Part shown: positions 1-64,000 of the stretch, in pieces | How the letters are laid out: each line of letters begins with the position of its first letter | How positions within the stretch are numbered: position 1 is the stretch's first letter | Assembly: GCA_964480945.1 (NCBI GenBank) | Contig: CAYZRX010000002.1 | Coordinates: 5,009 to 69,008, forward strand | Source of the DNA: an uncultured Ignavibacteriaceae bacterium | GTDB lineage: Bacteria > Bacteroidota > Ignavibacteria > UBA10030 | Length of the DNA: 64,000 nucleotides | Reading direction: 5' to 3' | Made by a program: the position numbers and the translations under genes | The notes under the pieces: model-generated | The model's input: the letters and a program-made list of their open reading frames with translations, nothing else | The model's database searches: none | Told to the model about the DNA's origin: nothing

Positions 1-3
1 GGC

Positions 4-732
4 ATGATTGGCTTAAGGGACTATTTACGGCTGGAGGGGCTGGCGCTTCGGTTGACGCCGCTGAAGGGGCAGGGTTATGCGAACAACCTCAATGAATTTC
101 GAATGAGGGCCAACCTCTTCACGGACGTCAAGACGCCCTCGAAAACCCCACAGCTCGGTTTTCTCTGGCGCGGACTTCAGGATAGCACGACCTACTTTGA
201 TGAAGATGTCCGGCGATTGATGGCCAACTACCGTCAGGCGTTCATCATGTTCGGGCAGCGTTATGTCAACGACAGGGGGCAGTGGGCGAAGGCAGAGGAG
301 ACCCTGGATCGGATGGAGAAGCTCATTCCACGAAACACCATCCCGATGGACTACAGAACGAAATCGTATGTCGCCAGTCTGTACTCCGCGGTCGGAAACG
401 ATAAACAGTACCGCGCACTCTCTTTCGAGATCATCAACGAGCTCAAGCCGATCGTCGAGCGGGGCGTCGCCGAGCCTCTCTCGTACGATAATCCGTTCGT
501 TCTCCTCCTCCAGACGTATGAGAATCTCCAGATGTACGATGAGGCGCTGAAGCTGGTGGATGTCATTCGCGCGACCTACGCCCGCGAGCCTGGCATCGAT
601 CAGGTCGCCAGCCAAATCCGGGGACGCATCAGGAGCGAGAAAACCTTGCTAGAACGGAAGGATTCGCTCGCGGCTGCAGCTTCCTCGTCGACCGCGCCAA
701 TTCAGAACCCGCCGGCAGCAAAAGGAAAATAG
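4..732 (+). CDS. C-terminal fragment of a larger protein whose 5' end lies outside the window; soluble C-terminal domain, possibly of a DUF2723/PMT-like membrane glycosyltransferase (weak guess from context with downstream MT and GT4 genes)
   Basis: ORF runs to position 4 with no upstream stop inside the window. Clean stop at 732. Next gene starts 3 nt later. No diagnostic motif recognised. Confidence 0.3.
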   Translation: MIGLRDYLRLEGLALRLTPLKGQGYANNLNEFRMRANLFTDVKTPSKTPQLGFLWRGLQDSTTYFDEDVRRLMANYRQAFIMFGQRYVNDRGQWAKAEETLDRMEKLIPRNTIPMDYRTKSYVASLYSAVGNDKQYRALSFEIINELKPIVERGVAEPLSYDNPFVLLLQTYENLQMYDEALKLVDVIRATYAREPGIDQVASQIRGRIRSEKTLLERKDSLAAAASSSTAPIQNPPAAKGK

Positions 733-734
733 GC

Positions 735-1526
735 ATGCCCGCAGCCACGTCGAGTGAAAAAAAATCTCGTCGTGAGGATTGGGAATCGTTCTGGGAGGAG
801 AAGCAGGAGGTTTCGCAGGTCTATTCCAATGCCGACCGCATTCTGCGAAACCTTCAACGCGTGACGGATCTGAAGGGAAAACGAATCCTTGAGATCGGCG
901 CAGGCACGGGCAGAGACAGCTTTCCCCTCGTCCAACAAGGGGGGATCGTCTACCAGCTCGATTATGCAGAAGGTTCCCTCCGCATTCTGAAGAAGCTCGC
1001 AGCGGAATCAAACGTGGAAGTCCGGATTGTCGGCGGCGACGCATTTCGGCTCCCCTTCCGCGATGGGGCTTTCGATGTGGTCTTTCATCAAGGGCTGCTC
1101 GAGCACTTCCGTTCACGCCAAGCGGAAGCCCTCCTGCGGGAAAACGTCCGCGTGCTGAAGGTCGGCGGATACCTTCTCGTGGATGTTCCCCAGCGGTATC
1201 ACCTCTATACCGTCGCCAAGCGCATCTTGATCGCGTTGAACAAGTGGTTCGCCGGCTGGGAGCGCTCATTCTCCATTCGGGAGCTGAGGGCGCTCCTCCA
1301 ATCTCTCGGTCTCATGCCTGTGCATGCGTATGGCGAGTGGATGTACCCCAGCTTCGTGTACCGCTCCCTCCGAGAGGCATTGAAGCATCTCGGTATCCGG
1401 GCCCCGCTGAGTCCGCAGGTGTCTCAATCGCTCAGCCGCGTCCGGGCTGCCGTGCGCTCGCGGATGCGGGAGACGCCCCTCTCCCTCTACTCAGGCATCT
1501 CGATCGGCGTTGTCGGAAGAAAATAG
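735..1526 (+). CDS. class I SAM-dependent methyltransferase
   Basis: Motif I ILEIGAGTGRD. Post-I acidic residue. LPFRDGAFDVVF motif II-like segment. 263 aa. Confidence 0.75.
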   Translation: MPAATSSEKKSRREDWESFWEEKQEVSQVYSNADRILRNLQRVTDLKGKRILEIGAGTGRDSFPLVQQGGIVYQLDYAEGSLRILKKLAAESNVEVRIVGGDAFRLPFRDGAFDVVFHQGLLEHFRSRQAEALLRENVRVLKVGGYLLVDVPQRYHLYTVAKRILIALNKWFAGWERSFSIRELRALLQSLGLMPVHAYGEWMYPSFVYRSLREALKHLGIRAPLSPQVSQSLSRVRAAVRSRMRETPLSLYSGISIGVVGRK

Positions 1527-1532
1527 GGGAGA

Positions 1533-2663
1533 TTGCGTTCCGTGAAGATCCTCGTGCTCAACTGGCAGGATATCAAGAACCCGTACGGTGGCGGAGCAGA
1601 GGTCCATCTTCATGAGATCTTCAAGCGGATCGTGTCCGAAGGCCACGCCGTGACCCTCTTCTGTTCTTCCTTCCCCGGTGCGCCGGCCGAAGAGCGAATC
1701 GACGGCATTCGTGTTCTTCGGGAGGGGAGCAGGAATTTCTTCAACTTCGTGGTACCGCAGCGCTACCGATCGCAGTTCCGTCACGAAGGATATGACGTCG
1801 TCGTCGACGATATCAACAAGATCCCGTTCTATACGCCGTGGTTTGTTCGGGAGCCTCTCGCCGGCATCGTTCATCATTTCTTCGGACGTAGCATCTTTCT
1901 CGAGGCATCGCTTCCCGGCGCCCTGTATGTGACCCTGGCAGAAAAACTGGCAGCCCGCGTCTACCGCGGCATGCCGCTTGCCGTTGTCTCGGAGAGCACT
2001 CGGCAGGAACTCGTCCAACTCGGGTTCCCGGCGCAGAGTCTCTCCATCGTCCCGAACTGCGTCGACCATTCGGTCTATCGACCTTCTGAGGAGCCGAAAA
2101 AAGGGCCGCCGATCATCGGTCACCTCGGCAGGTTGAAGAAATATAAGGGCGTGGATCACCTGCTGAAGGCGTTTCAGATTGTCCGGCAGGAGATGCCCGA
2201 GGTGCGGCTCAAGATCATTGGAGAAGGCGACTACCGTCCCGAGCTCGAACGGGAGGCCCGGCAACTGGCATTGGCCGAGTCGGTAGAGTTCACGGGATTT
2301 CTCCGGAAGGACCAGACGGTGAGCGCCTTGCATCAAGTGAGTCTGGCAGTGAATTGCTCGGCGAAGGAGGGGTGGGGGCTGACCGTGATCGAGGCGAACG
2401 CGTGCGGCGTTCCGGTCATCGCGAGCGATGTGCCGGGTCTCCGCGATTCGGTGCTCGATGAGAAGACGGGCTTCCTGTACGAATACGGGAACATCGAGCA
2501 GCTGGCTCAGAAGATCCTCCTCGTGCTGCGGGACGACCATCTGAGGGAGCGGCTGCGGGCTGAGGCGATTGAGTGGGCGCGCACGTTCGACTGGAAGGAT
2601 TCCGCCAGGAAGATGATCGACGTGCTGGAGGGCGCGATCGCGGCGAGGAAATTGAAAGGCTGA
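1533..2663 (+). CDS. glycosyltransferase family 4 (GT-B, retaining)
   Basis: C-terminal EGWGLTVIEANACGVPVIASDVPGLRDSVLDEKTGFL matches the GT4 E-x7-E signature. TTG at 1533; alternative GTG at 1542 has better spacing from the GGGGAG upstream. Confidence 0.85.
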   Translation: MRSVKILVLNWQDIKNPYGGGAEVHLHEIFKRIVSEGHAVTLFCSSFPGAPAEERIDGIRVLREGSRNFFNFVVPQRYRSQFRHEGYDVVVDDINKIPFYTPWFVREPLAGIVHHFFGRSIFLEASLPGALYVTLAEKLAARVYRGMPLAVVSESTRQELVQLGFPAQSLSIVPNCVDHSVYRPSEEPKKGPPIIGHLGRLKKYKGVDHLLKAFQIVRQEMPEVRLKIIGEGDYRPELEREARQLALAESVEFTGFLRKDQTVSALHQVSLAVNCSAKEGWGLTVIEANACGVPVIASDVPGLRDSVLDEKTGFLYEYGNIEQLAQKILLVLRDDHLRERLRAEAIEWARTFDWKDSARKMIDVLEGAIAARKLKG

Positions 2664-2859
2664 CGGCGTGGCCGCCGTGTGGCCTGTTCGCCCGGACGAC
2701 ACCTAGGAGCTTGCTGAAAAACCCACCCTCAAAGAAGAACTGAACCGCCGAGGCGCCAAGAACACAAAGAGATTTCTTCAATTCTGGTTGAAGAAAGCAA
2801 ATCTAATATCACCTTGGCGCCCTTTGTGTCTTGGTGGTTCTCTTTTTTTCCGCACCCTG

Positions 2860-3408
2860 CTAGAGAAGCTTCGACCTCAATATCCGGACGCACTCTTGAG
2901 GAGTCTCCGCATGCTGGATGAAGCGGGTGGGATCGTCGACTCCTTCCGACACCGACTCCTTCCCCAGGATTTCAACCAACCCCTTCCAAAAAGGCCCAAG
3001 CAGCACGACAGGTCTTTCCGGTATCAGCCTCTTGTTGATGAACTCCCAGACGTAAGCGAGCTCCAGCAGGGTTCCGGTCCCTCCTCTCAAGATAACGTAC
3101 CCTTGCGCCGAATCGACGAGCTTCGTTATCCTCTCCGCAAGCGATTTCGTCCGCACCTCGGTGTCGATCCACCTGTTCGCAGTGCGAGGAAAATCCTCAA
3201 CGGTGACGCCGATCGTTTCTCCGTTCACCTCTTTCGCGCCTCGCGCAGAAGCCTCCATAATGCCCCCGTATCCCCCGTTGCAAACGACGAATCCGACACG
3301 CGCGAGTTCTCGCCCAAGCTCCCAGGCAGTCAGATATTCTGCCTCCCCCTCCTGAGGCCTCGAGCTCCCGAAGACTGAGATGGTCTTGTTCATAACGGAT
3401 GGAGGCAA
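2860..3408 (-). CDS. LOG family protein (cytokinin riboside 5'-monophosphate phosphoribohydrolase-like, TIGR00730)
   Basis: GGYGGIMEA and RGGTGTLLEL (PGGxGTxxE-type) motifs. 182 aa. Confidence 0.75.
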   Translation of the reverse strand: MPPSVMNKTISVFGSSRPQEGEAEYLTAWELGRELARVGFVVCNGGYGGIMEASARGAKEVNGETIGVTVEDFPRTANRWIDTEVRTKSLAERITKLVDSAQGYVILRGGTGTLLELAYVWEFINKRLIPERPVVLLGPFWKGLVEILGKESVSEGVDDPTRFIQHAETPQECVRILRSKLL

Positions 3409-3424
3409 TATCGTTGAGAGCGTT

Positions 3425-5422
3425 CTAGTCCGTGAAAACCCAATTGACGCCGAGCTTGATGTTGCGGCCGGGCATCGGGTAGATGGGGGTCTCGAAGTAG
3501 CCGACGTCGAGCGGGTTCTCCCAGATTAGCGTCAGATAGGCGTCCCCGATCTTGGCGACGCCGTACAGATCGAGCGATGAGAACATGCCGACTCGCACAT
3601 CATTCTGACTTGCATAGGCCAGCATTGCCGGGATGAAATACAGGCCGTCCTGTCTCGTCATGAAGCGCCACCGTACAGCGAGCTTTGCGTCCAGGTGCCC
3701 GTCGACGAATTTGTTGCGGTAGGAGAATTCGTTTACGAGCGCGAGTTTCGGCACCGGGAGTCTCACAGTATCTTTTTCCTTTTCGCTGCTGTAGGTGAGC
3801 GAGCTGAGCAGCTCAAAGTTCCAGGCTCGCGCCGTCAGGCTGGAGGTGATGCCGGCCAGCGATACCTTCGGCGTGCTGATGATCTGCACCCCCGGAAACG
3901 CGCTCGAGCGTGAGATCGACCGGAACATGATCGCGTCGGAAATCTCCCGATCGAAAAGTGAGATCGACCAGTCAAAAGTGTTGCCGGCCCGGACCCACAG
4001 ACCGAGCTCGAAGAGACTGTGCCGTTCTCTCCCGACAGTGCCGGAGCGGACCACCGTCGAGTCCGTCCAGAAGAGTTCCTGAAGTGTCGGGAGCCGATAG
4101 GTGTGTGAGTAACCCAGAGAGAAGCCCATATACGACGCAAGCTTCCGGCTGAACTCTACGCCGAGCGAGAGGGAATTCTCGCCTCGGAGCTGCTCCATTC
4201 GGGCATCGAGATCCGTCGATATCAGATCTCCAAACTCAAGGTTCGCTCCACCCGTGACCGCCCAGTAGTTCTCCGCTCTCGGGCCGACCGTCCCGCTTTG
4301 GTTCACCACTCTTCGTTCGATTTCGGAGCCCAACTGGACCTGGCCCAGAGGAACGGGCAGAATCTGTTGGAGCTTCAGGCCCCAGAAGGAGGAGTGATGG
4401 TTGTCGGTGAGCATCGGAGGGCTTAGCGGGTCGTCGCCCTCTCGATAGTCGCGTTCGATGGTCGTGTAGTAGCCTGTGAGGTGGGATGTCTCGGACGAGT
4501 CGGGGAGGAGTCGAGCGACCGCGCCGAAGGTAACGTCCCGCCGCGAGACAGTCTGGCCGCTCGCCTGACTCTTGACGACGGCGGTGACCTCATCGTAGAT
4601 CGAGGGGCTCTGGCTGATGTCGACGCCGCCGTTGAATCCGGTCGTCGACTTGTTGTAGAAATCGCTCAGCCACACATTGAGCCGGTCAGAATAGTTGTAG
4701 CGGACCCGTGACCGAACGTTCCACGAATCGTAGGCCGAGTTTGGAAATCGACCGTCCGATACCTGGCGCTGGAACCCGAACATGACATTGACGCCGCGTG
4801 CCACGTTCTGCGTGAAGATTCCGTCGGAGAGAATGTGATTGAAGGGGCCCTGCACATACCGGATCTTCGTCATCGGCTTCACGTTGTCGTATTGATGTGT
4901 GACGAAGTTGATGGTCGCGGCCGGAGCGTTCGAACCGTAGAACAACGAGCGAGGCGTCGTGAAGACCTCGATCTGCTCGACATACTCCAGCGGTATGTCG
5001 TACAGGTTGTACGTGCCTGTCACCGGGTCGTTCAGCGGCCGTCCGTCCAGCTGGAGAGAGATGCCTCTTCCGTCGATCCCGAAAGCGTTGAGCTGTCCGG
5101 GCTGACCTATCTCCCCCAGTTGACGCACGAAAATCCCAGCGGCCCTCCAGAGCAAGTCGCCCGGATATTTCGCATCCGTCCAAAGAAATTGAGATGAATT
5201 GAGCGCGTCGATGGAGTCCAGTTGCTTGCGGAGACTGCCGATGGCTGGAAGGAACGAGCGAACGGCAATCCTTTCACGGACCGTGTCGGCCGGGGTCGCG
5301 CGGAGGCTGTCCAGGCTCGCCGTCTCCTGTGCTCTTGAAGGTGTCGCAGTGAACCCGACGAGGACGGTCAACGCAACAAGAAGGGGTCGTGCTTGAGTTG
5401 AGAGCGAAGGAAGATGCGCCAC
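3425..5422 (-). CDS. TonB-dependent receptor-like outer-membrane beta-barrel protein
   Basis: N-terminal signal peptide. Plug-domain-like DGRPLNDPVTG...YVEQIEV segment. Long beta-strand-rich body with alternating aromatic residues. C-terminus ...GVNWVFTD. Confidence 0.55.
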   Translation of the reverse strand: MAHLPSLSTQARPLLVALTVLVGFTATPSRAQETASLDSLRATPADTVRERIAVRSFLPAIGSLRKQLDSIDALNSSQFLWTDAKYPGDLLWRAAGIFVRQLGEIGQPGQLNAFGIDGRGISLQLDGRPLNDPVTGTYNLYDIPLEYVEQIEVFTTPRSLFYGSNAPAATINFVTHQYDNVKPMTKIRYVQGPFNHILSDGIFTQNVARGVNVMFGFQRQVSDGRFPNSAYDSWNVRSRVRYNYSDRLNVWLSDFYNKSTTGFNGGVDISQSPSIYDEVTAVVKSQASGQTVSRRDVTFGAVARLLPDSSETSHLTGYYTTIERDYREGDDPLSPPMLTDNHHSSFWGLKLQQILPVPLGQVQLGSEIERRVVNQSGTVGPRAENYWAVTGGANLEFGDLISTDLDARMEQLRGENSLSLGVEFSRKLASYMGFSLGYSHTYRLPTLQELFWTDSTVVRSGTVGRERHSLFELGLWVRAGNTFDWSISLFDREISDAIMFRSISRSSAFPGVQIISTPKVSLAGITSSLTARAWNFELLSSLTYSSEKEKDTVRLPVPKLALVNEFSYRNKFVDGHLDAKLAVRWRFMTRQDGLYFIPAMLAYASQNDVRVGMFSSLDLYGVAKIGDAYLTLIWENPLDVGYFETPIYPMPGRNIKLGVNWVFTD

Positions 5423-5436
5423 GTTCCGGTGAGGTG

Positions 5437-6291
5437 TCAGTTGGGTTCCGGTTTGAAAAGCGGCTGCGTGATCGAAGTGTGATAGCGGGAAGAGAGGTCC
5501 TCCGCGACTTTCTCAGCGAGCTTCTGGTCGCTGAAAAATCCGAAGATCGACGAGCCGCTGCCGCTCATCAGAGCGACCTCTGCTCCGGCCTTCAGCAGGC
5601 TCTCTTTGATCTGCCGTGCTTCGGGGTGAGCACCGAAGACGATCGGCTCAAATTCATTGCAGAGTTTTTCCCGCAGCAGATCCGGATGGCCGATGCTCGT
5701 GCGGAGCAAATCCGGGAGATGAACCCTGTGCCCATCCCGGGCGATCTTGAGGTTGGTGTAGGCCCATGTGGTTGAAATGCGGATCGGCGGCGTCACCACC
5801 AGGATCCAATAGGGGATGTTGACATCGAGCGGCTCCAGCCTCTCCCCGCGGCCTGTCGCGTACGCCGTCCCTCCCGTCAAGAAAAACGGGACATCGGAAC
5901 CGAGCGTGGCGCTCACCGTTTTGAGCTCTTCGTCCGTTATATCCAGCGTCCAGAGTTTCTTGAGCCCTTTCAGGACGGCTGCTGCGTCGGCGCTTCCACC
6001 GCCAAGGCCTGCTGCGATCGGAATTCGTTTCTTGAGGTTGATCTCGACACCGGTGTGAACGCCGGTGAGGTCACGCAGGACGTGAACGGCACGGAGGCAG
6101 AGATTGCTGTTGTCGCTCCCGAGCTCCGGCGAATCTGAGGTGAAAATGTCCCCTTCGTCGCCTTGAAGCATCTCCAGCTCGTCGCTGAGATTGATCTGGT
6201 GGAAGATCGTCTCGATGTCGTGATAGCCGTCGGGCCGCTTGCCCACGACGTGCAATCCGATATTGATCTTCGCGAACGCTCGGAGTCTCAT
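5437..6291 (-). CDS. ispE: 4-(cytidine 5'-diphospho)-2-C-methyl-D-erythritol kinase
   Basis: N-terminal AKINIGLHVVGKRPDGYH. GHMP-kinase motif PIAAGLGGGSADAAAV. Confidence 0.85.
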   Translation of the reverse strand: MRLRAFAKINIGLHVVGKRPDGYHDIETIFHQINLSDELEMLQGDEGDIFTSDSPELGSDNSNLCLRAVHVLRDLTGVHTGVEINLKKRIPIAAGLGGGSADAAAVLKGLKKLWTLDITDEELKTVSATLGSDVPFFLTGGTAYATGRGERLEPLDVNIPYWILVVTPPIRISTTWAYTNLKIARDGHRVHLPDLLRTSIGHPDLLREKLCNEFEPIVFGAHPEARQIKESLLKAGAEVALMSGSGSSIFGFFSDQKLAEKVAEDLSSRYHTSITQPLFKPEPN

Positions 6292-6443
6292 TTTCTTCAG
6301 GGTTCGGTCTGCGTCAAAAATACGTGATTAAGGGAGCAGAAGCAAGGAGGGCGCCCGAAGGCTGTTTTGATTGTTGTTCCTTTTTTTTGTAAGTTGACTT
6401 CGCTTTTGTCGCGTGAGGACCACTGAAAGGAGTCGGAGTCGAT

Positions 6444-7280
6444 TTGAGCGTTGCGGTTGGCAAGATCAAGATAGGTGACGGGGCACCGTTGGTGCTCATC
6501 GCCGGTCCGTGCGTGGTTGAGACCAGAGCGATGGTTCTCAAAACCGCTGAGCGCATTCTGCAAATCACGCGTCGTCACGGAATTCCCTTCATCTTCAAGT
6601 CCTCTTACAAAAAGGCAAACCGGACCAGTGCCCGGTCGTTCTCAACGATCGGCATCGAAGAGGCCCTCGCGATCCTCGCCGAGGTGAAAGAGCGATACAA
6701 TGTTCCCATCCTGACGGACATCCACACGATCGACGAGGTGGCGCAAGCGGCGGAGGTGGCTGACGTGCTGCAGATTCCGGCGTTCCTCAGCCGGCAAACC
6801 GACCTGCTTCAGGCGGCGGGACGCACCGGGAAGGTTGTGAACATCAAGAAGGGGCAGTTCCTCGCTCCGGCCGACATGAAAATGGCAGCGGAAAAGGTCG
6901 TTCTGACGGGGAACAAAAAAGTGTTGCTGACCGAGCGAGGCACGACCTTCGGCTACAATAATCTCGTGGTCGACATGCGGTCGCTTGCCATCATGCGGAA
7001 GACGGGGTTCCCCGTCGTGCTGGATGCGACCCATTCCGTTCAGCTGCCCGGGGGCGCCGGGACTCAAAGTGGCGGCCAGCCCGAGTTCATTTTCCCGATT
7101 GCCCGGGCTGGTGTAGCGGCCGGCTGCGACGCCCTCTTCGTGGAGACCCATCCGGACCCGCGGCGGGCGCTGAGCGACGCGGCGAGCCAGCTGAAATTGG
7201 ATTCGTTGGAGGAGTTGATCAGACAGATCACGGCGATCGATGCGGTCGTGAAAAAGACTGTCAAAAAGGGCCGGCCCTAG
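6444..7280 (+). CDS. kdsA: 3-deoxy-8-phosphooctulonate (Kdo-8-P) synthase
   Basis: Full-length similarity to KdsA: LIAGPCVVE, FKSSYKKANRTS, ILTDIH, VLDATHSVQLPGG. TTG start. Confidence 0.9.
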   Translation: MSVAVGKIKIGDGAPLVLIAGPCVVETRAMVLKTAERILQITRRHGIPFIFKSSYKKANRTSARSFSTIGIEEALAILAEVKERYNVPILTDIHTIDEVAQAAEVADVLQIPAFLSRQTDLLQAAGRTGKVVNIKKGQFLAPADMKMAAEKVVLTGNKKVLLTERGTTFGYNNLVVDMRSLAIMRKTGFPVVLDATHSVQLPGGAGTQSGGQPEFIFPIARAGVAAGCDALFVETHPDPRRALSDAASQLKLDSLEELIRQITAIDAVVKKTVKKGRP

Positions 7281-7292
7281 AAAAACCCGCGC

Positions 7293-7829
7293 TTGGCTGT
7301 GAAAGACTCAATTCGCTCAAAGCTTCGAAGAATCAAGGTCCTCCTGCTCGATGTTGACGGCGTCCTCACGGACGGAGGGATCTATTACTCTGCTTCGGGC
7401 GACGAGGCAAAGAAGTTCAACACACAGGACGGCTTCGGGATCGTGAAGCTTCAACAAGCTGGGATCAAGGTCGGTATCATCACGGGAAGGACCTCGGAGA
7501 TCGTAAAGCGAAGAGCGGAGGAGTTGGGCATTGATGAGGTCCATCAGAGCCTTGAGGAGAAGGTTCTCGCGTACGATGGGATCCTGGCCAAACTCAACGT
7601 GCGTGATGCCGACGTGGCGTACGTGGGGGACGATGAGCCCGACCTTCCGATCCTCCGGCGCGTGGGCTTTTCCGCCGCGCCTGCAGATGCGGCAGACGTC
7701 GTGAGACGATCCGTTGATTATCGGTGTAAGCGGAACGGTGGCTCGGGGGCAGTCCGGGAGGTTATTGACCTCATACTCTCCGTTTCGAGGAAACGCGGCG
7801 ATGGCAAATCACGAAGAATTTCCACGTGA
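7293..7829 (+). CDS. kdsC: 3-deoxy-D-manno-octulosonate 8-phosphate phosphatase (HAD superfamily IIIA)
   Basis: LLLDVDGVLTDGGIYY (HAD motif I) and VAYVGDDEPDLPIL (motif IV). Size matches KdsC. Confidence 0.8.
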   Translation: MAVKDSIRSKLRRIKVLLLDVDGVLTDGGIYYSASGDEAKKFNTQDGFGIVKLQQAGIKVGIITGRTSEIVKRRAEELGIDEVHQSLEEKVLAYDGILAKLNVRDADVAYVGDDEPDLPILRRVGFSAAPADAADVVRRSVDYRCKRNGGSGAVREVIDLILSVSRKRGDGKSRRIST

Positions 7830-8568
7830 GTTGACGGCCCAGGAGCGGGACCTCTTGCTCTGGCTTCTGCCCGCAGATCGCTCGGGTTATCTGGAGTACC
7901 GCAAGCTGATCGGTCAATGGCAGGTCGTTGGAAGGGGGAGGAGGGGCGAGGGAAACTACATCCTGGCAGCTACGGCAGAGCGGCCGGATACCGAGATGTC
8001 TCTTCCGCCGTTGTTTGCCCTCGGGGTCGTGGAGTCTCGAGAGGCAAGTGTTTCCATCAGCCTCCGCGAGCGCATCGAGAATCAGGTTGAGTTCGAGATT
8101 GTGAAGCTTCAGGGTGAAGGCGTTCCCGATCGGCTGGAGGAAATTCGCCGATGGAGCTACTCCACCTGGCTTCCATCGCAGCCATGCCCCGCGTGCGGCC
8201 GCTCGGTCCGGGGAGTCCCAATGGCCACGGCTGGCGGCCAGAAGATGGTCCTCGCGATCTGTGCGAAGGATAAGCGGTTGTGGATCTACGAAGAAGCTTC
8301 GGGCGTGAACCATCTTATTCCCGTAACTAACTTCTACAACGAGCTGATGCTCGAGAAGAATGTACGGGATCCCGAAGTTGCGCTTGATTCAAAGAGGCTT
8401 TTCACAGATCTGAGCTCTTGGACGGACGCGGAGCTTCTTCGAGCGTTTGCCGCGTACAACAAGCTGCGCACGAAGGTCAAACTGGAGTCGCCGATCCTTG
8501 TTCCACAGGAGCAGAGACCCTCGTGGGTCCGGCGCTTAGTGAGATCGATCTCACCCCGACAGGGGTGA
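7801..8568 (+). CDS. hypothetical protein with CPAC motif, embedded in the kds/lpt cluster
   Basis: Track ORF 7714..8568 overlaps kdsC. Internal Met (MANHEEF...) at 7801 gives a 29-nt overlap with the kdsC stop. No recognisable family. Contains CPACGRS. Confidence 0.45.
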   Translation: MANHEEFPRELTAQERDLLLWLLPADRSGYLEYRKLIGQWQVVGRGRRGEGNYILAATAERPDTEMSLPPLFALGVVESREASVSISLRERIENQVEFEIVKLQGEGVPDRLEEIRRWSYSTWLPSQPCPACGRSVRGVPMATAGGQKMVLAICAKDKRLWIYEEASGVNHLIPVTNFYNELMLEKNVRDPEVALDSKRLFTDLSSWTDAELLRAFAAYNKLRTKVKLESPILVPQEQRPSWVRRLVRSISPRQG

Positions 8569-8624
8569 TTCCTGCACCGGGGGAGAACCGTTTCTTCGTC
8601 AAGAACGAACTCGGGAGCAATCAT

Positions 8625-9614
8625 ATGAGCGTATCGATCGAAAAAGGAAAAGAAGTCATACGCATCGAGACGCAGGCAGTTGCCGCACTTGAACCCAGGA
8701 TCAACGGGAGCTTCGAGGCGGCGGTTGAGCTCATCATGGCCTGCAGGGGGCGGGTGATCGTGACGGGAATGGGGAAGTCCGGTGTGGTCGCGCGAAAGAT
8801 CGTCGCGACGATGAACTCAACCGGAACCGCGTCCGTTTTCCTCCATCCTTCCGATGCCGTCCACGGTGACCTGGGGATGGTGCGGCAGGAGGATGTGGTC
8901 ATCTGCATATCGAAGAGCGGCGACACGGATGAGATCCGTGAGTTGCTGCCGATGTTTCGGCACATAGGCGTCAAGGTGATCTCGATGGTCGGCAACATCT
9001 CGTCGCATCTCGCCAAGAAGAGCGACATCGTCCTGGACATCAGCGTGAAAGAAGAGGCGTGCCCGCTCGATCTCGCGCCGACAGCCTCGACGACCGCCAC
9101 GCTCGCGATGGGGGACGCACTGGCGATCGCGCTGCTTCACAGGCGAGGGTTCACCAGGGAAGACTTCGCGATGTTCCACCCCGGCGGAAACCTGGGCAAA
9201 CGTCTTCTCCTCCACGTGGAAGAGATGATGGTCGCGGGAGCTGGCGTTCCGGTCGTGCGTGAGGAGGTCCCCCTCTCGGAAGCCATCGTCGAGATGACCT
9301 CGAAACGCCTCGGCGCGACGTGCATCGTCAACGGCTCCGGAGCGCTGCGAGGCATCATCACCGACGGCGACCTTCGCCGGCTGCTTCAACGGACGAAGGA
9401 CATAACGAACGTCACCGCGGCCGAAGCGATGACCAAGAATCCAAAGACGGTCCGGAAGGGCTCTCTCGCAGCCACGGCCCTCGAGGAGATGGAATCGTAC
9501 AATATTACGCAGCTGGTGGTCGTCGACGAAAACCAGCATCCCGTCGGCATGCTCCACCTCCATGACCTTGTGAAAGCGGGGTTGGGAGGAGACTCTTCTG
9601 GAGAAGATTCGTGA
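8625..9614 (+). CDS. kdsD: arabinose-5-phosphate isomerase (KpsF/GutQ family; SIS domain plus tandem CBS)
   Basis: SIS motif VIVTGMGKSG. C-terminal CBS pair (ATCIVNG...GIITDGDLRR; ITQLVVVDE). Start moved to Met 70 of the track ORF (MSVSIEKG...) to give a 329-aa product. Confidence 0.85.
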   Translation: MSVSIEKGKEVIRIETQAVAALEPRINGSFEAAVELIMACRGRVIVTGMGKSGVVARKIVATMNSTGTASVFLHPSDAVHGDLGMVRQEDVVICISKSGDTDEIRELLPMFRHIGVKVISMVGNISSHLAKKSDIVLDISVKEEACPLDLAPTASTTATLAMGDALAIALLHRRGFTREDFAMFHPGGNLGKRLLLHVEEMMVAGAGVPVVREEVPLSEAIVEMTSKRLGATCIVNGSGALRGIITDGDLRRLLQRTKDITNVTAAEAMTKNPKTVRKGSLAATALEEMESYNITQLVVVDENQHPVGMLHLHDLVKAGLGGDSSGEDS

Positions 9615-10150
9615 GACCGAGTCCGCTTCCCGTCCTTCTGGTTTTGCTTTGGACGCTCGCGTTCGGTTGTGAGGAAAAGATCAAGCCGACGGTTCTGCCG
9701 GGCCTCGACAGCAAGACACTGCCGCAGCAAGAGAGCTGGAACAGTTCCGTCGTTCTTTCCGACTCCGGAAGGACGAAGGCGGTGATCTATGCGGGGCGCA
9801 TCCGGGAGTTTGAGAGCCCGCGCGAGACATTGCTGGATCAGAACATCACGGTCCATTTCTATGGGGAGGATGGGAACGAGACTTCCGTGCTCACTGCCCG
9901 CGAGGGCAAAGTCGACGAAATGACGAACAACCTCGAGGCGTCGGGGGATGTTGTCGTCGTCTCGAACGACAGCACCCGCCTGCACACGGAGAAGCTCTAC
10001 TGGGACAACAAGCGGCAGCGTGTGCACACTCCGGACTACGTCCTCATTGTTTCCCCCAAGGAGAGGGTGGAGGGAAAAGGGCTTGAGTCGGATCAACAGC
10101 TTCGCAACTATCGCATCTTCAGAGTGACGGGGGAGTCGAGGGCGGACTGA
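9611..10150 (+). CDS. lptC: LPS export system protein LptC-like (lipoprotein-anchored)
   Basis: Position between kdsD and lptA/lptB. Size 179 aa. Lipobox LAFGC. OstA-fold-like beta-rich sequence. GTG start overlapping the kdsD stop by 4 nt. Confidence 0.55.
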   Translation: MRPSPLPVLLVLLWTLAFGCEEKIKPTVLPGLDSKTLPQQESWNSSVVLSDSGRTKAVIYAGRIREFESPRETLLDQNITVHFYGEDGNETSVLTAREGKVDEMTNNLEASGDVVVVSNDSTRLHTEKLYWDNKRQRVHTPDYVLIVSPKERVEGKGLESDQQLRNYRIFRVTGESRAD

Positions 10151-10176
10151 TCTCGTTAGCAACGTGAACGCCATCC

Positions 10177-11451
10177 ATGAAGAGTCTGAGTATTGCCATC
10201 CTCGGTATGCTCGCTGCAAGCGTTGTGCAAGCGCAGGGAAACAGGTTGATTGAGGTGAAGTCTGCCGACGTTTTGAACGTCCGCTTCATCGGTGGTCAGG
10301 AGGTGCGGGAGTTGATCGGGCATGTTCACGTCATTCAATCGTCGCCGGGAGAAGTGGTGAAGATCTGGTGTGATTCAGCCCTTCGGTACATGGAGACGAA
10401 CAAGATCGAATTGTTCGGGGACGTGAAGCTCGTGCGTGACAGCGTGACGTTGTTGTCCGACGAGGGGGTCTACTACGGGAATGAGCGCAGGGCGGAGATG
10501 TTGAAAGGGGTCCGGTTGACGAGGGGAGAGTCGATCCTGACGTCAAGATCCGGTGAGTACTTCGTCGAGGAGAAGCGAGCGCACTTCAGGGGCGATGTGC
10601 ACGTCGTCGACTCGACTTCCTCGACTTGGTCCGATGCACTGACCTATTTCGAGACCGACGAGAAGTCGATCGCGGTCGGGAATGTGCGGGTCTACAATCC
10701 CGAGAACAGCCTCACGGTCTTCGGCGACTCCCTCATCCACTTTGAGAAACTCCGCTACACGCTCGTTCCGCGCCATCCGACGATGGTGCAGGTCGATACC
10801 TCGTCGAGCGGTGCACTTGACACGATGGTGGTCGTCAGCGAGGTGATGGAGACCTATCAGGACAGCGTGCCGCGATTCGTCGCGCGGGGCAAGGTCGCCA
10901 TGGTGAGAACCGACCTGGCTGCCGTCTGCAAGGAAGCGACCTATCTGCTGAAGCGTGACCGCATCGTGTTGCGCGGCGAGCCGGTGGTCTGGCACGCGGA
11001 GAACCAGCTCAGCGGAGATTCCGTCGTCATCACCACGGCGGACCGCAAGCTTCAGAGCGTCTACGTCAGCGGCAGAGCCGTGGCGATCTCGAGGGCGGAT
11101 TCGCTCTTGAAGCAGCGATACGATCAACTGACCGCGCGGGAGATCACGATGTTTTTTGCCGGCGGCAAGATCGGACACATTGATGCCGAGCGGACCGCAA
11201 CGAGCCTGTACTATTTGTTTGACGAAGGCGAGCCGAACGGCGCGAACAGGTCCAGCGGTGATCGCATCGTCATGGAGTTTCAGGATGGGAAGATGGACCA
11301 GATCAGGATCATCGGAGGGGTGGAAGGGAAATACTTCCCTGAGGCGATGATCGCAGGACGGGAGCCGGAGTACAATTTGGACGGTTTTCGATGGATCACC
11401 AGTCGCCCCAAGCGACAGCATCTTCAGATCGTGAACGCACAGTATGAGTGA
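10177..11451 (+). CDS. lptA: OstA/LptA-family periplasmic LPS transport protein (extended, 424 aa)
   Basis: Signal peptide MKSLSIAILGMLAASVVQAQG. Repeated OstA_N-like beta-jellyroll segments (VKLVRDSVTL..., GDVHVVDS..., GNVRVYNP...). Located immediately upstream of lptB. Confidence 0.55.
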   Translation: MKSLSIAILGMLAASVVQAQGNRLIEVKSADVLNVRFIGGQEVRELIGHVHVIQSSPGEVVKIWCDSALRYMETNKIELFGDVKLVRDSVTLLSDEGVYYGNERRAEMLKGVRLTRGESILTSRSGEYFVEEKRAHFRGDVHVVDSTSSTWSDALTYFETDEKSIAVGNVRVYNPENSLTVFGDSLIHFEKLRYTLVPRHPTMVQVDTSSSGALDTMVVVSEVMETYQDSVPRFVARGKVAMVRTDLAAVCKEATYLLKRDRIVLRGEPVVWHAENQLSGDSVVITTADRKLQSVYVSGRAVAISRADSLLKQRYDQLTAREITMFFAGGKIGHIDAERTATSLYYLFDEGEPNGANRSSGDRIVMEFQDGKMDQIRIIGGVEGKYFPEAMIAGREPEYNLDGFRWITSRPKRQHLQIVNAQYE

Positions 11452-12253
11452 TATGAACGTGAACGAACAACAACAGCCTGTGGTTCGGGTCTCGCCGGAA
11501 GCGACGCCTCCGAATGGCGAGACGCTTCTTCGGTCCGACGGGCTGGTGAAGCGCTATAAGAAGCGGACGGTCGTCAACCAGGTGACAATCCAAGTGCGGC
11601 AAGGGGAGATCGTCGGTCTCCTGGGCCCGAACGGTGCCGGAAAGACCACCACGTTCTACATGATCGTCGGGATGATCCGGCCCAACGCGGGCAGGGTCTT
11701 CATGGATGGGGTCGAGGTCACCGCCCTCCCGATGTACGAGCGGGCCCGGATGGGAATCGGATACCTTCCGCAAGAGGCGTCCGTGTTTCGCCGCCTGACC
11801 GTCCGTGAGAACCTCCTCGCCGTTCTCGAGCTCAGCCGTCTTCCGAAGAAGGAGCAGGAGGAAAAATGCGACAGGTTGCTTGAGGACTTCGGCCTGACGC
11901 ATCTCGTGAAGAACAAAGGCTATGAGCTCTCCGGGGGAGAGCGACGGAGGACGGAGATCGCCCGCTCTCTCGCTTTGGATCCGAAGTTCATGCTGCTCGA
12001 CGAACCGTTCGCCGGGATCGATCCGATAGCCGTCGAAGACATCATGCGAATCGTCTCGAAACTCAAGGAGAAGAACATCGGCGTGCTCGTGACCGATCAC
12101 AATGTGCACGAGACCCTCTCGATCACCGATCGCTCGTACCTGCTCTTCGAGGGCAAGATCCTGAAATCCGGCACGGCAGAATACCTCGCGAACGATCCGG
12201 AGACCAGAAAGCTTTACCTGGGCGAGAAGTTCAAGCTGGATCGCTATCAGTAA
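11444..12253 (+). CDS. lptB: LPS export ABC transporter ATP-binding protein
   Basis: Walker A GPNGAGKTT. Signature LSGGERRRTEIAR. Walker B FMLLDEPFAGIDP. 269 aa. Confidence 0.85.
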   Translation: MSDMNVNEQQQPVVRVSPEATPPNGETLLRSDGLVKRYKKRTVVNQVTIQVRQGEIVGLLGPNGAGKTTTFYMIVGMIRPNAGRVFMDGVEVTALPMYERARMGIGYLPQEASVFRRLTVRENLLAVLELSRLPKKEQEEKCDRLLEDFGLTHLVKNKGYELSGGERRRTEIARSLALDPKFMLLDEPFAGIDPIAVEDIMRIVSKLKEKNIGVLVTDHNVHETLSITDRSYLLFEGKILKSGTAEYLANDPETRKLYLGEKFKLDRYQ

Positions 12254-12292
12254 ATCGTCTTACGTTTCACTTCTCACATTCTCATTTTCTCT

Positions 12293-13309
12293 ATGGTCGT
12301 CGTAACGGAACCCGGCGCATCCGAAAAACAGATTGAAGAAATTATCCGTGCGCTGCACGAGCATGGGTTCGATGTGCACCGCTCCACGGGCATGCAACAA
12401 ACAGTGCTGGGCGCGATCGGCGTCCAACCTGAGTTCGACCATCGCCAGATCGAGCTGTTGCCGGGGGTGGCCGAAGTCCTCCGCATTACGGAGCCGTATA
12501 AGCTTGCCAGCAGGACGTTCAAGCGTGAGGGCTCGGTCTTCGACGTCGGTGGAATAAAGATCGGGGGGGATGATGTGGTGGTGATGGCGGGCCCATGTTC
12601 GGTCGAAAGCGAACGACAGGTTCTCGCGGTGGCGGAGAGCGTGATGAAGTCCGGCGCGAAGATCCTGCGGGGTGGGGCGTTCAAGCCGCGGACATCGCCC
12701 TATTCTTTTCAGGGCCTTGGTGAAGAGGGGCTGAGGTTTCTTCGAGCGGCGGCGGACGAATACAAACTTAAGGTGATCACCGAGGTCATGGACAAGAGCC
12801 AGATCGATCTCGTCGAGAAGTATGCTGATATCCTCCAGATCGGCGCTCGGAATATGCAAAACTTCACGTTCCTTAAGGATCTGGGCAAGGCGTCGAAGCC
12901 TATCATGCTGAAGCGCGGCCAGGCGGCCACCATTGAGGAATGGCTGATGTCGGCTGAATACATCCTCGCCGGCGGGAACCATCAAGTGATCCTCTGCGAG
13001 CGAGGAATCCGGACGTTCGAGACAGCCACGCGCAATACCATGGACGTCGGGGCCATTCCCGTCATCAAGAAGAAAAGTCACCTGCCGATCGTTGCCGATC
13101 CGTCTCACGGTATCGGTATCCGAGACAAGGTGATCCCGATGGCGCGGGCGTGCGTTGCTGCCGGGGCGGATGGCATCATGGTCGAAGTCCACAACGATCC
13201 GGATCACGCCAGGTCTGACGGCGCGCAATCTCTTTTCCCGGAGCAATTTGCGCAACTCATGAAGGAAGTCCGCATCATCGCTGAAGCGATCGGCCGCAAG
13301 GTCGCGTAG
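12293..13309 (+). CDS. 3-deoxy-7-phosphoheptulonate (DAHP) synthase, type Ibeta with N-terminal ferredoxin-like regulatory domain
   Basis: KdsA/DAHPS Ibeta core ([32 protein letters not shown]) preceded by a ~70-aa N-terminal domain. 338 aa, like the Thermotoga-type enzyme. Confidence 0.85.
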
Positions 13310-13473
13310 TCGAACCAACCTGATCGACGGCTCGCAACCATCACCTGGGCTGAGCCCTGACATTCATCGAAGGAGATCGTATCCGAGCCGGACCGTGGCC
13401 TCTTCGGCCAACGACCGGCGTGCCGCTCAACAGGAGTTCTTCGGGTGGGTCTTCTTGAGTTCACGTATCTGCG

Positions 13474-14574
13474 ATGGCATCGAACTCATTCAAGCGCATC
13501 ACGATCATCGGCGTCGGCCTTATCGGCGGCTCGCTCGGACTGGCGATCAAAAAGCACTTTCCCGTTGCTCATGTCGTCGGCGTGGATCGCAAAGGTGTGC
13601 TCAAACGCGCTCTTGAGCGAGGGGCGATCGACATGGCCGAGACAAGTGTCGCTCACGCCGTCCAGGATGCCGACCTCGTGTTCCTCGCGACCCCGCTTTC
13701 TGTCATCGTGCGCCACCTGCCGATCCTCGCGAGATCCTGTAAACCCAGCACTGTCGTCTCAGACGTCGGGAGCGTGAAGCTGCAGGTCGCGCGTCGTGCA
13801 GCGAAGCAATTCCCTCACGGAAATTTCATCGGCGGTCACCCGATGGCCGGCGTCGAGCTGTCAGGGATCGAAGCTGCCCATCCCCTGCTTTTCGAGAATG
13901 CGATCTACGTCCTCGCGCCGACAACGTTGAATCCCCGCCCGCTCGTAAGACGATTGGGCAACTTTCTGGGAGAGCTCGGGGCGCGGGTCGTCCTGCTTGA
14001 CCCAAAGACGCATGATGAGGTTGCGTCGGCAGTCAGCCATCTCCCTCAGCTCGCCGCCGTGGCGCTTATGAATGTGGTAGGGCAACGCCACGGGACCGCC
14101 CGGAACTATCTTCGGCTCGCCGCGGGTGGATTCCGCGATATCACTCGTGTCGCTTCGAGCCGCTCGGATATCTGGAAGGACATCCTGGCCATCAACACGG
14201 GGGAGATTCAAAAATCACTGAGACTCCTGATTCGCGAGCTGGGTTTCTACTCTCGTCTTCTGCAGAAACAGTCGAAGTCACGCTTGATCTCTGAATTCGT
14301 TCATGCTCGTCGCCTCAGAAGCCGGATCCCGAAGACCATGAAAGGTTTCCTGCATCCTCTTGCCGAGGTGTACGTGTTCGTCCATGACAAGCCGGGGGCG
14401 CTGGCGAGATTGGCCACCGCCCTGGCGAGGGAGAAGGTCAACATCAAGGACATCGAACTGATGAAAGTCCGGGAGGGGAGCGGAGGCACGTTCAAGCTGG
14501 CGTTCGATTCGGCACAGATATCCAAACGCGCGGAGCGTATCTTGAAGAAAGCGGGGTTTGAAATTGGCGGATAG
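13474..14574 (+). CDS. tyrA: prephenate/arogenate dehydrogenase with C-terminal ACT domain
   Basis: Rossmann IIGVGLIGGS. TyrA motif GGHPMAG. C-terminal ACT-like VYVFVHDKPGALARLATALAREKVNI. Confidence 0.8.
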   Translation: MASNSFKRITIIGVGLIGGSLGLAIKKHFPVAHVVGVDRKGVLKRALERGAIDMAETSVAHAVQDADLVFLATPLSVIVRHLPILARSCKPSTVVSDVGSVKLQVARRAAKQFPHGNFIGGHPMAGVELSGIEAAHPLLFENAIYVLAPTTLNPRPLVRRLGNFLGELGARVVLLDPKTHDEVASAVSHLPQLAAVALMNVVGQRHGTARNYLRLAAGGFRDITRVASSRSDIWKDILAINTGEIQKSLRLLIRELGFYSRLLQKQSKSRLISEFVHARRLRSRIPKTMKGFLHPLAEVYVFVHDKPGALARLATALAREKVNIKDIELMKVREGSGGTFKLAFDSAQISKRAERILKKAGFEIGG

Positions 14575-14778
14575 GGGAGTGATCCATTTCTTTGCGCGAG
14601 AGGACTTGATCTCGTCGGTCTATTTTCATTTATTGGAACATGAGATTTCAAGGTTGGGAATTGTTGAGTTCGAATTACGGGATGTCACGGCAAACCATCC
14701 AAGTTCTATGGCATACATCTTGACGAGCGATGTCATCATCCAACGTGGCACGAAAAGAAAAAGGAGGTTGGTCCTACC

Positions 14779-15996
14779 ATGACCGTTAGCCAGCTTGCGA
14801 AATCAATTGCTGAATCGCCGACGCTGAAGCTGAACGAGGAGGCGAGGCTTCTGCGAGAGAAAGGCGAAGCAGTGGTCCACCTTGGCGCGGGTGAGCCGAA
14901 GAACAAGGCCCCCATCGCAGCGATCCTCAGCTCGGCCGCGAAACTGAACACAGGCGACATCAAGTACACTCCGACGGACGGCATCCCGTCTCTGAAGAAG
15001 GCGATCATCAAGTACACGGAGGAGAACTACGACAGGGTGGTGGCACCCGAGAACGTCATCGTCTCCGGAGGCGCCAAACAATCCGTCTTCAACGTCCTCT
15101 ACTCCATCATCAACCCGCAGGACGAGGTGATCATCCTCGCGCCCTACTGGGTCAGCTATCCGGAGATGGTCAAGATGGTGTACGGCGTACCGGTGATCGT
15201 GAGGCCGGAGGATGGCAGTTTCTATCCGCGCATGGAAGACATCCTCAAAGCGGTAAGCTCCTACACGAAAGCCATCATCGTCAACAGCCCGAACAACCCC
15301 TCGGGTGTTATGTACCCGGAGCAGTTCATCGCGGAGATTGTGGAGTATTGTGAGAAGAAGGGCATCTATGTGATCATGGATGATATCTACCACAAGCTCG
15401 TGTTCGACGGAAAGGCGTGGCCGTCGCCCTACAAGTTCACAAAGAAAGACGTCGAATCAACACATGTCATCGTCGTCAACGGGGTGTCGAAGCTCTACGG
15501 GATGACGGGCTTCAGGATCGGCTGGGCGATCTCGAACAGAAACCTCGTGACCATTATGTCCAATGTGCAGGGACAGATCACCTCGTGCACATCGGTGATC
15601 CTGCAAGCGGCCGCGGAAGGGGCGCTGACGGGACTCCAGAGTGTGATCGAGAGCCTCAGGCTGACACTCGAGAACAATCGGAACGTGATGATGCAGGAGC
15701 TGAATTCCTTTAGTGGAGTCAAGACGGTGAAGCCCGACGGGACGTACTACTGCCTGCCCGACTTCCGGGCGTACTCCAACGATTCCGTCAAGCTCTCCGA
15801 GCTTCTCTTGAAGAAAGCGCTCGTTGTGGCAGTCCCGGGGAAAGAGTTCGGCATGGAGGGACACCTCCGCCTGAGCTATGCAGGCTCCATCAAGGACATC
15901 ACCGAGGGTGTCGAGAGGATCAAGTGGGCGCTGGATCCGAGCTCACCGAATGAAATCTACATCGGCGACCGTAAACTTGTGAGGGACTGGCTATGA
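14779..15996 (+). CDS. class I/II PLP-dependent aminotransferase (aspartate/aromatic type)
   Basis: NGVSKLYGMTGFRIGW carries the PLP-lysine SK motif. PYWVSYP motif is shared with the downstream paralog. AGEP N-terminal motif. Strong AAGGAGG RBS. Confidence 0.8.
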   Translation: MTVSQLAKSIAESPTLKLNEEARLLREKGEAVVHLGAGEPKNKAPIAAILSSAAKLNTGDIKYTPTDGIPSLKKAIIKYTEENYDRVVAPENVIVSGGAKQSVFNVLYSIINPQDEVIILAPYWVSYPEMVKMVYGVPVIVRPEDGSFYPRMEDILKAVSSYTKAIIVNSPNNPSGVMYPEQFIAEIVEYCEKKGIYVIMDDIYHKLVFDGKAWPSPYKFTKKDVESTHVIVVNGVSKLYGMTGFRIGWAISNRNLVTIMSNVQGQITSCTSVILQAAAEGALTGLQSVIESLRLTLENNRNVMMQELNSFSGVKTVKPDGTYYCLPDFRAYSNDSVKLSELLLKKALVVAVPGKEFGMEGHLRLSYAGSIKDITEGVERIKWALDPSSPNEIYIGDRKLVRDWL

Positions 15997-17633
15997 ACAA
16001 CATCCTCGACATCAAGACCCCGGCGCAAGGCGAGGCCGCCGCTGTCAAGAGTGACTACGGACTCGCGAACCATGGCCTCACCAATTTGCGGATGGCGTAC
16101 TGGAACCTTCCCGTCGAAGCGCTCTATGAAGAGATATCGTTCAGACGAGAGGCCCGGATCTCTCAGATGGGCCCGCTGGTCGTGAACACGGGAAAGCACA
16201 GCGCCCGAGCGGCGAACGACAAGTTCATTGTGAGGGAGCCCACGACGGAAGAGAAGGTCTGGTGGGGGCAATACAACCGTCCCTTCAGTCCTGACAAGTT
16301 CAACGATCTGTTCAACCGGCTGCAAGGTTTCCTGCAAGGCCGCGATGTGTTCGTTCAGGACTGCTACGCGGGCGCCGATCCGAACTACCGCATGCCGATC
16401 CGGATCATCTGCGAGCTTGGGTGGCATGCGTTATTTGCCCGCAACATGTTCGTTCTGCCGCAGACGAACGAGGAGTACCGCCGGCACGTTCCGGACTTCA
16501 CGGTAATCGCTGTTCCCTCGTTCAAGGGGCTTCCCCAGATCGACGCGACGGCGACGGAGACGTTCATCGTGCTCAACTTCGCGCAGAAGCTTTGCATTAT
16601 CGGAAATACAGGCTACGGGGGCGAGATCAAGAAGTCTATCTTCACCGTCCTCAACTATCTCTTGCCGCTTGAGGGCGTGATGTCGATGCACGCATCCGCT
16701 AACGTCGGGAAGGAGGGTGACGCAGCCATCTTCTTCGGCCTGTCCGGGACCGGTAAGACGACGCTCTCGGCCGATCCGAAACGGGGACTGATCGGAGATG
16801 ATGAGCATGGTTGGAGCGACGATGGGGTCTTCAATTTCGAAGGCGGCTGTTATGCGAAGGTCATACGCCTCTCGCCGACGGCCGAGCCGGAGATCTACGC
16901 GACGACGAGGATGTTCGGGACAGTCCTTGAGAACGTCGTCTACGATCCCGTCACGCGGCATATCGATCTGGACGACGAATCTCTGACCGAGAATACGAGG
17001 GCTTCCTATCCACTCGAATACATCGGCAACGCTCTTCCCGAGAAGATGGCTGGCCACCCCAAGAATATCATCTTCCTCACGTGCGATGCGTCGGGGGTCA
17101 TGCCGCCGATTGCCAAGCTCAATCCCGACCAGGCGATGTACCAGTTCATCTCCGGCTACACGTCGAAGATCGCCGGCACGGAGGTCGGACTGGGCAAGGA
17201 ACCGGAGATGACGTTCAGCACGTGCTTCGGTGCTCCCTTCATGGTTCATCATCCATCTTTTTACGCGGATATCTTGAAGCGAAAGATTCTCAAATACGGC
17301 GTGAACTGCTGGCTTGTGAATACGGGGTGGATCGGCGGAGCGTTCGGGGTCGGCAAGAGGATCAGCATCGGTTACACCCGCAGGTTGCTGGATGCGGCGC
17401 TGACGGGGGAGCTGCTGAAGGTCCCGTACGGGACAGACCCCGTGTTTGGTTTCAGCGTGCCAAAATCCTGCGAGGGGGTGCCCGCAAACATCCTTGACCC
17501 CTCGGCCTCCTGGCCCAGCAAAGAAGTCTACATGCAAAAGTACAAGCAGCTCGCCGCCCGGTTCATCGAAAACTTCAAGAAGTTCGAATCGGGATGCCCG
17601 CCGGAAGTCATCAAGTCGGGACCGAAGTTCTGA
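15993..17633 (+). CDS. pckA: phosphoenolpyruvate carboxykinase (ATP)
   Basis: Kinase-1a motif FFGLSGTGKTTLS. PckA-specific IGDDEHGW. 546 aa. ATGA overlap with the upstream aminotransferase stop. Confidence 0.92.
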   Translation: MNNILDIKTPAQGEAAAVKSDYGLANHGLTNLRMAYWNLPVEALYEEISFRREARISQMGPLVVNTGKHSARAANDKFIVREPTTEEKVWWGQYNRPFSPDKFNDLFNRLQGFLQGRDVFVQDCYAGADPNYRMPIRIICELGWHALFARNMFVLPQTNEEYRRHVPDFTVIAVPSFKGLPQIDATATETFIVLNFAQKLCIIGNTGYGGEIKKSIFTVLNYLLPLEGVMSMHASANVGKEGDAAIFFGLSGTGKTTLSADPKRGLIGDDEHGWSDDGVFNFEGGCYAKVIRLSPTAEPEIYATTRMFGTVLENVVYDPVTRHIDLDDESLTENTRASYPLEYIGNALPEKMAGHPKNIIFLTCDASGVMPPIAKLNPDQAMYQFISGYTSKIAGTEVGLGKEPEMTFSTCFGAPFMVHHPSFYADILKRKILKYGVNCWLVNTGWIGGAFGVGKRISIGYTRRLLDAALTGELLKVPYGTDPVFGFSVPKSCEGVPANILDPSASWPSKEVYMQKYKQLAARFIENFKKFESGCPPEVIKSGPKF

Positions 17634-17640
17634 TTCGTGT

Positions 17641-17689
17641 AGAAGACCGTCACCTAATAAGATCGTGCAATGGTAGGTGACGGTCTTCT
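17641..17689. terminator. bidirectional intrinsic terminator hairpin between convergent pckA and the FmdB gene
   Basis: Perfect 15-bp inverted repeat AGAAGACCGTCACCT / AGGTGACGGTCTTCT with a 19-nt loop. Starts 8 nt after the pckA stop. Followed on the + strand by U-rich CTTATGCGTTAT. Confidence 0.55.
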
Positions 17690-17711
17690 CTTATGCGTTA
17701 TGAGATGTGTT

Positions 17712-17996
17712 CTACTTGTCGGTTTTTGTTGAGGTTGTAGAGTCGGGTTTCTTTGCGGATTTCGAGCTTGTCGACGCCGGCTTCGATGCGGATCCTTTCG
17801 AGGTCGGCGTTGTGTTCTTGTAATCGGTCTGGTAAAAGCCGCTTCCTTTGAAAATCATGCCTCCTCCGCCGCCGAGGAGCCGCCTCAACGAGGGCTGCCT
17901 GCACGAGGGGCACGTCACGAGCGGTTCCGCCGAGATCGGCTGAAACTCCTCAAACATATAGCCGCATTTCTTGCACTTGTAACCGTACGTCGGCAT
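17712..17996 (-). CDS. FmdB-family zinc-ribbon protein with Ser/Thr/Lys-rich C-terminal tail
   Basis: CKKCG...CPSC zinc ribbon. Conserved GSGFYQTDY. Low-complexity tail KGSASKPASTSSKSAKKPDSTTSTKTDK. Confidence 0.7.
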   Translation of the reverse strand: MPTYGYKCKKCGYMFEEFQPISAEPLVTCPSCRQPSLRRLLGGGGGMIFKGSGFYQTDYKNTTPTSKGSASKPASTSSKSAKKPDSTTSTKTDK

Positions 17997-18014
17997 ATCG
18001 ATCCTCTTATCTTC

Positions 18015-19208
18015 CTACTGCAGTTTCCTGAATCCCCGCTCCAGTCGTTCGGCGGCTCTCTCCAACTCGCTCATCGAGCACGCGTATGAAATCCGCACGT
18101 GGTCCCGAGAACCGAACCCGCTGCCCGGGACGACAACGACCTTCTCCTCGTCGAGCAGAAACTGTGCGATGTCGTCCCCCGACTTCATCACCTTTCCGGC
18201 GTGGGTTGCACCGAAATAGGAGCTGACGTTCGGGAACACATAGAATGCCCCGCAGGGGTGATGGCAAGTAATCCCCTTGATCGACGTGACAGCCGGGTAA
18301 ATGAAGTCGCGGCGCCTGCGGAATTCGGCGGCCATGGCTTTGAGCTCGTCCTCGGGCCCGGTCAACGCCGCGAGCGCAGCGTGTTGCGAGATCGAGGAGG
18401 CGTTTGACGTAACCTGACTCTGAACTTTCTCTGCGGCTGAGACGATGTCTTTTCCGGCGCCGAGAAAGCCGATGCGCCAGCCCGTCATCGAGTACGCTTT
18501 CGAAACGCCATTGACCGTGACGACGTGGTCTTTGACGGCCTCGATGGATCCCATACTGAAGTGCTTCGCGCCGTTGTAAATGACTTTCTCGTAAATTTCA
18601 TCCGCGATGACGTAGATGTCGGTTTCCTCAACGACACGCGCCAGTTCCTCGATCTCTTCCTGCGAGTAGACCGCCCCGGTCGGATTTGCCGGCGTGCAGA
18701 ACAGCAGGGCTTTCGTCTTTTTCGTGATGGCCTGCCGGAGTTGAGCGGCCGTCATCTTGAATCCATCCTCCTCAGCTGTCTGAACGAACACCGGCTTAGC
18801 ATCGACAAGCGCAACCATCTGAGGATAACTCACCCAGTAGGGAGAGGGGATGATGACCTCATCCCCCTTGTTGCAGATCGCTTTCAGGGTGTTGTACAGG
18901 GAATGCTTCGCGCCGTTCGAGACGAGGATCTGGGAGGAATCGAAATGGAGGCCATTGTCCCTGTTGAATTTCTCGGCGATGGCCTGCCGCAGCTCGGGGA
19001 TCCCCGCATTGTGGGTGTAGGTCGTGAAATTATCCTCGATCGCCTTCTTGGCCGCCTCTTTGATGTGGAACGGCGTGGGAAAGTCCGGCTCTCCGGCTGT
19101 CAGCGTCACAACGTCCACCCCCTCGGCGTGGAGCTTCCGAGCGAGTGCTGAGAGTGCGAGTGTCTGTGACGGTTCTGCTTTCGCAACCGAACGGGAGAGC
19201 GATTTCAC
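18015..19208 (-). CDS. aspartate aminotransferase (class I, subfamily Igamma-like)
   Basis: TAGEPDF. NGVSKAYSMTGWRIGF (PLP lysine). SPYWVSYP. 397 aa. Paralog of CDS 14779..15996. Confidence 0.85.
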   Translation of the reverse strand: MKSLSRSVAKAEPSQTLALSALARKLHAEGVDVVTLTAGEPDFPTPFHIKEAAKKAIEDNFTTYTHNAGIPELRQAIAEKFNRDNGLHFDSSQILVSNGAKHSLYNTLKAICNKGDEVIIPSPYWVSYPQMVALVDAKPVFVQTAEEDGFKMTAAQLRQAITKKTKALLFCTPANPTGAVYSQEEIEELARVVEETDIYVIADEIYEKVIYNGAKHFSMGSIEAVKDHVVTVNGVSKAYSMTGWRIGFLGAGKDIVSAAEKVQSQVTSNASSISQHAALAALTGPEDELKAMAAEFRRRRDFIYPAVTSIKGITCHHPCGAFYVFPNVSSYFGATHAGKVMKSGDDIAQFLLDEEKVVVVPGSGFGSRDHVRISYACSMSELERAAERLERGFRKLQ

Positions 19209-19224
19209 CGATTCTTGTGTCCTC

Positions 19225-19716
19225 TCACACCTTGCGCTGTCGATCCATCTTCTCTCTGAGCTTGCGATACACGTTTGCTGGGACGAAATCCTTCACATTC
19301 CCCTGGTGCCTCGCGATCTCCCGGACGATGCTCGAGTTCAGATAGGTGTACTTTTCATTCGGCATCAGGAAGACAGTCACCACGTGATGATTCAGGCGCC
19401 GGTTCATGAGCGCCATCTGCAACTCATACTCAAAGTCCGAAATGGCCCGGAGGCCCCGGACGATCGCCGTCGCCCGCTTCTTTCGAGCGTAGTCGACAAG
19501 CAAGCAGTCGAAGGAATCAACCTCGACCTGCTTGTAAGGGCGGACGGCTTCCTTGATCATTGCAAGGCGTTCCTCCTCAGTAAACAACGGCTGTTTGGCA
19601 GAGTTCCGTGCGATGGTAACGATGACCCTGTCGAATAACTTCATCGCACGCTCCAGAATGTCGAGGTGGCCGTTCGTGATCGGATCGAACGAGCCCGGAT
19701 AAATGGCGATTTTCAT
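19225..19716 (-). CDS. coaD: phosphopantetheine adenylyltransferase
   Basis: IAIYPGSFDPITNGHLDI (HxGH motif). ISDFEYE. 163 aa. Confidence 0.9.
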   Translation of the reverse strand: MKIAIYPGSFDPITNGHLDILERAMKLFDRVIVTIARNSAKQPLFTEEERLAMIKEAVRPYKQVEVDSFDCLLVDYARKKRATAIVRGLRAISDFEYELQMALMNRRLNHHVVTVFLMPNEKYTYLNSSIVREIARHQGNVKDFVPANVYRKLREKMDRQRKV

Positions 19717-19753
19717 TGGTATCCCTTCCTGCTATCTCTGTCTCGCTGAGACA

Positions 19754-20308
19754 TCATGGTTTCGATTTGACTTGGAGGATCAGGACGGTCGTTTGACCGA
19801 AGGGCTTCCGGAGGATATCGTACATCGCTGTGGAGAGCTCAATCTGCGATTCCTTGCTATGCTCCATGACGACATAGGATCCGTTTCTGACCACGGGGGA
19901 CTGGTAGATCGAGGTCGGGAGAGACCCGATTTCCTCGAGGCGATAGGGTGGATCCACAAACACGAGGTCGAAGCTCCTCCTCGTGTTCTTCAGAAACCAA
20001 AACACCTCGGCCGGATAGACGGTGCACTGGGGGCGGCAGCCGAGGGTGTCGATGTTTTTCTCCAGGATCTGGATCGATCCTCTCGCCTTGTCGACGAAGA
20101 CGACGTGCCGCGCGCCGCGGCTCAACGCCTCAAGGCCGAGACTCCCGCTGCCGGCGAAAAGGTCAAGAACCTCGATGCCCTCCAGGTCCAGGCGGTGGGA
20201 GACCATGTCGAAGATGGACTGCTTTGTCCGATCCGTCGTCGGACGCACGGAACGATCGCGTGCGCTCAGGAGCCTTCGTCCACGGAACTGCCCGGCGATG
20301 ATCCTCAT
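19754..20308 (-). CDS. rsmD: 16S rRNA (guanine966-N2)-methyltransferase
   Basis: MRIIAGQFRGRRL. LDLFAGSGSLGLEALSRGA. VFVDPPY (DPPY motif). Conserved rsmD-coaD linkage. Confidence 0.8.
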   Translation of the reverse strand: MRIIAGQFRGRRLLSARDRSVRPTTDRTKQSIFDMVSHRLDLEGIEVLDLFAGSGSLGLEALSRGARHVVFVDKARGSIQILEKNIDTLGCRPQCTVYPAEVFWFLKNTRRSFDLVFVDPPYRLEEIGSLPTSIYQSPVVRNGSYVVMEHSKESQIELSTAMYDILRKPFGQTTVLILQVKSKP

Positions 20309-21219
20309 TGCGATCGCAACGCCAACCCGATAGCGGCGGCGAACCGGGAGCTCTCCTTTACGTACGGTTCGTAGAGCTTCTTCGATGGGGAAAGATTCCG
20401 CACTGCGTTCAACAACAGCGTCTCGACCCCCGTTTCGCGTTGCACCTGTGATGCGGCCGCTGAGGAGACACCGACTCCGTACAGGAAGATCTTCGCGGGC
20501 GCTTCCAAACCGTCCTTTTCTTTGAGAAATCTGAGGTAGGCCACGGCGGTCTTTTTCAGCTCGTTCGAGGATTCGAGAGGATACGTGCGATAGTCCACGA
20601 GCTCTCCGCGCGCGAGGAGGCTTCCGTCGAGTCGGCCGGACCGCATTCCAAAGAGAGCGAGGTTGTCTTTTCCCAGTTCAGGGTAATTGAAGCGGAGAGA
20701 TTTCTCCGTGCTGAACTGGTCGATGTCGATCAGGTGCAGCTGGAGCCGCAGCTCGGTGACGGCCTTTTTCAGGAAGCCGATGATCCCTCGACGGACGGAA
20801 ATCAGCAGCATCCGCTTTGTCTTGCCTGCTCCCCACGGAAGGGGATGGAAATTGAGCAGGAAGTCTTTGAGGGGGGCGTTGGGATGGTATTGTTCGAACT
20901 CCCACTGCATGTAGGAAGTAAGCTCGTTCCCCTGGAGCGTTGCGTCGACCGGTATGATGTTGATGAACACCGGATCGGTCGGGAGGGCGAAAGAGATCTG
21001 CTTGCCGTGAACGCGGTTCTGCTTCATCAGTTCCTCCAGTTCGTACACAAACGTGTAGAGCTGGGGGTGGTTCGCGGAGATGGCTGTTGCGTGCGCGAAG
21101 TCCAGGGAGCTGGACCGTTCGCCGAGGGCGACGACGGACATCTTTTTTCCGTGCTCGACCTCAGCCAGCTGGAACTGTCCGCTGCAGAACGAGACCGCGA
21201 CGTGATGGGATGATTTCAT
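20305..21219 (-). CDS. hypothetical protein, possibly PilM/FtsA-like actin-fold protein
   Basis: 304 aa. C-terminal ...FLYGVGVS...NAVRNL...AAAIGLALRS resembles the PilM C-terminus. No Walker motifs. 4-nt overlap with the rsmD stop. Confidence 0.35.
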   Translation of the reverse strand: MKSSHHVAVSFCSGQFQLAEVEHGKKMSVVALGERSSSLDFAHATAISANHPQLYTFVYELEELMKQNRVHGKQISFALPTDPVFINIIPVDATLQGNELTSYMQWEFEQYHPNAPLKDFLLNFHPLPWGAGKTKRMLLISVRRGIIGFLKKAVTELRLQLHLIDIDQFSTEKSLRFNYPELGKDNLALFGMRSGRLDGSLLARGELVDYRTYPLESSNELKKTAVAYLRFLKEKDGLEAPAKIFLYGVGVSSAAASQVQRETGVETLLLNAVRNLSPSKKLYEPYVKESSRFAAAIGLALRSQ

Positions 21220-21312
21220 GGCATGACCCCGGGTTCAAATGTGTGGCTCGAAGTCGCTCGCCGCGGGACGCCGTGCAACTGTTCCGCCTTAGCCCCTTGA
21301 CAGGAATGGCCG

Positions 21313-21729
21313 CTAATAGACGGTCAGGAACGGTTTGAGCTTTTCGAGCTTTTTCTTGCTGATCCCCTTCACATTTCCCAGATCGTCGAGCGTCTTGAAA
21401 TCCCCGACGTCCTTTCGGTACGCAAGGATCCTCGCGGCGGTCACTTCGCCGATTCCGGGCACGTTCATCAGCTCCTTCTTCGTTGCCGTGTTAAGGTTCA
21501 CGAGGCCGGCCGAGTTTTCGTCTCCGGCAAGTGTGGTGTCGGCAACGATCGATTCGCTGAGCGCCGCGAAGGTGCTGTCCGTCGACCGATAGTCAAACGG
21601 CTGTGACGATGGAAACGTCTCCCTGTACAACCGAATCCCCGCCCCGATGAGAAACGTCGCCACGAGAAACAAGATGACCCGCTGTTCCGTGACGGTAAGT
21701 GCGAGCCAGTTCTTCAAGCGCTGGAACAT
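21313..21729 (-). CDS. comEA: ComEA-family helix-hairpin-helix DNA-binding protein
   Basis: N-terminal TM segment. C-terminal VNLNTATKKELMNVPGIGEVTAARILAYR HhH motif. Confidence 0.7.
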   Translation of the reverse strand: MFQRLKNWLALTVTEQRVILFLVATFLIGAGIRLYRETFPSSQPFDYRSTDSTFAALSESIVADTTLAGDENSAGLVNLNTATKKELMNVPGIGEVTAARILAYRKDVGDFKTLDDLGNVKGISKKKLEKLKPFLTVY

Positions 21730-21735
21730 TCGGTT

Positions 21736-22908
21736 CTAGGAGAACGCGTCCTTTACCTTTTCAAAGAAACTCCTGGAATGGCCGTGCCGTTCTACCTCGT
21801 TCGGGGTGATGTGCTCAGACTCCCCGAGCTTCCTGAGGAGCTCTTTCTCGTCTGGGTTCAGCTTGGCGGGGACCCATATGTTGATCCTGACGAGCTGATC
21901 CCCCCGGCCGTGGCTGTTCAAATGGGGGATTCCGCGGTCTCGCATCCTCAGCAGCCGGCCGGCAGGAGTGCCGGGATCGATCGTCAGTTTCGCCTTGCCG
22001 GTGAGCGTCGGAATCTCGATTTCGCCGCCCAGCGCCGCCACGGGATAGCTGACGTTGAGATCATAAATGATGTCGTCACCGCTCCGGGTGAAGTACTGAT
22101 GCGGCTGCTCCTCAATCAGGACGATCAGGTCACCCGGCGGACCTCCTCTCTGGCCCGCGTTGCCCTGCCCGTGCAACGGGATGTAGTTGCCGTCGGTGAC
22201 ACCCGCGGGGACGTTCACTTTGATCGTCGTTTCGCCCGGCACGCGCCCTTCACCGCGACAGTTCGAGCACGGATCCTTGACGACGCGCCCCTCGCCGCCG
22301 CACGTCGGACACGCCGTGATGTTCACGAATTGCCCGAACATCGAGCGCGAAACCTGGCGCAACTCGCCCGTCCCGTTACACTGAGGGCACGTCGAGGAGC
22401 CCGTTCCGGGTCTTGACCCTGTCCCCTTACAGACGTCGCAGACCTTCTGCTTTCTGACTTTGATCTTCTTCTCGACGCCGAGCGCAATTTCCTCGAGCGT
22501 GAGCTGCAGCTTTACCTGGAGGTCCGAGCCCGGGATGCCCCGCTGGGCTCTGGATGATCGCCGGCTACGAGTTGAGGTTCCGAACATCTCGTCGAAAATG
22601 CCGCCGCCGAAACCGCTTCCGAAGATGTCACTGAACGTTGAAAAGATGTCGTTGATGTCGTGGAACTCGCGGTAGTTGGTGCCGCGCATGCCCTCGTGCC
22701 CGAACTGGTCGTACCGGCGCCGCTTCTCCGGCTCGCCCAGGACTTCGTACGCCTCTGCCGCCTCTTTGAATTTCTCTTCGGCCTCCTTGTTGCCCGGGTT
22801 GCGGTCAGGATGATACTTGAGAGCCATCTGGCGGTACGCTTTCTTGATCTCATCCTGTGAGGCGTTGCGGGAGACGCCGAGTATGTCGTAATAGTCCCGT
22901 TTCGTCAT
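21736..22908 (-). CDS. dnaJ: molecular chaperone DnaJ
   Basis: J-domain DYYDILGV...[10 protein letters not shown] region. Four CxxCxGxG zinc-finger repeats. 390 aa. Confidence 0.92.
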
Positions 22909-22914
22909 AGCGGG

Positions 22915-23547
22915 CTACGTTGTCGGCTTTCCGCTCGTCTCACCTTTCGCACTCGCCGGCCTCTCTTTGCCGGATCCTTCGACATTCCCGTGCTCGGTCG
23001 GAGGCATCGAGACGATCACTTTGGCGTGACGGAGGACGCGATCATCGAGCGTATATCCTCTCTCCACGACCTCGACGACCGTATGCGGGGGAACGTCATT
23101 GCGAGGGATTTGGAGAAGTGCGTCGTGGTAGTGAACGTCGAATTCTTTGCCGAGAGAGTCGATCTGCCTGACGCCCTGCATCTCCAGGAACTTCAAGAGC
23201 TTCAGGTGGATAAGTTCGATCCCCTTGACGAACGCCTCCGATTCCCTTCGATCCTTGCTCAGCTTCAACGAACGCTCAAAGTCGTCGACGATCGGCAGGA
23301 GCTCCTCGATGACATCGGCCTTGGCGTATCGTGTCGCCGAGGTCGATTCATTCTCGGCCCGCTTCTTGAAATTGTCGAACTCGGCAGCTTTCCGCAGCAG
23401 AAGATCCTTGTAGTACTCAACCTGCTTCTCAGCTTCTGCCAGTCTCTGAGCCTGGTCTTCGGAGGGCTGAATGCTCGGAGTTTCCACGGGCAGCTGCTCG
23501 GGTTGTTTCTGCTCAGCTTGATTTGGTGCTTGTTCCTGTTCTTCCAT
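22915..23547 (-). CDS. grpE: nucleotide exchange factor GrpE
   Basis: YYKDLLLRKAAEFDNFKKR. C-terminal GYTLDDRVLRHAKV. 210 aa. Confidence 0.88.
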   Translation of the reverse strand: MEEQEQAPNQAEQKQPEQLPVETPSIQPSEDQAQRLAEAEKQVEYYKDLLLRKAAEFDNFKKRAENESTSATRYAKADVIEELLPIVDDFERSLKLSKDRRESEAFVKGIELIHLKLLKFLEMQGVRQIDSLGKEFDVHYHDALLQIPRNDVPPHTVVEVVERGYTLDDRVLRHAKVIVSMPPTEHGNVEGSGKERPASAKGETSGKPTT

Positions 23548-23580
23548 ATTCTGAGAAATCTCGCTTGTTCGTTGTCCGAT

Positions 23581-24627
23581 TCACGCTTTCATCATCCGGG
23601 CGATCAGTTTGGCGACATGGTCAACCAACGGGATCAACTTTCCGTAGTCCATCCTCGTGGGTCCGATGATACCGACCCTCCCGGTGATGCCCTCGAGATC
23701 ATAGGTCGCCGACACAACACTGTATTCTCTTGCCTTCGAGTCTTTGTTTTCCTCTCCGATCGTGATCACGAAGTTCTTGTCCAGCTCCTCGTGCTTTTCG
23801 AGCAAATGGACAATGATGTCGTCGTTTTCAATGAGCTCGATGATGCTCCGGAAGTTCCTCGGGTCGATGAATTCAGGCTGCTCGATGATGTTCTGCGTCC
23901 CGGAAATATGGACTTTGTCACGGTCCTTCATATCATCGAACAATTGATCGACGGAGTCGATGAAGAGCCGGATCAGGCCGGTCCGCTCGTCCTGAACGTC
24001 TCGAGTCCGCTCGATAAACGTGTCACGAATCTCGCGGAGTGTCAACCCCGACAGTCGTTCGTTCAGGACTCGGCTGATATGCTCGAGATACTCGCGTTTG
24101 ATTTCGACGCCGACTTCCAGCATCAGGGTTTTCACAAGCCCGGAGCGAATCGAGATGACGACCAGCAATTTCGACGACGCGATCGGGATCAGCTCGAGCT
24201 TCTCAAAAACCCCGCTGCTGATGTGCGGTGATGAGACCACGCTGAGCTGCTTCGAAATTTTCCCCAGCAGTTTGGAGGTCTCGCGCAACAGTGAATCGGG
24301 GTCTGCCATTGTGGCAAGTTGCTGCTCGATCTCGACCTTCTCCCGCTCCGTGAGCTTCTGCATCTCCATCAGGAAATCGATGTAGTAGCGGTACCCAAGG
24401 TCCGTCGGCACCCGGCCGGCAGATGTGTGCGGGTGCGAGAGGTAGCCGAGATCCTCCAGGTCCGCCATAACGTTGCGGATTGTGGCGGGACTGAGCTGTG
24501 ACTCAAAGTGTCTGGAGATATAGCGAGATCCTACGGGGACGGCAGTCTGGATGAAATTGTAGACGACGTGCCGCAGGATGTCGCGCTCCCTGCCGTTCAA
24601 ACCTTCCGTTTTTGGTTGGCTGATCAT
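23581..24627 (-). CDS. hrcA: heat-inducible transcription repressor HrcA
   Basis: N-terminal RERDILRHVVYNFIQTAVPVGSRYIS winged helix. ATIRNVMADLEDLGYL. 348 aa. Confidence 0.9.
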   Translation of the reverse strand: MISQPKTEGLNGRERDILRHVVYNFIQTAVPVGSRYISRHFESQLSPATIRNVMADLEDLGYLSHPHTSAGRVPTDLGYRYYIDFLMEMQKLTEREKVEIEQQLATMADPDSLLRETSKLLGKISKQLSVVSSPHISSGVFEKLELIPIASSKLLVVISIRSGLVKTLMLEVGVEIKREYLEHISRVLNERLSGLTLREIRDTFIERTRDVQDERTGLIRLFIDSVDQLFDDMKDRDKVHISGTQNIIEQPEFIDPRNFRSIIELIENDDIIVHLLEKHEELDKNFVITIGEENKDSKAREYSVVSATYDLEGITGRVGIIGPTRMDYGKLIPLVDHVAKLIARMMKA

Positions 24628-25005
24628 CTCAAAAAACGCCTGATTTTCCGTTTAAAAATAAGACTTTTTGCATAGGTTGTCAAGGAAGCAGTTCTCGAAT
24701 GATCCAACGCTTCAGGATGGAATCGCGTTTCGATGATCTGAGGCGTCCTGGCAGCTAAAATGTCGCGCGACTCCCCGACGACACCACGAAATTGTCTTGA
24801 AGGGCCGTGTGCCTGCACGCACTCTGGACCGAGCGAGATCGACGACTTCCCTCCGACAGAGGATGCCGTGACGAATGCACATTGTCGTGCTTTGCAGACG
24901 ACGAAACCGTTCTGCAGTCCGGCGATCAGGTTGCATCGACGTTCATTTCTTGCTATCTTCATTGCCGCAGAGAGTGTTTCCTACCAGAAGGGTGAGAGGA
25001 GTTCG

Positions 25006-26151
25006 TTGGTCGCAAAGCTTGCTCTTGAAAACGGGACCGTCTTCACGGGAGAGAGCTTCGGAGCCTCGGCTGAAGTCACCGGTGAAGTCGTTTTCAATAC
25101 GAGCATGACCGGATATCAGGAGATCCTCACCGATCCGTCCTACGCCGGCCAGATTGTAACGATGACCTACCCTCTCATCGGCAACTACGGCGTCAATCTC
25201 CAGGATCTCGAATCGACAAAACCTCAAGTCGCCGGCTTCGTGGTGAGGGAATATTTCGACTTCTACAGCAACTTCCGGGCGACCGGCAGTCTCGGAGACT
25301 GGCTCGCGAAGCACAATATCGTTGCCGTCCAGGGGATCGATACCCGCATGCTTACGAAGATCATCAGGACCGTCGGAGCAATGCGCGGGATCATTTCGAC
25401 TCTCGATCTCGACGACGAAAGCCTGGTCCGAAAGGCGAAGCGGTCACCTGAAATGACCGGGCTGGACCTTGCAAAGGTTGTCACCACGCCTGAGCCTTAC
25501 GGGTGGGAAGAGGTGGACAGGACACCATTTGCCTTGAAACCCGATTCGAAATCAAGGCTCAACGGGAGGCGATGGGAGGTCGTGGTGTACGATTACGGCG
25601 TGAAACACAACATCTTGAGGCGCCTGACGTCCTACAACTGCAAACTGACTGTAGTCCCGGCGTCGTTTCCGGCCGAGCGGCTGCTCGGAATGGACCCGGA
25701 TGGGGTCTTTCTCTCGAATGGTCCAGGCGATCCGGCGGCGGTCCGGTATGGGATCCAAAACATCAAGAAGCTCATCGGAAAGAAGCCGATTTTCGGCATT
25801 TGTCTTGGCCACCAGTTGCTCGCCCTTGCACTCGGCGGGAGGACTTTCAAGCTGAAATTCGGGCATCGGGGCGCGAACCATCCCGTGAAGAACCTGCTGA
25901 CGAACGATATCGAGATCACTTCTCAGAACCACGGATTTGCCGTGGACCCCCAATCGCTCGACCAGAAGACGATTGAAATTACCCATCTCAACCTTAACGA
26001 TGGCACCAACGAAGGACTGCGCCATCGGGACCTGCCAATCTTCAGCGTCCAGTATCACCCCGAGGCATCGCCCGGACCCCACGACAGCGACTATCTCTTC
26101 GCTCAGTTCATTGAGTTGATGGAACGAGAGCGCGTGGCCGTCGCCAAATAG
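25006..26151 (+). CDS. carA: carbamoyl-phosphate synthase small (glutaminase) subunit
   Basis: [21 protein letters not shown]-terminus. GATase catalytic [18 protein letters not shown] start at 25006 preceded by GAGGAG. The track ORF extends upstream without a better start. Confidence 0.9.
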
Positions 26152-26210
26152 AAAACCCTCCGGTCGCGGAGGGTTCTGCTTCATCTTTGCTGCCTGCCTC
26201 CAAGCCGTCG

Positions 26211-27350
26211 TCACTTCAATTTTCTATACTTTTTTAAAAGATCTTTCACCTTCTCAATCGGCAATGCCTCGATCTCTCGACCGCCGTACCCCTTCACGGA
26301 TGTCGCTTTCAACAGCGAGTTGTAGATTGATTCCTCCGTGGCTTCGACGACAGCCTGAAACAAGGGTGACATGTCATCCTCGCCCAATCGTGGGACCTGC
26401 TGCATCTTATTCGCATCGATGCGAATACGGATCTCCTCGGCCGTTGAAAACGCGATAACGTAGTCGCCGCTGCCGTTGCTCATCGACGAGCCTGTTCTGC
26501 CGAGTGCGAGCGTCGCACGTTTTGCCAGCCGTTTCAACTGGTGGCTGTTCAACGGCGCGTTGGTCGCGATGACCATCATGCAGGAGCCGTCCCCGGGATA
26601 GTTCAACTGATTGCGAAAGCTGTATCGTCCAAGCTCTTTGCCGATGGGGACGCCTGCGATGTCCAGCACGCCGCCGTAGTTGGTTTGTACCAACACTCCG
26701 ACGGAGAATCCGCCGAGTGAAGGAGGCAGCACCCTGGAACTCGTTCCGATCCCGCCCTTCCATCCGAAACATATTGTGCCTGCACCTGCGCCGACGCACC
26801 CCTCCGCGACGGGGCCGGAGGTTGCGGAGCGGATCGCCTCGACGGCATGCTCACGTTTGACGTGTCTCCCGCGGATGTCGTTGAGTCCGCCGTCATTCGT
26901 CTCCCCCACGACCGGGTTGATGGATCGGACGTTCTCATTGCCATGCAGCGCCAGCATGTAGTCGACGATTCCATCTGCAACGTCCCATACGCTGAGGGTG
27001 TTGGTGAGAAGGATCGGCGTCTCAATCTGACCCAGCTCCTCCACCTGTGTCACGCCCAGCAGCTTGCCGAAACCGTTGCCGACGTAAACCGCTGTCGGCA
27101 CTTTTTCGCGGAACAGGTTTCCGCCGTGCGGTAGGATGGCAGTGACGCCGGTCCGAACGTCTTCGCCTTCATTCAGCGTGACCTGGCCCACCCGGACGCC
27201 CGGGACATCGGTGATAGCGTTCAGCGTTCCGGTTCGGAAGATGCCGACTTCAACGCCGAGGTCCCTCAGGCGCGGTCGGTCACTGGATTGGGCGAGAAGA
27301 AGGGAAAGGGGGGAGAGGAGAGTTATGAAGACGTACACGGCATATCTCAT
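26211..27350 (-). CDS. secreted P1/DmpA-family (S58) aminopeptidase
   Basis: Signal peptide. GVGAGAGTICFGWKGGIGTSSR autoproteolytic Gly-Ser/Thr region typical of the DmpA/ArgJ-like fold. Confidence 0.75.
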   Translation of the reverse strand: MRYAVYVFITLLSPLSLLLAQSSDRPRLRDLGVEVGIFRTGTLNAITDVPGVRVGQVTLNEGEDVRTGVTAILPHGGNLFREKVPTAVYVGNGFGKLLGVTQVEELGQIETPILLTNTLSVWDVADGIVDYMLALHGNENVRSINPVVGETNDGGLNDIRGRHVKREHAVEAIRSATSGPVAEGCVGAGAGTICFGWKGGIGTSSRVLPPSLGGFSVGVLVQTNYGGVLDIAGVPIGKELGRYSFRNQLNYPGDGSCMMVIATNAPLNSHQLKRLAKRATLALGRTGSSMSNGSGDYVIAFSTAEEIRIRIDANKMQQVPRLGEDDMSPLFQAVVEATEESIYNSLLKATSVKGYGGREIEALPIEKVKDLLKKYRKLK

Positions 27351-27432
27351 GGCTGGCTCCGACTTGTGAGTATGAGAACGAAAGCGAGCGGGGGCGGTTC
27401 GAGCGACTGTGCGGAGATCGTTGCTTCCTGCG

Positions 27433-28668
27433 TTATGAACCTGCCTGCAGCTCCTTCGCTCTTCGTTCGATCTCCGACCAGACCCGAAGCAGGTTCCCGC
27501 CGCAGATTTTCTGAATGTCCTTGTCGGAATAGCCGCGCTTCAGCAGCTCCTCAATGAGATTCGGATATTGGGAGACATCCTTCAGGCCGATGGGGAGCGT
27601 GGGCCCAACGCCTTCAAAATCCGAGCCCAGGCCGACGTAATCCACACCGACGAGTTTCACGACGTGGTCGATGTGATCGGCGACCTGCGAGACGGTTGCG
27701 AAGGGAATGGCATGCTCAGCCTGGTATTTCCTGATGTACTCCTGTGCTTCCGGGTCGCTGAATTTCAGATTCCTGCTCCGGAAATAAGCCGTGATCTCCT
27801 TTCTCGCTTCGTCCTCACGCTCCCGATAGTCCGAGCTGATGAAGGATGAGCCGAAGGCGATCTGGATGACCCCGCCGTTCTTCGCAAGCAGTTTGATCAT
27901 GTCATCCGACATATTCCGCTCGAAGCCGGGCGTGAAATAACGGCAGGAGGAGTGGGAGGCGATGACGGGGGCTTTCGTGACGTTCATAACATCGTAAAAC
28001 GCGTCATCCGAGATATGCGACACATCCACCATAATGCCGACCCGGTTCATCTCGAGCACGAGGCGGCGGCCGAAAAAGCTCAACCCTTTCCAGACGTGGG
28101 TCGAGTCGTAGGAGGAATCCGAGATGTGGTTGTGCAGCGCGTGCGCCAGCGTAATATAGCGGATCCCGCGGTCATAGAAATACTTGACGTTGTCGAGGTT
28201 ATGCTCGATCGGCGATCCGTTCTCCATGCCCATGCAGAGGGAGATCTTTCCCTTCTTGAACTGCGAGGTGACATCGGCAGGGGAGCGAGCGATAGCGAAT
28301 TTCGATGGCTGATCCTTGGCCAACTGCTCTACCATGTCGATGAGCGTATCTGCGAGTGGTTTTGATGAACCGCCCCGAGCTTCGATCTCGCTCGGAACGT
28401 AGATGGCCATGAAGGGTGCATTCAATCCCCCCGCCTTGGCGCGCACGAAGTCGAAGTCTCCGTCCGGCGTTCTCTGGGAGATGTCCTCCCAGTGCATTTT
28501 CAGCCGATATGGGACGTCGAGGTGGGTGTCGATGATAATGAACCGCTGGGCGAGCTGTTGGGCTTTCGCTTTGAGCGCGCCTTCCTGGGTCGATTGCTGA
28601 GCGACGACAGGGGGAGTGATCAGGAACAGGGCGAGGAGGGGAAGTGGACGAAAGAGTTTACGCATCAC
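27433..28668 (-). CDS. membrane dipeptidase (peptidase family M19)
   Basis: Signal peptide. IIIDTHLDVP zinc-binding motif. ITLAHALHNH. GLGSDFEG. 411 aa. Confidence 0.8.
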   Translation of the reverse strand: MMRKLFRPLPLLALFLITPPVVAQQSTQEGALKAKAQQLAQRFIIIDTHLDVPYRLKMHWEDISQRTPDGDFDFVRAKAGGLNAPFMAIYVPSEIEARGGSSKPLADTLIDMVEQLAKDQPSKFAIARSPADVTSQFKKGKISLCMGMENGSPIEHNLDNVKYFYDRGIRYITLAHALHNHISDSSYDSTHVWKGLSFFGRRLVLEMNRVGIMVDVSHISDDAFYDVMNVTKAPVIASHSSCRYFTPGFERNMSDDMIKLLAKNGGVIQIAFGSSFISSDYREREDEARKEITAYFRSRNLKFSDPEAQEYIRKYQAEHAIPFATVSQVADHIDHVVKLVGVDYVGLGSDFEGVGPTLPIGLKDVSQYPNLIEELLKRGYSDKDIQKICGGNLLRVWSEIERRAKELQAGS

Positions 28669-28897
28669 GATGCCTCGCGAAGATGGTGGATGGAGTTACG
28701 GCTGGTTTTCTGGGAATGAGAATAGCCCATTTGTCGGAAAGATGCAAGCCCCCAGCAGCCTTCCGAAGGTCTCCGCGTACAGCAAGGGGAACCTTCGGAA
28801 GGTTCTCGCGCAAAAAAAATCGGCACGTCCGTTGCCGAACGTGCCGAGACAAAGCATGCAGCTCCATCCCGTCAAGAAACGACAGGATGTCGCTACT

Positions 28898-31681
28898 TCA
28901 GGAACATCCTGACGTTGCTCCACATTGCATGCACTTGTAGCAGCTTCCGCTTCGAATCATGATGCTGCCGCATTCGTGGCACGGCGGGGCATCAGCCTGA
29001 GTCTGGAATACAACCTTCTCGTTTCGCTCAAAAGCGGATGATCCTCTCGAAAGCGGGGTGTCTGAACGGTATTTTGGAGGTTCAGAGAGGTCCCCAAACG
29101 CTGTCGTGGACGGCGCCGAGGAGGGAGCCTCGTCCTTCGGTAAGAACTTCAGCCCAAGCCAGCGGAAGATATAATCGCTGATGGACTTTGCAATCGGCAC
29201 CTCGGGGTTGTTCGTGAACCCTGAGGGCTCGTACCGGGCGTGGCTGAACTTGTCCACCAGCACTTTGAGCGGGACGCCATACTGGAGGGCGATCGAGATC
29301 GAGGTCGCGAAGGAATCCATCAGACCCGAGATCGTGGAGCCCTCTTTCGACATCGTGATGAACACTTCGCCCGGCATGCCGTCTTCGAACATCCCGACGG
29401 TGATGTAGCCCTCGTGGCCGGCAATGCTGAACTTGTGCGTGATCGACTTCCGCTCATCCGGAAGGCGCCGGCGTGCCGGATGGACCTTTGCATCCTTCTT
29501 GATGTCCATCGAGGTGCTCAGCGGCTGGGTCCGTTTGCAGCCATCCCGATAGACTGCGATGGCCTTCAGGCCGAGCCTCCAGGCCTCCATGTAAGCCTGC
29601 TGGATATCCTCCGGGGTCACTTCGGTCGGCATGTTGACCGTCTTGGAGATGGCGCCGGAGAGGAACGGCTGGACCGCTGCCATCATTTTGATGTGGCCCA
29701 TGTACTGGATGGAACGCTGGCCGTTTGCCGGCTTGAAAGCGCAGTCGAAAACAGGGAGGTGTTCCTCCTTCAGGTGCGGGGCTCCTTCGATCGTTTCGTT
29801 CTTGTCGATGTAGGCGATGACATGTTCAACCTGCTCGTCGTCGTAGCCGAGTTTTTTCAGTGCTTCAGGGACCGTCTGGTTGACGATCTTCATCAATCCG
29901 CCGCCGACGAGCTTCTTGTATTTCACAAGTGCAATGTCAGGCTCGACCCCCGTCGTATCGCAATCCATCATGAATCCTATGGTTCCGGTCGGAGCAAGCA
30001 CCGTCGTTTGAGAGTTGCGGATGCCGTGCTGCTTCCCGAGGCGCACGACCTCTTTCCAGGCATCGCTGGAGGCCTGCCAAAGGTCTGCCGGAACGAGGTC
30101 ACGGTCGATCCGTTCTGCGTGGATGCCGTGCTTCTGCATCACGTTCAGCATCGGCTCGCGGTTGATCGCAAAGCCTTTGAACGGCCCCTTCTCCTTGGCG
30201 ATGAGAGCCGACTGTCGATAGGCCTCGCCGCACATCAAAGAGGTGATCGCCGCTGCGTACGCCCGGCCCTCTTCACTATCGTAGGCGAATCCGCGCGCCA
30301 TGAGGAGCGCGCCGAGATTGGCATATCCGAGTCCGAGCGGGCGATAGTCGTAGCTGTTCTGAGTGATGGCGGGCGTCGGGTAGCTCGCGTTGTCAACCTC
30401 AATCTCCATTGCAGTGATTGTGACGTGAACGGCCCGCTGGAACGCTTCCGTATCGAATTCGCCATCCTCCCGCCGGAACTTCATAAGGTTCAATGACGCG
30501 AGGTTGCAGGCAGTATCGTCGAGGAACATGTACTCGCTGCAAGGATTGGAGGCATTGATGGGAGCCGTCGTGGGGCATGTGTGCCAGCTGTTGACGGTCG
30601 TGTGGTACTGCATCCCCGGGTCGCCGCAGACCCACGCTGCCTCGGCGATTTGCCGCATCATGTCGCGGGCACGGTACTTCTCCATGGGCTTGCCGGTGGT
30701 GATCGCTTTCGTCACCCACTCCTTGTCTTCGTGGACTGCTTTCATGAATTCATCGGTCACGCGCACGGAGTGGTTCGCATTCTGGTAAGCGATGGAATCG
30801 TACGCGCCCCCGGGAATATTGAACCCGCCGTCGAATCCGGCGTCGATGAGCGACCACGCCTTCTTCTCTTCATCCGCCTTACAATTGATGAAATCGATGA
30901 TGTCCGGGTGATCCGCATTGAGGATCACCATCTTCGCGGCCCGGCGCGTCTTGCCGCCCGATTTGATGACGCCGGCGAACGCGTCAAAGCCTCTCATGAA
31001 CGAGACCGGCCCGGATGCTGTGCCGCCTCCCCCCAACGCTTCCTTTGAGGAGCGGAGCGTCGAGAGGTTCGACCCGGTTCCCGATCCCCACTTGAACAGC
31101 ATCCCCTCCGTTTTCGCGAGGGTCAGAATCGAGTCCATCGAGTCCTGGACGGAGTTGATGAAGCAGGCGGAGCACTGGGGATGCTTCTCGTTCCCCACGT
31201 TGAACCAGACGGGGCTGTTGAACGACATATACTGGTTGGCGAGGAGATAAACGAGCTCATCGTAGAAGATGTCGGCGTCTTCCTGCGCGGCGAAGTAGCC
31301 GGATTCAAGACCCCAGGTATAGATCGTGCGCGCAACGCGCTCGATCAACTGCTTGACGCTGTGCTCGCGCTCCGGTGTTCCGAGCGTCCCGTGAAAGTAC
31401 TTGGAGACCACGACGTTCGTCGCTGTCATCGACCACGACTTGGGAATCTCTACATCCTTCTGCTCGAAAATCTTCTCTCCCTTTTCGTTCGTGATGACTG
31501 CCGTACGAAGCTCCCATTCGATCTGATCGAACGGGTGGACCCCGGATTTCGTCAAGTATCGCTCGAACTTCAGTCCCCGAGGCTCGATGGACTGGTTCGA
31601 GCGCTCGGATTCTACCGGAGTCGGCGTCGCGACCTTTTCAAGCATAGCGCTCTCCTTGCTGTCGATAACGGCTTTAGACAT
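28898..31681 (-). CDS. nrdJ: adenosylcobalamin-dependent ribonucleoside-diphosphate reductase (class II)
   Basis: 927 aa. Catalytic core NPCSEY...C. Typical class II C-terminal zinc ribbon CHECGS...CYKCMQCG. Confidence 0.9.
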   Translation of the reverse strand: MSKAVIDSKESAMLEKVATPTPVESERSNQSIEPRGLKFERYLTKSGVHPFDQIEWELRTAVITNEKGEKIFEQKDVEIPKSWSMTATNVVVSKYFHGTLGTPEREHSVKQLIERVARTIYTWGLESGYFAAQEDADIFYDELVYLLANQYMSFNSPVWFNVGNEKHPQCSACFINSVQDSMDSILTLAKTEGMLFKWGSGTGSNLSTLRSSKEALGGGGTASGPVSFMRGFDAFAGVIKSGGKTRRAAKMVILNADHPDIIDFINCKADEEKKAWSLIDAGFDGGFNIPGGAYDSIAYQNANHSVRVTDEFMKAVHEDKEWVTKAITTGKPMEKYRARDMMRQIAEAAWVCGDPGMQYHTTVNSWHTCPTTAPINASNPCSEYMFLDDTACNLASLNLMKFRREDGEFDTEAFQRAVHVTITAMEIEVDNASYPTPAITQNSYDYRPLGLGYANLGALLMARGFAYDSEEGRAYAAAITSLMCGEAYRQSALIAKEKGPFKGFAINREPMLNVMQKHGIHAERIDRDLVPADLWQASSDAWKEVVRLGKQHGIRNSQTTVLAPTGTIGFMMDCDTTGVEPDIALVKYKKLVGGGLMKIVNQTVPEALKKLGYDDEQVEHVIAYIDKNETIEGAPHLKEEHLPVFDCAFKPANGQRSIQYMGHIKMMAAVQPFLSGAISKTVNMPTEVTPEDIQQAYMEAWRLGLKAIAVYRDGCKRTQPLSTSMDIKKDAKVHPARRRLPDERKSITHKFSIAGHEGYITVGMFEDGMPGEVFITMSKEGSTISGLMDSFATSISIALQYGVPLKVLVDKFSHARYEPSGFTNNPEVPIAKSISDYIFRWLGLKFLPKDEAPSSAPSTTAFGDLSEPPKYRSDTPLSRGSSAFERNEKVVFQTQADAPPCHECGSIMIRSGSCYKCMQCGATSGCS

Positions 31682-32226
31682 GGCTGTAGACTAAGCTCTA
31701 AAGAAATACCATCCGCTGGCAGGCTGGCACCTGCCACAGATAGACAATTGTCAAAGTATTAAGCGGGTAGACCCCTCTCGATCGGTGTGAGCGCTTGCTG
31801 GAGCTAGCGTTGCACCCCTGTAGCACAGCGAAGCGTCCGCGAGGTAAAAAGAAAAAGCTCAGTTTTCAACAGCGCAACTGGGTGTCAATATAAGCGCTTG
31901 CGGGAGCTTTGTCAAGTTAAAATTTAGAGGATAACAACTACGCTCATAATTTAACTTGACATAACTTTCATGAAAAGGGCGACGTTAAAAAAATCCGCAC
32001 GCATTTCATCGGCGACTTTTTTGTCGTGTTAACTGACGACACCGCACGAGAGTCAACTCGCTCTGCGCCAGCTATTCCATGTGAGCACGCGTTCGCCAGC
32101 GGCCATCAGCGCGAGCGTTGACCAGTCGGCCGGTCACGGGATTCTTTCTCCTTGCATCTCGTGGAAGCGTTCGCTTAATTTGTCCAGTTTTTCCTGCCCG
32201 CACATCACGAGCCAAGGAGTTCACGT

Positions 32227-34044
32227 ATGTCAGTTGCTGTTGACTTTTCGACTATACCCGAAATGTTCGACAGAATCACGACAAAGTACGCGAGCGAGCA
32301 ACGACCGATGTTGATGCACAAGGTCGACAAGCGTTATCGGGGCATCTCTTTCTCCGAGTACCGAAGGAACGTCGAGCTCTTCGCTCTTGGTCTTGCCTCT
32401 TTGGGAGTGATGAAAGAGGACAAAGTCGCGATCATCTCCGAGAATCGGCCCGAGTGGATTGTTGCCGACATGGCAATCGTAACGCTCGGAGCCGTTGACG
32501 TTCCCATCTATCCGACCCTGACGCCGAAACAAATCGAATTTATATTCAAGGACGCCGGCGTGAAACTCGCTGTCGTCTCCAACTCCCTCCAGCTGGGAAA
32601 GGTGTTGAAGATGAGAGGCGGGCTGAAGACGCTGCGGAACATCATTCTCATGAATGAGAAAAGCGAGCCTGGAAACAGTAGGATTCTCAGCTACGCGGAC
32701 CTTTATGCCAAGGGGGAGGAGTACGAAAAACTGCATCCGACCTACTTTCGAGAACTACTCTCGAAGGCCAGGCCGGATGGCCTTGTGACGATCATCTACA
32801 CGTCCGGCACGACGGGAAATCCGAAGGGGGTCATGCTCACCCACAACAACCTCGTCACCAACATCAAGTCGTCGGCGGATATCATCCCGCTTACCTACCA
32901 GGATACCCTCCTCTCGTTTCTGCCGCTCTGCCACTCGTTCGAACGGATGGCAGGGTACTACACTGCCATGGCGTGCGGAGCGACCGTTGCCTACGCTGAA
33001 AGCGCCGAGACCGTTGGGGACAACCTGCTCGAAGTTCATCCGACCGTCGTGACGACGGTGCCGAGGCTCTTTGAAAGGATCTACAGCCGATTGATGAAAC
33101 AGGTTGATAGCAGCCCGGTCCCGCGGCAGAAGATCTTTCATTGGGCGTTGAGTGTTGGAAGGGCGTATGCGACAGCGAAGAAAACCGGGGTCGTTTCTAC
33201 CATCCTGAAGGTGCAGCACACCGTTGCCGAGCGGCTTGTGTTCTCGAAGCTCCAACAGCGAACCGGCGGCCGCATTCGGTTCTTCGTGTCGGGCGGCGCC
33301 GCTCTCGTGAAAGAGCTCGGCGAGTTTTTCGAGGCCATGGGGATTACGATCATCGAAGGGTACGGGCTGACCGAAACTTCGCCTGTGCTGTCGGCCAACC
33401 GCATCGATGACTACAAATTCGGGACCGTCGGCAAGCCGATTCCTGGGGTGGAGATCAAGATCGCCGACGACGGGGAGATCCTCGCGAAGGGACCGAATAT
33501 CATGAAAGGTTACTACAACAACCCGCAGGCGACGGAGGAGGTAATTGACAAGGAGGGCTGGTTCCATACGGGCGACGTGGGAATGTTCGATCCGCAAGGT
33601 CACCTCATGATCACCGATCGGAAGAAGCATCTCTTCGTCAGTTCGGGAGGAAAGAACATCGCGCCTCAGCCGATTGAGAACCTGTTTCTCCAGAGCAAGT
33701 ACATCGACCAATTCGTGCTCATCGGGGACGGCAAGATGTTCCTCAGCGCTCTGATCGTGCCCGAGTTTGAGAACCTGAAGGAGTACGCAAAAAAGCTCGG
33801 GATCGGTTTCTCAGCCGAAAGCGACCTGACGCAGGTCGACGACATACGTAAGCTGTACGACAAGGAGATCCAAGCTCTTCAGAAGGACCTCCCGACGTAT
33901 GAGAGGGTTCGTCGCTTTGAGCTTCTGCCCGGGCAGCTGACGGTCGAAAACGGGGAGATCACCCCGACGCTGAAGGTCCGGCGCAGGGTGGTGGAGACGA
34001 AGTACGCCGCCCTCATCGATCGGATGTACCAGCACGTCAAGTAG
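32227..34044 (+). CDS. long-chain-fatty-acid--CoA ligase (AMP-dependent synthetase)
   Basis: AMP-binding motif IIYTSGTTGNPKGVMLTHNN. YGLTETSP. GWFHTGD. Confidence 0.85.
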   Translation: MSVAVDFSTIPEMFDRITTKYASEQRPMLMHKVDKRYRGISFSEYRRNVELFALGLASLGVMKEDKVAIISENRPEWIVADMAIVTLGAVDVPIYPTLTPKQIEFIFKDAGVKLAVVSNSLQLGKVLKMRGGLKTLRNIILMNEKSEPGNSRILSYADLYAKGEEYEKLHPTYFRELLSKARPDGLVTIIYTSGTTGNPKGVMLTHNNLVTNIKSSADIIPLTYQDTLLSFLPLCHSFERMAGYYTAMACGATVAYAESAETVGDNLLEVHPTVVTTVPRLFERIYSRLMKQVDSSPVPRQKIFHWALSVGRAYATAKKTGVVSTILKVQHTVAERLVFSKLQQRTGGRIRFFVSGGAALVKELGEFFEAMGITIIEGYGLTETSPVLSANRIDDYKFGTVGKPIPGVEIKIADDGEILAKGPNIMKGYYNNPQATEEVIDKEGWFHTGDVGMFDPQGHLMITDRKKHLFVSSGGKNIAPQPIENLFLQSKYIDQFVLIGDGKMFLSALIVPEFENLKEYAKKLGIGFSAESDLTQVDDIRKLYDKEIQALQKDLPTYERVRRFELLPGQLTVENGEITPTLKVRRRVVETKYAALIDRMYQHVK

Positions 34045-34130
34045 CAGAGCGGCACTCGCCGACGCTTCATCAGCCGGATGATCGTGACGAAGAGGGCAGG
34101 TAGCGATACTTGCCCTTTGTTGTGTACGTG

Positions 34131-34688
34131 CTACTTTTCGGTTGGCGGGATTTCGGAGGCTCGGACGCGGACGGATTTGCGGAGCACGATGCGGTCGCTG
34201 ACGACCCATGCGTCCGGAAACCCCTTGTCCACCAAGGTGGCGAGTTTCTGATTTGCTTCAACCCTTGTCTGAAAATCGCCCAGCCGGACCTTGTAAAGCG
34301 GGGGGTCAAAGACAACGTAAATAGAATCCTCGATCACCCTCTGCGCGGCAGCCATCTTCATCGCGTTCGCCTCGTCGATGTTCGGCGTGGCAAAAATCTG
34401 AACCCGGAATCCCTGAGCAATCTCGGATTCGACGACGAGGCTGTCCTCCTCGCTCCGCACTGTCCCTTTCTCTTCGGTGATCTCGTGCGTTCTCTGTACG
34501 TCTCTGATCTCTTGATCGTAGCGCGCGGGGTTGAACGTTTTCTCGTAGGTTGACAGCGGAGCCTTTGGCTCTTCCTTGCGCACGCTCGGTGGCGCTTCTT
34601 CCTCTCTCCGGGATTGCTCCAATGGCCGGCAGCCCGCCAAGAGGAGGAGGCCGGTGCAAACGATCGCGGCGATAAATCGAAGGTTCAT
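34131..34688 (-). CDS. SPOR-domain lipoprotein
   Basis: Lipobox LLAGC when started at the internal Met (MNLRF...). C-terminal SPOR-like FRVQIFATPNIDEANAM...YKVRLGDFQTRVEANQ...DAWVV. ATGA overlap with the upstream paralog stop. Confidence 0.55.
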   Translation of the reverse strand: MNLRFIAAIVCTGLLLLAGCRPLEQSRREEEAPPSVRKEEPKAPLSTYEKTFNPARYDQEIRDVQRTHEITEEKGTVRSEEDSLVVESEIAQGFRVQIFATPNIDEANAMKMAAAQRVIEDSIYVVFDPPLYKVRLGDFQTRVEANQKLATLVDKGFPDAWVVSDRIVLRKSVRVRASEIPPTEK

Positions 34689-35227
34689 TTTGAAACGTAG
34701 TTGATCCAAGCGTCGGAATAGTCCCGCGGAAACTGCGTGATCATCAACTTCCTCAACGAATCGGCTTGGAGGCGCGTGTCGAATTTTCCCACGCTGACGC
34801 GGTAGAGCTTATCGAAGGACTCGAAGAGGTTGAAGATCGGGAGGTCGGTGAACCGTTCCTTGGCCAGTTTCTGTGTCTGCAACGCGTGCTTCGTTCGAGC
34901 GAACGCGCCGATCTGGACCGTGTACGCAGGATTGGCCGGGCGCTGGACCGGTTTGATGGCCCGGGAAGAGAATTTCGATCGCTTCACGATGGAGGCGGTG
35001 ACGGTGTCTTGTCTGGAAGTGAACCTTCCGCGTTTGCCTCGAAGAGAATCTGCTCGGGCCAGCGAGTCGGCCTGGGCGAGAAGGCGGGCGGAGTCGGCCC
35101 CGGCCTGTGTGGACAACGGGGCCTCGGCGCGTTTGCCGGTCCCTGCCTCTTCGGACGAAACACATCCACTCAGCAAGAAGATGAGCGCGAGAGATGGTAC
35201 CGCGAAAGGGAGTAGTTGGTTCGTCAT
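34685..35227 (-). CDS. SPOR-domain lipoprotein (paralog of 34131..34688)
   Basis: Lipobox LLSGC. C-terminal SPOR-like YTVQIGAFARTKHALQ...YRVSVGKFDTRLQADS...DAWI. Confidence 0.55.
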   Translation of the reverse strand: MTNQLLPFAVPSLALIFLLSGCVSSEEAGTGKRAEAPLSTQAGADSARLLAQADSLARADSLRGKRGRFTSRQDTVTASIVKRSKFSSRAIKPVQRPANPAYTVQIGAFARTKHALQTQKLAKERFTDLPIFNLFESFDKLYRVSVGKFDTRLQADSLRKLMITQFPRDYSDAWINYVSK

Positions 35228-35235
35228 TTGTTCTC

Positions 35236-35988
35236 TCATGAGGTTGACGGCACAGTGCCCTTCCCGCCCGTCACGATTTGGACGCTCGCGCTCGTGCCGA
35301 GGCGACTCGCCCCGTTCGCGATGAGCGCACGCGCGTCCTCAGTAGTCCGGATGCCGCCGGACGCCTTGACGCCCATCGAAGCGCCGACGGCTTTTCGCAT
35401 CAGAAGCACATCCCTTGCGGTCGCTCCGCCTTTTGCGAATCCCGTGGAGGTCTTCACGAAGTCCGCCCCGGCCTGCTTGGCGAGCCCGCACGCACGACGC
35501 TTCTCATCGTCCGTCAAGAGGGCCGTTTCGAGGATGACCTTCGTGACGACGCCGGATTGCTTGGCGACGTTCACCACGGAGCGTATGTCGCTCTCGACGT
35601 AGCTCTCCTCTCCCGATTTCAACATGCCGATGTTGATCACCATGTCAACTTCCTGCGCGCCGTCTCGGATAGCCTGCTGAGCCTCGCAGACCTTCGCTTC
35701 CGTCGACGTGGCACCCAAAGGGAACCCGATGACGGTGCAGACCTTGACGCTTGTCGATCCGAGCCGACCGGCGCACAGCTTGACGTAGCCCGGATTGACG
35801 CAGACGCTGGCGAAGCCGTACTGCTTTGCCTCATCACAGAGCCGTTCAATCTGGTCGAGCGTCGCGTCAGGTTTCAGGAGGGTGTGGTCGATCAACCGTG
35901 CCAGCGTGACATCGAATGAAGGTTGCTGCGAAGCAGCCCTCGTTGGGGAATCAGCCTTCTCGTCTTTCGACATTGAAGCCGTTTTCAT
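35236..35988 (-). CDS. deoC: deoxyribose-phosphate aldolase
   Basis: [17 protein letters not shown]. Catalytic lysine region [11 protein letters not shown]. Start placed at Met 12 of the track ORF. Confidence 0.85.
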
Positions 35989-36098
35989 TCTTGGTCCGTG
36001 CGTCCGGAGCTCGACAACCAAATATACGAGAAAAATGAACAGTTACAAGTCTTGACTGGCGTTGGGCCCCGCGTGGTGCCATGCGAATCGAGCGCCGA

Positions 36099-37436
36099 TT
36101 ACGTTCCGGAAGGAGCGGTGAACGAAGAAGCCGACTGCAGTCCGGTTGACACTTCCGGTATGATGCCCATCTTGGTATAGATGGGGTGCACGAGCTTTCT
36201 CAATGCCGGCAAACGACTCGCGAAGACCGCCGACGCGATCATACAGACCAGTCCGCCGAAGAACAAGGTCTCCGGCACTCCGATCTTGCTTGCGAGCGAG
36301 CCGGCTATCAAGCTTCCGAACGGCATCATCCCCTGAAAGGCCATGGTATACATGCTCATGATCCGGCCGCGCTTATCATCCTCGACGATCGTCTGGAGAA
36401 TCGTGTTGCTCGAGGCCATCTGGACCATCATCCCGAATCCGACAAGGACAAGTACCAGGAGCGACAGCCAGAGAATGTGTACCAGCGAGAAGACAACCAG
36501 CCCGACGCCGAACAAGCCTGACGCACGCGCGATCCATTTCCCCAGGCCGACAACCGTGCGTCGTGAGGCCAGGAAGAGGGCTCCCGCAAGAGCTCCAACC
36601 CCCACCGCTCCCATCAGGAACCCGAAGGTGTTCGAATCGCCGTGCAGGATGGTCCGCGCGTAGACCGGCATCAGAATTGTGTAGCCAAAGCCGAGAAGGC
36701 TTACGAGTGCGAGGAGCAAAAGCACATCGCGAATGGGTTCAAACCCGAACGCGTAGCGGAATCCCTCATTCAGGCCCTGCAGGACGCTCCGTGGTGCCGA
36801 CCTCCTCGGCCGGCGTGTCATGCGCATGGCGAGAAGGGCCGCGAGCACGGCGATGAAGGTCACGGCGTTGACCAGGAAGCAGACGGCTTCACCCACGGCC
36901 GCGATCATCACACCCGCGATCGCCGGTCCGATCAGCCGGGCGCCATTGAAGAGGGAGGAGTTCAACGCGATGGCGTTCGCCAGGTCTTCTTTTGTTTCAA
37001 CCATTTCTGACAGGAAGGACTGGCGGATGGGAATATCGAAAGCGTTGATGAGGCCCATGCAGGAACTGAGGACGATGATCTCCCAGATCGTGATAACGCC
37101 CGCCAGGGTCAGGACGGCGAGAATCGTAGCCTGGATCATGGCGAAGGTCTGGGTCATGATGACTCCCCGATGACGGTTCCATCGGTCGGCGAGGACGCCG
37201 CTGAAGGGGGCAACGATGAGCGGTGGGATCTGACCGGCGAAGCCGACGACGCCGAGCATAAGAGCAGAGTTGGTCATCCTGTACACGAGCCAGCTCAGTG
37301 CGATCGTCTGCATCCACGTGCCGATCAGGGAGATGCCCTGACCCACGAAGAACAGGCGGAAGTTCCGGTGCCTGAGAGCCCGGAGAACGTGCTTGAGTCG
37401 GCTTGATGCTGGTGGAGCGTCCGGCGTGTCTGCCAT
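36099..37436 (-). CDS. MFS transporter (DHA3/EntS-like efflux type)
   Basis: 12 predicted TM segments. N-terminal NFRLFFVGQGISLIGTWMQ and GVLADRW motifs typical of MFS_3/EntS-like exporters. Confidence 0.75.
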   Translation of the reverse strand: MADTPDAPPASSRLKHVLRALRHRNFRLFFVGQGISLIGTWMQTIALSWLVYRMTNSALMLGVVGFAGQIPPLIVAPFSGVLADRWNRHRGVIMTQTFAMIQATILAVLTLAGVITIWEIIVLSSCMGLINAFDIPIRQSFLSEMVETKEDLANAIALNSSLFNGARLIGPAIAGVMIAAVGEAVCFLVNAVTFIAVLAALLAMRMTRRPRRSAPRSVLQGLNEGFRYAFGFEPIRDVLLLLALVSLLGFGYTILMPVYARTILHGDSNTFGFLMGAVGVGALAGALFLASRRTVVGLGKWIARASGLFGVGLVVFSLVHILWLSLLVLVLVGFGMMVQMASSNTILQTIVEDDKRGRIMSMYTMAFQGMMPFGSLIAGSLASKIGVPETLFFGGLVCMIASAVFASRLPALRKLVHPIYTKMGIIPEVSTGLQSASSFTAPSGT

Positions 37437-37451
37437 GTGTCTACGGTGCTC

Positions 37452-39257
37452 TCATCCGTATAACGGTCCGAAGTTCCTGCACGCCCTGAAGTCGGCTCCC
37501 ACGAGATCGTGAGCGCCGAACGCCGTCCACGCGCTCGGGCGGAAGACTTTCTCCTCCGGCACGTTGTGCATGTTCACCGGTATCCGCAGGATCGATGCGA
37601 GCGTGAGCAGCTCGCTGCCGATGTGTCCGTAACTCAGGACGCAATGGTTCGCGCCCCAGTTGTTCATGACGCTGTAGACGTCCCTGAACGGTCCTTGGCC
37701 GCTCACCCTCGGCGCGAACCAGGTTGTCGGCCAGGCAGGATCGGTGCGCTCCTCCAGGATTCGGTCGACTTTCTCCGGCAGGTCGACGGTGGTTCCTTCA
37801 GCGATCTGAAGCACCGGCCCCAGACCCTTCACAAGGTTGACTCTGAACATCGTGGCGGGCATTCCTCCGCGCGTGAGGTATCCGGAGGAGAATCCTCCTC
37901 CTCGGAAGTATTCAAGGTTCGCCGGATACCATTTCGTGGCGTCCAGGCATTTCTTCGCCTCCTGCGCCGTGATCTCCCAGAAGGGTTTCATGACCGGCTT
38001 GCCGTTGATGCTTTGCTGGCCGCACCCGTCGAGCGCCGCCGCGCCCGAGTTGATCAAGTGGAGGATGCCGTCGGCGGCCGGACCGCTCAGCTTGTGCCCC
38101 GTGACTCGTTTCACCGCTTCGGGGCTCCAGTAGGTTCTGACATCGGCGAAGATCTGGGCTGTAGATGTCAGAAGGTGTCCGAAGGCCATTCCGGTGCCGT
38201 TGAGCGAATCATTCTCTGTTGCGACCGTAATGGGCTCACGAATCCCGTTCCAGTCAAAGGAAGAATTGAGGATGGCCTCCAGGAAATCGCTGTTCGGATA
38301 GTGATCCGACCACTGCCGCTGCCCTTGAAAGCCGCCCGCGATTGCATTATGACCGAGCGCTTCCTCCCCGTAGCCCAGCTCGGCAAGCTCCGGGTTGCCC
38401 AGCATCAGATCACGGGCGATGAGCGCCATCTTCACGACCGTCTCCCAGTCCCTGTCCTTTTCCGCGCGGCTCTTTTGGAGCCTTGAAGGATTGAAGTCTT
38501 TTCCCTCCTTACAATTCGACTTGACCCATTGCAGGGCCTTCTTGAACTCTTTGGGGTCGTAAATCCCTTCTTCCATCCTGCGCGTGAACTCGCTCATGTC
38601 GACGCTCTCGACGCGCATGCCGAAGTAGCGCTCGAAGAAGGAATGGTCGACGATTGATCCCGCAATGCCCATCGACACGCCCCCCATGGCGAGGTATGAT
38701 TTTCCTCGCAACGTCGCGGCAGCGAGCCCTGCCCTGGCGAACTGCAGGATCTTCCAGCGAACGTCGTCCGGAATACTCGCGTCGCGGGCGTCCTGGACGT
38801 CGCGGCCGTAGATCCCGAAGGCGGGCAAACCTTTCTGATTATGTGCGGCGAGCGTCGCCGCAAGATAGACGGCCCCCGGTCGCTCCGTGCCGTTAAAACC
38901 CCAGATTGCCTTCGGCAGGAACGGGTGCATATCCATCGTCTCCGCGCCGTAGCACCAGCAGGGCGTGACCGTCAGCGAGACGCCGACGCCGGCACGCGCG
39001 AATTTTTCGTCTGTTTGCGCAGCCTCTGTGACGCCCCCGATGCAGGTGTCGGCGATGACGCACTCGACGGGAGCGCCATTCGCGTGACGCAGGCTATCGC
39101 TCAACAGCTTGGCGACAGACTTCGCCATCGACATCGTTGCCTTTTCCAGCGACTCTCGAACGCCCTTACGGCGTCCGTCGATCGCAGGACGTATGCCGAC
39201 CTTCGGAAGACTGCCGATCAGACGATTTTCGTATGAAGTCTTCGGTGCCTTGGCCAT
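37452..39257 (-). CDS. fucI: L-fucose isomerase
   Basis: Near-colinear match to E. coli FucI over 601 aa. Shared segments: [104 protein letters not shown]. Confidence 0.9.
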
Positions 39258-39438
39258 CGATGCATCTCCCCATTGGTGTCGCAGGAGGAACGTTGCGCGT
39301 TGTGAAACGTGGTGAATAAGAAAAAGAGGCGATGAACATTACCAGAATATGGCTTGAATGTCAAGCTACTCTGAGCATACGCGAGCGGTTCGCTGCTCGG
39401 TTTCTCCCTGTGGTCCGGTTTTCTCCGCGAGCAGGCAT

Positions 39439-40095
39439 TCATACGATCACAAATGCCCGAACAGGAAAGCTGCCGAACTTCTTTATCTTGATCGGGACCG
39501 CGAAGAACCTGAAGCCCGAGTCAGGAACGGAACCGAGATTGCAGAGATGCTCTCCGATCGGGATATCCGCTGCGAGGAGGATAGAGTGTGCCGGACGTGC
39601 AGGATCGTTTGTATCGTCGATGTTGAGCGAGTCAATACCGACGAAAGCGGCACCGGAATCCCTCAGCCACTCCGCCGCGTCTTTCATCAAGAACGGGTGT
39701 CCGTCGAAATACTTCTCGGTTCCCCAGTATCTGTCCCACCCGGTGTTGATCAGCACGGCTTTCCCCCGCACTTCATGTTCCTGCAAGAGATTCCTGGCGA
39801 TGGCCGCGGGGCCGCCCTTCGTTCTTACGACGAGCCCCTCGAGATCGGCGAGCGAAGAGAGGGGGAGCTCTGCGAGGTCCTTCGCCCCCGGGTACCGATG
39901 GAATGGAGAATCAACGTAAGTCCCGGTGTTGGTCACCATCTCGATCTTCCCGATGCAGAACTCGGTCCCAGGAGCGTAGCGGCTTCGGGATCCCTCATGA
40001 GTGAGATAATCAGAAATCGTGGGGGCGGGCAGGCCTTTGTACGTGATAAGCCCGTCTTCGATACTGTGGCTCACATCGATGAACGTCTTGCTCAC
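39439..40095 (-). CDS. cyclase-family protein (arylformamidase/kynurenine formamidase-like, PF04199)
   Basis: GTYVDSPFH and VGIDSLNID motifs of the putative-cyclase fold. 218 aa. Confidence 0.7.
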   Translation of the reverse strand: MSKTFIDVSHSIEDGLITYKGLPAPTISDYLTHEGSRSRYAPGTEFCIGKIEMVTNTGTYVDSPFHRYPGAKDLAELPLSSLADLEGLVVRTKGGPAAIARNLLQEHEVRGKAVLINTGWDRYWGTEKYFDGHPFLMKDAAEWLRDSGAAFVGIDSLNIDDTNDPARPAHSILLAADIPIGEHLCNLGSVPDSGFRFFAVPIKIKKFGSFPVRAFVIV

Positions 40096-40343
40096 GGCCG
40101 GTCTTCCGGTGGTTTTTCCTCGCGCGCCGGATCTTCCTCTGCTGGTCGGTTGGAATCCCAGTTTTCGGCTTGTGGGTCATCGATCTTGAGTTCGCGGAGT
40201 TCTTTTGGGAGTTGTGCCGCGAGAGGGTCCGACAGCTCTTCCTCATCTGTGGAAGAGCCTCCCAGCTCCCTGAACTTCATGACGATTCGAACCGCCAGAA
40301 AGACGATGACGGCGCCCATGATGATCAGAAGGATGTTATACAT
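40092..40343 (-). CDS. small membrane protein with acidic C-terminal tail (hypothetical)
   Basis: One N-terminal TM helix LLIIMGAVIVFLAVRIV, then a D/E-rich tail. 4-nt overlap with the cyclase gene. Codon usage consistent with neighbours. Confidence 0.4.
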   Translation of the reverse strand: MYNILLIIMGAVIVFLAVRIVMKFRELGGSSTDEEELSDPLAAQLPKELRELKIDDPQAENWDSNRPAEEDPAREEKPPEDRP

Positions 40344-40427
40344 AGCGGCCTCCTCTCACGAACGGACACCGGCTGCTGTTTCGCGCATGCAGCCTTTTTC
40401 TTGTTCCGATGTGCAGTCCAAGCCGAC

Positions 40428-40934
40428 TCATGCGCCTGCTCGCGACGATCTCGAGGGAAGAGAAAGATTCGAAAGAATCAGCAAAATGAGCCCGGCGAGG
40501 ATGGTCAAGTCCGCTACATTGAAGATCGCCGTCTTGAACGGCCCCGCGGCGATCTCGACAAAGTCGATGATAACTCCTCCCTTCAGCACGCGATCGACAA
40601 GGTTGCTCAGGCCGCCCCCGAGCACGAGCGAAAGCGAGATGACATTGAGCGGCGTCAACCGTCCGCTCACGATCGTAAACGCCAGGATGCCGAGGAGGGC
40701 ACAGCCGGCAAAGACTGTGAAGAGCCAGAACCGGGTTTCTTGCGGAAGCTCAGCGCCCAGGCCGAGCATCGCACCATAATTTTCGGAATACTGGAGATGC
40801 ACTACGTCGCCGAGCAACCTCACAGGCTTGTCGACGGCCAGCGTTCGCCCTGCAATGGTCTTCGTCGTTTGATCGCAGCCGATGCAAAGGAAGATGACGA
40901 GCGCGATCACGATGCTCCTGCGATCCGTCTTCAT
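40428..40934 (-). CDS. lspA: lipoprotein signal peptidase (signal peptidase II)
   Basis: Four TM segments. Conserved NxGAMLG-like YGAMLGLG and catalytic FNVAD. Confidence 0.85.
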   Translation of the reverse strand: MKTDRRSIVIALVIFLCIGCDQTTKTIAGRTLAVDKPVRLLGDVVHLQYSENYGAMLGLGAELPQETRFWLFTVFAGCALLGILAFTIVSGRLTPLNVISLSLVLGGGLSNLVDRVLKGGVIIDFVEIAAGPFKTAIFNVADLTILAGLILLILSNLSLPSRSSRAGA

Positions 40935-41725
40935 CGCCCTCTCCCTGATTCGATGTTCATCACCGGTGTGAGCCTTTCGAGGGTTCCATCGCCGGGGTAA
41001 AAGACGCGCTCCAAGAACAATCCCGACGGCGGGGCCGTGACCTTCGCCGGAACATCAGACGCACTCGCGAGATACTTCTTGAAATCGTCCACCAGCAACT
41101 TGCCCTTTCCGATCTCGACGATTACACCGACGATCTGGCGAACCATCTTCCAGAGGAAGTGCGATCCGACGATCCGGATCAGGACCAGGTCCCCGTGTTC
41201 CTCGATCTGGACGCTCCGAACCTCGACCGTCGGCGACTTCTCCTCCAGGTCGTCGGCCGTGAAAGACTGGAAGTTTTTCATCCCGACCAACATCTCTCCG
41301 GCTTTCCTCATCTCGTTGATGTCGAGCTTGTCTTTGATCCACCAAACGTATCGTTTCCCAAGGGCCGTCCTCCTCCTGGAGATCTGATACAGGTAGCTCC
41401 TCGAAACGGCATCATGCCGCGCGTGGAAGCGGGGTTGAGCTTTTTCAATTTCGAGGACATTGATGTCGGCCGGCAGCTCATCGTTGATCTTCCGCTTGAG
41501 GATCTCCGGCGCCAGCATAGTCCTCGCCTCAAGGTGCGCCACCTGCTGCAACGCGTGGACGCCTGCGTCGGTTCTTCCCGAGCCGTACAGCTCGAATTCC
41601 GACGTTCCCAACACGGTTCTGACTGAATCTCCGAGTTCGCCCTGAACGGTCCGGGCGTTCTTCTGGACCTGCCATCCGCTGTACCGCGTTCCTTCGTATT
41701 CGATATAAAGCTTGAACCGGGCCAT
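40931..41725 (-). CDS. truA: tRNA pseudouridine(38-40) synthase
   Basis: YEGTRYSGWQVQ. Catalytic GRTDAGVHA. Start placed at Met 25 (MARFKLYIEYEG) of the track ORF. 4-nt overlap with lspA. Confidence 0.88.
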   Translation of the reverse strand: MARFKLYIEYEGTRYSGWQVQKNARTVQGELGDSVRTVLGTSEFELYGSGRTDAGVHALQQVAHLEARTMLAPEILKRKINDELPADINVLEIEKAQPRFHARHDAVSRSYLYQISRRRTALGKRYVWWIKDKLDINEMRKAGEMLVGMKNFQSFTADDLEEKSPTVEVRSVQIEEHGDLVLIRIVGSHFLWKMVRQIVGVIVEIGKGKLLVDDFKKYLASASDVPAKVTAPPSGLFLERVFYPGDGTLERLTPVMNIESGRGR

Positions 41726-41815
41726 GAGAATTGACGTTTCAACGGCCTTCAGGTTGCGCGCCAGGAAAGTGCCACGCACCTTCAAGGTCCCACGCACCTC
41801 AAAGGTGCGTTGGAC

Positions 41816-43042
41816 CTAGACGACCTCTTGCAGTCCCGAGGGCAGACGTGGCGAAGAGATGAGCCGCGTGAACTCTTCCCAGCGCTTCCCCGGCCGGTCT
41901 GCTGTTCCTCCGCGCGACTCAATGTAGCTCTTGACCAGATCCTGCCCCAGGTTGTAGTTGATAACGTAACTTCGATACGTATCGATGAACCGGACGCGCT
42001 GTTGCGCGCGCTCAGGCGACATCAGTGCGTACGTTACCAGAAACTTCTCAGCTTGAGACCGATTGAATTTCCCGTCCAGATAGCGTCTCGCCGCCTCGTT
42101 ATGAGCATAGTTGAGCTTGACGGCCAGTCGGTGTATCTCGTAATATCGCTCCGCCTCGGTCGGATCTATTCCAGCGATTGGGAAGAGGCGCTCACGCTCG
42201 AACGCGACCCGCTCGTTCCCCGGAAACGCGACCTCAATGCCGTAGTTTGCAGTTCCCTCAGCAATCAATGACTGCGGACTGTGCAAAGGATACACAGAGA
42301 ATTCAACCCAGTTCCGTTTTCGAACGAAGTGTTTCTCCAACAGCGCGTTATAGACGTGATGCCCGGGGTATCCCTCGTGCGCCGCGAGATCGACCGCGCG
42401 GTCGATCGAGATAGGGAGATCGGTGTTGATCTGGATAAGGCTATAGCTGTCGCCCTTGTACCAATTGTAGCCGCTCCACGACTTGTTCTGGACGTACTCG
42501 ATATCGAAGCGCTCGTTCGCGGGAAGGTCAATGTGTTCCTTTGTTCGTCCCCGACATTCCGTGATCGCTGTCTGGAAAACAACCTCGAGCTTGGCGGACG
42601 AAATGGTGAACGCCCGGCGGTAGACTTCGTAACGCTCCGTGATCGGTCTTCGACCGGGCAGCAGGTCTTCCAGTCCGCTGAGCAGTCTCTCAAAGTGGGC
42701 CTCGGAGTACTCCGGCGGGGCCGCATCATACAGCGCCCGTGCTTCTTCAACGAACGTCAGCTTCTTGCCTCTCAGCATCTCGACCCGGGCCGCCAGGGCC
42801 TCGATCTGTTTTACGAGATAGCGTTGACGAAGTTGTAGGATTTCTTCCTGGTTCTCAAGTTGCATCAGTCGGAGGGAGGCGAGCAGGCGCGCGGCCGCTT
42901 CCTGGATGGATTCGAGAGGCATCCCCGCAGCCTTGGCCTCATCTCGCCACTGGCGGGGCCCGTAGTACGCATCGATATAGTCGGTGTCGTGCTCACCGAC
43001 GGCGAGGGCAAGTTTGACGTATGACTCTGCGATCTCGTTCAT
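41816..43042 (-). CDS. DUF885-like putative zinc metallopeptidase
   Basis: HEGYPGHHVYN matches the HExxPGHH signature I associate with DUF885. 408 aa. No signal peptide. Confidence 0.45.
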   Translation of the reverse strand: MNEIAESYVKLALAVGEHDTDYIDAYYGPRQWRDEAKAAGMPLESIQEAAARLLASLRLMQLENQEEILQLRQRYLVKQIEALAARVEMLRGKKLTFVEEARALYDAAPPEYSEAHFERLLSGLEDLLPGRRPITERYEVYRRAFTISSAKLEVVFQTAITECRGRTKEHIDLPANERFDIEYVQNKSWSGYNWYKGDSYSLIQINTDLPISIDRAVDLAAHEGYPGHHVYNALLEKHFVRKRNWVEFSVYPLHSPQSLIAEGTANYGIEVAFPGNERVAFERERLFPIAGIDPTEAERYYEIHRLAVKLNYAHNEAARRYLDGKFNRSQAEKFLVTYALMSPERAQQRVRFIDTYRSYVINYNLGQDLVKSYIESRGGTADRPGKRWEEFTRLISSPRLPSGLQEVV

Positions 43043-43060
43043 GGAATGGCGGACGAACCT

Positions 43061-43492
43061 TCAGCCGGCCGGAGGGAACAGATTTCGGAATTTTTCCGGA
43101 ACGTGGACAATCTTCCTTTTCTGATAGTTGAAGAACACGATGCCTGTCTTCGCCCGCGCGATCTCTTTCCCCGTTTCCTTGTTCGATACTCTATAGACGA
43201 AATCGCATCCGTGAGATTGCAGGTCGCAAACAGCGACTTCGATGCTTGAGACGTCCCCATAGAAAGCCTCGGACTTGTAGACGATCGCCGCGTCCGCCAT
43301 GATAATGGCGCTGCCGTCGATGTCCGTTTCCGTGAACCCGTAGTGCCGGAGGAACCGAACGCGTGCCTCGTGCAGCAGCGCGAGCAGTGCGTCGTTCCCC
43401 AGGTGCCCTCCGTAGTTGATGTCCGTGATGCGGAGAGGGATCTCCGTGGAGAACGGGAAATCGTCCGGCAGATCAAGCTTGACGCGAGGCAT
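43061..43492 (-). CDS. hotdog-fold acyl-CoA thioesterase (4HBT/YbgC-like)
   Basis: ~143 aa. Pattern DINYGGHLGNDALLALLHEAR typical of 4HBT thioesterases. Confidence 0.6.
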   Translation of the reverse strand: MPRVKLDLPDDFPFSTEIPLRITDINYGGHLGNDALLALLHEARVRFLRHYGFTETDIDGSAIIMADAAIVYKSEAFYGDVSSIEVAVCDLQSHGCDFVYRVSNKETGKEIARAKTGIVFFNYQKRKIVHVPEKFRNLFPPAG

Positions 43493-43633
43493 AACCAAGA
43501 GAAGAATGAATATCCGAGTGGTGTCCCGAAGATATTACCAATCTATGGTAGAGAAAATTGTGAACGCGGTCAACGACACCGCGTGATGCAACTCTTTGCC
43601 GATCGGGCCGTAATCTCAGGGTGGAGGTCTTGT

Positions 43634-43837
43634 ATGGTCAAATTCCTTCTGTGGTTAATCCTGCTTTTCCTTTGCTGGCCCCTGGCGCTGCTGGCCCTCG
43701 TTCTCTATCCGATCGTCTGGCTGCTGCTCCTCCCGTTCCGGATCATCGGAATCGCCGTCGACGGAGTCTTTGAGCTGCTGAAGGCCCTTATTCTGCTTCC
43801 CGCCAGAATCCTTCGAGGATCCCCAGTCAGCTCGTAG
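43634..43837 (+). CDS. small hydrophobic membrane protein (67 aa, hypothetical)
   Basis: ATG preceded by GGAGGT. Two predicted TM helices (FLLWLILLFLCWPLALLALVLYPIVWLLLL...). Track ORF 43343..43837 begins upstream but the hydrophobic part starts here. Confidence 0.35.
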   Translation: MVKFLLWLILLFLCWPLALLALVLYPIVWLLLLPFRIIGIAVDGVFELLKALILLPARILRGSPVSS

Positions 43838-43888
43838 ACACAATCCCTCGAAGCCCCCAGTACGTGCAATCCCAAGCTGACGGCTCGC

Positions 43889-45082
43889 CTACGGTTTGCC
43901 GACGTGGATTGAATCCTCCCCGAATTTCTGACGAATCTTGTCCACGGCTTCCATCATCTGCGATCGTTTCCTCTCAGAAGGGAAGAGATCGAACTCGAGC
44001 TGTCGCTGGTCGACCAATTGAGAGGCCCTCACTCCGAGGAGCCTGATCGCCATGCGGCGCGTGTAGCCGCTCTTGAAAAGCCGTTTCACGGTTTCGAAGA
44101 CGACGTTGTCGTCGTGCGTCGCCTCGATCGTTTCCGCACGCGTGATCGTCTTGAAATCGGCGTACCGCAGCTTGAGGGTGAAAGTCTCCGCCTTCAGATG
44201 CCGGTAGCGAAGGGAAGAGCAGACGCCTTCCGTGAGAGCGAACAGAATCTTCTCCAGCTCGGCTCGATCGGCGATATCGTGCGAGAACGTTTCTTCGGTC
44301 CCGATGCTCTTCCGCGTGTGCTCGGTCTCAATGTGCTCGGATCCCAATCCGTTCGCCACATCGTAGATCCACAACCCGTGCTTGCCGAGCATCCGGACGA
44401 TCGACTCGCGCGACCGCGCCTGGATGTCCGCGACACGATGGAAGCCTTTCTTCCGCAGGATCTCACTCGTCTTCTTCCCTACGCCCGGGATGACGTCGAT
44501 GGAAAGCGGAGCCAGGAACTCCTTTTCGGTTCCGTGGGGGACGTAGATGACGCCTGCCGGCTTGACCGTCCCGGCCGCGATCTTCGCGACGGACTTGTTC
44601 GAGGCGAGCGCGATGGTGCAGGGGAGGCTGAACTCGTGCCAGACGATCTTCTGCAGCTTCTTGACGAAGCCCGGCAGGTCATTGCCGTAGAGGACCCCGC
44701 AGCCGCTGAGATCCAGGTACAACTCGTCGATTGACGCTCGCTCGACGATCGGGGCAAGCTCGAGGATGCGCTGGTACAACCTGTTCGAGTAGGATGTGTA
44801 TTCTCCGAAGTGACTGCGGACGACGATGGCATCCGGACAAAGCTGCAAGGCTCTGGAGGTCGGCATCGCAGAATGGATGCCGAGCGCACGCGCTTCATAG
44901 GATGCCGAGGCGACAACGCCGCGTCCGCTGGGGCTTCCGCCGACGATCACAGGCTTTCCATTCAACGCCGGGTTCTTGATCCGCTCGACGGAGACATAGA
45001 AGCAATCGAGGTCGAGATGGGCGATATATTTCTTCGAGGAGGTCAACTCCTTGTGGTTCTCTCTAGCGTATGAGAGAAGCAA
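43889..45082 (-). CDS. dinB: DNA polymerase IV (Y-family)
   Basis: HLDLDCFYVSVE. SIDELYLDLSG. Little-finger region. 397 aa. Confidence 0.88.
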   Translation of the reverse strand: MLLSYARENHKELTSSKKYIAHLDLDCFYVSVERIKNPALNGKPVIVGGSPSGRGVVASASYEARALGIHSAMPTSRALQLCPDAIVVRSHFGEYTSYSNRLYQRILELAPIVERASIDELYLDLSGCGVLYGNDLPGFVKKLQKIVWHEFSLPCTIALASNKSVAKIAAGTVKPAGVIYVPHGTEKEFLAPLSIDVIPGVGKKTSEILRKKGFHRVADIQARSRESIVRMLGKHGLWIYDVANGLGSEHIETEHTRKSIGTEETFSHDIADRAELEKILFALTEGVCSSLRYRHLKAETFTLKLRYADFKTITRAETIEATHDDNVVFETVKRLFKSGYTRRMAIRLLGVRASQLVDQRQLEFDLFPSERKRSQMMEAVDKIRQKFGEDSIHVGKP

Positions 45083-45090
45083 GTATCATG

Positions 45091-45594
45091 TCACGTTCCC
45101 TCTGTCAGTCGATTCAGCGGAGCACCCGCGAGTCGAAACACCGTCCACTCGTCCATCGGCCGGGCACCAAGGCTCTTGTAGAAGCCGATCGATGGCTCGT
45201 TCCAGTTCAACACAGCCCACTCGAGCCTGCCGCACTTCCGTTCGACTGCCAGCTGCGCCAAATGCATGAGCAATGCCTTGCCGATCCCTTTGCCGCGCAT
45301 CGCCGGGCGAACATAGAGGTCTTCGAGATAGATCCCCGGCCTCCCGAGGAATGTGGAGAAGGAATGAAAGAAAAGCGCGTAGCCCACATGCTGATCGTCA
45401 TAGAGCGCGAAGACGACCTCGGCAGAGGGATGTTCGCCGAACAACGTTTCCAACAAGATCTCCTCCGTCGCCACGACTTCGTGCGCGAGGCGTTCATACT
45501 CAGCCAGTTCTCTTATGAATGATAGAATCAACCGGACATCCTTCTTCTCAGCCGGCTGGATCTTCAGGCGGGGATCAGATTTTGACGATGGCAT
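45091..45594 (-). CDS. GNAT-family N-acetyltransferase
   Basis: Acetyl-CoA binding RGKGIGKALL. Size 167 aa. Confidence 0.75.
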   Translation of the reverse strand: MPSSKSDPRLKIQPAEKKDVRLILSFIRELAEYERLAHEVVATEEILLETLFGEHPSAEVVFALYDDQHVGYALFFHSFSTFLGRPGIYLEDLYVRPAMRGKGIGKALLMHLAQLAVERKCGRLEWAVLNWNEPSIGFYKSLGARPMDEWTVFRLAGAPLNRLTEGT

Positions 45595-45626
45595 GGTCGT
45601 GTGATCTTGGTGGCTTCAGGAAATTC

Positions 45627-46691
45627 TCAGGAAGGTTTCTTTTCGGGTTGTTTCGGCTGCACGAGGAAGCGCAGATCGTACCCCTTCTCCGCGAGTTGGC
45701 GCAGATTCTTTTGTATCACATCCAGAACGGTTTCGCTCGGAATGATATGGACGATTCCGTACTGGATTTCCGTCTTCCGCTCGACGTAGATCTCCCCCTG
45801 ATAGCGCTCCTGTGGATCGTACTGGATCTCGCCCCCCTTGGTCCAGGGGGCAAGGAGGTACGAGATCTGTGCCGGTATCAGCTTGACGAGGCCGACGAGC
45901 TCGAAGTTCGGAACGCCGTCGCGTATCGCGAGGGCAATCGAGCCGCTCGCGCCTGGAGCTACGATGGCGTCGACGATGAATGATCCCTTCCCATCCCTGT
46001 TCGGGGAGCTGACGATCCCCTTCGTGACCATTCGGTAGCCTGCCGGGTAGCCGAAGAGATACACGAACGTTCCCCATTCGAGCTCTTTCGCCTTGCCGAA
46101 GGGATACGCGAACGCTCGCACCCCCAGCGTCCGGCGCGCGTCGAGCTTTTGGCCGAGGAAAACGAGGTCGGCAGCGCGGTCGAGCGCCAGAACCTCCAGA
46201 GCAACGCCGCCGGCCACCTCGCTGAGGAAGATCAGCTGACTCATTCTTAAGGAAAAGGTCTTAACGTACACCGTCGATTGTCTGTTCTCTGACAGGTAAT
46301 AGGTGATGGCGGTATCGGGAAAGTCGACTACGTGAGCACACGTGAGCAGCGCGATTCTGCCGTCCTGGTTGTAGATCGTCGTTCCCGTTCCGGCATTTGA
46401 TTGGTGTTGGAAGGAAACGTCTCGCTCGGCTCGTTGGAGGACTTGAGGAGTGATGTCGGAAAGTCGAACGGAGTCCTCGAGCGAGAATGCATAGCTTTTA
46501 TAGCTCGTCATCACGCTGACGCGTTTGACGCTCTCGCTGATCTCTTCCAATTGTTCTGAGCAGCCTCGATACGGAAACTCGGAATCATACTTCCCGTCAG
46601 CGAGCGTAGGGTAGACCTCTTTGTAGATGGAAGGAGCACATGAGAAGCCTGTAATGGAGACGAGTGCGAGAATCAGAGGGACGAATTTCAT
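45627..46691 (-). CDS. trypsin-like (S1/S1C-type) serine peptidase lipoprotein
   Basis: Signal plus lipobox ITGFSC. His site LLTCAHVV. Ser site APGASGSIAL (GxSGS). Confidence 0.6.
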   Translation of the reverse strand: MKFVPLILALVSITGFSCAPSIYKEVYPTLADGKYDSEFPYRGCSEQLEEISESVKRVSVMTSYKSYAFSLEDSVRLSDITPQVLQRAERDVSFQHQSNAGTGTTIYNQDGRIALLTCAHVVDFPDTAITYYLSENRQSTVYVKTFSLRMSQLIFLSEVAGGVALEVLALDRAADLVFLGQKLDARRTLGVRAFAYPFGKAKELEWGTFVYLFGYPAGYRMVTKGIVSSPNRDGKGSFIVDAIVAPGASGSIALAIRDGVPNFELVGLVKLIPAQISYLLAPWTKGGEIQYDPQERYQGEIYVERKTEIQYGIVHIIPSETVLDVIQKNLRQLAEKGYDLRFLVQPKQPEKKPS

Positions 46692-46757
46692 AGCTGGCTC
46701 CTTCAGTACTCCGGATTGGGTGTCGGCCGAATCCCGTCAAGGGAAACCGGGGAGTAC

Positions 46758-47168
46758 TTAGTCCGGGTACGTGAACGTCAAATCAAGCTTGATATCGGGA
46801 TGAATACTTTTGGCCACAGGACAGGCGCGCGCGATGTTCTCCAGCCTGGTTCGATGCGAGGTTGCGATCCCGGCCGGAAAGTCTATCTTGACCACGATCT
46901 TCGCGATCCGGCGGGGCGGGTCCGTGCTCATGTGCTTTTCTGCGTACACCTTCGTGCCGGCAAGGCGAACGCCCTCCTGTTCCACCGCGAGGGCCATCGT
47001 TGTGACTTTGCACGTCGCCAGCGCGGTTACAACGAGGTCGGTGGGCGAGAAGCTTTCGCCGCGACCATGGTTGTCGGTCGGCGCGTCGGTGATCAGTCTC
47101 ACTCCGCTCGGGGCGTGGACGGCCTCGCAGCGCAGCTCACCAAGATAACGGAACGATTGGGCGACCAT
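46758..47168 (-). CDS. OsmC/Ohr-family peroxiredoxin-like protein
   Basis: 136 aa. Two-Cys pattern ...ALATCKVTT... and ...ARACPVAK... typical of OsmC. Confidence 0.8.
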   Translation of the reverse strand: MVAQSFRYLGELRCEAVHAPSGVRLITDAPTDNHGRGESFSPTDLVVTALATCKVTTMALAVEQEGVRLAGTKVYAEKHMSTDPPRRIAKIVVKIDFPAGIATSHRTRLENIARACPVAKSIHPDIKLDLTFTYPD

Positions 47169-47328
47169 AGGAAAAATGAAAAAGTGAAAAGGAAAAAAGA
47201 AAAATCACGATTGATGGGTGGAGGAGTACTTGAGTCTTCACGTATGCCAGTGGTAAGTATGTGAATGGATGGAAAAGGAGCTGCGAGGAAGAGAAGAGAA
47301 CGAAGGGGAGACGGGGGTCCGGATCCTG

Positions 47329-50046
47329 TTACTCCAGGAGCTGCGACAGGTTCCCCTGCAGCTTCTCGACGCTCGTCTTGAAGCTGGTCAGCTTCTCTCT
47401 CTCCCGCTCGACGACCTCTTTCGGTGCGCGTTCGACGAACGATGCAGTACCGAGCTTCCGGCTGATGCTTTCGATCGCCTCCTGCAACCGCGCAATCTCT
47501 TTCTCTAGCCGGCCGCGCTCGGCCCCGAGATCGATCAGTCCCTCGAGCGGAACGAAGATCTCCGATCCGTTCACCACGGCGCTCGATGCGAACTTCGGTT
47601 TCGCGGGCGACGTCAGACTCTCAATATCGGAAACACGAGCCAGCTTCTTCAGGTATTTGCCGTACGTGTCGAAGATCGCGCCGCTCGCCCCGTCACCGAA
47701 ACGGACCTTCACGACGATTTCCTTCGAGGGCGAGATATTGTTCTCTCCGCGAATGTTCCGCACCGCGTTGATGAGGTTCTGAATGAACGCCATATCGTCT
47801 TCGGCCTTCCGGTCAATCCACCGCTCGTCGACGGTTGGAAACGAAGCCTGCATGATCGACCGCCCCTTTCGCTCGGCGAGATGCTGCCACAGCTCCTCTG
47901 TGACAAACGGCATCAAGGGATGCAGCATCCGAAGCGCCTGGTCGAAGATCCAGAGCGCTCGCTCGAGAACGGCGCGCTTCACATCGATCCCCTCGTCGCT
48001 GTAGAATCGGGTTTTCGCGAGCTCGACGTACCAATCGCAGAAGTCATGCCAGATGAAATCGTACAAGATCTTGCTCGACTCATTGAGGTGAAACTCGCCC
48101 AGCGCCGCGTCGAAATCTCCGACGGCGTGGTTGAGACGCGAAAGAATCCAGCGGTCAGCGAGATCAAGGTGCTCGAGGGACAGTGTGCGCATCTCTTCAT
48201 CCCTTAATCCGCTGTTCAGTTCTGCCTTGTTCATCAGCAGAAAGCGTCCTGCATTCCAGATCTTGTTGGCGAAGTTGCGTCCGATTTCGCACTTTTCCGA
48301 CGAGAAGAGGACGTCCTGGCCGAGCGGCGCCAGGTATGCGACCGTAAACCGGAGCGCGTCCGACCCATACTGGTCGATCACGTCGAGCGGGTCGGGTGAA
48401 TTGCCGAGCGACTTGCTCATCTTCCGGCCGCCGACATCGCGGATGATGCTCGTGAAGTACACATCGCGGAAGGGGATGAGGTCCTCGTCGCGTTCGCGCG
48501 GTTTCCCGTCAAGTCGCGGTTCGCCCCGGAGAAACTCCATGTTTGCCATGATCATCCGGGCAACCCAGAAGAAGATAATATCCGGTCCCGTGACGAGCGT
48601 GTCCGTCGGATTGAAGTAGCGCAGATCCTCGCTGTCGCGCGGCCATCCAAGCGTGGAGAACGGCCAGAGCCACGATGAGAACCATGTGTCCAGCACGTCG
48701 TCGTCCTGGCGGATGGGAGTGTGTTCATCGAGCTCGAGTTTCTTGCGGGCTTCGTTTTCGTCGCGAGCGGCCGTCAATCGTCCGTCCGGGGCGTAGTACA
48801 CGGGGATCCGATGCCCCCACCAGATCTGACGGGAGATGCACCAGTCGCGGATGTTCGTCATCCAGTGCTCGTACACTTTCTCCCACCGCTGCGGATGGAA
48901 GCGTATCTTCCCTTCACGCACCACGCGCAGCGCGGGTTCCGCCAGGGGTTTCATCTTCACGAACCACTGATCGGAGAGGTATGGCTCGATCACCGTGTGG
49001 CACCGGTAGCATTTTCCGACGTTGTGTTTGTACGGCTCGACTTTCAGCAAGCACCCCTGTGCTTCGAGATCCTTGACGATCTGCTTCCGGCACGCGAAGC
49101 GTTCCAGACCGGCGTACTGCTTCGGCACGGACGCGTTGAGGTACCCGCGCTCGTCGAAAATATTGACCTGCTCGAGATTGTGCCGCTGACCGATCAGGAA
49201 ATCGTTCGGGTCGTGGGCGGGGGTGACCTTGACCATGCCGGTGCCGAACGTCTCGTCGACGTAATCGTCCGCGATGATCGGCAACTTGCGGCCTACGAGC
49301 GGAAGGACCGCGTTCTTGCCGATCAGGTTCTTGTAGCGCTCGTCGCGTGGGCTGACAGCGACGGCCGTGTCGCCCAGCATCGTTTCGGGCCGCGTCGTCG
49401 CCACGACGGCAAACTCCCCCGTTCCTTCGATAGGGTACTTGATGTGCCACAGGTGGCCGTCCGACTCGGCATACTCCACCTCGTCGTCACTCAGCGCTGT
49501 CTGGTGGAACGGGCACCAGTTGACGATGTACTTGCCGCGGTAGACCAAACCCTTCTCGAACATCCTCACGAAAACCTCCCGCACCGCCTCGGACAGTCCT
49601 TCATCCATCGTGAAGCGCTCCCGCTGCCAGTCGCACGAGCAGCCGAGCTTCCGCAATTGCCTGATGATCGTCCGGCCGTACTGTTCTCTCCACTGCCAGA
49701 CTCGTTCAACGAACTTCTCGCGTCCGACATCGTGGCGCTTGAGCCCCTCTTTGGCGAGAGCCTTCTCAACGGCGTTCTGCGTGGCGATGCCGGCGTGATC
49801 GGTGCCCGGGACCCAGCACGCTTCATACCCCTGCATCCGCTTCCACCGAACAAGGATGTCCTGGATCGTGTTGTTCAGGACGTGGCCCATCGTCAGGATG
49901 CCTGTGATGTTCGGCGGGGGGATGACGATCGTATACGGCGTCTTCTCCCTGTTGACCGTAGCGTGAAAGAGGTTGTGGGAATCCCAATGCCGGTACCACT
50001 TGTCTTCGACCTCTTTCGGATTGTATGCCTTTGGAAGCTCTTGCAT
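47329..50046 (-). CDS. valS: valine--tRNA ligase
   Basis: HIGH-class motif PPPNITGILTMGHVLN. KMSKS. Editing domain. C-terminal coiled coil. 905 aa. Confidence 0.95.
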   Translation of the reverse strand: MQELPKAYNPKEVEDKWYRHWDSHNLFHATVNREKTPYTIVIPPPNITGILTMGHVLNNTIQDILVRWKRMQGYEACWVPGTDHAGIATQNAVEKALAKEGLKRHDVGREKFVERVWQWREQYGRTIIRQLRKLGCSCDWQRERFTMDEGLSEAVREVFVRMFEKGLVYRGKYIVNWCPFHQTALSDDEVEYAESDGHLWHIKYPIEGTGEFAVVATTRPETMLGDTAVAVSPRDERYKNLIGKNAVLPLVGRKLPIIADDYVDETFGTGMVKVTPAHDPNDFLIGQRHNLEQVNIFDERGYLNASVPKQYAGLERFACRKQIVKDLEAQGCLLKVEPYKHNVGKCYRCHTVIEPYLSDQWFVKMKPLAEPALRVVREGKIRFHPQRWEKVYEHWMTNIRDWCISRQIWWGHRIPVYYAPDGRLTAARDENEARKKLELDEHTPIRQDDDVLDTWFSSWLWPFSTLGWPRDSEDLRYFNPTDTLVTGPDIIFFWVARMIMANMEFLRGEPRLDGKPRERDEDLIPFRDVYFTSIIRDVGGRKMSKSLGNSPDPLDVIDQYGSDALRFTVAYLAPLGQDVLFSSEKCEIGRNFANKIWNAGRFLLMNKAELNSGLRDEEMRTLSLEHLDLADRWILSRLNHAVGDFDAALGEFHLNESSKILYDFIWHDFCDWYVELAKTRFYSDEGIDVKRAVLERALWIFDQALRMLHPLMPFVTEELWQHLAERKGRSIMQASFPTVDERWIDRKAEDDMAFIQNLINAVRNIRGENNISPSKEIVVKVRFGDGASGAIFDTYGKYLKKLARVSDIESLTSPAKPKFASSAVVNGSEIFVPLEGLIDLGAERGRLEKEIARLQEAIESISRKLGTASFVERAPKEVVEREREKLTSFKTSVEKLQGNLSQLLE

Positions 50047-50359
50047 TTCAGGAGTTGGGGGAAGAAGTGAGGTTCGCTCGACTCAATAAACGAAAATTCA
50101 GTATGGAAATCAACGACGCGGCCGGGTGCGCTCCTATTCCGTCGAAGTGTCACGACCCTCACCGGAGCACCATCCTCAATTTCGTCGCAGCGCTTGCGAA
50201 GTGGTTTCCTGTACAAAGAGACGGGGCAACGGGAACGGCCGCCGGGAGGATTGCGGACTAAGACGCGAATCGCCGCTTCGAGTCTGGAAGGAGCACGGCA
50301 GAGTGGTGGGGGAGTATGAGACGAAGATGGAGAACGGGAGAGCCCTCGCCAGGTTCACC

Positions 50360-51550
50360 CTACCGGCGCGATGGCTCCGTGACAAGCAATGAGATCGTCA
50401 GATCCGATTCATTGCCCGCGAGATCCCATGCGGCAATTTTCAATTCGTGGCGGCCGGGTATGAGGTTCGCGGCCTCAATGACGCCTGCGCCCTCGGGCAG
50501 ACGATCGTAGAAGGGAAGCCGGTTCCCGGGCTGTATGTACAGTTTCTCGAATCGACCCCTTCGTCGGAGGGCGGGCGTTCGGTCAAAATACCAACCGATC
50601 TCGTGGACTTCCACGTCAGGCATAAACTTCTTTGCTGAAACGAAGAGGCGCTCGCCGTCGAGGAATGTTTCGAACCGGTATGCGCCAATCTTGTATTTCG
50701 GCGCGTCAGATCGGTCAGTGACTCTGACACTGACCCCGATGGGCCCTGACACACGCAGCGGGCCACGCGCGAGGTACTCGCTCGGTCCCAATCGTCTCAC
50801 GTCGCCGACCCACAGGCTCGCTCTGCCCCTGACACGGGAGGCCCGATCAAGTGGAGACAATGCGATCATGCGAAACACCGGAGGAACCGTGTCCTGCAAG
50901 AGGGAGGCGAAGTGTGGAAGCATGAGGGGATTAATCGGGTTCATACAGGAATCCCGAACTTCAAAATGAAGATGTGCTGAGCCCACCCCCGTGTCGCCAG
51001 TGTAGGCAATGATCTCTCCTTTGCGGACGGGGAACATCGTGCTATCGACGTCGATCTCGAGCGAGTACCTCTTCTGTTGTTTCTGGTATTTTCTGACGTA
51101 GGTGTCGATCGAGTCTTTGAACTTCTGCAGGTGAGCGTAGAGCGTGACGAACCCGTCGCGGTGACGGATAGAGAGCATCTTGCCGTAGCCCCGCCGTGAG
51201 ACTTGGATGTGCCGCACGTAGCCGTCACGCGTCGCATACACCGGATATCCCCTCTGCTTGTTGGTAGAGATGTCGATCCCTTCGTGGAAATGGGTTTGGC
51301 GATAGTCGGCAAATGAAGAGGTGATGGTCGTGCTGGCGTTCGTCGGCCAGATGTAGTCCCGAAGGTCCGTCCGGAGCGTGTCGAAAGGAGCATAGATTTC
51401 ATCGAGAAGGCTGATGGGAGGGCTCGCTTCCTTGCGATGAGAAGGGGAGGAGGAACCGCCGGGGAACGCGAGGAGAACGCACGTGAACAAAAGAGCTGCT
51501 GCGATCTGCATTCTGGTCAGTTCCAACGAAAGCCCTCTCTGATGGTTCAT
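50360..51550 (-). CDS. M23-family (LytM-like) metallopeptidase, secreted
   Basis: HFHEGIDI (HxxxD) and GDTGVGSAHLHFEV (HxH). Start placed at Met 72 (MNHQRG...) to give a plausible signal peptide. Track ORF extends 71 aa further upstream with R/H-rich junk. Confidence 0.75.
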   Translation of the reverse strand: MNHQRGLSLELTRMQIAAALLFTCVLLAFPGGSSSPSHRKEASPPISLLDEIYAPFDTLRTDLRDYIWPTNASTTITSSFADYRQTHFHEGIDISTNKQRGYPVYATRDGYVRHIQVSRRGYGKMLSIRHRDGFVTLYAHLQKFKDSIDTYVRKYQKQQKRYSLEIDVDSTMFPVRKGEIIAYTGDTGVGSAHLHFEVRDSCMNPINPLMLPHFASLLQDTVPPVFRMIALSPLDRASRVRGRASLWVGDVRRLGPSEYLARGPLRVSGPIGVSVRVTDRSDAPKYKIGAYRFETFLDGERLFVSAKKFMPDVEVHEIGWYFDRTPALRRRGRFEKLYIQPGNRLPFYDRLPEGAGVIEAANLIPGRHELKIAAWDLAGNESDLTISLLVTEPSRR

Positions 51551-51555
51551 CCGGC

Positions 51556-51933
51556 CTAGATCAGTTTCCCGAGCACATACCCGATCGTGATGCCGGTGAG
51601 CAAAGCGACCGTTATCACTCTGTAATTCAGAACGTCTTTCGAGTAGCCCCTCCGGATCGCGACGATGGAGACAAGATACCCAATGCCGTTCAGGAGCCAG
51701 AGGAATGGAAGGGAGAGAACGTGTGCGATGATGGGTCCGACGACGGGAACGAGGCCGATCCATGCCAAGAGGGCTGCGAATGCCTGTCCCAGAATCCCCA
51801 CCAGCAGCACCATCAGCGCAACGATGTTCTTGTCGACCCGGTAGTGGACGCCGATCTCAATCAGGAGAATGATCAGGCACCACGCAATAAGCGCGTTCCG
51901 GTAATTGCCCAGGAACTGTCTGATCTTGTTCAT
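51556..51933 (-). CDS. integral membrane protein (hypothetical, 125 aa)
   Basis: Four predicted TM segments. 4-nt overlap with the upstream FAH gene and 5-nt gap to the M23 gene. Confidence 0.45.
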   Translation of the reverse strand: MNKIRQFLGNYRNALIAWCLIILLIEIGVHYRVDKNIVALMVLLVGILGQAFAALLAWIGLVPVVGPIIAHVLSLPFLWLLNGIGYLVSIVAIRRGYSKDVLNYRVITVALLTGITIGYVLGKLI

Positions 51934-52619
51934 CCACCGACAGGTGCTTGCTGAACAGTCACGCTCAGTGAGCTGATGGGATTGCCCTCAGGAGAAAGCA
52001 GCTGTGCGTCGAGCCTATCCCCGGGGACCGCCGGCGCAACCCCCTCCGGCGTCCCGGTGAAGATGATGTCCCCACGCTCGAAGGTGAAGAACTGGGAAAT
52101 GTATGCAATCAGCTCGTCCACCTTGAAGAGGAAGTTCCGGGTGTTGGACTGCTGCCGGGTCGTTCTGTTGACGTCGAGTCTGAGCCCGAGATTGTGGGGG
52201 TCGGGGACGTCGCTTGCGGGTGCGAAGCTGGAGATCGGTGCCGATGTGTCGAACGCTTTCGACAGCGTCCAGGGCAGCCCCTTTTTCTTCGCGTCGTTCT
52301 GGATGTCCCTCATGGTCATATCAAGTCCGATTCCATATCCGGCCACGTGGTTGAAAGCGTTGCCGCGCTGGATATTTTTCCCCCCTTTCCCGATGAGTAC
52401 AGTCATCTCCACTTCATGATGGAATTCCCGCGAGATTGAAGGCGCAAAAACAATTCCCCCGTCGCTGATGAGTGCGGTCGTCGGCTTCAGAAAAAACACG
52501 GGCGATTCAGGGATAGCGTCCTTCATCTCCCTTGCATGTTCAGCATAGTTCCTGCCGACGCAAAAGATTTTCTTTATCTCGAGTTCTTCGTCTGTCCGAT
52601 TGATGTGCGCGAAGGGCAT
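51930..52619 (-). CDS. fumarylacetoacetate hydrolase (FAH) family protein
   Basis: IFCVGRNYAEHA...PVFFLKP and GDIIFTGTPEGV motifs of the FAH/HpcE-like fold. Confidence 0.8.
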   Translation of the reverse strand: MPFAHINRTDEELEIKKIFCVGRNYAEHAREMKDAIPESPVFFLKPTTALISDGGIVFAPSISREFHHEVEMTVLIGKGGKNIQRGNAFNHVAGYGIGLDMTMRDIQNDAKKKGLPWTLSKAFDTSAPISSFAPASDVPDPHNLGLRLDVNRTTRQQSNTRNFLFKVDELIAYISQFFTFERGDIIFTGTPEGVAPAVPGDRLDAQLLSPEGNPISSLSVTVQQAPVGG

Positions 52620-52883
52620 GGGCTTTCCGTCTCGGAATCGTTCCTGATTTGATCAGATAAAATATAGGCAAGTCGCGTGATTTTCGCAATAGAATCGTGA
52701 AGCACAGGCAGATACGCGGAACTTTTGGGAAGGAAGGACGCTGCTGGCGATCGCTCGGTATCGCGAGGACGATGACTCAGCCAGCGCGTTGCGCACGCTC
52801 GCGGATCCGCCGCTGTCGTTGAGGAGAGGCGCGGGCAAGATTCTCCTTGTTCACATGAAGAAAAACTGGTATCTTCGAACCGG

Positions 52884-53906
52884 TTGCCACAAGATGAAAT
52901 GCCGGGAAAAACGACCTACAAGGACGCCGGTGTCGACATCGAAGCCGGAGAACATCTGGTGCGACGGATTAAAGCGGGGGTTCGCTCCACGTTCAGTCGC
53001 CACGTCCTGACGGACATCGGCGCGTTCGGTGCATTCTATCGCGCAGAGTTCAGGGGCTTCCGCAAGCCTGTTCTGGTTTCCAGTGTGGACGGCGTCGGGA
53101 CGAAGCTCAAGATCGCGTTCGCGATGAACAGGCACGACACCGTGGGGCAGGACCTGGTCAACCATTGTGTCAACGACATTCTTGTGTGCGGAGCCAAGCC
53201 GCTCTACTTTCTCGATTATTTTGCCACGGGAAAGCTCTCGCCCGATGTCGCCGGACGGGTGATATCGGGATTCGTCAAGGCGTGCAAGGAGAACGGCTGC
53301 TCGCTGGTGGGTGGAGAAACGGCTGAGATGCCCGGCTTCTATGCAGAGGGGGAGTACGATCTCGCAGGCACCATCGTCGGCGTCGTTGATCAAGGGAGCA
53401 TCTTGGGCGGGAAGAAGGTCAAGCCCGGCGACGTGCTGATCGGCTTGCCGTCGACAGGGCTGCACACGAACGGATACTCTCTGGCGCGAGCCGTCCTGTT
53501 GAGTCGGTTTGATCTCGATCAGTATTTCGAAGAGCTGAGAGCCACTCTCGGCGACGAGCTCTTAAGGGTGCACCGATCGTATTTTGGGGCGATCTATCCC
53601 CTTCTTCAAAAAAACAAGATCAACGGGATGTCGCATATCACCGGCGGAGGGATTGAGGGGAACACCGTTCGCGTTCTCCCGAAGGGTTTCAAGCTCAAGA
53701 TCGACTGGCGCGCGTGGGAACGGCCGGCGATCTTCCGATTGATTCAACAGGTCGGGAACGTTCCGGAAGTGGATATGCGGCGAACGTTCAATCTTGGTGT
53801 GGGGTTGATCTTGATCAGTTCGCGCACGGCTGCTGACGGGATCCTGCGGGCGTTGAAACGAAAACGGGAATCCCCGTTCATCATAGGGGAGGTCAGTAGG
53901 GGGTAG
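52884..53906 (+). CDS. purM: phosphoribosylformylglycinamidine cyclo-ligase (AIR synthetase)
   Basis: [28 protein letters not shown] at 52884; alternative ATG at 52899 ([13 protein letters not shown]) is equally plausible. Confidence 0.9.
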
Positions 53907-53936
53907 CCCAGAGCGCGACTGAAAAGAGGCTTTCCA

Positions 53937-54422
53937 ATGAATCCCGGCTTGGGGGAAAATCCTACCGTCATTCAGCTCATTCAGTGGATTCTTGCGCCGG
54001 CGGTGATGATCAACGCCTGCGGACTACTTTTTTTGGCGACCAGCAACAAATACTCGATGGTGCTGAATCGGATCCGGCTCTTGAATGAAGAGAAACGGAA
54101 GCTCGCGAAGAAGCTTGCCGAGGCGCACTTCGAAGAGACATTACGTCTTGAGAGCCTTGTGCGCCAGATCGGACAGCTGATGGATCGCGGGAAGCTCCTC
54201 AGGAATTCGGTGATGTGCTACACCGGAGCGATCGCACTCTTCATCCTGACATCGCTCCTCATCGGTGGCGGCTTTTTCAGCGCGATGCTTCGATCGAACG
54301 TTCTGATTGCGGCGTCGTTTCTCCTGGGGATGGCGACGGCCTTTGTCGGAGTTCTCTATTCTTTCTTGGATGCGAAGCGGGGTTACGAAATCGTTCGGTT
54401 CGATGTTCAGGTGGATGAGTAG
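53937..54422 (+). CDS. DUF2721-like two-TM membrane protein (hypothetical)
   Basis: Hydrophobic segment APAVMINACGLLFLATS, a charged coiled region, then a second TM segment. 161 aa. Confidence 0.45.
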   Translation: MNPGLGENPTVIQLIQWILAPAVMINACGLLFLATSNKYSMVLNRIRLLNEEKRKLAKKLAEAHFEETLRLESLVRQIGQLMDRGKLLRNSVMCYTGAIALFILTSLLIGGGFFSAMLRSNVLIAASFLLGMATAFVGVLYSFLDAKRGYEIVRFDVQVDE

Positions 54423-54432
54423 CGGGGCTCGA

Positions 54433-54996
54433 ATGGTCACGATCCCCATCGAGGAGGGGCTCTCCCTCCGTTCCCTGGAGCAGGAGGACGCGAAGGAACT
54501 GTTCGCGCTCACTGACTCGGGCCGCGCGTATCTCCGCCGCTGGCTGCCGTGGCTTGATGCAACGCGGAGCTTACAGGATACCCGCTTGTTCATCGAGTCG
54601 GCCCAGCGCCAATCCGCGGCGAACCTGGGCTTTCAAAGCGGAATCTGGAGCGACGGGCGTCTGGTGGGGGTTATCGGCTATCATCATGTCGACTGGCCGA
54701 ATCGTTCCACGAACATCGGCTACTGGCTGGGAGAACAAAACCAGGGCCGGGGATTGATGACGAAGGCGACGCGCGCCCTGGTCGATTATGCGTTCGACGT
54801 CTGGCACATGAACCGCGTCGAAATCCGCTGCGCGGTCGAGAACATCAAGAGCCGGGCGATCCCGGAGCGCCTGGGATTCAAGAGTGAGGGTCTGCTCCGT
54901 GAGGCCGAGTGGCTTTACGATCATTTTGTGGATCACGTCGTCTATGGGATGGTTGCAAAGGAATGGGATGAGCTTCGCCGCAACGCGACCCGATAG
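54433..54996 (+). CDS. GNAT-family N-acetyltransferase (RimJ/RimL-like, Acetyltransf_3)
   Basis: LRSLEQEDAKELFAL. GYWLGEQNQGRGLMT. Start placed at the internal Met MVTIPIEEG. The upstream part of the track ORF overlaps the previous gene. Confidence 0.7.
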   Translation: MVTIPIEEGLSLRSLEQEDAKELFALTDSGRAYLRRWLPWLDATRSLQDTRLFIESAQRQSAANLGFQSGIWSDGRLVGVIGYHHVDWPNRSTNIGYWLGEQNQGRGLMTKATRALVDYAFDVWHMNRVEIRCAVENIKSRAIPERLGFKSEGLLREAEWLYDHFVDHVVYGMVAKEWDELRRNATR

Positions 54997-55053
54997 TGCG
55001 CGGCATCGTTCCGCTGCGACCGCGCGCCGGGCGAGGTACCATCTCGCCGGCTC

Positions 55054-56892
55054 ATGCTGCGACTGGAAAGGTCCGGATCAGGTTTGAGACAATTCATGGC
55101 TCCCGATTGGCAATCTCCTGATAATCTTGGTTTCCTCTCGCCGGAGGAAATCCGCACGCGCTTGCTTGAGGCGCAGGAGTTCAGCGCCCGGGTGAACACC
55201 CTCAGCGAGCTCTCTCTGAAGATTGACGGGGCCCGTTCGCGCGAGGAGATCGTTCGTACGTTGAGAGAGAGCGTCAAGCATCTCATCGACGGTGAGTGTG
55301 CGTTCCTGAGCCTCCTCAGTCAGAACAAGACCCACTATGTTATCAGCACGCTCTCCCCGTTGATGGACGCGATCGAGCTTGACCACAAGCACTTCTCGGT
55401 TGAGATCGGGATGCCCGGATGGGCAATCCAGAACGCCGCAAGTATTGTCGTCGACATCGAATCGGCTCCTTCCTTTCATCCGTCGTTGGAAGGGAAGCTC
55501 AAGGACCTCGGGATCAGTTCGCTCATCATCGTGCCGCTGCGCTCGAGCGAGGATATTCTCGGAGCCCTCCTGTTCGGATCGTCGAAGCCGAACGCGTACA
55601 TCGAAGCGGACCTCTGGCTCGCGCAACTGTTGGCCCTGCAGGTCTCCGTCACCCTTCGCCATACGATGTTGCTCGAGCGGGCCCAGAAGCGCGTCGTGCA
55701 GATCGGGCTTGTCAACCTTGTGGCGAGCAAGCTGACCTCGTCGCTTGACATCGATGAGCTGCTGAACTCGGCCTCCGATTCGATCCAAACGAACTTCCAG
55801 TACTTCGACGTGACGATCTTGTTGGTGAACCGCGAGGAGAACGAGCTGATTCTGACGGCTCACGCGGGGAATTATGTCGATTTCCTGCCTCACGGGTACC
55901 GGCAGAAGATCAGCCACGGTATTGTCGGATGGGTCGCCGAGCACGGACAGTCCGTGCTGGCCAACGATGTGTCGCTCGATCCGCGCTACCTTGCCTATCA
56001 ATATCACAACACCAACTCGGAACTCGCCCTTCCGATCATCATCGACAACGAAGTTGTAGGCGTCCTGAACGTTGAGGACACGAAGCTCTATGCGTTTGAC
56101 GAAACCGACGTCGTCGTGCTGGAGACGCTCTGCGACCAGCTCGCGAGCGCCATTCATAACGCGAAGCTCTTCGATCAGATCAAAAAGGCCAACCAGCGCC
56201 TGGTCGAGCTCGACAGGTTGAAGACGGACTTCGTGGGGATCGTCTCGCACGATTTCCGGACTCCCCTTTCAACGATCATGCTCGCGGCGAAATCCCTTCT
56301 TCGCAGAGAGATCAGCCCGGAACGGCTGCGGGAATACCTGAACATCATCGTGGACCAGGCGGACAAACTCAGCAAGCTTGCGGAGGACACCCTCTCGTTT
56401 GCCAAGATCGAGTCGGGTCAGCTCAACTACCAGTTCAAAGTGGTGAACGTCGAGGCCATCATCCAGGAGGCAGTCTCGATGGTGAAGGTCTCGGCGGGGC
56501 ACTCCTTCGAATCTTCCGTCGACCTGAACTGTTCCTTCGTACGAGGGGACCAGAACAAGCTGCGTCAGGTGCTGCAGAACCTGATCTCCAATGCTGTGAA
56601 GTACTCTCCGGCGGGGGGGCAGATCAAGGTGATCGTGACACCGAGCGATCAACCCGACGAAGTGCTCTTTGCCGTCGGCGATCAGGGTCTCGGGATCCCG
56701 GAAGAGTACCTGGGAAGGCTCTTTCAGAAGTATACCCGGGTTGATTCGGGCGAAGCGGGGAAGATCAAGGGCACGGGCCTCGGGCTCTGGATTTGCCGCG
56801 AGATCATCAAGGCGCACGGCGGAAGAATCTGGGTCGAAAGCGAAGTGGGGAAGGGGAGCACATTCAAATTCTGCGTGAAGAAGGGAAACTAG
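55054..56892 (+). CDS. sensor histidine kinase with two GAF domains (orphan, cytoplasmic)
   Basis: HisKA H-box SHDFRTPLSTI. HATPase N-box LISNAVKYS. G-boxes DQGLGIPEE and GTGLGLWICREI. Two GAF-like segments upstream. No TM helices. Confidence 0.8.
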   Translation: MLRLERSGSGLRQFMAPDWQSPDNLGFLSPEEIRTRLLEAQEFSARVNTLSELSLKIDGARSREEIVRTLRESVKHLIDGECAFLSLLSQNKTHYVISTLSPLMDAIELDHKHFSVEIGMPGWAIQNAASIVVDIESAPSFHPSLEGKLKDLGISSLIIVPLRSSEDILGALLFGSSKPNAYIEADLWLAQLLALQVSVTLRHTMLLERAQKRVVQIGLVNLVASKLTSSLDIDELLNSASDSIQTNFQYFDVTILLVNREENELILTAHAGNYVDFLPHGYRQKISHGIVGWVAEHGQSVLANDVSLDPRYLAYQYHNTNSELALPIIIDNEVVGVLNVEDTKLYAFDETDVVVLETLCDQLASAIHNAKLFDQIKKANQRLVELDRLKTDFVGIVSHDFRTPLSTIMLAAKSLLRREISPERLREYLNIIVDQADKLSKLAEDTLSFAKIESGQLNYQFKVVNVEAIIQEAVSMVKVSAGHSFESSVDLNCSFVRGDQNKLRQVLQNLISNAVKYSPAGGQIKVIVTPSDQPDEVLFAVGDQGLGIPEEYLGRLFQKYTRVDSGEAGKIKGTGLGLWICREIIKAHGGRIWVESEVGKGSTFKFCVKKGN

Positions 56893-56938
56893 CGCTATTT
56901 CCAAAAAATGGTCTCGTGTTCTTTAAACCTCACCCTGT

Positions 56939-57107
56939 CCCTCTCCTAATGCCGAAGGCATCCCTTCGGGAGAGGAGAGGGGACAAAATCCCTTCCCCTC
57001 CTAGGGGAAGGTTAGGATGGGGTCTTCTCAATCGAATTCCAATTCACAACAAAATACTCAGCCGAAGGCTTGAGCCCGAGGCTCATCCGCCTCAGGTGGA
57101 GATGAGC
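56939..57107. repeat. GC-rich nested palindromic (REP-like) hairpin cluster in the convergent intergenic region
   Basis: CCCTCTCC(56939-46)/GGAGAGGG(56974-81) enclosing CCGAAGG/CCTTCGG. CCTTCCCC(56991-98)/GGGGAAGG(57004-11). TGAGCC/GGCTCA(57070-84). GCTCATC/GATGAGC(57081-107). GCCGAAGGC occurs twice. Confidence 0.5.
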
Positions 57108-57172
57108 CTTTGGCTCAAAGATTACTTTCTTGAATAGGCACTAGTTACCGCCGCCCCACAGGCACAACGTGC

Positions 57173-57850
57173 CTACGACGCGGAGAAGGTAAACGGATTG
57201 AAGTTTGTTCCGCGATCGTACCAGTCGACTTCTTCCTCTCTCTTCAGCCAGCCTACGATGATGTATGTGATCGGCGTGAAGACTGCCTCCACGCCGCATT
57301 TGAAGATGTAGTTCGATACGATCACGCCGGTGAGAAGGCTCGAAGACAGCAGTCCTCCGAAAGCGATCGTGGCGAACAAAGCCGTATCAACTCCCTCGCC
57401 GATAAGTGTCGACCCGATCGTTCGCGTCCAGAGCCAGCGGCCGCGGGTGAACAACTTCATTTTCGCCAGCACGTACGAATTCGAGAACTCACCTGCCCAG
57501 TACGCGATCAGACTTGCGATGACGATCCTGGGCGTCATGCCCAGGATCTTCTCATACGCTTCCTGATTCGGCCAGTCACGCGCCGCCGGCAACACCCCCA
57601 CGACCCCGAACACGATCGACATCACCGCCGCGGCGATGAATCCCAGCCAGATCACTTTCCGCGACCGCCGATACCCGTACACCTCGGTGAGGATGTCGCC
57701 GAAGATGTAACTCACAGGAAAGATCAGCGTTCCGCCATCGAACGTGAACCAGCCGAAGTCGACTATCTTGGTGGACGCGACGTTCGAGATGAGCAACACG
57801 GCCACAAAGAGGCCCGTGATCGTATCGAGATGTTTGTACTGTCTTTCCAT
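57173..57850 (-). CDS. yhhQ: queuosine precursor transporter (YhhQ/DUF165 family)
   Basis: VSYIFGDILTEVYGY and multi-TM topology typical of YhhQ. Start placed at Met 27 (MERQYKHLDTITGLF) with AGGGAG upstream. Confidence 0.7.
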   Translation of the reverse strand: MERQYKHLDTITGLFVAVLLISNVASTKIVDFGWFTFDGGTLIFPVSYIFGDILTEVYGYRRSRKVIWLGFIAAAVMSIVFGVVGVLPAARDWPNQEAYEKILGMTPRIVIASLIAYWAGEFSNSYVLAKMKLFTRGRWLWTRTIGSTLIGEGVDTALFATIAFGGLLSSSLLTGVIVSNYIFKCGVEAVFTPITYIIVGWLKREEEVDWYDRGTNFNPFTFSAS

Positions 57851-57877
57851 GTGCTCCCTTGACCGACGGACCGAACG

Positions 57878-57908
57878 AAAAACCTCCAGCGCCTTTCGAC
57901 GCCGGAGG
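57878..57908 (-). terminator. intrinsic terminator of the LolA-like gene (minus strand)
   Basis: Minus-strand RNA CCUCCGGCGUC-GAAA-GGCGCUGGAGG (11-bp stem, GNRA loop) followed by UUUUUCGUU. Begins ~25 nt after the stop at 57933. Confidence 0.65.
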
Positions 57909-57932
57909 CTTTCGACTGAAGACTCCACCTCT

Positions 57933-58688
57933 CTATCGGCTCGGCTGCGCGAAGAAGCCGGCTTTGAGGCCGGAGTTGATCTTCACCGAGCGCACGACCA
58001 GCTCTGCAATCTTCTCGCCTCCTGCAAAACTCGTTGTCTTGAACGGGACCTTCACTCCATCTACATGCCGGTAGTCGGAATACTCATCGACGAAGTCCTC
58101 CAATCCGGACGCTCCTCTTCTTTGCGAGACCTTTCTCAGGACGATGGAGCTCCGAGCGTCGATGGAAAGCGTGGTCGACGTTTTCGTCGGCCGGTGGAAT
58201 GCCCGGACGACATTGACCGGTCTGTCACCAAAACGATCCTGTCCCAGGTAGCTCAAGGAGTACTCTGATCCACTCAGATTCTGCAGCAAATGATAGAGGT
58301 TGCTCGCGACCGACATCCTCACATCCGTGAGTTGAGCCTCGCTCATCGGTTGAACCCCCATCCGATTCGCCGTCCATCCCGTCTTTCCGTCGTAACCCGA
58401 GGTGACGTTGCCGAAATCCATTGCCGTCTTCAGGAAGAGTTTGTTGGGACGTTCATAGACGGTCTCCATCTCGTACTTCAGCGTCCCCTGCGGGATGAAA
58501 GAGGTCTCGGTGATCGATTGGGTCATGTCCTTCATCGCGGTGAGGGCCCTTCCGCCCATCGCGGTGATGACGTTCGCCAGAATCTCCTTTGCCTTCGCGG
58601 CTCCCGAAGTTTTCGAAGGGGCCTTCTTCTGCGCGGCGGCCGCGCCGGCGGAAAGAAGCAGGACCAGGATTGTCGCCAGCACTCTCAT
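57933..58688 (-). CDS. secreted LolA-like/outer-membrane lipoprotein-sorting-fold protein (hypothetical)
   Basis: Signal peptide MRVLATILVLLLSAGAAAAQ (start at Met 17). Homologous to the C-terminal ~230 aa of the adjacent M16 protein (AMGG...L..KD... motif shared). Confidence 0.45.
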   Translation of the reverse strand: MRVLATILVLLLSAGAAAAQKKAPSKTSGAAKAKEILANVITAMGGRALTAMKDMTQSITETSFIPQGTLKYEMETVYERPNKLFLKTAMDFGNVTSGYDGKTGWTANRMGVQPMSEAQLTDVRMSVASNLYHLLQNLSGSEYSLSYLGQDRFGDRPVNVVRAFHRPTKTSTTLSIDARSSIVLRKVSQRRGASGLEDFVDEYSDYRHVDGVKVPFKTTSFAGGEKIAELVVRSVKINSGLKAGFFAQPSR

Positions 58689-58732
58689 TCCCCAGCCTGC
58701 TCGAGCCGATCGTAACCTGAGAGCCGACCTCC

Positions 58733-60865
58733 TCATTTCTTGAAGACTTCTTCCTTGACCCCGCCGTTCACCTTGACCGTGTCGATCGTCACTTCGGAGA
58801 TCCGTTTGCCGTCTGCCGTTGAGATGGTCTTGTAAGGGAACTGAACACCGTCGGCCAGCCGGTAGTCCGAGTAGAGCTCCTCCAGATCACTGGGCCCGGA
58901 CGGTCCGGTTCCGCGTGCAATCTTCTTGACCACCAGCCCCGTCGCCGGGTCGACGAAGAGGCGAACCAGGTAGTTGGTCGGGTTATAGCGGACCAGAACG
59001 ACGTTGACGGTCTTTCCATCGGCCGTGTCGTCTTTCCAATACTGCGGGGTGAACTCAGGCTTGTCGAGGTTCTGCAGCATGTAGTAGACATCGCCGATCA
59101 GCTGGTTCTCCAATTCCTGTCGCTGGGCGCCGCCGATGTCCCGGGTGCCCATCGCTCCCTTCAACCATGCGCTTGTCCCGTCGAAGACCATCTGAAGATC
59201 TCCCATCGGCGTCTTCATCTGCATCGCCATTTTGTTCGGCCGGACGATCTGCACTTCAGTCACAATGGTGAGCTCACCCATCGGCGTTGTCTGGAGCACC
59301 TTTTCGTTGATGGCAATATCCTTGATGCCCATGAGCGCCGGGCCGCCCATCGCGGCGATGGATTTCTTCAGGATCTCCTGCCCCTTCGCGATCGTCTCCG
59401 GTGTCGGGTCCGGCATCTTCACCGGCGGCTCCGGGATCGTGATGTCGATGGTCTTGACGTTCATGCCGAGCGAGCTCAACGGTTCGTCGAAATCGGAGTC
59501 CTTCCCGACCACAAGGAGGGTCAGGGCATCCGGCTTCCACCGCTTCTGCACCGCCTCATCCACGCTGGCATTCGTCGCTTTCTGCACCTCTTGCTGTTCT
59601 TTCTGGATGAAGTCTTTCGGGTAACCGAAGTACTCGAGCGTCATCAGCTCGCTGATGATCTTTCCCTTCGTGTCGTACCGGAACACGAAGGAATTGAGGT
59701 ACGAATCCTTCGCATATTTCAGTTCCTCATCGGTGATGCCGTTCTTGATGAAGTTCTCGAACTCATGCTCGATCGACCGGATCATCTTCATCGTTGTTCC
59801 GGACTTGGTGGAACCCCTCATCTGGAAGATGCCCGGGTAGTCGTAGCTCTCCCCCCAGAAGCTGCCGACGGAATAGGCCAGTCCCTGATCGGAGCGCACG
59901 CGCTTGTACAATCGCGAAGCCGCTGCGCCGCCGAACGCCTGATCGGCCACGTTGAGGGAGCCGCTCTCCGGGTCGCTCAGCAGGCCGCCCAGATGGCCGA
60001 GGTAGATGTTCGACTGGTTGACGTCGTCCTTCCGGATGAAGTTCACGGTCTTCTGCGACGCGAGCCGGGGTTGTTGTACGGGTGGGAAAGTGACTTCCTG
60101 CCGCTGCCAATCGCCGAGCATCTTTTCGATCTTGGACTTCATTTCATCCGTCTTGAAGTCCCCCCAGAACGCGAGCATCATATTGTTGGGCACGAAGTAC
60201 TTCTTGTGGAAGTCGATCATGTCCTGCTTGCTGATGTTGTCGATGGTCGCGTACTCGGTCATCCGTGCGTACGGGTGGTTCGGACCGTAGATGAGTCTCC
60301 TGAATTCGCGCGCTGCGATGCCCATCACCTGGTCGTTCCGCCGCGCAATCGACGATCGGGCAGCGACTTTGGCAAGCTCGATCTTGTCATCGCGGAAGGC
60401 GGGGTTCCTCAGGACATCCGCAAGCACCCCCAGACCCATGTCGATGTCCTCCTTGAGGACCGAGAGGCGCGCGCCGCCCGCCGTCATTCCGATGTAGGTC
60501 TCCACGGAAGCGCCGACGCGCTCGAGCATCTCGTCCAGCTCGTCGCCGGTCTTGGTCGTCGTGCCTCCTGTCCGCATCACCTGTCCTGTCATGGACGCGA
60601 GGCCAACCTTGTCGGCAGGTTCATAGCGTGACCCGGTGCGAACCAGCACGGAGCCCTCGATCAGCGGGAGCGTGTGGTCTTCGAGCAGGTAGATAATCAT
60701 CCCGTTCGCAAGTTGGTAGCGTGCGGGCTCGGGGAGCTGGATTGCTCGCAGGGGAGGATACTTCAGTTTCTTGTACTGGAGCGGCTTGTTGCTTGTCTGA
60801 GCGGGGCTCAGGAGAACGAGCCCGGCAAGAAGCGTTACGATTGAGATTGTGCGAAATGGTTTCAT
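58733..60865 (-). CDS. M16-family peptidase, non-catalytic-type subunit, with fused C-terminal LolA-like domain
   Basis: Signal peptide. M16 fold segments (MIIYLLEDHTLPLIEG lacks HxxEH). 710 aa. C-terminal 230 aa paralogous to CDS 57933..58688. Confidence 0.7.
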   Translation of the reverse strand: MKPFRTISIVTLLAGLVLLSPAQTSNKPLQYKKLKYPPLRAIQLPEPARYQLANGMIIYLLEDHTLPLIEGSVLVRTGSRYEPADKVGLASMTGQVMRTGGTTTKTGDELDEMLERVGASVETYIGMTAGGARLSVLKEDIDMGLGVLADVLRNPAFRDDKIELAKVAARSSIARRNDQVMGIAAREFRRLIYGPNHPYARMTEYATIDNISKQDMIDFHKKYFVPNNMMLAFWGDFKTDEMKSKIEKMLGDWQRQEVTFPPVQQPRLASQKTVNFIRKDDVNQSNIYLGHLGGLLSDPESGSLNVADQAFGGAAASRLYKRVRSDQGLAYSVGSFWGESYDYPGIFQMRGSTKSGTTMKMIRSIEHEFENFIKNGITDEELKYAKDSYLNSFVFRYDTKGKIISELMTLEYFGYPKDFIQKEQQEVQKATNASVDEAVQKRWKPDALTLLVVGKDSDFDEPLSSLGMNVKTIDITIPEPPVKMPDPTPETIAKGQEILKKSIAAMGGPALMGIKDIAINEKVLQTTPMGELTIVTEVQIVRPNKMAMQMKTPMGDLQMVFDGTSAWLKGAMGTRDIGGAQRQELENQLIGDVYYMLQNLDKPEFTPQYWKDDTADGKTVNVVLVRYNPTNYLVRLFVDPATGLVVKKIARGTGPSGPSDLEELYSDYRLADGVQFPYKTISTADGKRISEVTIDTVKVNGGVKEEVFKK

Positions 60866-60877
60866 GGCATCCTCTCC

Positions 60878-62371
60878 CTATTTCACCGGTTCGATCGTTC
60901 CGATGGTGCGGTTCGTGTTGACGAAAACTGCTTTCGCAGCGCGCTGAATATCGGCGGCGGTGACGGCGTCGATCTTGTCGAGCTCCTTGAACAGGTTTCG
61001 CCAGTCGCCGGTGATCGCCTGGTAGTACGTCAACTCGCCCGCCATACCGGAGTTGTCGGCGAGCGAGCGGATGAGGTTGGCTCGTGCCCGCGTCTTGACC
61101 GCCTTGAGGTCTTCCGCACTGACCGGTTCCGTTTTCAGTTTCTCAATTTCTTCGTCGATGGCGTTCAGACATTCTTCGTTCGTCTTGTCTTTTGCCGGAA
61201 CTGCAAAGAATGCGAACAGGTTGGGATACTTGTCTCCGGGGAATCCCGAGAAACCCGCCGCCTGGATCGCGAGTTTCTTATCGCGGACAAGAGACTTATA
61301 CAGCCGGGACGTTCGGCCCGAGCTGAGGATATCGGAGATCGCATCGTACACCGCGTTGTCGGGATCGTTGACGGATCCCTTCTTGTAGCCGATCAGCAGG
61401 ATCGGTTGCGACTGCTCGTGCAGCACGACCTTGCGTTCGCTGTTCTGTTCCGGCTCGACGGTCCGCACCCCCGGCGATTTCGGCCCGGATGGGATCCGTC
61501 CGAAATACATCTCCGCCAGCCGGATGACCTGTTTCGGATCGACGTCGCCGACGATGGCGATCGTCATGTTGGAGGGCACGTAGTACGTCTTGAAGAACTC
61601 CATCGCCTCCTGCCGGGTGATGCCTCGCAGGTCCGACATGTGCCCGACGACCGGTTCTTTGTACGGATGCGACTTGTAGGCGACGGCGAGGAACTCCTCC
61701 ACCAGCTTGCCGATCGGCGAACTCTCCGTCCTCATCCGGCGCTCCTCCATCACCACGTCCTTCTCTTTATAGAAGTCCCGTATCACCGGGTCGAGGAACC
61801 GTTCCGATTCGAGCGAGAACCAGAGCTCGACTTTGTTCGATGGCAGGCTGAGATAGTACTGCGTTGCATCGGCTCCGGTGGATGCGTTCAGGCCGACACC
61901 CCCCTGCTCCTCGATGGCCTTGTCAAATTCCCCGTTCTCGACCAGTGCGGAGGCGGCATCCTGTGCTTTCTCAAACGCAGCGTGCAGCGTGTTGAGCTTG
62001 GCGGAATCTGCCTGGTTCCCTTTGACCTGCTCCCCCCGCCAGACCGACCAGGCTTTGTCGAGAGCCGTGAGGGCGACTTTTTCCTTCTTGTAGTTTTTTG
62101 TCCCGACGTCCGATGTTCCCTTGAACGCGAGGTGCTCGAAGATGTGCGCGAGTCCTGTAATCCCCGGTCTCTCGTTCACCGAACCGACGTTGACGTAGGT
62201 GTGGAACGAGACGACCGGCGCCTCGTGTCGGGGAAGGATCAGGAACTTCAGCCCGTTCTTCAGGGTGTGTTCAATCACCTGATTCTCGACGGCTTTGAAG
62301 CCATCCTGCCCCTGGAGTGCCGGCGCGCAGAAGACGGCAGCGATCAGAAATGCGAAGATTCTTTTTTGCAT
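60878..62371 (-). CDS. M16-family zinc peptidase (insulinase-like), catalytic subunit
   Basis: Inverted zinc motif HIFEHLAF (HxxEH). Signal peptide MQKRIFAFLIAAVFCAPALQGQ. Track ORF 60878..63262 is a read-through, and the real start is Met 298. Start coordinate is accurate to within 1 nt. Confidence 0.75.
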   Translation of the reverse strand: MQKRIFAFLIAAVFCAPALQGQDGFKAVENQVIEHTLKNGLKFLILPRHEAPVVSFHTYVNVGSVNERPGITGLAHIFEHLAFKGTSDVGTKNYKKEKVALTALDKAWSVWRGEQVKGNQADSAKLNTLHAAFEKAQDAASALVENGEFDKAIEEQGGVGLNASTGADATQYYLSLPSNKVELWFSLESERFLDPVIRDFYKEKDVVMEERRMRTESSPIGKLVEEFLAVAYKSHPYKEPVVGHMSDLRGITRQEAMEFFKTYYVPSNMTIAIVGDVDPKQVIRLAEMYFGRIPSGPKSPGVRTVEPEQNSERKVVLHEQSQPILLIGYKKGSVNDPDNAVYDAISDILSSGRTSRLYKSLVRDKKLAIQAAGFSGFPGDKYPNLFAFFAVPAKDKTNEECLNAIDEEIEKLKTEPVSAEDLKAVKTRARANLIRSLADNSGMAGELTYYQAITGDWRNLFKELDKIDAVTAADIQRAAKAVFVNTNRTIGTIEPVK

Positions 62372-62406
62372 TCTGCGAACTCCTTGTCGATGAGTGGGGA
62401 AGTGGT

Positions 62407-62733
62407 CTAGAGCTTCGATTTTCGTTCTTCGAGTCTGGCAGTCACACTGTCTTGGAAGAGATGAAATTTCTCTGCAGACTGAAGTTGTGAGAGGATTCCA
62501 GCGCGGAACGTTTCTTCTGTGAAACCGCGGTCCGACAACGCTTGCCGCACTTTTTTCCGGTATTCTGACGAGTCGGTTGCGGAGTGTGCCGTCTTGTACT
62601 GCTCGTTCAATTCCAGGACTTGGGCATAAGCTGCAACAAGCTTGTCGTCCGGCGGGCTTGCGGATGTCCCGGATCCCTGGCAGCTCAGGAAAACGATCGT
62701 CGGGAGAAGGAGCAAAGGGGAAATTGACTTCAT
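62407..62733 (-). CDS. small lipoprotein (hypothetical, 108 aa)
   Basis: Signal plus lipobox LLLPTIVFLSCQG. Helical charged body. 35 nt upstream of the M16 gene, same strand. Confidence 0.4.
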   Translation of the reverse strand: MKSISPLLLLPTIVFLSCQGSGTSASPPDDKLVAAYAQVLELNEQYKTAHSATDSSEYRKKVRQALSDRGFTEETFRAGILSQLQSAEKFHLFQDSVTARLEERKSKL

Positions 62734-62789
62734 TCGGGCATAGATCCGACGCTAAAGTAGGAAAGAGAAGTGAGGTATGCAAGTGCTCC

Positions 62790-62818
62790 TTGAAATCGGT
62801 GAGCGCAAGAAGTATATT
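62790..62818 (+). promoter_or_regulatory. sigma-70-like promoter candidate for CDS 62931..63386
   Basis: TTGAAA (62790-95), 17-nt spacer, TATATT (62813-18). About 110 nt upstream of the ATG, which has an AGGGGG RBS. Confidence 0.4.
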
Positions 62819-62930
62819 AGAAGTGAACCGCGCATCCCCCTGGCAGTTTGCGGTAGACGGGGGGATTGGGTTGCGGAGGCCGTTGATGAAAGCTTCTTCG
62901 TATCTCTCCACATTACTTACAGGGGGTGTT

Positions 62931-63386
62931 ATGGTCGAAGCTTCAAAAAAGATCTTGACGGATACAGTCAAGGAATGGGCCAAATTCACTGCGGACAAGG
63001 ACAAGTTTACAGCCATTGCCCACGACGTTTCCGAGCTCGCCCGGAAGTGCGTCCAGGAAAGCATCGCTTTCCTCAAGACGCAGAACATCGAGGCGGAAGC
63101 CGATTCGCCGGAGTCGATGTCGATTCTGCATGTTCCTATCCATATCGATCCCGTCATCGAGGCGACCTTTCCGAATGTAAAGGCGAGCGTCATGATGAAA
63201 TGCGGTGGGGCGTCCCGGGCGATCGTCATAAATCCGAACTCGACAATTTCGGCCGGCGGCAACCCGTTCGCTTATGAGCTGCTGAAGAAGGGCATTCCGC
63301 CGGGGTTCGAAACGAACGCGGCAGACTTCGTTCGCGATGCGTTCCTGAACGTTGCTCGGACGGGAGGTAAGGAACAAGCATTATAG
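62931..63386 (+). CDS. hypothetical protein (151 aa)
   Basis: Internal Met of track ORF 62577..63386, preceded by AGGGGG. Balanced amino-acid composition, unlike the R-rich antisense ORF 62943..63377. No family recognised. Confidence 0.4.
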   Translation: MVEASKKILTDTVKEWAKFTADKDKFTAIAHDVSELARKCVQESIAFLKTQNIEAEADSPESMSILHVPIHIDPVIEATFPNVKASVMMKCGGASRAIVINPNSTISAGGNPFAYELLKKGIPPGFETNAADFVRDAFLNVARTGGKEQAL

Positions 63387-63425
63387 GAAATCGACGATTT
63401 TCTATTGTCGATTTTCGATTGAGAG
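63387..63425. repeat. left flanking repeat array of the four-helix-bundle cassette (3x TCGATTTT-type units)
   Basis: GAAATCGACGATTTTCTATTGTCGATTTTCGATTG. Inverted relative to 63841..63872. Confidence 0.45.
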
Positions 63426-63434
63426 AAAAAGTGG

Positions 63435-63798
63435 TTGATGAATGCTGATGAGTTAAAGAACCGCACGAAGGAATGTGCCGCACGGGTCGTGAAATTTGTT
63501 GAAAACCTCGAGCGAGGCAAGGCTACGACATCATTGGGAAGCAGCTCATACGGTCAGCCACCTCGGTTGCCGCCAACTACAGGGCAGCTTGTCGCTCACG
63601 TTCGCGCGCGGATTTCGCAAACAAGCTCGGCATCGTGGAGGGGGAAGCAGATGAAACTCCGTTCTGGTTCGAGACGTTGATTGCATGCAACAAAGTGGAG
63701 CAGGACGACGTTCATCCTTTGATGGATGAGGTGGAGCAGTTGTTGAAGATTTTTTCCGCTTCCCATATCACGGCGAAGAGAAACCGGTATCTTAAGTA
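63435..63798 (+). pseudogene. four-helix-bundle protein (23S rRNA intervening-sequence protein family, PF05635/TIGR02436-like), frameshifted
   Basis: N-terminal 32 aa in the frame of track ORF 63435 (...ARVVKFVENLERGKA). The remainder is in a second frame (IIGKQLIRSATSVAANYRAACRSRSRADFANKLGIVEGEADETPFWFETL...), which opens after a TGA. No start codon exists in the second frame. Confidence 0.55.
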
Positions 63799-63840
63799 AC
63801 GTGTTTTTTCGCGCGCCGCGCACCTCGAGAATCGTCAGCC

Positions 63841-63872
63841 GAAATCGGCAATTGAAAATCGAAAATCGAACC
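63841..63872. repeat. right flanking repeat array of the four-helix-bundle cassette (3x GAAAATCGA-type units)
   Basis: GAAATCGGCAATTGAAAATCGAAAATCGAACC. Reverse-complementary to the left array units. Confidence 0.45.
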
Positions 63873-63876
63873 TCCC

Positions 63877-64000
63877 GTGTCTTATACTCTGGTCTCTGAT
63901 TACCGTCCGAGCGGCGATCAGCCCGAGGCGATCAAGCAGCTCGTCGAGGGTCTGCTCCGCGGCGACCGCTACCAGACACTTCTGGGCGTTACCGGCAGCG
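63877..64000 (+). CDS. uvrB: excinuclease ABC subunit B, N-terminal fragment (continues beyond window)
   Basis: GTG start. [26 protein letters not shown]...[10 protein letters not shown] matches the UvrB N-terminus (PSGDQP...[12 protein letters not shown]). Confidence 0.85.

Follow-up and report, generated by a model that had tools for sequence, protein, structure and literature searches.

A small, previously undescribed protein family fixed within the Kdo-synthesis and LPS-export operon of Ignavibacteria

Within a gene cluster for Kdo synthesis and LPS export, we found a gene of an uncharacterised family, here called X, that is always part of the operon and translationally coupled within it. 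Judged by its sequence, X is the founder of a small, previously undescribed family, and its gene context makes a role tied to Kdo/LPS biogenesis the best-supported reading. We suggest, with a probability of about 0.4, that X sits peripherally on the inner membrane and links the supply of Kdo to the assembly of LPS as an accessory or regulatory factor. Few essential envelope pathways have been studied as well as Kdo synthesis and the Lpt bridge, but nearly all of that work was done in Proteobacteria, and to our knowledge nothing is known of how other bacteria coordinate the soluble Kdo enzymes with the membrane steps. Its deep retention in the operon, lack of relatives, and likely membrane anchor make X a testable candidate LPS-biogenesis factor for the FCB group; if it is merely a lineage-specific accessory, the impact would be modest, as the family is small and its carriers are mostly uncultured.

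Gene X and the operon around it

All coordinates refer to the window, the whole 64-kb stretch of DNA that was analysed (Table 1). The ORF of X begins with an ATG at 7801, a start backed by an N-terminal alignment of 30 homologues, and ends with a TGA at 8566-8568. A preliminary description of this DNA had recognised the ORF correctly and given its length as 256 aa, which includes the stop codon; the protein has 255. ORFs were intact in 79 X orthologues, 78 of them complete at 242-274 aa, and dN/dS (NG86, only pairs with dS < 1.2) ranged from 0.02 to 0.23. X is a genuine protein-coding gene under purifying selection, and these values satisfy the coding test that the preliminary description had set for it. 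GC content is uniform over the whole cluster, and on this ground a horizontal-transfer island was rejected.

Table 1. Features of the operon and of the X protein, in window coordinates
Feature	Position	Strand	Evidence
kdsA (Kdo-8-phosphate synthase), first gene of the operon	6444..7280	+	PF00793 DAHP_synth_1, E = 3e-71
kdsC (Kdo-8-phosphate phosphatase)	7293..7829	+	TIGR01670, E = 4e-49, above family cutoff
Gene X, uncharacterised-family 255-aa cytoplasmic protein	7801..8568	+	ORF confirmed, homologues, dN/dS, AF2 model
N-terminal helical hairpin, X residues 13-39, ExxxLxWxLPxxxxGY motif	7837..7917	+	AF2 helices 13-22, 28-39
Gly/Arg-rich beta-hairpin loop GRGRRGEG, X residues 44-51	7930..7953	+	Between AF2 strands 41-45, 52-56
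CPAC, X residues 129-132, first knuckle of zinc-ribbon-like site	8185..8196	+	Sequence
C-A-K-D, X residues 154-157, second knuckle (Cys154, Asp157)	8260..8271	+	C154, D157 invariant in A1
Basic amphipathic C-terminal helix SWVRRLVRSIS, X residues 241-251, putative membrane-targeting	8521..8553	+	AF2 helix, µH, motif
kdsD (arabinose-5-phosphate isomerase, SIS + CBS)	8625..9614	+	TIGR00393, E = 3e-98
lptC	9611..10150	+	TIGR04409, E = 6e-22
lptA-like periplasmic LPS-transport protein, 424 aa	10177..11451	+	PF13100 OstA_2, PF03968 LptD_N
lptB (LPS export ABC ATPase)	11444..12253	+	PF00005 ABC_tran, E = 3e-36

The operon reads kdsA-kdsC-X-kdsD-lptC-lptA-lptB on one strand, and family matches to its neighbours bear out the earlier placement of X between the KdsC phosphatase and the KdsD isomerase. 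The overlaps reported earlier are likewise present, with 29 nt shared by kdsC and X (7801-7829), 4 nt by kdsD and lptC, and 8 nt by lptA and lptB. The cluster had also been called canonical, which it is not by the E. coli order, though the order is conserved in this lineage. Between X and kdsD lies a 56-nt gap if kdsD starts at its ATG; an alternative start at an in-frame GTG (8565) would instead give a 4-nt GTGA overlap with the X stop codon. We found no internal terminator or promoter beyond shuffle expectation in the operon in the window, and neither the X-kdsD gap nor the operon yielded an Rfam match or a structured RNA, so a regulatory RNA in the gap was dropped as a candidate. X thus shares its strand with the operon, has tight or overlapping junctions with the kds genes, and lies in a unit with no excess of terminators.

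Sequence and fold searches

X had no family match in Pfam, NCBIfam, PHROGs, or PADLOC, and single-sequence and profile searches of PDB sequences returned only chance matches (E >= 0.4), in keeping with the earlier remark that it belongs to no recognisable family. The AF2 model is confident (pLDDT 89.9, pTM 0.84). Foldseek against the PDB gave a best hit of E = 0.07 and TM ~0.14, to the N-terminal barrel of the F1-ATPase, and against BFVD nothing meaningful (best E = 3e-3, TM 0.18). A confident model with no PDB neighbour makes X a candidate new fold and a target for structure determination. An anti-phage defence or phage protein was rejected on the empty PADLOC and PHROG searches and the BFVD TM of 0.18. 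No relevant paper turned up in our literature search on LPS genes of Ignavibacteria or on a gene placed as X is.

Conserved residues of the X body

In a set of 39 diverse family members, just two positions, W123 and F201, never vary. Those kept in 90% or more of sequences are mainly hydrophobic or structural, which speaks against an enzyme; four of them (E15, L23, P24, and Y30) belong to the N-terminal hairpin, and the others are G75, W161, N170, A215, and Y219. Many charged or polar residues are invariant in the Ignavibacteria clade, namely R9, R27, R47, R48, R89, E90, E99, R117, R137, D157, N220, and K225. In the Gly/Arg-rich loop, G46 and R47 to G49 as well as G51 are invariant in this clade and degenerate in the most distant members, while mid-distance members keep [R/H]89-E90, R137-E138, N170, and Y219-N220. 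Because these charged residues are invariant in the clade and several persist further out, X may contain a ligand-binding or catalytic site.

The CxxC motif noted in the preliminary description is present at residues 129-132, but it is not a family-wide feature. C129, C132, and C154 occur all or none: about 190 of 292 sequences have all three, about 183 of these together with D157, and the rest, about one-third of the family, have none. This pattern indicates that the cysteine site is structural rather than catalytic, and a catalytic or redox CxxC was rejected on the same grounds. We infer that most members use a putative Cys3-Asp metal site to stabilise the ribbon, although the site is dispensable.

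The conserved charged residues also bear on the reading that X is a new-fold peripheral-membrane enzyme acting on a Kdo-pathway or Kdo-lipid A intermediate, whether as a lineage-specific modification or as a non-homologous stand-in for KdsB, or for KdsC where that is absent. The clade-invariant Arg, Glu, and Asp would fit a phospho-sugar or nucleotide ligand, and the putative membrane-targeting tail would fit lipid-linked substrates. The operon encodes KdsD, KdsA, and KdsC and no KdsB, and neither kdsB nor waaA was found in the 64-kb window. In 17 of 77 loci, as in a divergent lineage, the cluster lacks kdsC and reads kdsA-X-kdsD. However, there is not one polar residue that is invariant across the family, and distant members whose operon position is unchanged have lost the GRRGEG loop, R89, the cysteines, and H171. 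KdsC stands alongside X in 60 of the 77 loci. Specific enzyme identities fail as well: X matches neither PF02348 CTP_transf_3, as a KdsB CMP-Kdo synthetase should, nor PF06293, as a KdkA Kdo kinase or protein-kinase-like fold should, nor any HAD family, although the adjacent KdsC phosphatase is readily recognised by its own model, and no other Pfam or NCBIfam model fits. X also evolves like LptC and LptA rather than like the enzymes, with a median identity to the window protein of 48%, compared with 50% for LptC and 44% for LptA, and with 70% for KdsA, 70% for KdsD, and 76% for LptB. We therefore regard an enzymatic X as rather unlikely.

Distribution and conserved linkage

We found 213 homologues of X, each of ~255 aa, and in a set of 1.84 billion representatives the family accounts for 174 clusters (50% identity). 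A search from the divergent member P0249 returned only 9 clusters. Carriers are confined to Ignavibacteria and a second lineage, classed as Bacteroidota-type from adjacent Por_Secre_tail genes; they include Ignavibacterium-labelled genomes and one Melioribacter isolate, and a cluster look-up traced member P0220 to Melioribacter sp. OK-6-Me. The search across the FCB group that the preliminary description had proposed thus leaves X limited to Ignavibacteria and one related lineage.

In all 80 of the species-representative genomes, the gene directly 5' of X, on the same strand, is kdsA or kdsC. This neighbour is kdsC at 60 loci and kdsA at 17 (77 loci), and kdsA is found 5' of X at each orthologous locus whose contig extends that far. 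On the other side, kdsD follows directly in all loci that continue past X except one (L064), where lptC comes next. Median junction gaps over the 77 loci are 0 nt and +1 nt, and X overlaps kdsD by 4-8 nt in 30 of them. The same placement recurs on 8 further metagenomic contigs, which carry 6 very divergent members; 5 of these contigs belong to the second lineage, in which ispE, lptA, lptB, and aroF are no longer nearby and only kdsA-X-kdsD-lptC stay together. The homologues are accordingly not scattered, the outcome that the preliminary description had named as refuting its proposal.

We also observed that ispE and aroF are syntenic in many Ignavibacteria loci.

Since these two functionally unrelated genes share many of the same loci, part of the synteny may be inertia. 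Taken to its limit, this would make X a single ancestral insertion unrelated to LPS, held in place by synteny inertia and translational coupling, and the restriction of all carriers to one or two related lineages would agree with such an origin. Inertia does not readily explain, however, why X keeps its place, with kdsA or kdsC before it and kdsD after it, down to 25-35% identity, or why its placement was kept where ispE, lptA, lptB, and aroF had left and both flanks had been replaced. The junctions on either side of X stay within 0 to -14 nt, though the cluster lost kdsC more than once, and no copy outside the kds context occurs among 88 loci. A passenger gene with no part in LPS is, on this evidence, quite unlikely.

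C-terminal tail and localisation

X has no transmembrane segment (maximum KD19 0.96) and, as described previously, no signal peptide. The AF2 model places a helix at residues 242-249 after a low-pLDDT linker, and the tail of the window protein is strongly amphipathic (µH(11) = 0.89). Mean µH was 0.64 for X tails, whereas shuffled tails reached 0.56 and internal segments 0.49. K+R make up 29% of the last 15 residues and D+E 3%, F is enriched 2.4-fold, and the mean net charge of the tail is +4. A Phi-Phi-x-[RK]-Phi motif lies 8-15 residues before the C-terminus in 177 of 268 distinct tails, compared with 36 ± 5.7 in shuffles (maximum 54), and 'FLKRL' is among its commonest instances. The tail is therefore terminal, helical in the model, and basic with spaced large hydrophobics, kept as a pattern and not as one fixed sequence, in the manner of MinD, FtsA, and FtsY, and X is probably on the inner membrane via this MinD-like tail.

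A basic amphipathic tail could alternatively bind nucleic acid or an acidic partner. That X is a nucleic-acid-binding regulator of kds/lpt transcription or translation, combining a zinc ribbon with a tail of such positive charge, is nevertheless very improbable, because the zinc site is missing in about one-third of the family, fold searches found no HTH or other DNA-binding fold, the tail is Phe-enriched with the hydrophobic spacing of a lipid-binding helix and so more than merely basic, the operon holds no structured RNA, and an internal coupled position would imply expression stoichiometric with the enzymes, which is atypical of a repressor.

Proposed role

The preliminary description had proposed a role for X in Kdo/LPS synthesis or its regulation outside the textbook pathway, and as X came through both the linkage and the coding tests, this is the reading we favour. 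In the accessory or regulatory factor that we propose, X would be soluble and cytoplasmic, with a helical hairpin at the N-terminus, then a beta-rich core that includes a zinc-ribbon-like element, and then a helical subdomain towards the C-terminus. A flexible linker would lead to the MinD/FtsY-type basic amphipathic helix, which may keep X at the inner membrane on its cytoplasmic side. At this site, most likely as a non-catalytic tether, scaffold, or regulator, X could couple the soluble KdsA, KdsC, and KdsD to Kdo transfer onto lipid A and to LptB2FG-LptC.

A more specific and more doubtful form of this proposal is that X is a dedicated LPS-biogenesis component of unseen fold, needed for normal outer-membrane assembly in Ignavibacteria and allied lineages, that serves as the membrane tether of a 'Kdo metabolon' or as a sensor adjusting Kdo supply to LPS export. 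As such, X would recruit or regulate the Kdo enzymes where Kdo transfer and LptB2FGC loading occur.

Comparison with known systems

One likeness to known proteins is in the tail. The membrane-targeting sequence (MTS) of E. coli MinD is KGFLKRLFGG with a core of FLKRL (PMC5471200), and the lipid-binding helix of FtsY is KEGFFARLKRSLLKT (PMC3189734); X tails such as KKGILGRLFGG, KKNFLGRLFSK, and GFFKKLFK closely resemble both. As in MinD, FtsA, and FtsY, the element is terminal after a flexible linker, spans ~10-15 residues, and is Lys/Arg-rich with spaced Phe, Leu, or Trp. Only the tail is comparable, however; the rest of the protein shows no ParA/MinD ATPase, actin-like, or SRP-GTPase fold.

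The putative metal site may be compared with zinc-ribbon domains such as those of Elf1 or the TFIIS type, but X would use Asp or His, not Cys, as the fourth ligand, its ribbon lies within a larger beta-rich domain, and one-third of the family keep the segment with zero cysteines.

LapB (YciM) is an LPS-assembly regulator of E. coli, a non-enzymatic inner-membrane protein at the cytoplasmic face composed of an N-terminal TM helix, TPR repeats, and a Cys4 rubredoxin domain. The role proposed for X would be of the same kind, that of a non-enzymatic LPS factor at the inner membrane with a Cys-based zinc element. We detected no homology between the two: X lacks a TM helix and any TPR or rubredoxin Pfam match, its predicted secondary structure differs, it has at most a dispensable Cys3-Asp site, and it sits inside the kds/lpt operon.

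The operon itself resembles the E. coli locus kdsD-kdsC-lptC-lptA-lptB (yrbG-rpoN), where Kdo-synthesis genes and lptCAB likewise form one transcription unit with overlapping junctions, and kdsA lies elsewhere. That locus has no counterpart of X, whereas here kdsA comes first and X parts kdsC from kdsD.

Gene X and its operon

The unnamed gene X, which the preliminary description had placed between kdsC and kdsD in a run of Kdo and Lpt genes, was found as described, among neighbours that we named by curated family models (see table). The quoted overlaps also hold: kdsC runs 29 nt into X, kdsD 4 nt into lptC, and lptA 8 nt into lptB. GC content was uniform over the cluster, and no terminator or promoter signals within it exceeded shuffle expectation. 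The X/kdsD gap in the window is 56 nt if kdsD starts at ATG 8625; because a GTG at 8565 in the kdsD frame overlaps the X stop codon as GTGA (8565–8568), and many orthologous loci show the same 4-nt overlap at this junction, kdsD may start 20 codons further upstream, translationally coupled to X. The lptA-like protein combines OstA_2 with an LptD_N-like region, and its length of 424 aa, more than double that of E. coli LptA, suggests that the periplasmic bridge protein of this lineage is tandem or extended.

Features of the kds–lpt cluster in the window and of the AlphaFold2 model of X
Feature	Position	Strand	Assignment
kdsA	6444–7280	+	DAHP_synth_1, E = 3e-71
kdsC	7293–7829	+	TIGR01670, E = 4e-49
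X	ATG 7801 to TGA 8566–8568	+	ORF, 255 aa
kdsD	8625–9614	+	KpsF/GutQ family, SIS + CBS domains, E = 3e-98
lptC	9611–10150	+	TIGR04409
lptA-like, 424 aa	10177–11451	+	OstA_2 + LptD_N
lptB	11444–12253	+	
N-terminal helices	X residues 13–22, 28–39		AlphaFold2
Ten beta strands	between X residues 41 and 173		AlphaFold2
Helices	X residues 175–223		AlphaFold2
Low-confidence linker	between helices 175–223 and terminal helix of X		AlphaFold2
Terminal helix	X residues 242–249		AlphaFold2

Directly after lptB lies an aroF-type DAHP synthase gene with a ferredoxin-like N-domain (also in orthologous loci L005–L044), followed in the window by prephenate dehydrogenase-ACT and aminotransferase genes, the three within 12293–15996; the aroF adjacency is kept in many Ignavibacteria loci and absent in the divergent lineage described below. 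Elsewhere in the window are a conventional hrcA-grpE-dnaJ heat-shock operon (21736–24627, minus strand) and five more candidate ORFs of 223–473 aa without a Pfam family (4–732, with a weak TPR hint only; 19703–20374; 39358–40779; 41816–43042; 57933–58736). No tRNAs or Rfam families at gathering score were found in the 64-kb window (1–64000), nor did Rfam detect a cobalamin riboswitch near the B12-dependent class II RNR (28898–31681, minus strand).

Family and distribution of X

Homologues of X numbered 213 in a search of 5.8 billion proteins. Of the 120 listed, most are 250–265 aa long (range 222–266); they are 48–96% identical to X, carry no Pfam domain, and are all named 'hypothetical protein' at source. 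Of 79 orthologous ORFs taken from genomes representing different species, 78 are complete and span 242–274 aa, and Nei–Gojobori dN/dS was 0.02–0.23 in pairs with dS < 1.2. X thus behaves as coding sequence in the test proposed with the preliminary description and is a real gene under selection. The family is small: among 1.84 billion cluster representatives, an exhaustive HMM search picked up only 174 members, all single-domain proteins of about 220–270 aa or fragments, besides two longer entries, P0140 (296 aa) and P0139 (313 aa). The N-terminal extensions of these two are probably assembly or gene-calling chimeras, not true fusions; that of P0140 looks similar to the beginning of RNA 3'-phosphate cyclase (RtcA). 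Labelled sources are Ignavibacteria, Ignavibacteriales, Melioribacteraceae, and 'Bacteroidota' or 'Chlorobi' MAGs, with one Melioribacter isolate. A very divergent, cysteine-less subfamily of nine clusters lies on contigs carrying T9SS Por_Secre_tail genes, which points to a second, Bacteroidota-type lineage.

Conservation of genomic context

We placed the proteins that neighbour X in the window on 80 loci, drawn from different species-level genomes (X identity 34–64%), and, where sequence reaches, recovered the order ispE(-), kdsA, (kdsC), X, kdsD, lptC, lptA, lptB, (aroF). The gene directly before X is kdsC in 60 loci and kdsA in 17, and the gene directly after it is kdsD in every locus except L064 (341–1600), where no kdsD lies between X and lptC and X remains with the lpt genes though kdsD has moved. 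Median gaps at the junctions flanking X are 0 and +1 nt, with a 4–8 nt overlap in 30 of 77 X/kdsD junctions. The cluster lacks kdsC, so that kdsA directly adjoins X or overlaps it, in 17 main-set loci (L035, L041, L046, L050, L051, L054, L056, L063, L065, L066, L068, L071, L074, L076, L077, L078, L080) and in five further loci (L081, L083, L085, L086, L088); in these genomes, either kdsC has moved elsewhere or Kdo8P is dephosphorylated by other means.

Six distant members (P0249, P0251, P0255, P0225, P0281, P0285), about 24–26% identical to X where measured, were checked individually and all lie in kdsA-(kdsC)-X-kdsD-lptC. The second lineage keeps kdsA-X-kdsD-lptC, in which kdsA and X share 11 nt, but in wholly different surroundings, flanked upstream by DUF4397, MFS, and CoaE genes and downstream by UvrD; lptA, lptB, ispE, and aroF are not adjacent to the cluster. 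Homologues are therefore not scattered: kds/lpt linkage holds in all 88 loci, with no out-of-context copy among them.

Predicted structure and membrane association

The AlphaFold2 model, built with a 30-sequence alignment, is confident (pLDDT 89.9, pTM 0.84). In it, strands 137–143 and 148–154 are bracketed by CPxC (129–132) and C154-x2-D157. In 292 sequences of the family, the three cysteines occur together or not at all: about 190 have all three (about 183 of those with D157), about 100 have none at these positions, and one is intermediate. This pattern looks like a single predicted structural metal site that some of the family has given up, and led us to reject a catalytic or redox CxxC.

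The C-termini cannot be aligned as sequence, yet they have a common pattern. Their last 15 residues hold 29% K+R and 3% D+E, with Phe enriched 2.4-fold. Of 268 distinct tails, 177 contain Phi-Phi-x-[RK]-Phi, placed 8–15 residues before the C-terminal end, versus 36 ± 5.7 (maximum 54) in composition-preserving shuffles; in the protein body the motif occurs at 0.034 per 25 residues. Mean maximal hydrophobic moment is 0.64 in tails, 0.56 in shuffled tails, and 0.49 in internal segments. Tails such as KKGILGRLFGG, KKNFLGRLFSK, and GFFKKLFK (SWVRRLVRSIS in the window) are very similar to KGFLKRLFGG, which targets E. coli MinD to the membrane (PMC5471200), and to the helix by which FtsY binds lipid (PMC3189734). 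Neither a transmembrane segment nor a signal peptide was found in X. We infer that X is attached peripherally to the inner membrane, on its cytoplasmic side.

Proposed role of X

Many charged residues are invariant inside the Ignavibacteria clade, but only W123 and F201 are invariant across 39 diverse members, and positions conserved in at least 90% of these are mostly hydrophobic. Median identity over the 80 loci is 48% for X, matching LptC (50%) and LptA (44%) and not KdsA (70%), KdsD (70%), or LptB (76%). Together, these patterns favour, but do not prove, a role in binding or scaffolding rather than in catalysis; a semi-conserved polar set (R47, [R/H]89-E90, E99, R137-E138, N170, Y219-N220, K225) could line a ligand site. 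The findings are most simply explained if X were translated together with the soluble Kdo enzymes and anchored at sites of Kdo transfer to lipid A and of LPS extraction by LptB2FGC, where it would act as a tether, scaffold, or regulator coupling Kdo supply to membrane LPS assembly. The preliminary description had read a non-textbook role tied to Kdo/LPS from gene position, and every contextual test run supports such a role at the level of sequence.

We consider it unlikely that X is instead a new-fold peripheral-membrane enzyme, possibly replacing a step for which the operon has no gene, though no kdsB or waaA lies within the 64-kb window and the cluster often lacks kdsC. That X is functionally unrelated and held in place by inertia is less probable again: ispE and aroF are syntenic within Ignavibacteria and lost from the neighbourhood in the second lineage, where X is kept, which counters synteny by inertia alone. 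A nucleic-acid-binding regulator is the least probable of these readings.

Comparison with known families

When tested for membership, X fell outside KdsB, KdkA, the HAD phosphatases, LapB, and defence and phage families. No literature description of X was found, and the only modules it would share with known proteins are a putative zinc-ribbon-like element and a MinD-type tail; neither its family nor the fold predicted for it thus belongs to a known kind. Its operon represents a version, specific to this lineage, of the familiar kds–lpt arrangement.

Follow-up and report, generated by a model that had tools for sequence, protein, structure and literature searches.

The window analysed here is a 64,000-nucleotide stretch of DNA from an uncultured Ignavibacteriaceae bacterium. 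Two divergent genes flank the region under study. According to Pfam and NCBIfam matches, the gene on the minus strand, nrdJ, encodes a class II B12-dependent ribonucleotide reductase (RNR), and its plus-strand neighbour encodes an AMP-binding acyl-CoA ligase; the domain matches thus confirm the names that a first-pass annotation, made from the bare sequence, had given to both genes. That annotation had read nrdJ from the ATG at 31681, which leaves a gap of 545 bp between the genes. We find that translation most likely starts at the ATG at 31645 instead. An AAGGAG sequence (31657-31652) is located 6 nt upstream of this ATG, in a Shine-Dalgarno (SD) region AAGGAGAG (31650-31657, minus strand) that is kept in all 12 aligned relatives. 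The ATG at 31681 is replaced by ATA or ATT in close relatives, the nrdJ gene calls of relatives (913-916 amino acids) all begin at the downstream Met, and the NCBIfam alignment of NrdJ runs from residue 23 onward, where the model is at position 10. A database protein identical to the NrdJ of the window, P0001 (927 amino acids), starts at the ATG at 31681. With the corrected start, the nrdJ coding sequence (28898-31645, minus strand), as matched by Pfam and NCBIfam, encodes 915 amino acids, and the control region between the divergent genes therefore extends to about 581 bp.

This gap had been described as by far the largest and most AT-rich non-coding stretch of the window. It is indeed the largest, though by a narrow margin (545 ORF-free nucleotides versus 528 for the stretch at 24232-24759), and it is AT-rich only in a relative sense, with a GC content of 0.50 versus 0.58 for the window. 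The second-largest ORF-free gap (24232-24759, 528 nt) carries a strong promoter-like sequence of its own on the minus strand (TTGACA, 17 nt, TATTTT; 24683-24655).

A terminator scan revealed a canonical intrinsic terminator (28812-28847, minus strand; 12-bp stem followed by T8) 51 nt past the nrdJ stop codon, which makes nrdJ monocistronic; it is also an example of the canonical hairpin-plus-U terminators used by this organism. On the other side of the gap, the ligase has a proximal promoter on the plus strand (TTGCAT at 32152-32157, 17 nt, TTAATT; 32152-32181), which is kept in relatives wherever the ligase is intact, followed by an SD sequence (32214-32219) and the ATG at 32227. The segment 32027-32140 is an unconserved spacer, with a mean pairwise identity of 0.21-0.30 over 32033-32066, the part of it that falls within the 12-sequence alignment. 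In L171-L173 the ligase is broken into fragments (about 730-1900), and in L174-L176 it is down to a 63-amino-acid C-terminal remnant (1784-1987); the nrdJ leader and the boxes upstream of it are intact in both groups. The size of the gap is maintained even with the decayed ligases of these loci.

For comparison, 160 nrdJ loci were taken from protein-guided scans of genome and metagenome collections, and close relatives were added by protein search and then by exact-protein look-ups. Those closest to the window come from uncultured bacteria that carry the label Ignavibacteriales, Ignavibacteriae or Bacteroidota. The set compared over the whole upstream region comprises 12 distinct sequences (the window, L082, L161, L164, L166, L167, L169, L170, L171, L174, L177 and L178), with the truncated L168 as an extra member; their NrdJ proteins are 82-93% identical to that of the window. 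Four-fold degenerate sites of nrdJ have an identity of 0.33-0.41 between the window and distant members, which is near saturation, and the unconserved upstream parts are at 0.21-0.39. Given this saturation, blocks that are still conserved are under selection; promoter blocks retain an identity of 0.75-0.94 and leader blocks one of 0.47-0.79.

The first-pass annotation had singled out four motifs in the gap: a hairpin TGGCAGG/CCTGCCA (31717-31736), a palindrome GACAATTGTC (31743-31752), a direct repeat (31789-31804 and 31892-31907) and a 12-bp inverted repeat (31910-31921 and 31950-31961). All four lie exactly at the positions given, and two of them, the hairpin and the inverted repeat, are conserved among the relatives.

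One arm of the inverted repeat includes the -35 hexamer of a near-consensus sigma-70-type promoter of nrdJ, which consists of TTGACA (31915-31910), a spacer of 17 nt and TATATT (31892-31887) on the minus strand. Eleven of its 12 hexamer positions agree with the consensus, and in a 19-kb scan it was the top match. As the alignments show, both hexamers and their 17-nt spacing, which falls within the 17±1 bp expected of sigma-70 promoters, are identical in 14 distinct sequences, at orthologous positions. From the -10 hexamer to the ATG, every one of the 12 sequences of the set spans 232-242 nt. The block ACACCCAGTTGCGCC lies 3' of the promoter in the nrdJ sense. A further, short inverted repeat surrounds the -10 hexamer (31871-31907); it reads GCAAC..N18..GTTGC in L167-L178 and GTAAC..GTTAC in L001, L002 and L005, with an imperfect version (GCAAG..GTTGC) in the window. 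Chance may account for this repeat, or it may be an operator changing in concert.

Three boxes mark the DNA around and upstream of the promoter. Box C (31907-31927, minus strand) combines an UP-like sequence AAATTTTAA with the -35 hexamer and forms one arm of the 12-bp inverted repeat, the other arm being box B, GTTATGTCAAGTTAAATTAT (31946-31965, minus strand). Both arms are kept in 11 of 12 sequences, the start-to-start distance from box B to the -35 hexamer is 46 bp in 12 of 12, with variable DNA in between, and the repeat can be extended to 17-nt arms that are 88% complementary. Box A, CGACAAAAAAGTCG (32013-32026, minus strand), is near-invariant, with one substitution (in L164) among the 12 sequences, at a distance of 62-65 bp to box B. 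It corresponds to no promoter hexamer and to no terminator, and the window contains no second close copy of it. We considered the inverted repeat as an RNA hairpin and rejected this reading. Its arms are invariant and show no covariation; in L082, where TTAAA has become CCAAA in one of them, the opposite arm has no matching change, and one arm is located 5' of the -10 hexamer. The inverted repeat is thus a feature of the DNA. Boxes A, B and C act at the level of the DNA, probably as operators or as an UP-type element for some factor. The promoter architecture reaches L081, L083 and L084 (76-80% NrdJ identity) and L181, where it is found without the 5' RNA domain described below.

Box B also has a TATAAT-like hexamer on the plus strand (CATAAT, 31945-31950; TATAAT in 8 of the 12 sequences) with TTTAGA (31923-31928) 16 nt upstream of it, and a weak divergent promoter at this place is possible. 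As a promoter of the ligase it was rejected because the ligase is preceded by a conserved proximal promoter of its own.

Transcription from the nrdJ promoter would start near 31880 and produce a leader RNA of about 235 nt (31646-31880, minus strand), whose 5' end is placed from the promoter. Comparison of the 12 sequences points to three helices in this RNA, P1, P2 and T. The 5' strand of P1, CCUC (31841-31844; CCCC in relatives), follows a U-rich tract and is 93.6% paired with a 3' strand GGGG (31775-31772). P2 (31790-31837) is a hairpin with a 5' arm at 31836-31826, a 3' arm at 31800-31791 and the apical loop AGGGGUGC, and T (31709-31743) is a hairpin of 14 bp; all are on the minus strand. 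Tested together on alignment A7 (209 columns, 12 sequences), P1, P2 and T have 91.6% of their cells paired, versus 39-45% when the partners are slid by 1-3 columns. Eleven pairs are changed on both sides, which was matched by 1 of 500 shuffles, and 30 cells are changed on both sides, matched by 0 of 500; these controls overstate significance, because the 12-13 distinct sequences have an effective number of 2.4. In the leader helices, G.U cells outnumber A.C cells by 38 to 7, so the strand that folds is the nrdJ-sense RNA.

The individual helices differ in the support that they receive. In P2, 7 of 10 pairs are changed on both sides. The distal P2 stems of L167, L169, L170, L171, L174 and L177 are unrelated in sequence, and P2 is in every distinct homologue a single hairpin closed at the same GACG/CGUY base. 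P1 (CCCC/GGGG) is a feasible helix that is invariant, and thus without covariation, in the 12 sequences. Nor was covariation seen for any of three candidate pairings of the apical loop of P2. Conservation is also strong outside the helices: the unpaired blocks UUUACCCCCGAGACG, the P2 apical loop and UCACACC..CGAGAGGGGUCUACC are conserved. The last of these (in the junction also CACACC..CGAGAGGGG), which includes the P1 3' strand and is the junction block seen in the alignments (31766-31790, minus strand), has a mean pairwise identity of 0.79 versus about 0.35 at neutral sites. On manual inspection, the idea that the CCCC-CGA-GA / GA-GGGG junction forms a K-turn was found to clash with the covarying base of P2 and was discarded; a leader peptide was discarded as well, the ATGs of the leader not being conserved. 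The predicted stability of the whole-leader fold does not exceed that of shuffled sequence (z -0.49).

The hairpin noticed in the first-pass annotation is the upper stem of T and is conserved with compensatory changes. Hairpin T as a whole, with its lower and upper stems, has 95.2% of its cells paired, versus 35-42% when slid, and 4 pairs changed on both sides. Its predicted free energy is -23.3 kcal/mol in the window (z -3.37) and -17 to -21.5 kcal/mol in relatives. Counted from the ATG, T always lies at about -100 to -60, with the conserved promoter upstream of it. Directly 3' of it lies a U-rich tract, UAUUUCUUU (31700-31708, minus strand), which is interrupted in the window; a U-rich tail follows T in every member, reading CUUUUUCUCU or UUUUUUCUCU, and CUUUUUCUC or UUUUUUCUC, in relatives. 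T thus has the features expected of a terminator or attenuator, namely a stable, GC-rich hairpin with a U-rich tract right behind it and a place between promoter and start codon. A search of all column pairs found no antiterminator competing with T, which persists in both modelled states. Pairing of the pyrimidine tail with the SD sequence is possible, but the complementarity is not specific.

When every pair of columns was scanned, just four helices with two or more covarying pairs emerged: the base of P2, its distal part, the upper stem of T and an alternative helix. The alternative helix pairs the sequence GCGCU at the 5' end of the RNA (31871-31875, minus strand) with 31795-31791 on the 3' strand of P2. 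It is 91.7% paired and has 2 covarying pairs, a score that was reached by 0 of 500 shuffles (subject to the same overstatement) and that is based on two or three evolutionary events; its C-G to U-A changes occur at one pair in L174, L177 and L178 and at another in the window. The alternative helix competes with the base of P2, so that the two are mutually exclusive, and does not compete with T. Column 97, moreover, covaries with either partner open to it, so the pattern is the one expected of a conformational switch. The alternative helix thus hints at such a switch; it has 5 bp, and its predicted cost is 5-15 kcal/mol above P2.

The remaining two motifs of the first-pass annotation are present and not conserved. 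The palindrome occurs in the window and L164 only and, going by these alignments, is a chance sequence that overlaps the foot of T. The direct repeat has 15 of 16 positions identical in the window; by our own count the match falls to 10-11 of 16 in relatives at 92% NrdJ identity and to 7 of 16 at 87%. As judged from these counts, the repeat is a coincidence of two elements that are unrelated, the promoter spacer (GCAAsCGC) and the P2 3' strand. Two window-specific substitutions sharpen it, one of which supplies the compensating base in the alternative helix. The proposal that the motifs are binding sites of a regulator or else a small structured RNA was right in part on both counts, for different parts of the region: the RNA alternative holds for the hairpin, as part of a covarying nrdJ leader, and the binding-site alternative for the inverted repeat, as promoter or operator DNA with the nrdJ -35 hexamer in one arm.

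We analysed the distribution of the leader with a covariance model, R1, and an nhmmer profile. Both match only the 12 seeds and L168, with one match per locus, directly upstream of nrdJ. Neither finds the same leader in the other nrdJ loci (about 160) or elsewhere in the window, and a search of viral contigs did not yield it either. In a sister subclade (L181/L183, with a 919-amino-acid NrdJ; 2286-2503) the promoter and a terminator-like hairpin with U6 are found at the same distance from the ATG, together with a different 5' domain, in which the same conserved 5' block takes part in an 11-bp long-range helix. In several more distant relatives (L001, L002, L081 and L084), a crude scan showed nrdJ leaders of 220-330 nt that also contain a hairpin with a U-rich tract behind it, differing from the one described here in position and sequence. 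As for known RNA families, Rfam 15 gave no match at gathering score in the 64-kb window, only two chance matches (E 6.8) in 31500-32400 at E<=10, and none in the leaders of nine relatives, cobalamin riboswitch included. The first-pass annotation had likewise been unable to match the region to a cobalamin riboswitch. In the literature we found no description of such an nrdJ leader.

RNRs set the supply of DNA precursors, and in most bacteria their genes are repressed by NrdR. The NrdR operator consists of two 16-bp boxes with conserved C4, A6, A8, T9, T11 and G13 (PMC13584703), spaced by 14-17 bp or 24-27 bp (PMC12051234). A scan of the whole 64-kb window with the NrdR consensus gave no match at up to 3 mismatches. 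A scan for the conserved positions gave a best box of 5/6 and a best pair of 9/12 in the window, with at least 9 reached in 69 of 200 shuffles; with all allowed spacings the best pair was still 9/12, the mode of the shuffles. The absence of a recognizable NrdR box, already noted in the first-pass annotation, extends beyond the window. Pair scores are 8-10/12, which is background, in all 26 related loci whose NrdJ identity is 70% or more. This contrasts with nrdJ loci at 69% identity or less (Acidobacteriota, Myxococcota and others), most of which carry canonical box pairs in the promoter: 35 of 40 score 10-12/12 and five score 8-9, and the outgroup controls L015 and L016 score 12/12. By this comparison, NrdR boxes are missing at nrdJ throughout the lineage.

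We estimate a probability of roughly 60% that the leader is a functional cis-regulatory RNA, and the best reading of the comparative data is that it represents a lineage-specific, undescribed attenuator or riboswitch-like element. The gap would then be the control region of a monocistronic nrdJ, in which a transcript started near 31880 by the sigma-70-type promoter would carry a cis-acting leader of about 235 nt. The 5' domain of this leader would be made up of P2, the conserved unpaired blocks and the 5'-end helix that competes with the base of P2. T and its U-rich tract have the anatomy of an intrinsic terminator, with the SD sequence and the start codon about 50 nt further. The most likely mode of action would be premature termination at T, conditional on which state the 5' domain is in; in addition, the SD sequence may be masked by the pyrimidine tract. 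The 5' domain would be the sensor, of a small molecule (as in a riboswitch) or of an RNA-binding protein, and the conserved promoter, with a putative DNA-binding factor, would work alongside the leader. If the leader is functional in this sense, we would give a true metabolite-binding riboswitch a chance of one quarter to one third. We regard as rather unlikely the further-reaching proposal that, in this Ignavibacteria-like lineage, an RNA sensor has taken over from NrdR boxes at nrdJ. The leader would then be a new class of riboswitch that responds directly to the nucleotide pool, through a signal such as dATP/ATP, some other deoxynucleotide or a compound related to B12, with the P2/5'-end switch setting termination at T.

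It is conceivable, though in our judgement unlikely, that the hairpins are constitutive elements of mRNA stability, processing or pausing that sense nothing. We found no antiterminator, and T is predicted in all states, as such elements would have it, and the 5' untranslated region (UTR) of Pseudomonas aeruginosa nrdAB provides a precedent (PMC12528414). However, elements of this kind have no need for about 40 invariant unpaired nucleotides, for a conserved apical loop or for a covarying helix that is exclusive with P2. Control might also operate on the DNA only, through a transcription factor bound to boxes B, C and A, with the long 5' UTR being inert. Such control would account for the invariance or near-invariance of boxes A, B and C at spacings of 46 bp and 62-65 bp, for the overlap of one inverted-repeat arm with the -35 hexamer, and for the promoter architecture of L081, L083, L084 and L181, which have no such 5' RNA domain. 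It leaves unexplained, however, the compensatory changes in P2 and T, the G.U asymmetry and the conservation of leader blocks versus neutral spacers, and we hold it to be quite improbable. Because DNA operators and a leader RNA can coexist, it is only the inertness of the UTR that these observations disfavour.

Two further accounts would place a small RNA in the gap. A divergent plus-strand RNA of about 66 nt, running from the box B hexamer (31945-31950) to the U6 of box A (32017-32022), would give a role to the conserved TATAAT/CATAAT with TTTAGA 16 nt upstream and to the constant distance to box A (65-68 nt). Its interior sequence, however, is unconserved, and neither a terminator hairpin nor a stable fold recurs consistently (z from +2.45 to -2.42; -6.6 kcal/mol in the window), which makes this RNA very improbable. 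Least probable of all the accounts considered is that the first 185 nt or so, from the transcription start to the U tract after T, form a trans-acting small RNA and that nrdJ is expressed by read-through only. A strong promoter, a structured RNA and a terminator-like hairpin with a U tract do follow each other in the order that this would require, but all matches to the element lie immediately 5' of nrdJ, at a fixed distance from the SD sequence.

As a cis-acting regulator of nrdJ, the leader can be compared with several known systems. It shares with NrdR and its paired boxes an RNR gene as target and, presumably, the same need to match the supply of dNTPs to demand; in contrast to NrdR operators, the boxes found here have other sequences and spacings, do not include an NrdR box pair, and are accompanied by a structured leader. 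With riboswitches built on a terminator platform it has in common a conserved structured domain at the 5' end, unpaired nucleotides that are conserved, a U tract behind a downstream hairpin and a strict tie to one gene. It differs from them in its narrow distribution, in having no match in Rfam and in that its sensor is putative. Riboswitches are known at RNR genes: cobalamin riboswitches occur at operons of B12-independent RNRs, and 2'-deoxyguanosine riboswitches at RNR genes in Mesoplasma. For a cobalamin OFF switch, a B12-dependent RNR such as NrdJ would be an unusual target. The nearest published functional analogue is the long nrdAB 5' UTR of P. aeruginosa, an RNR leader that lowers transcript level and stability, for which no ligand, no response to B12 and no defined element were found (PMC12528414). 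That leader belongs to another gene class and another phylum and has no sequence relationship to the one described here, for which comparison points to specific helices. In its rarity, its restriction to a lineage and its place upstream of a single gene, the nrdJ leader resembles Fibro-purF, an orphan leader motif which, in the outline given by its source, has a few tens of unique representatives at one gene in one lineage (PMC7668255); to the extent of that outline, Fibro-purF has an unrelated sequence and structure and another gene.

The hairpin-bearing nrdJ leaders of L001, L002, L081 and L084 hint that attenuation in the leader could be common at nrdJ among these bacteria. In the subclade of the window, nrdJ has a structured leader with a terminator-like hairpin in place of NrdR box pairs. 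Should this leader sense a metabolite, it would add a new class of riboswitch to an essential pathway and be a counterpart of NrdR made of RNA; binding of a protein would instead point to a new regulator of RNR.

Follow-up and report, generated by a model that had tools for sequence, protein, structure and literature searches.

Near the end of the 64,000-nt stretch of uncultured Ignavibacteriaceae DNA analysed here (the window), the gap between a conserved hypothetical gene and uvrB is filled by a 486-nt cassette (measured between outer array ends) in which a small gene of the 23S rRNA IVS-protein family is bracketed by inverted arrays of heptamers. We consider it reasonably probable that this element is an IVS-type stem-loop cassette whose host is a protein-coding operon and not 23S rRNA. 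The copy in the window is itself a freshly broken small gene, and the interest lies in its layout, namely that of the ORF-bearing 23S IVSs placed inside an ordinary operon, which is also seen around homologues of the gene in seven or more phyla.

The locus and its four-helix-bundle gene

The cassette occupies the entire gap between two co-directional genes, both on the + strand. Upstream lies the conserved hypothetical gene, a 151-aa entry in the ORF list (62931..63386), whose TAG stop codon (63384-63386) abuts the left array. Four further contigs encode an identical protein at this position, and the gene is kept beside uvrB in related metagenome-assembled genomes; it had no match in Pfam or NCBIfam. 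The cassette lies directly 5' of uvrB, with its right arm stopping 5 nt short of the GTG start at 63877. This gene runs off the window (63877..64000, + strand), where its 5' end matches the NCBIfam UvrB equivalogs over residues 3-41, and a full-length UvrB of 671 aa is found at the corresponding position in the contigs L001, L084, and L085. Besides UvrB, the syntenic contigs list only M16 peptidases, a phosphoribosyltransferase, and hypothetical genes. We did not find rRNA or any other Rfam family in the 64-kb window at gathering scores, and at the cassette locus a search with E-values up to 10 returned only chance-level matches to snoRNA and IRES models. Within the cassette, scans for promoters of the sigma-70 type and of the Bacteroidota type (TAnnTTTG) gave nothing usable, and no terminator-like sites were found.

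The IVS-type gene (63438-63799) yields a 120-aa protein only after two reading frames are joined. The first frame starts at ATG 63438 and reads MNADELKNRTKECAARVVKFVENLERGKAT. The -1 frame, which is closed at its upstream end by TGA 63500-63502, reads DIIGKQLIRSATSVAANYRAAC... and runs to RNRYLK and the stop codon TAA 63797-63799. Aligned with L001, a contig that is ~99% identical, the window reads GCTAC-GACATC against GCTACTGACATC (at the lesion itself, GCTAC-GAC against GCTACTGAC), so one T has been lost between 63526 and 63527 on the + strand, namely the T of the ACT codon for Thr30. On the basis of translation, HMM matches, and the alignment of homologues, the N-terminal part of the gene covers codons 1-29 and the first two bases of codon 30 (63438..63526, + strand). 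Translation places the C-terminal part (DIIGKQLIRSATSVAANYRAACRSRSRADF...) in the -1 frame at 63527..63799 on the same strand, and tblastn recovered it with 98% identity over residues 28-120. The original prediction had proposed a single-base indel, which was correct; the peptide that it expected after repair, GKAYDIIGKQL, was off by one residue, as restoring the T from L001 gives GKATDIIGKQL (T, not Y).

The repaired 120-aa sequence matches PF05635 with 58.1 bits (profile positions 7-104 of 106; cut-off 33.8 bits) and TIGR02436 with 79 bits (cut-off 24 bits). Both matches are above the family cut-off, cover the full domain, and run unbroken across the frame joint, which agrees with the earlier assignment to the 23S rRNA IVS-protein family and with the claim that a family-typical protein arises only when the two frames are joined. 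The repaired protein and 10 homologues have 37 invariant columns in common. It also matches the solved family member 2RLD, with E = 2e-15 in a single-sequence search and 1.9e-22 in a profile search, and as the structure entry of 2RLD contains five chains, the window protein may by homology adopt the same four-helix-bundle pentamer fold. In the window the frame is interrupted and the copy is a pseudogene allele; the uncorrected frame gives an 80-aa product that stops at TGA 63678-63680, and an exact look-up found no record of this product, whereas one with the neighbouring 151-aa gene was successful.

Inverted heptamer arrays and their recurrence across the gene family

The inverted repeat arrays that had been proposed to bracket the gene were recovered both as inverted repeats and by Tandem Repeats Finder (TRF), with a unit of 7 nt and not the 8-9 nt first suggested. 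The left (5') arm (63387..63421, + strand) consists of about four RATTKNN heptamers (GATTTTC TATTGTC GATTTTC GATTG), preceded by a short inverted half-unit, GAAATCG. The right (3') arm (63841..63872, + strand) consists of about four heptamers (GAAATCG GCAATTG AAAATCG AAAATCG AACC) that reverse-complement those of the left arm. TRF reported a period of 7 on both sides, counting 3.7 CGATTTT copies on the left (63395-63420) and 4.1 AAATCGA copies on the right (63842-63870). The two arms form an inverted repeat of 26 nt with 81% complementarity (63395-63420 / 63843-63868), a second one of 20 nt with 90% complementarity, and a perfect inverted 13-mer (63408-63420 / 63857-63869). The best inverted-repeat score was 14, against a maximum of 11 among 3000 control placements of the same geometry in this window. 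An outer complementarity (63360-63368 / 63870-63878, perfect over 9 nt) is not conserved in orthologues and was discarded as chance.

In both MFE and centroid folds of 63375-63885, the terminal inverted repeats are predicted to close the element, as in an IVS, through a long stem of ~29 bp with small bulges (63391-63420 with 63830-63869, + strand). The mean pair probability of this stem is 0.65, the arm-arm RNA duplex has a predicted energy of -27.4 kcal/mol, and a population variant, A63394G, would change an A-U pair of the predicted stem to G-U. The fold of the whole element is no stabler than that of shuffled sequence (z = -1.4).

We compared 81-83 homologous cassettes from the Ignavibacteriota, Bacteroidota, Acidobacteriota, Chloroflexota, Verrucomicrobiota, Planctomycetota, and other phyla. 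Their flanking inverted-repeat score had a median of 16, compared with 8 in controls, and about 80% of the cassettes were armed (82% lay above the control 95th percentile); at the same loci, scores of at least 12 were reached by 62% of family ORFs and 3% of other ORFs. Arms scored 17.5 against their own partner and 8.6 against the arms of other loci (p = 1.5e-14). The repeat period was 7 or 8 in ~90% of flanks and did not differ between the two arms of a cassette in 60 of 61, with arms of 4-5 units (about 32 nt) and elements spanning a median of 462 nt. Neighbouring genes were largely co-oriented, upstream in 68 of 76 cases and downstream in 59 of 75. These comparisons demonstrate that the arms co-vary within each locus and that the architecture is family-wide, and judging from the sequences compared, the repeat-flanked layout is typical of the PF05635 gene family across many bacterial phyla. 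We found no published link between this gene family and flanking heptamer arrays in the searchable literature.

Unit sequences vary widely between cassettes, adjacent ones included, and left and right arm lengths correlated weakly and without significance (rho = 0.18, p = 0.16). The arms also have a polarity beyond what pairing alone explains: the 5' arm was G+T-rich in 46 of 61 pairs, and a GATTTTC array had its partner 3' of it in 32 cases and 5' of it in one. We considered the arrays as a diagnostic of the gene and dropped this use, as a family gene was present at only 4 of 120 loci chosen for their array (iterated model), and none of 105 GATTTTC arrays from metagenomes lay beside one (narrow model). 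Gene-less arrays are far commoner, and the role of an array needs no gene in cis. Around family genes, the arrays provide an annotation marker for cassette boundaries, and they explain why gene callers extend family ORFs into repeat-encoded tails.

A proposed transcript stem or possible protein-bound arrays

The kinship with 23S rRNA IVSs suggested in the original prediction is borne out by comparison with Coxiella burnetii, whose IVS is 428 nt long and combines an S23p ORF with tandem heptamers of GACAGAT and a terminal stem of 28 bp. RNase III excises this IVS, with cleavage shown in vitro and the sites determined by RACE, and its ORF is reported to have decayed while the RNA part was kept (PMC4990558). 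Like the ORF-bearing 23S IVSs of Coxiella and Leptospira, the window cassette has an ORF of the S23p / PF05635 family in sense orientation to the host transcript, terminal inverted repeats with a stem of about 28-30 bp, and tandem heptamers in the 5' arm. Its 486 nt, and the median of 462 nt for homologous cassettes, are similar to the size of the Coxiella IVS, and here too the ORF has decayed and the RNA part has been retained. Unlike the 23S IVSs, which are located in helix 9, 25 or 45, it lies between two protein-coding genes, the 151-aa gene and uvrB, so excision would not be needed to rescue a functional RNA. Its heptamer is RATTKNN and not the GACAGAT of Coxiella, and its cleavage by RNase III is proposed by analogy.

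We infer that the cassette would be co-transcribed with the upstream 151-aa gene and uvrB, and that the arrays would pair in the transcript in vivo to form a helix of ~30 bp. By analogy with the ORF-bearing 23S IVS elements, this helix would be a substrate of RNase III. Once cut, the transcript would lose the loop with the ORF, and the messages on either side would come apart. The uvrB message would keep a very short A/C-rich leader, and uvrB might be affected. On whether pairing takes place in RNA or in DNA, the arms gave no signal either way: wobble-type mismatches (38 vs 25, p = 0.13) did not favour sense RNA over DNA or the antisense strand, and sense and antisense arm duplexes were equal in stability. 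Transversions prevail among the arm mismatches (144 of 207), so the arms are not perfect helices.

An alternative that we regard as somewhat unlikely is that the arrays are recognized directly by a protein in a direction- and sequence-specific manner, on DNA or on single-stranded nucleic acid. The arrays would then act as iterons do, or as element ends with multiple sites, and might be bound by the pentameric four-helix-bundle protein itself, so that the helix and RNase III would be incidental. The arm polarity and the lack of a wobble signature on the sense strand are consistent with this. So are the 4-5 units per arm, their conserved RATT core, and their strict 7/8-nt register, but the unit sequences are too diverse between cassettes for a single binding specificity, and a 7-bp spacing would place successive sites on different faces of B-DNA. 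Pentamers have been crystallized in the family (the five chains of 2RLD and the five four-helix bundles of Xcc0516 from Xanthomonas campestris), an array of four units overlaps with the start annotated for Xcc0516 (Rehm et al. supplement), and the paired arrays of Geobacter have been proposed as global regulator sites (PMC2700814). The arms nevertheless co-vary to stay complementary, which pairing predicts and binding alone does not require.

Inverted hepta- or octanucleotide arrays have been reported as GGGAATC in Xanthomonas and Nostoc (Rehm 2015, PMC4692102) and as the paired ‘global regulator sites’ of Geobacter metallireducens (Aklujkar 2009, PMC2700814), and TAACTGA arrays are also known (MacGregor 2015, PMC4679880). 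The paired arrays of G. metallireducens were not found in G. sulfurreducens. The Xanthomonas arrays are transcribed (PMC4692102). The window cassette has the features by which the Xanthomonas, Nostoc, and Geobacter hairpins are recognized, namely units of 7-8 nt, a preference for 4-5 copies, and a convergent inverted pair between co-directional ORFs, near a stop on one side and a start on the other, and it shares with them a G-rich arm on the 5' side. The published arrays differ in being short-loop or solo and not tied to PF05635 genes, whereas the loop of the cassette carries such a gene. As the arms lack G-tracts, with no GGG run in either (units GATTTTC, TATTGTC, AATTGCC), the G-quadruplexes invoked for Xanthomonas do not provide an explanation here.

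In REPIN/RAYT systems, REP doublets form hairpins, the RAYT gene is itself flanked by inverted REPs, and RAYTs are HUH Y1 transposases whose cleavage chemistry is known. The arrays resemble these systems in that many short hairpin doublets coexist with few copies of a small gene between inverted repeats of the same kind. However, REPs share one sequence per genome, whereas here each hairpin may own its unit, and to our knowledge the four-helix-bundle protein has no catalytic motif. The DGR accessory protein Avd, which binds nucleic acid and reverse transcriptase, belongs to the same protein superfamily as the window protein. We know of no description of flanking heptamer arrays as a feature of DGR loci, and we did not find a reverse transcriptase, template repeat, or variable repeat nearby on the syntenic contigs. 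In the literature, Avd is a homologue of PF05635 proteins, and Xcc0516 is a ring of five four-helix bundles.

The layout of the cassette links S23p proteins, the inverted 7-nt arrays of Xanthomonas, Nostoc, Geobacter, and Beggiatoaceae, and the pentameric structure of the family, which have stood apart in the literature. It is intriguing to consider, as a speculation that we find doubtful, that the array hairpins dispersed over many bacterial genomes have their cognate partners in the S23p/IVP pentamers. If so, gene-bearing cassettes, including the ORF-bearing 23S IVSs, would be an ‘autonomous’ form, and the far more numerous ORF-less array hairpins of the same four groups would be ‘non-autonomous’, analogous to RAYT and REPIN. 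The 4-5 units per arm would be matched by five subunits per ring, and three separately reported features would be explained together.

Age of the cassette and status of the deletion

The order of 151-aa gene, cassette, and uvrB recurs in L002 (71% aa identity), L006, L007, and L013, and the relatives with a cassette in the same slot have 60-71% protein identity. Because this slot is occupied in relatives whose synonymous sites are saturated (dS among the syntenic cassette orthologues), the cassette is an old resident of the uvrB site and no recent insertion. The arm sequences differ between orthologous sites yet remain complementary. The four-helix-bundle protein is generally under purifying selection, with dN/dS = 0.13 for L008/L009, the sole pair close enough to measure.

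The original prediction had viewed the element as a mobile cassette with terminal inverted repeats, recently inserted in the uvrB promoter region and now decaying. We consider this improbable, and its ‘recent’ part is largely refuted by the filled site in relatives with saturated synonymous divergence. A small gene bracketed by inverted ends does fit such a view, and transposition of IVSs has already been suggested in the literature (PMC4990558). Moreover, related cassettes lie at many different intergenic sites in other genomes, some of them paired or in tandem, so the element type has moved over evolutionary time. In being a short segment with inverted ends, scattered at intergenic sites across genomes, the cassette is similar to MITEs and IS elements, but its arms are tandem short-unit arrays and it shows no target-site duplication, with no direct repeat of at least 4 nt abutting them. 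No transposase or recombinase was found in the element or its neighbours, in the window or on the syntenic contigs, and there is no near-identical copy within the 64-kb window, where tblastn finds the gene at this locus alone and TRF detects no other array of this kind. Unlike conserved transposase-binding ends, the heptamer arrays have diverged between orthologous sites. The placement in a promoter does not hold either, as the cassette fills an intra-operon gap and contains no promoter-like site. A period-7 tract at 47171, considered as a further array, is merely A-rich, and GAAAATCGA occurs 4 times in the window against 1.45 expected, with three of these inside the cassette.

The T deletion is a real allele and a recent inactivation of the ORF, and intact alleles persist in the same population. 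The same T is missing from the window, L084 (JGI 3300031255), and L085 (SRR9710561), while it is present and the gene is intact in the near-identical contigs L001, L086, and L087; with two further independent assemblies carrying the deletion and three contigs without it, we interpret it as a segregating null allele. The deletion is linked to an A at 63455, where the three intact contigs have G. Assemblies commonly err by single-base indels, and the near-identical intact copies could point to a gene that is whole in the organism, but a sequencing or assembly artefact is very improbable here: L084 and L085 are independent assemblies of different samples that share the deletion, the deletion is linked to the SNP at 63455, and the site, between CTAC and GACA, is no homopolymer. 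The original description of the copy as decaying was thus partly right, with a real deletion in three assemblies, whereas its suggestion of phase variation was not, as the lost base lies outside any repeat tract. A programmed -1 ribosomal frameshift or a reversible phase-variation switch is hardly credible, for although the frames overlap and a -1 shift within the ~25 nt of 63503-63527 would yield the full protein, this interval has neither an X XXY YYZ slippery heptamer nor a repeat tract, the protein is in a single frame in orthologues and allelic copies, with no shift conserved among the orthologues, and compared with all of these the window has simply lost a base. The arms are unchanged in the deletion-bearing genome, and the repaired product is the same protein as that of L086, with merely 3 synonymous differences between them.

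Layout of the cassette and its one-base lesion

The 490 bases that separate a gene for a 151-aa protein (stop codon TAG, 63384-63386) from uvrB (start codon GTG, 63877) are nearly all taken up by one element of 486 nt. Its left end is formed by roughly four tandem 7-nt units (63387-63421; TRF period 7, 3.7 copies of CGATTTT), and at its right end lies a second array that is reverse-complementary to the first (63841-63872; 4.1 copies of AAATCGA). A repeat finder identified the two as inverted repeats (26 nt at 81%, 20 nt at 90%, and 13 nt perfect), with a score of 14 against a maximum of 11 in 3000 random placements of the same geometry in this window. Neither a target-site duplication nor a transposase was found at the cassette, and further copies of the gene or arrays do not occur elsewhere in the 64-kb window. 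Outside the arrays, a perfect 9-nt complement (63360-63368 and 63870-63878; ACGGGAGGT and ACCTCCCGT) pairs the end of the upstream gene with the bases preceding and overlapping the uvrB GTG, but it is not kept at orthologous loci and is therefore probably due to chance. A short intergenic stretch at 47171-47205 holds an A-rich period-7 tract (GAAAAAT, 5 copies) that is unrelated to the cassette arrays.

The gene between the arrays is split over two frames. The frame from the ATG at 63438 encodes MNADELKNRTKECAARVVKFVENLERGKAT followed by unrelated sequence, and the -1 frame, which has an upstream TGA at 63500-63502, encodes DIIGKQLIRSATSVAANYRAACRSRSRADF...RNRYLK*. Joined, they give a 120-aa protein of the predicted family, scoring 58.1 bits against PF05635 (cut-off 33.8) and 79 bits against TIGR02436 (cut-off 24), with both matches unbroken across the joint. 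The protein also matches the solved family member 2RLD (E = 2e-15), an entry with five chains. A database search returned 1709 relatives, mostly 117-126 aa long, the best of which (95% identity) has exactly 120 aa and lies on a contig, L001, whose DNA is ~99% identical to the window. Aligning GCTAC-GACATC of the window with GCTACTGACATC of this intact homolog placed the suspected single-base indel between 63526 and 63527, where codon 30 (ACT) has lost a T. The original prediction is confirmed as an observation with two corrections: the repeat units are 7 nt long rather than 8-9 nt, and the restored peptide is GKATDIIGKQL, with Thr where Tyr had been proposed (GKAYDIIGKQL).

Four further contigs from other samples were retrieved through an identical upstream 151-aa protein. 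The deletion is common to the window, L084 (JGI 3300031255), and L085 (SRR9710561), and these two contigs carry A at 63455, as the window does; the T is present in L086, L087, and L001, all of which have G at 63455. Re-inserting the T makes the window protein identical to the L086 product, and the two genes differ at three synonymous sites. As the deletion recurs in other samples, does not fall in a homopolymer, and yields an L086-identical protein on repair, the cassette gene of the window is a young null allele that is polymorphic alongside intact alleles. Assembly error was rejected because L084 and L085, which come from other samples, have the same deletion. Programmed frameshifting and the phase variability that had been proposed were also rejected, as the ~25-nt stretch in which the frame could be regained by a -1 shift contains neither a slippery heptamer nor a repeat tract. 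There are hints that constraint on the gene may be relaxed in the window/L001 lineage: the in-frame allele of L001 (913-1275) has R49G, A50V, and C52Y within the family-invariant motif ANYRAACRSRS, and it differs from the window by five non-synonymous changes and one synonymous change.

Inverted arrays with and without the gene

The locus beside uvrB is itself ordinary, and what is worth pursuing is the architecture across the family and its tie to unexplained heptamer arrays. We compared the flanks of 81-83 homologous cassettes, one genome per species, from phyla including Ignavibacteriota, Bacteroidota, Acidobacteriota, Chloroflexota, Verrucomicrobiota, Planctomycetota, Nitrospirota, and Armatimonadota. 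The best flank-to-flank inverted repeat had a median score of 16, compared with 8 at control positions, and 82% of the cassettes lay above the control 95th percentile; scores of at least 12 were reached by 62% of family ORFs and 3% of other ORFs in the same loci. Upstream arms scored 17.5 against their own downstream arms and 8.6 against those of other loci (Wilcoxon p = 1.5e-14). The flanks have period 7 in ~60% and period 8 in ~30% (21% of controls for both periods combined), and both arms share one period in 60 of 61 cassettes. Arms have a median length of 32 nt, a mode of 4-5 units, and the consensus unit RATT[G/T]NN, while the whole element spans a median of 462 nt. Neighboring genes are mostly co-oriented with the cassette (upstream 68/76, downstream 59/75) across short gaps. 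More divergent TIGR02436-type ORFs likewise lie between such arrays (L016 1357-1878; L189 7078-7533).

Some loci contain two cassettes with unrelated arm units. In L011, an Ignavibacteriales metagenome-assembled genome, they lie either side of uvrB (491-847 and 3001-3357), and in four others they are in tandem, ~780 nt apart (L050 3001/3785, L052 2998/3770, L064 3001/3782, L082 3001/3819), the second copy encoding a protein only ~33% identical to the window query. About one third of the homologous ORFs run into the right-hand array (P0003; several gene calls in L013, L016, L023, L029, and others), and the resulting C-terminal tails, such as ...NRQSEIDNRQFH, are repeat-encoded gene-calling artefacts.

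A metagenome scan with GATTTTCGATTTTCGATT recovered 120 loci (657 kb in total), only four of which contain the family gene. An inverted partner array was present at 5-290 nt for 32 of 119 arrays, with two more at ~1.4 kb. The hairpins of these loci (L088-L207) have a strict polarity, with 32 partners 3' of the GATT-type array and one 5' of it. Loop sizes of inverted pairs across all loci are bimodal, either 0-100 nt or 350-450 nt with the gene inside. The gene-selected loci hold 81 additional 7/8-nt arrays away from the gene, often arranged as hairpins whose units are quite different. Because gene-bearing array loci are few and gene-less hairpins many, the gene-bearing cassette is the rarer, ORF-containing version of an array hairpin that is far more common. 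One locus, L094, has a composite hairpin (486-823) of several hepta-/octamer arrays (GATTTTC, GACTTTTT, GCACTTTC, and others) mirrored across a ~280-nt loop.

Age of the cassette at the uvrB site

The cassette had been read as a possible recent insertion into the uvrB promoter, but the order of 151-aa gene, cassette, and uvrB recurs in L002 (71% protein identity), L006, L007, and L013, metagenome-assembled genomes labelled Ignavibacteriae or Bacteroidota, and synonymous sites are saturated among these orthologues. A scan of the cassette interior found no promoter-like or terminator-like sites, and the nearest sigma-70-like site lies upstream of the 151-aa gene. The arm units differ between orthologous sites (GATTTTC in the window, GATTGAC and GATGTTC in L002, GATTTAT in L006, GATTGTC in L007), and the diverged arms are still mutually complementary inside each locus. 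These comparisons indicate that the cassette was not recently inserted upstream of uvrB. For L008/L009, the sole close pair available, dN/dS is 0.13, so the cassette protein is normally under purifying selection. The 151-aa gene (62931-63386) is conserved beside uvrB in metagenome-assembled genomes of Ignavibacteriota and Bacteroidota, although it is without a Pfam or NCBIfam match; in L027, L033, and L074 a cassette is upstream of this gene rather than downstream.

Possible mode of action and known systems

In the predicted RNA fold of 63375-63885, a stem of ~29 bp joins positions 63391-63420 to 63830-63869 in the MFE and centroid structures alike, and the duplex of the two arms alone is predicted at -27.4 kcal/mol. 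The sole population variant within an arm, A63394G, changes an A-U pair to G-U. The best-supported model is built by analogy at each of its four steps: the cassette would be co-transcribed with the flanking genes, its arms would form a long helix in the transcript, RNase III would cut this helix as in rRNA IVSs, and the ORF-bearing loop would be freed, with uvrB keeping a short A/C-rich leader. Recognition of the arrays by a protein, rather than action purely at the RNA level, is kept alive by several features: an arm polarity that does not follow from pairing (the 5' arm is the G+T-rich one in 46 of 61 pairs, p = 9e-5), the absence of a sense-strand wobble bias among arm mismatches (38 vs 25, p = 0.13), most of which are transversions, the equal stability of sense and antisense duplexes, the narrow arm size of 4-5 units, and the pentameric family protein.

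Returning to the RNase III model, the Coxiella burnetii IVS is built from the same parts as the window cassette: it is 428 nt long, has an S23p ORF inside and tandem GACAGAT heptamers upstream of it, and forms a stem that is cut by RNase III; its ORF decays while the RNA part is kept (PMC4990558). The parts are alike and the host transcript is different, and the element is best filed as an IVS-type variant in a different host transcript, bearing a young null allele. The original interpretation is partly supported, being right on the family, indel, inverted arrays, and IVS kinship and wrong on recent promoter insertion and phase variability.

Arrays with units of 7-8 nt are on record from three other settings. 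GGGAATC arrays of Xanthomonas and Nostoc prefer four units, form 70-75 inverted pairs, and lie, transcribed, between co-directional ORFs (PMC4692102); in Geobacter metallireducens the sites come in pairs and consist of four to five hepta- or octanucleotides in tandem (PMC2700814); and TAACTGA arrays occur in Beggiatoaceae, cyanobacteria, and Bacteroidetes (PMC4679880). These reports give neither a function nor the S23p family (PMC4692102, PMC2700814, PMC4679880), and our literature searches found no publication connecting that family with heptamer arrays. One of the arrays given in the Xanthomonas supplement, with four units, runs across the annotated start of XCC0516 (PMC4692102). The crystal structure of XCC0516, which belongs to the S23p family, shows five four-helix bundles arranged in a ring. 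In three Bacteroidota cassettes (L041, L054, and L081), the arms consist of 8-nt units containing TAACTGA (TAACTGAA / TAACTGAG), the heptamer of the unexplained intergenic repeats in Beggiatoaceae, cyanobacteria, and Bacteroidetes.
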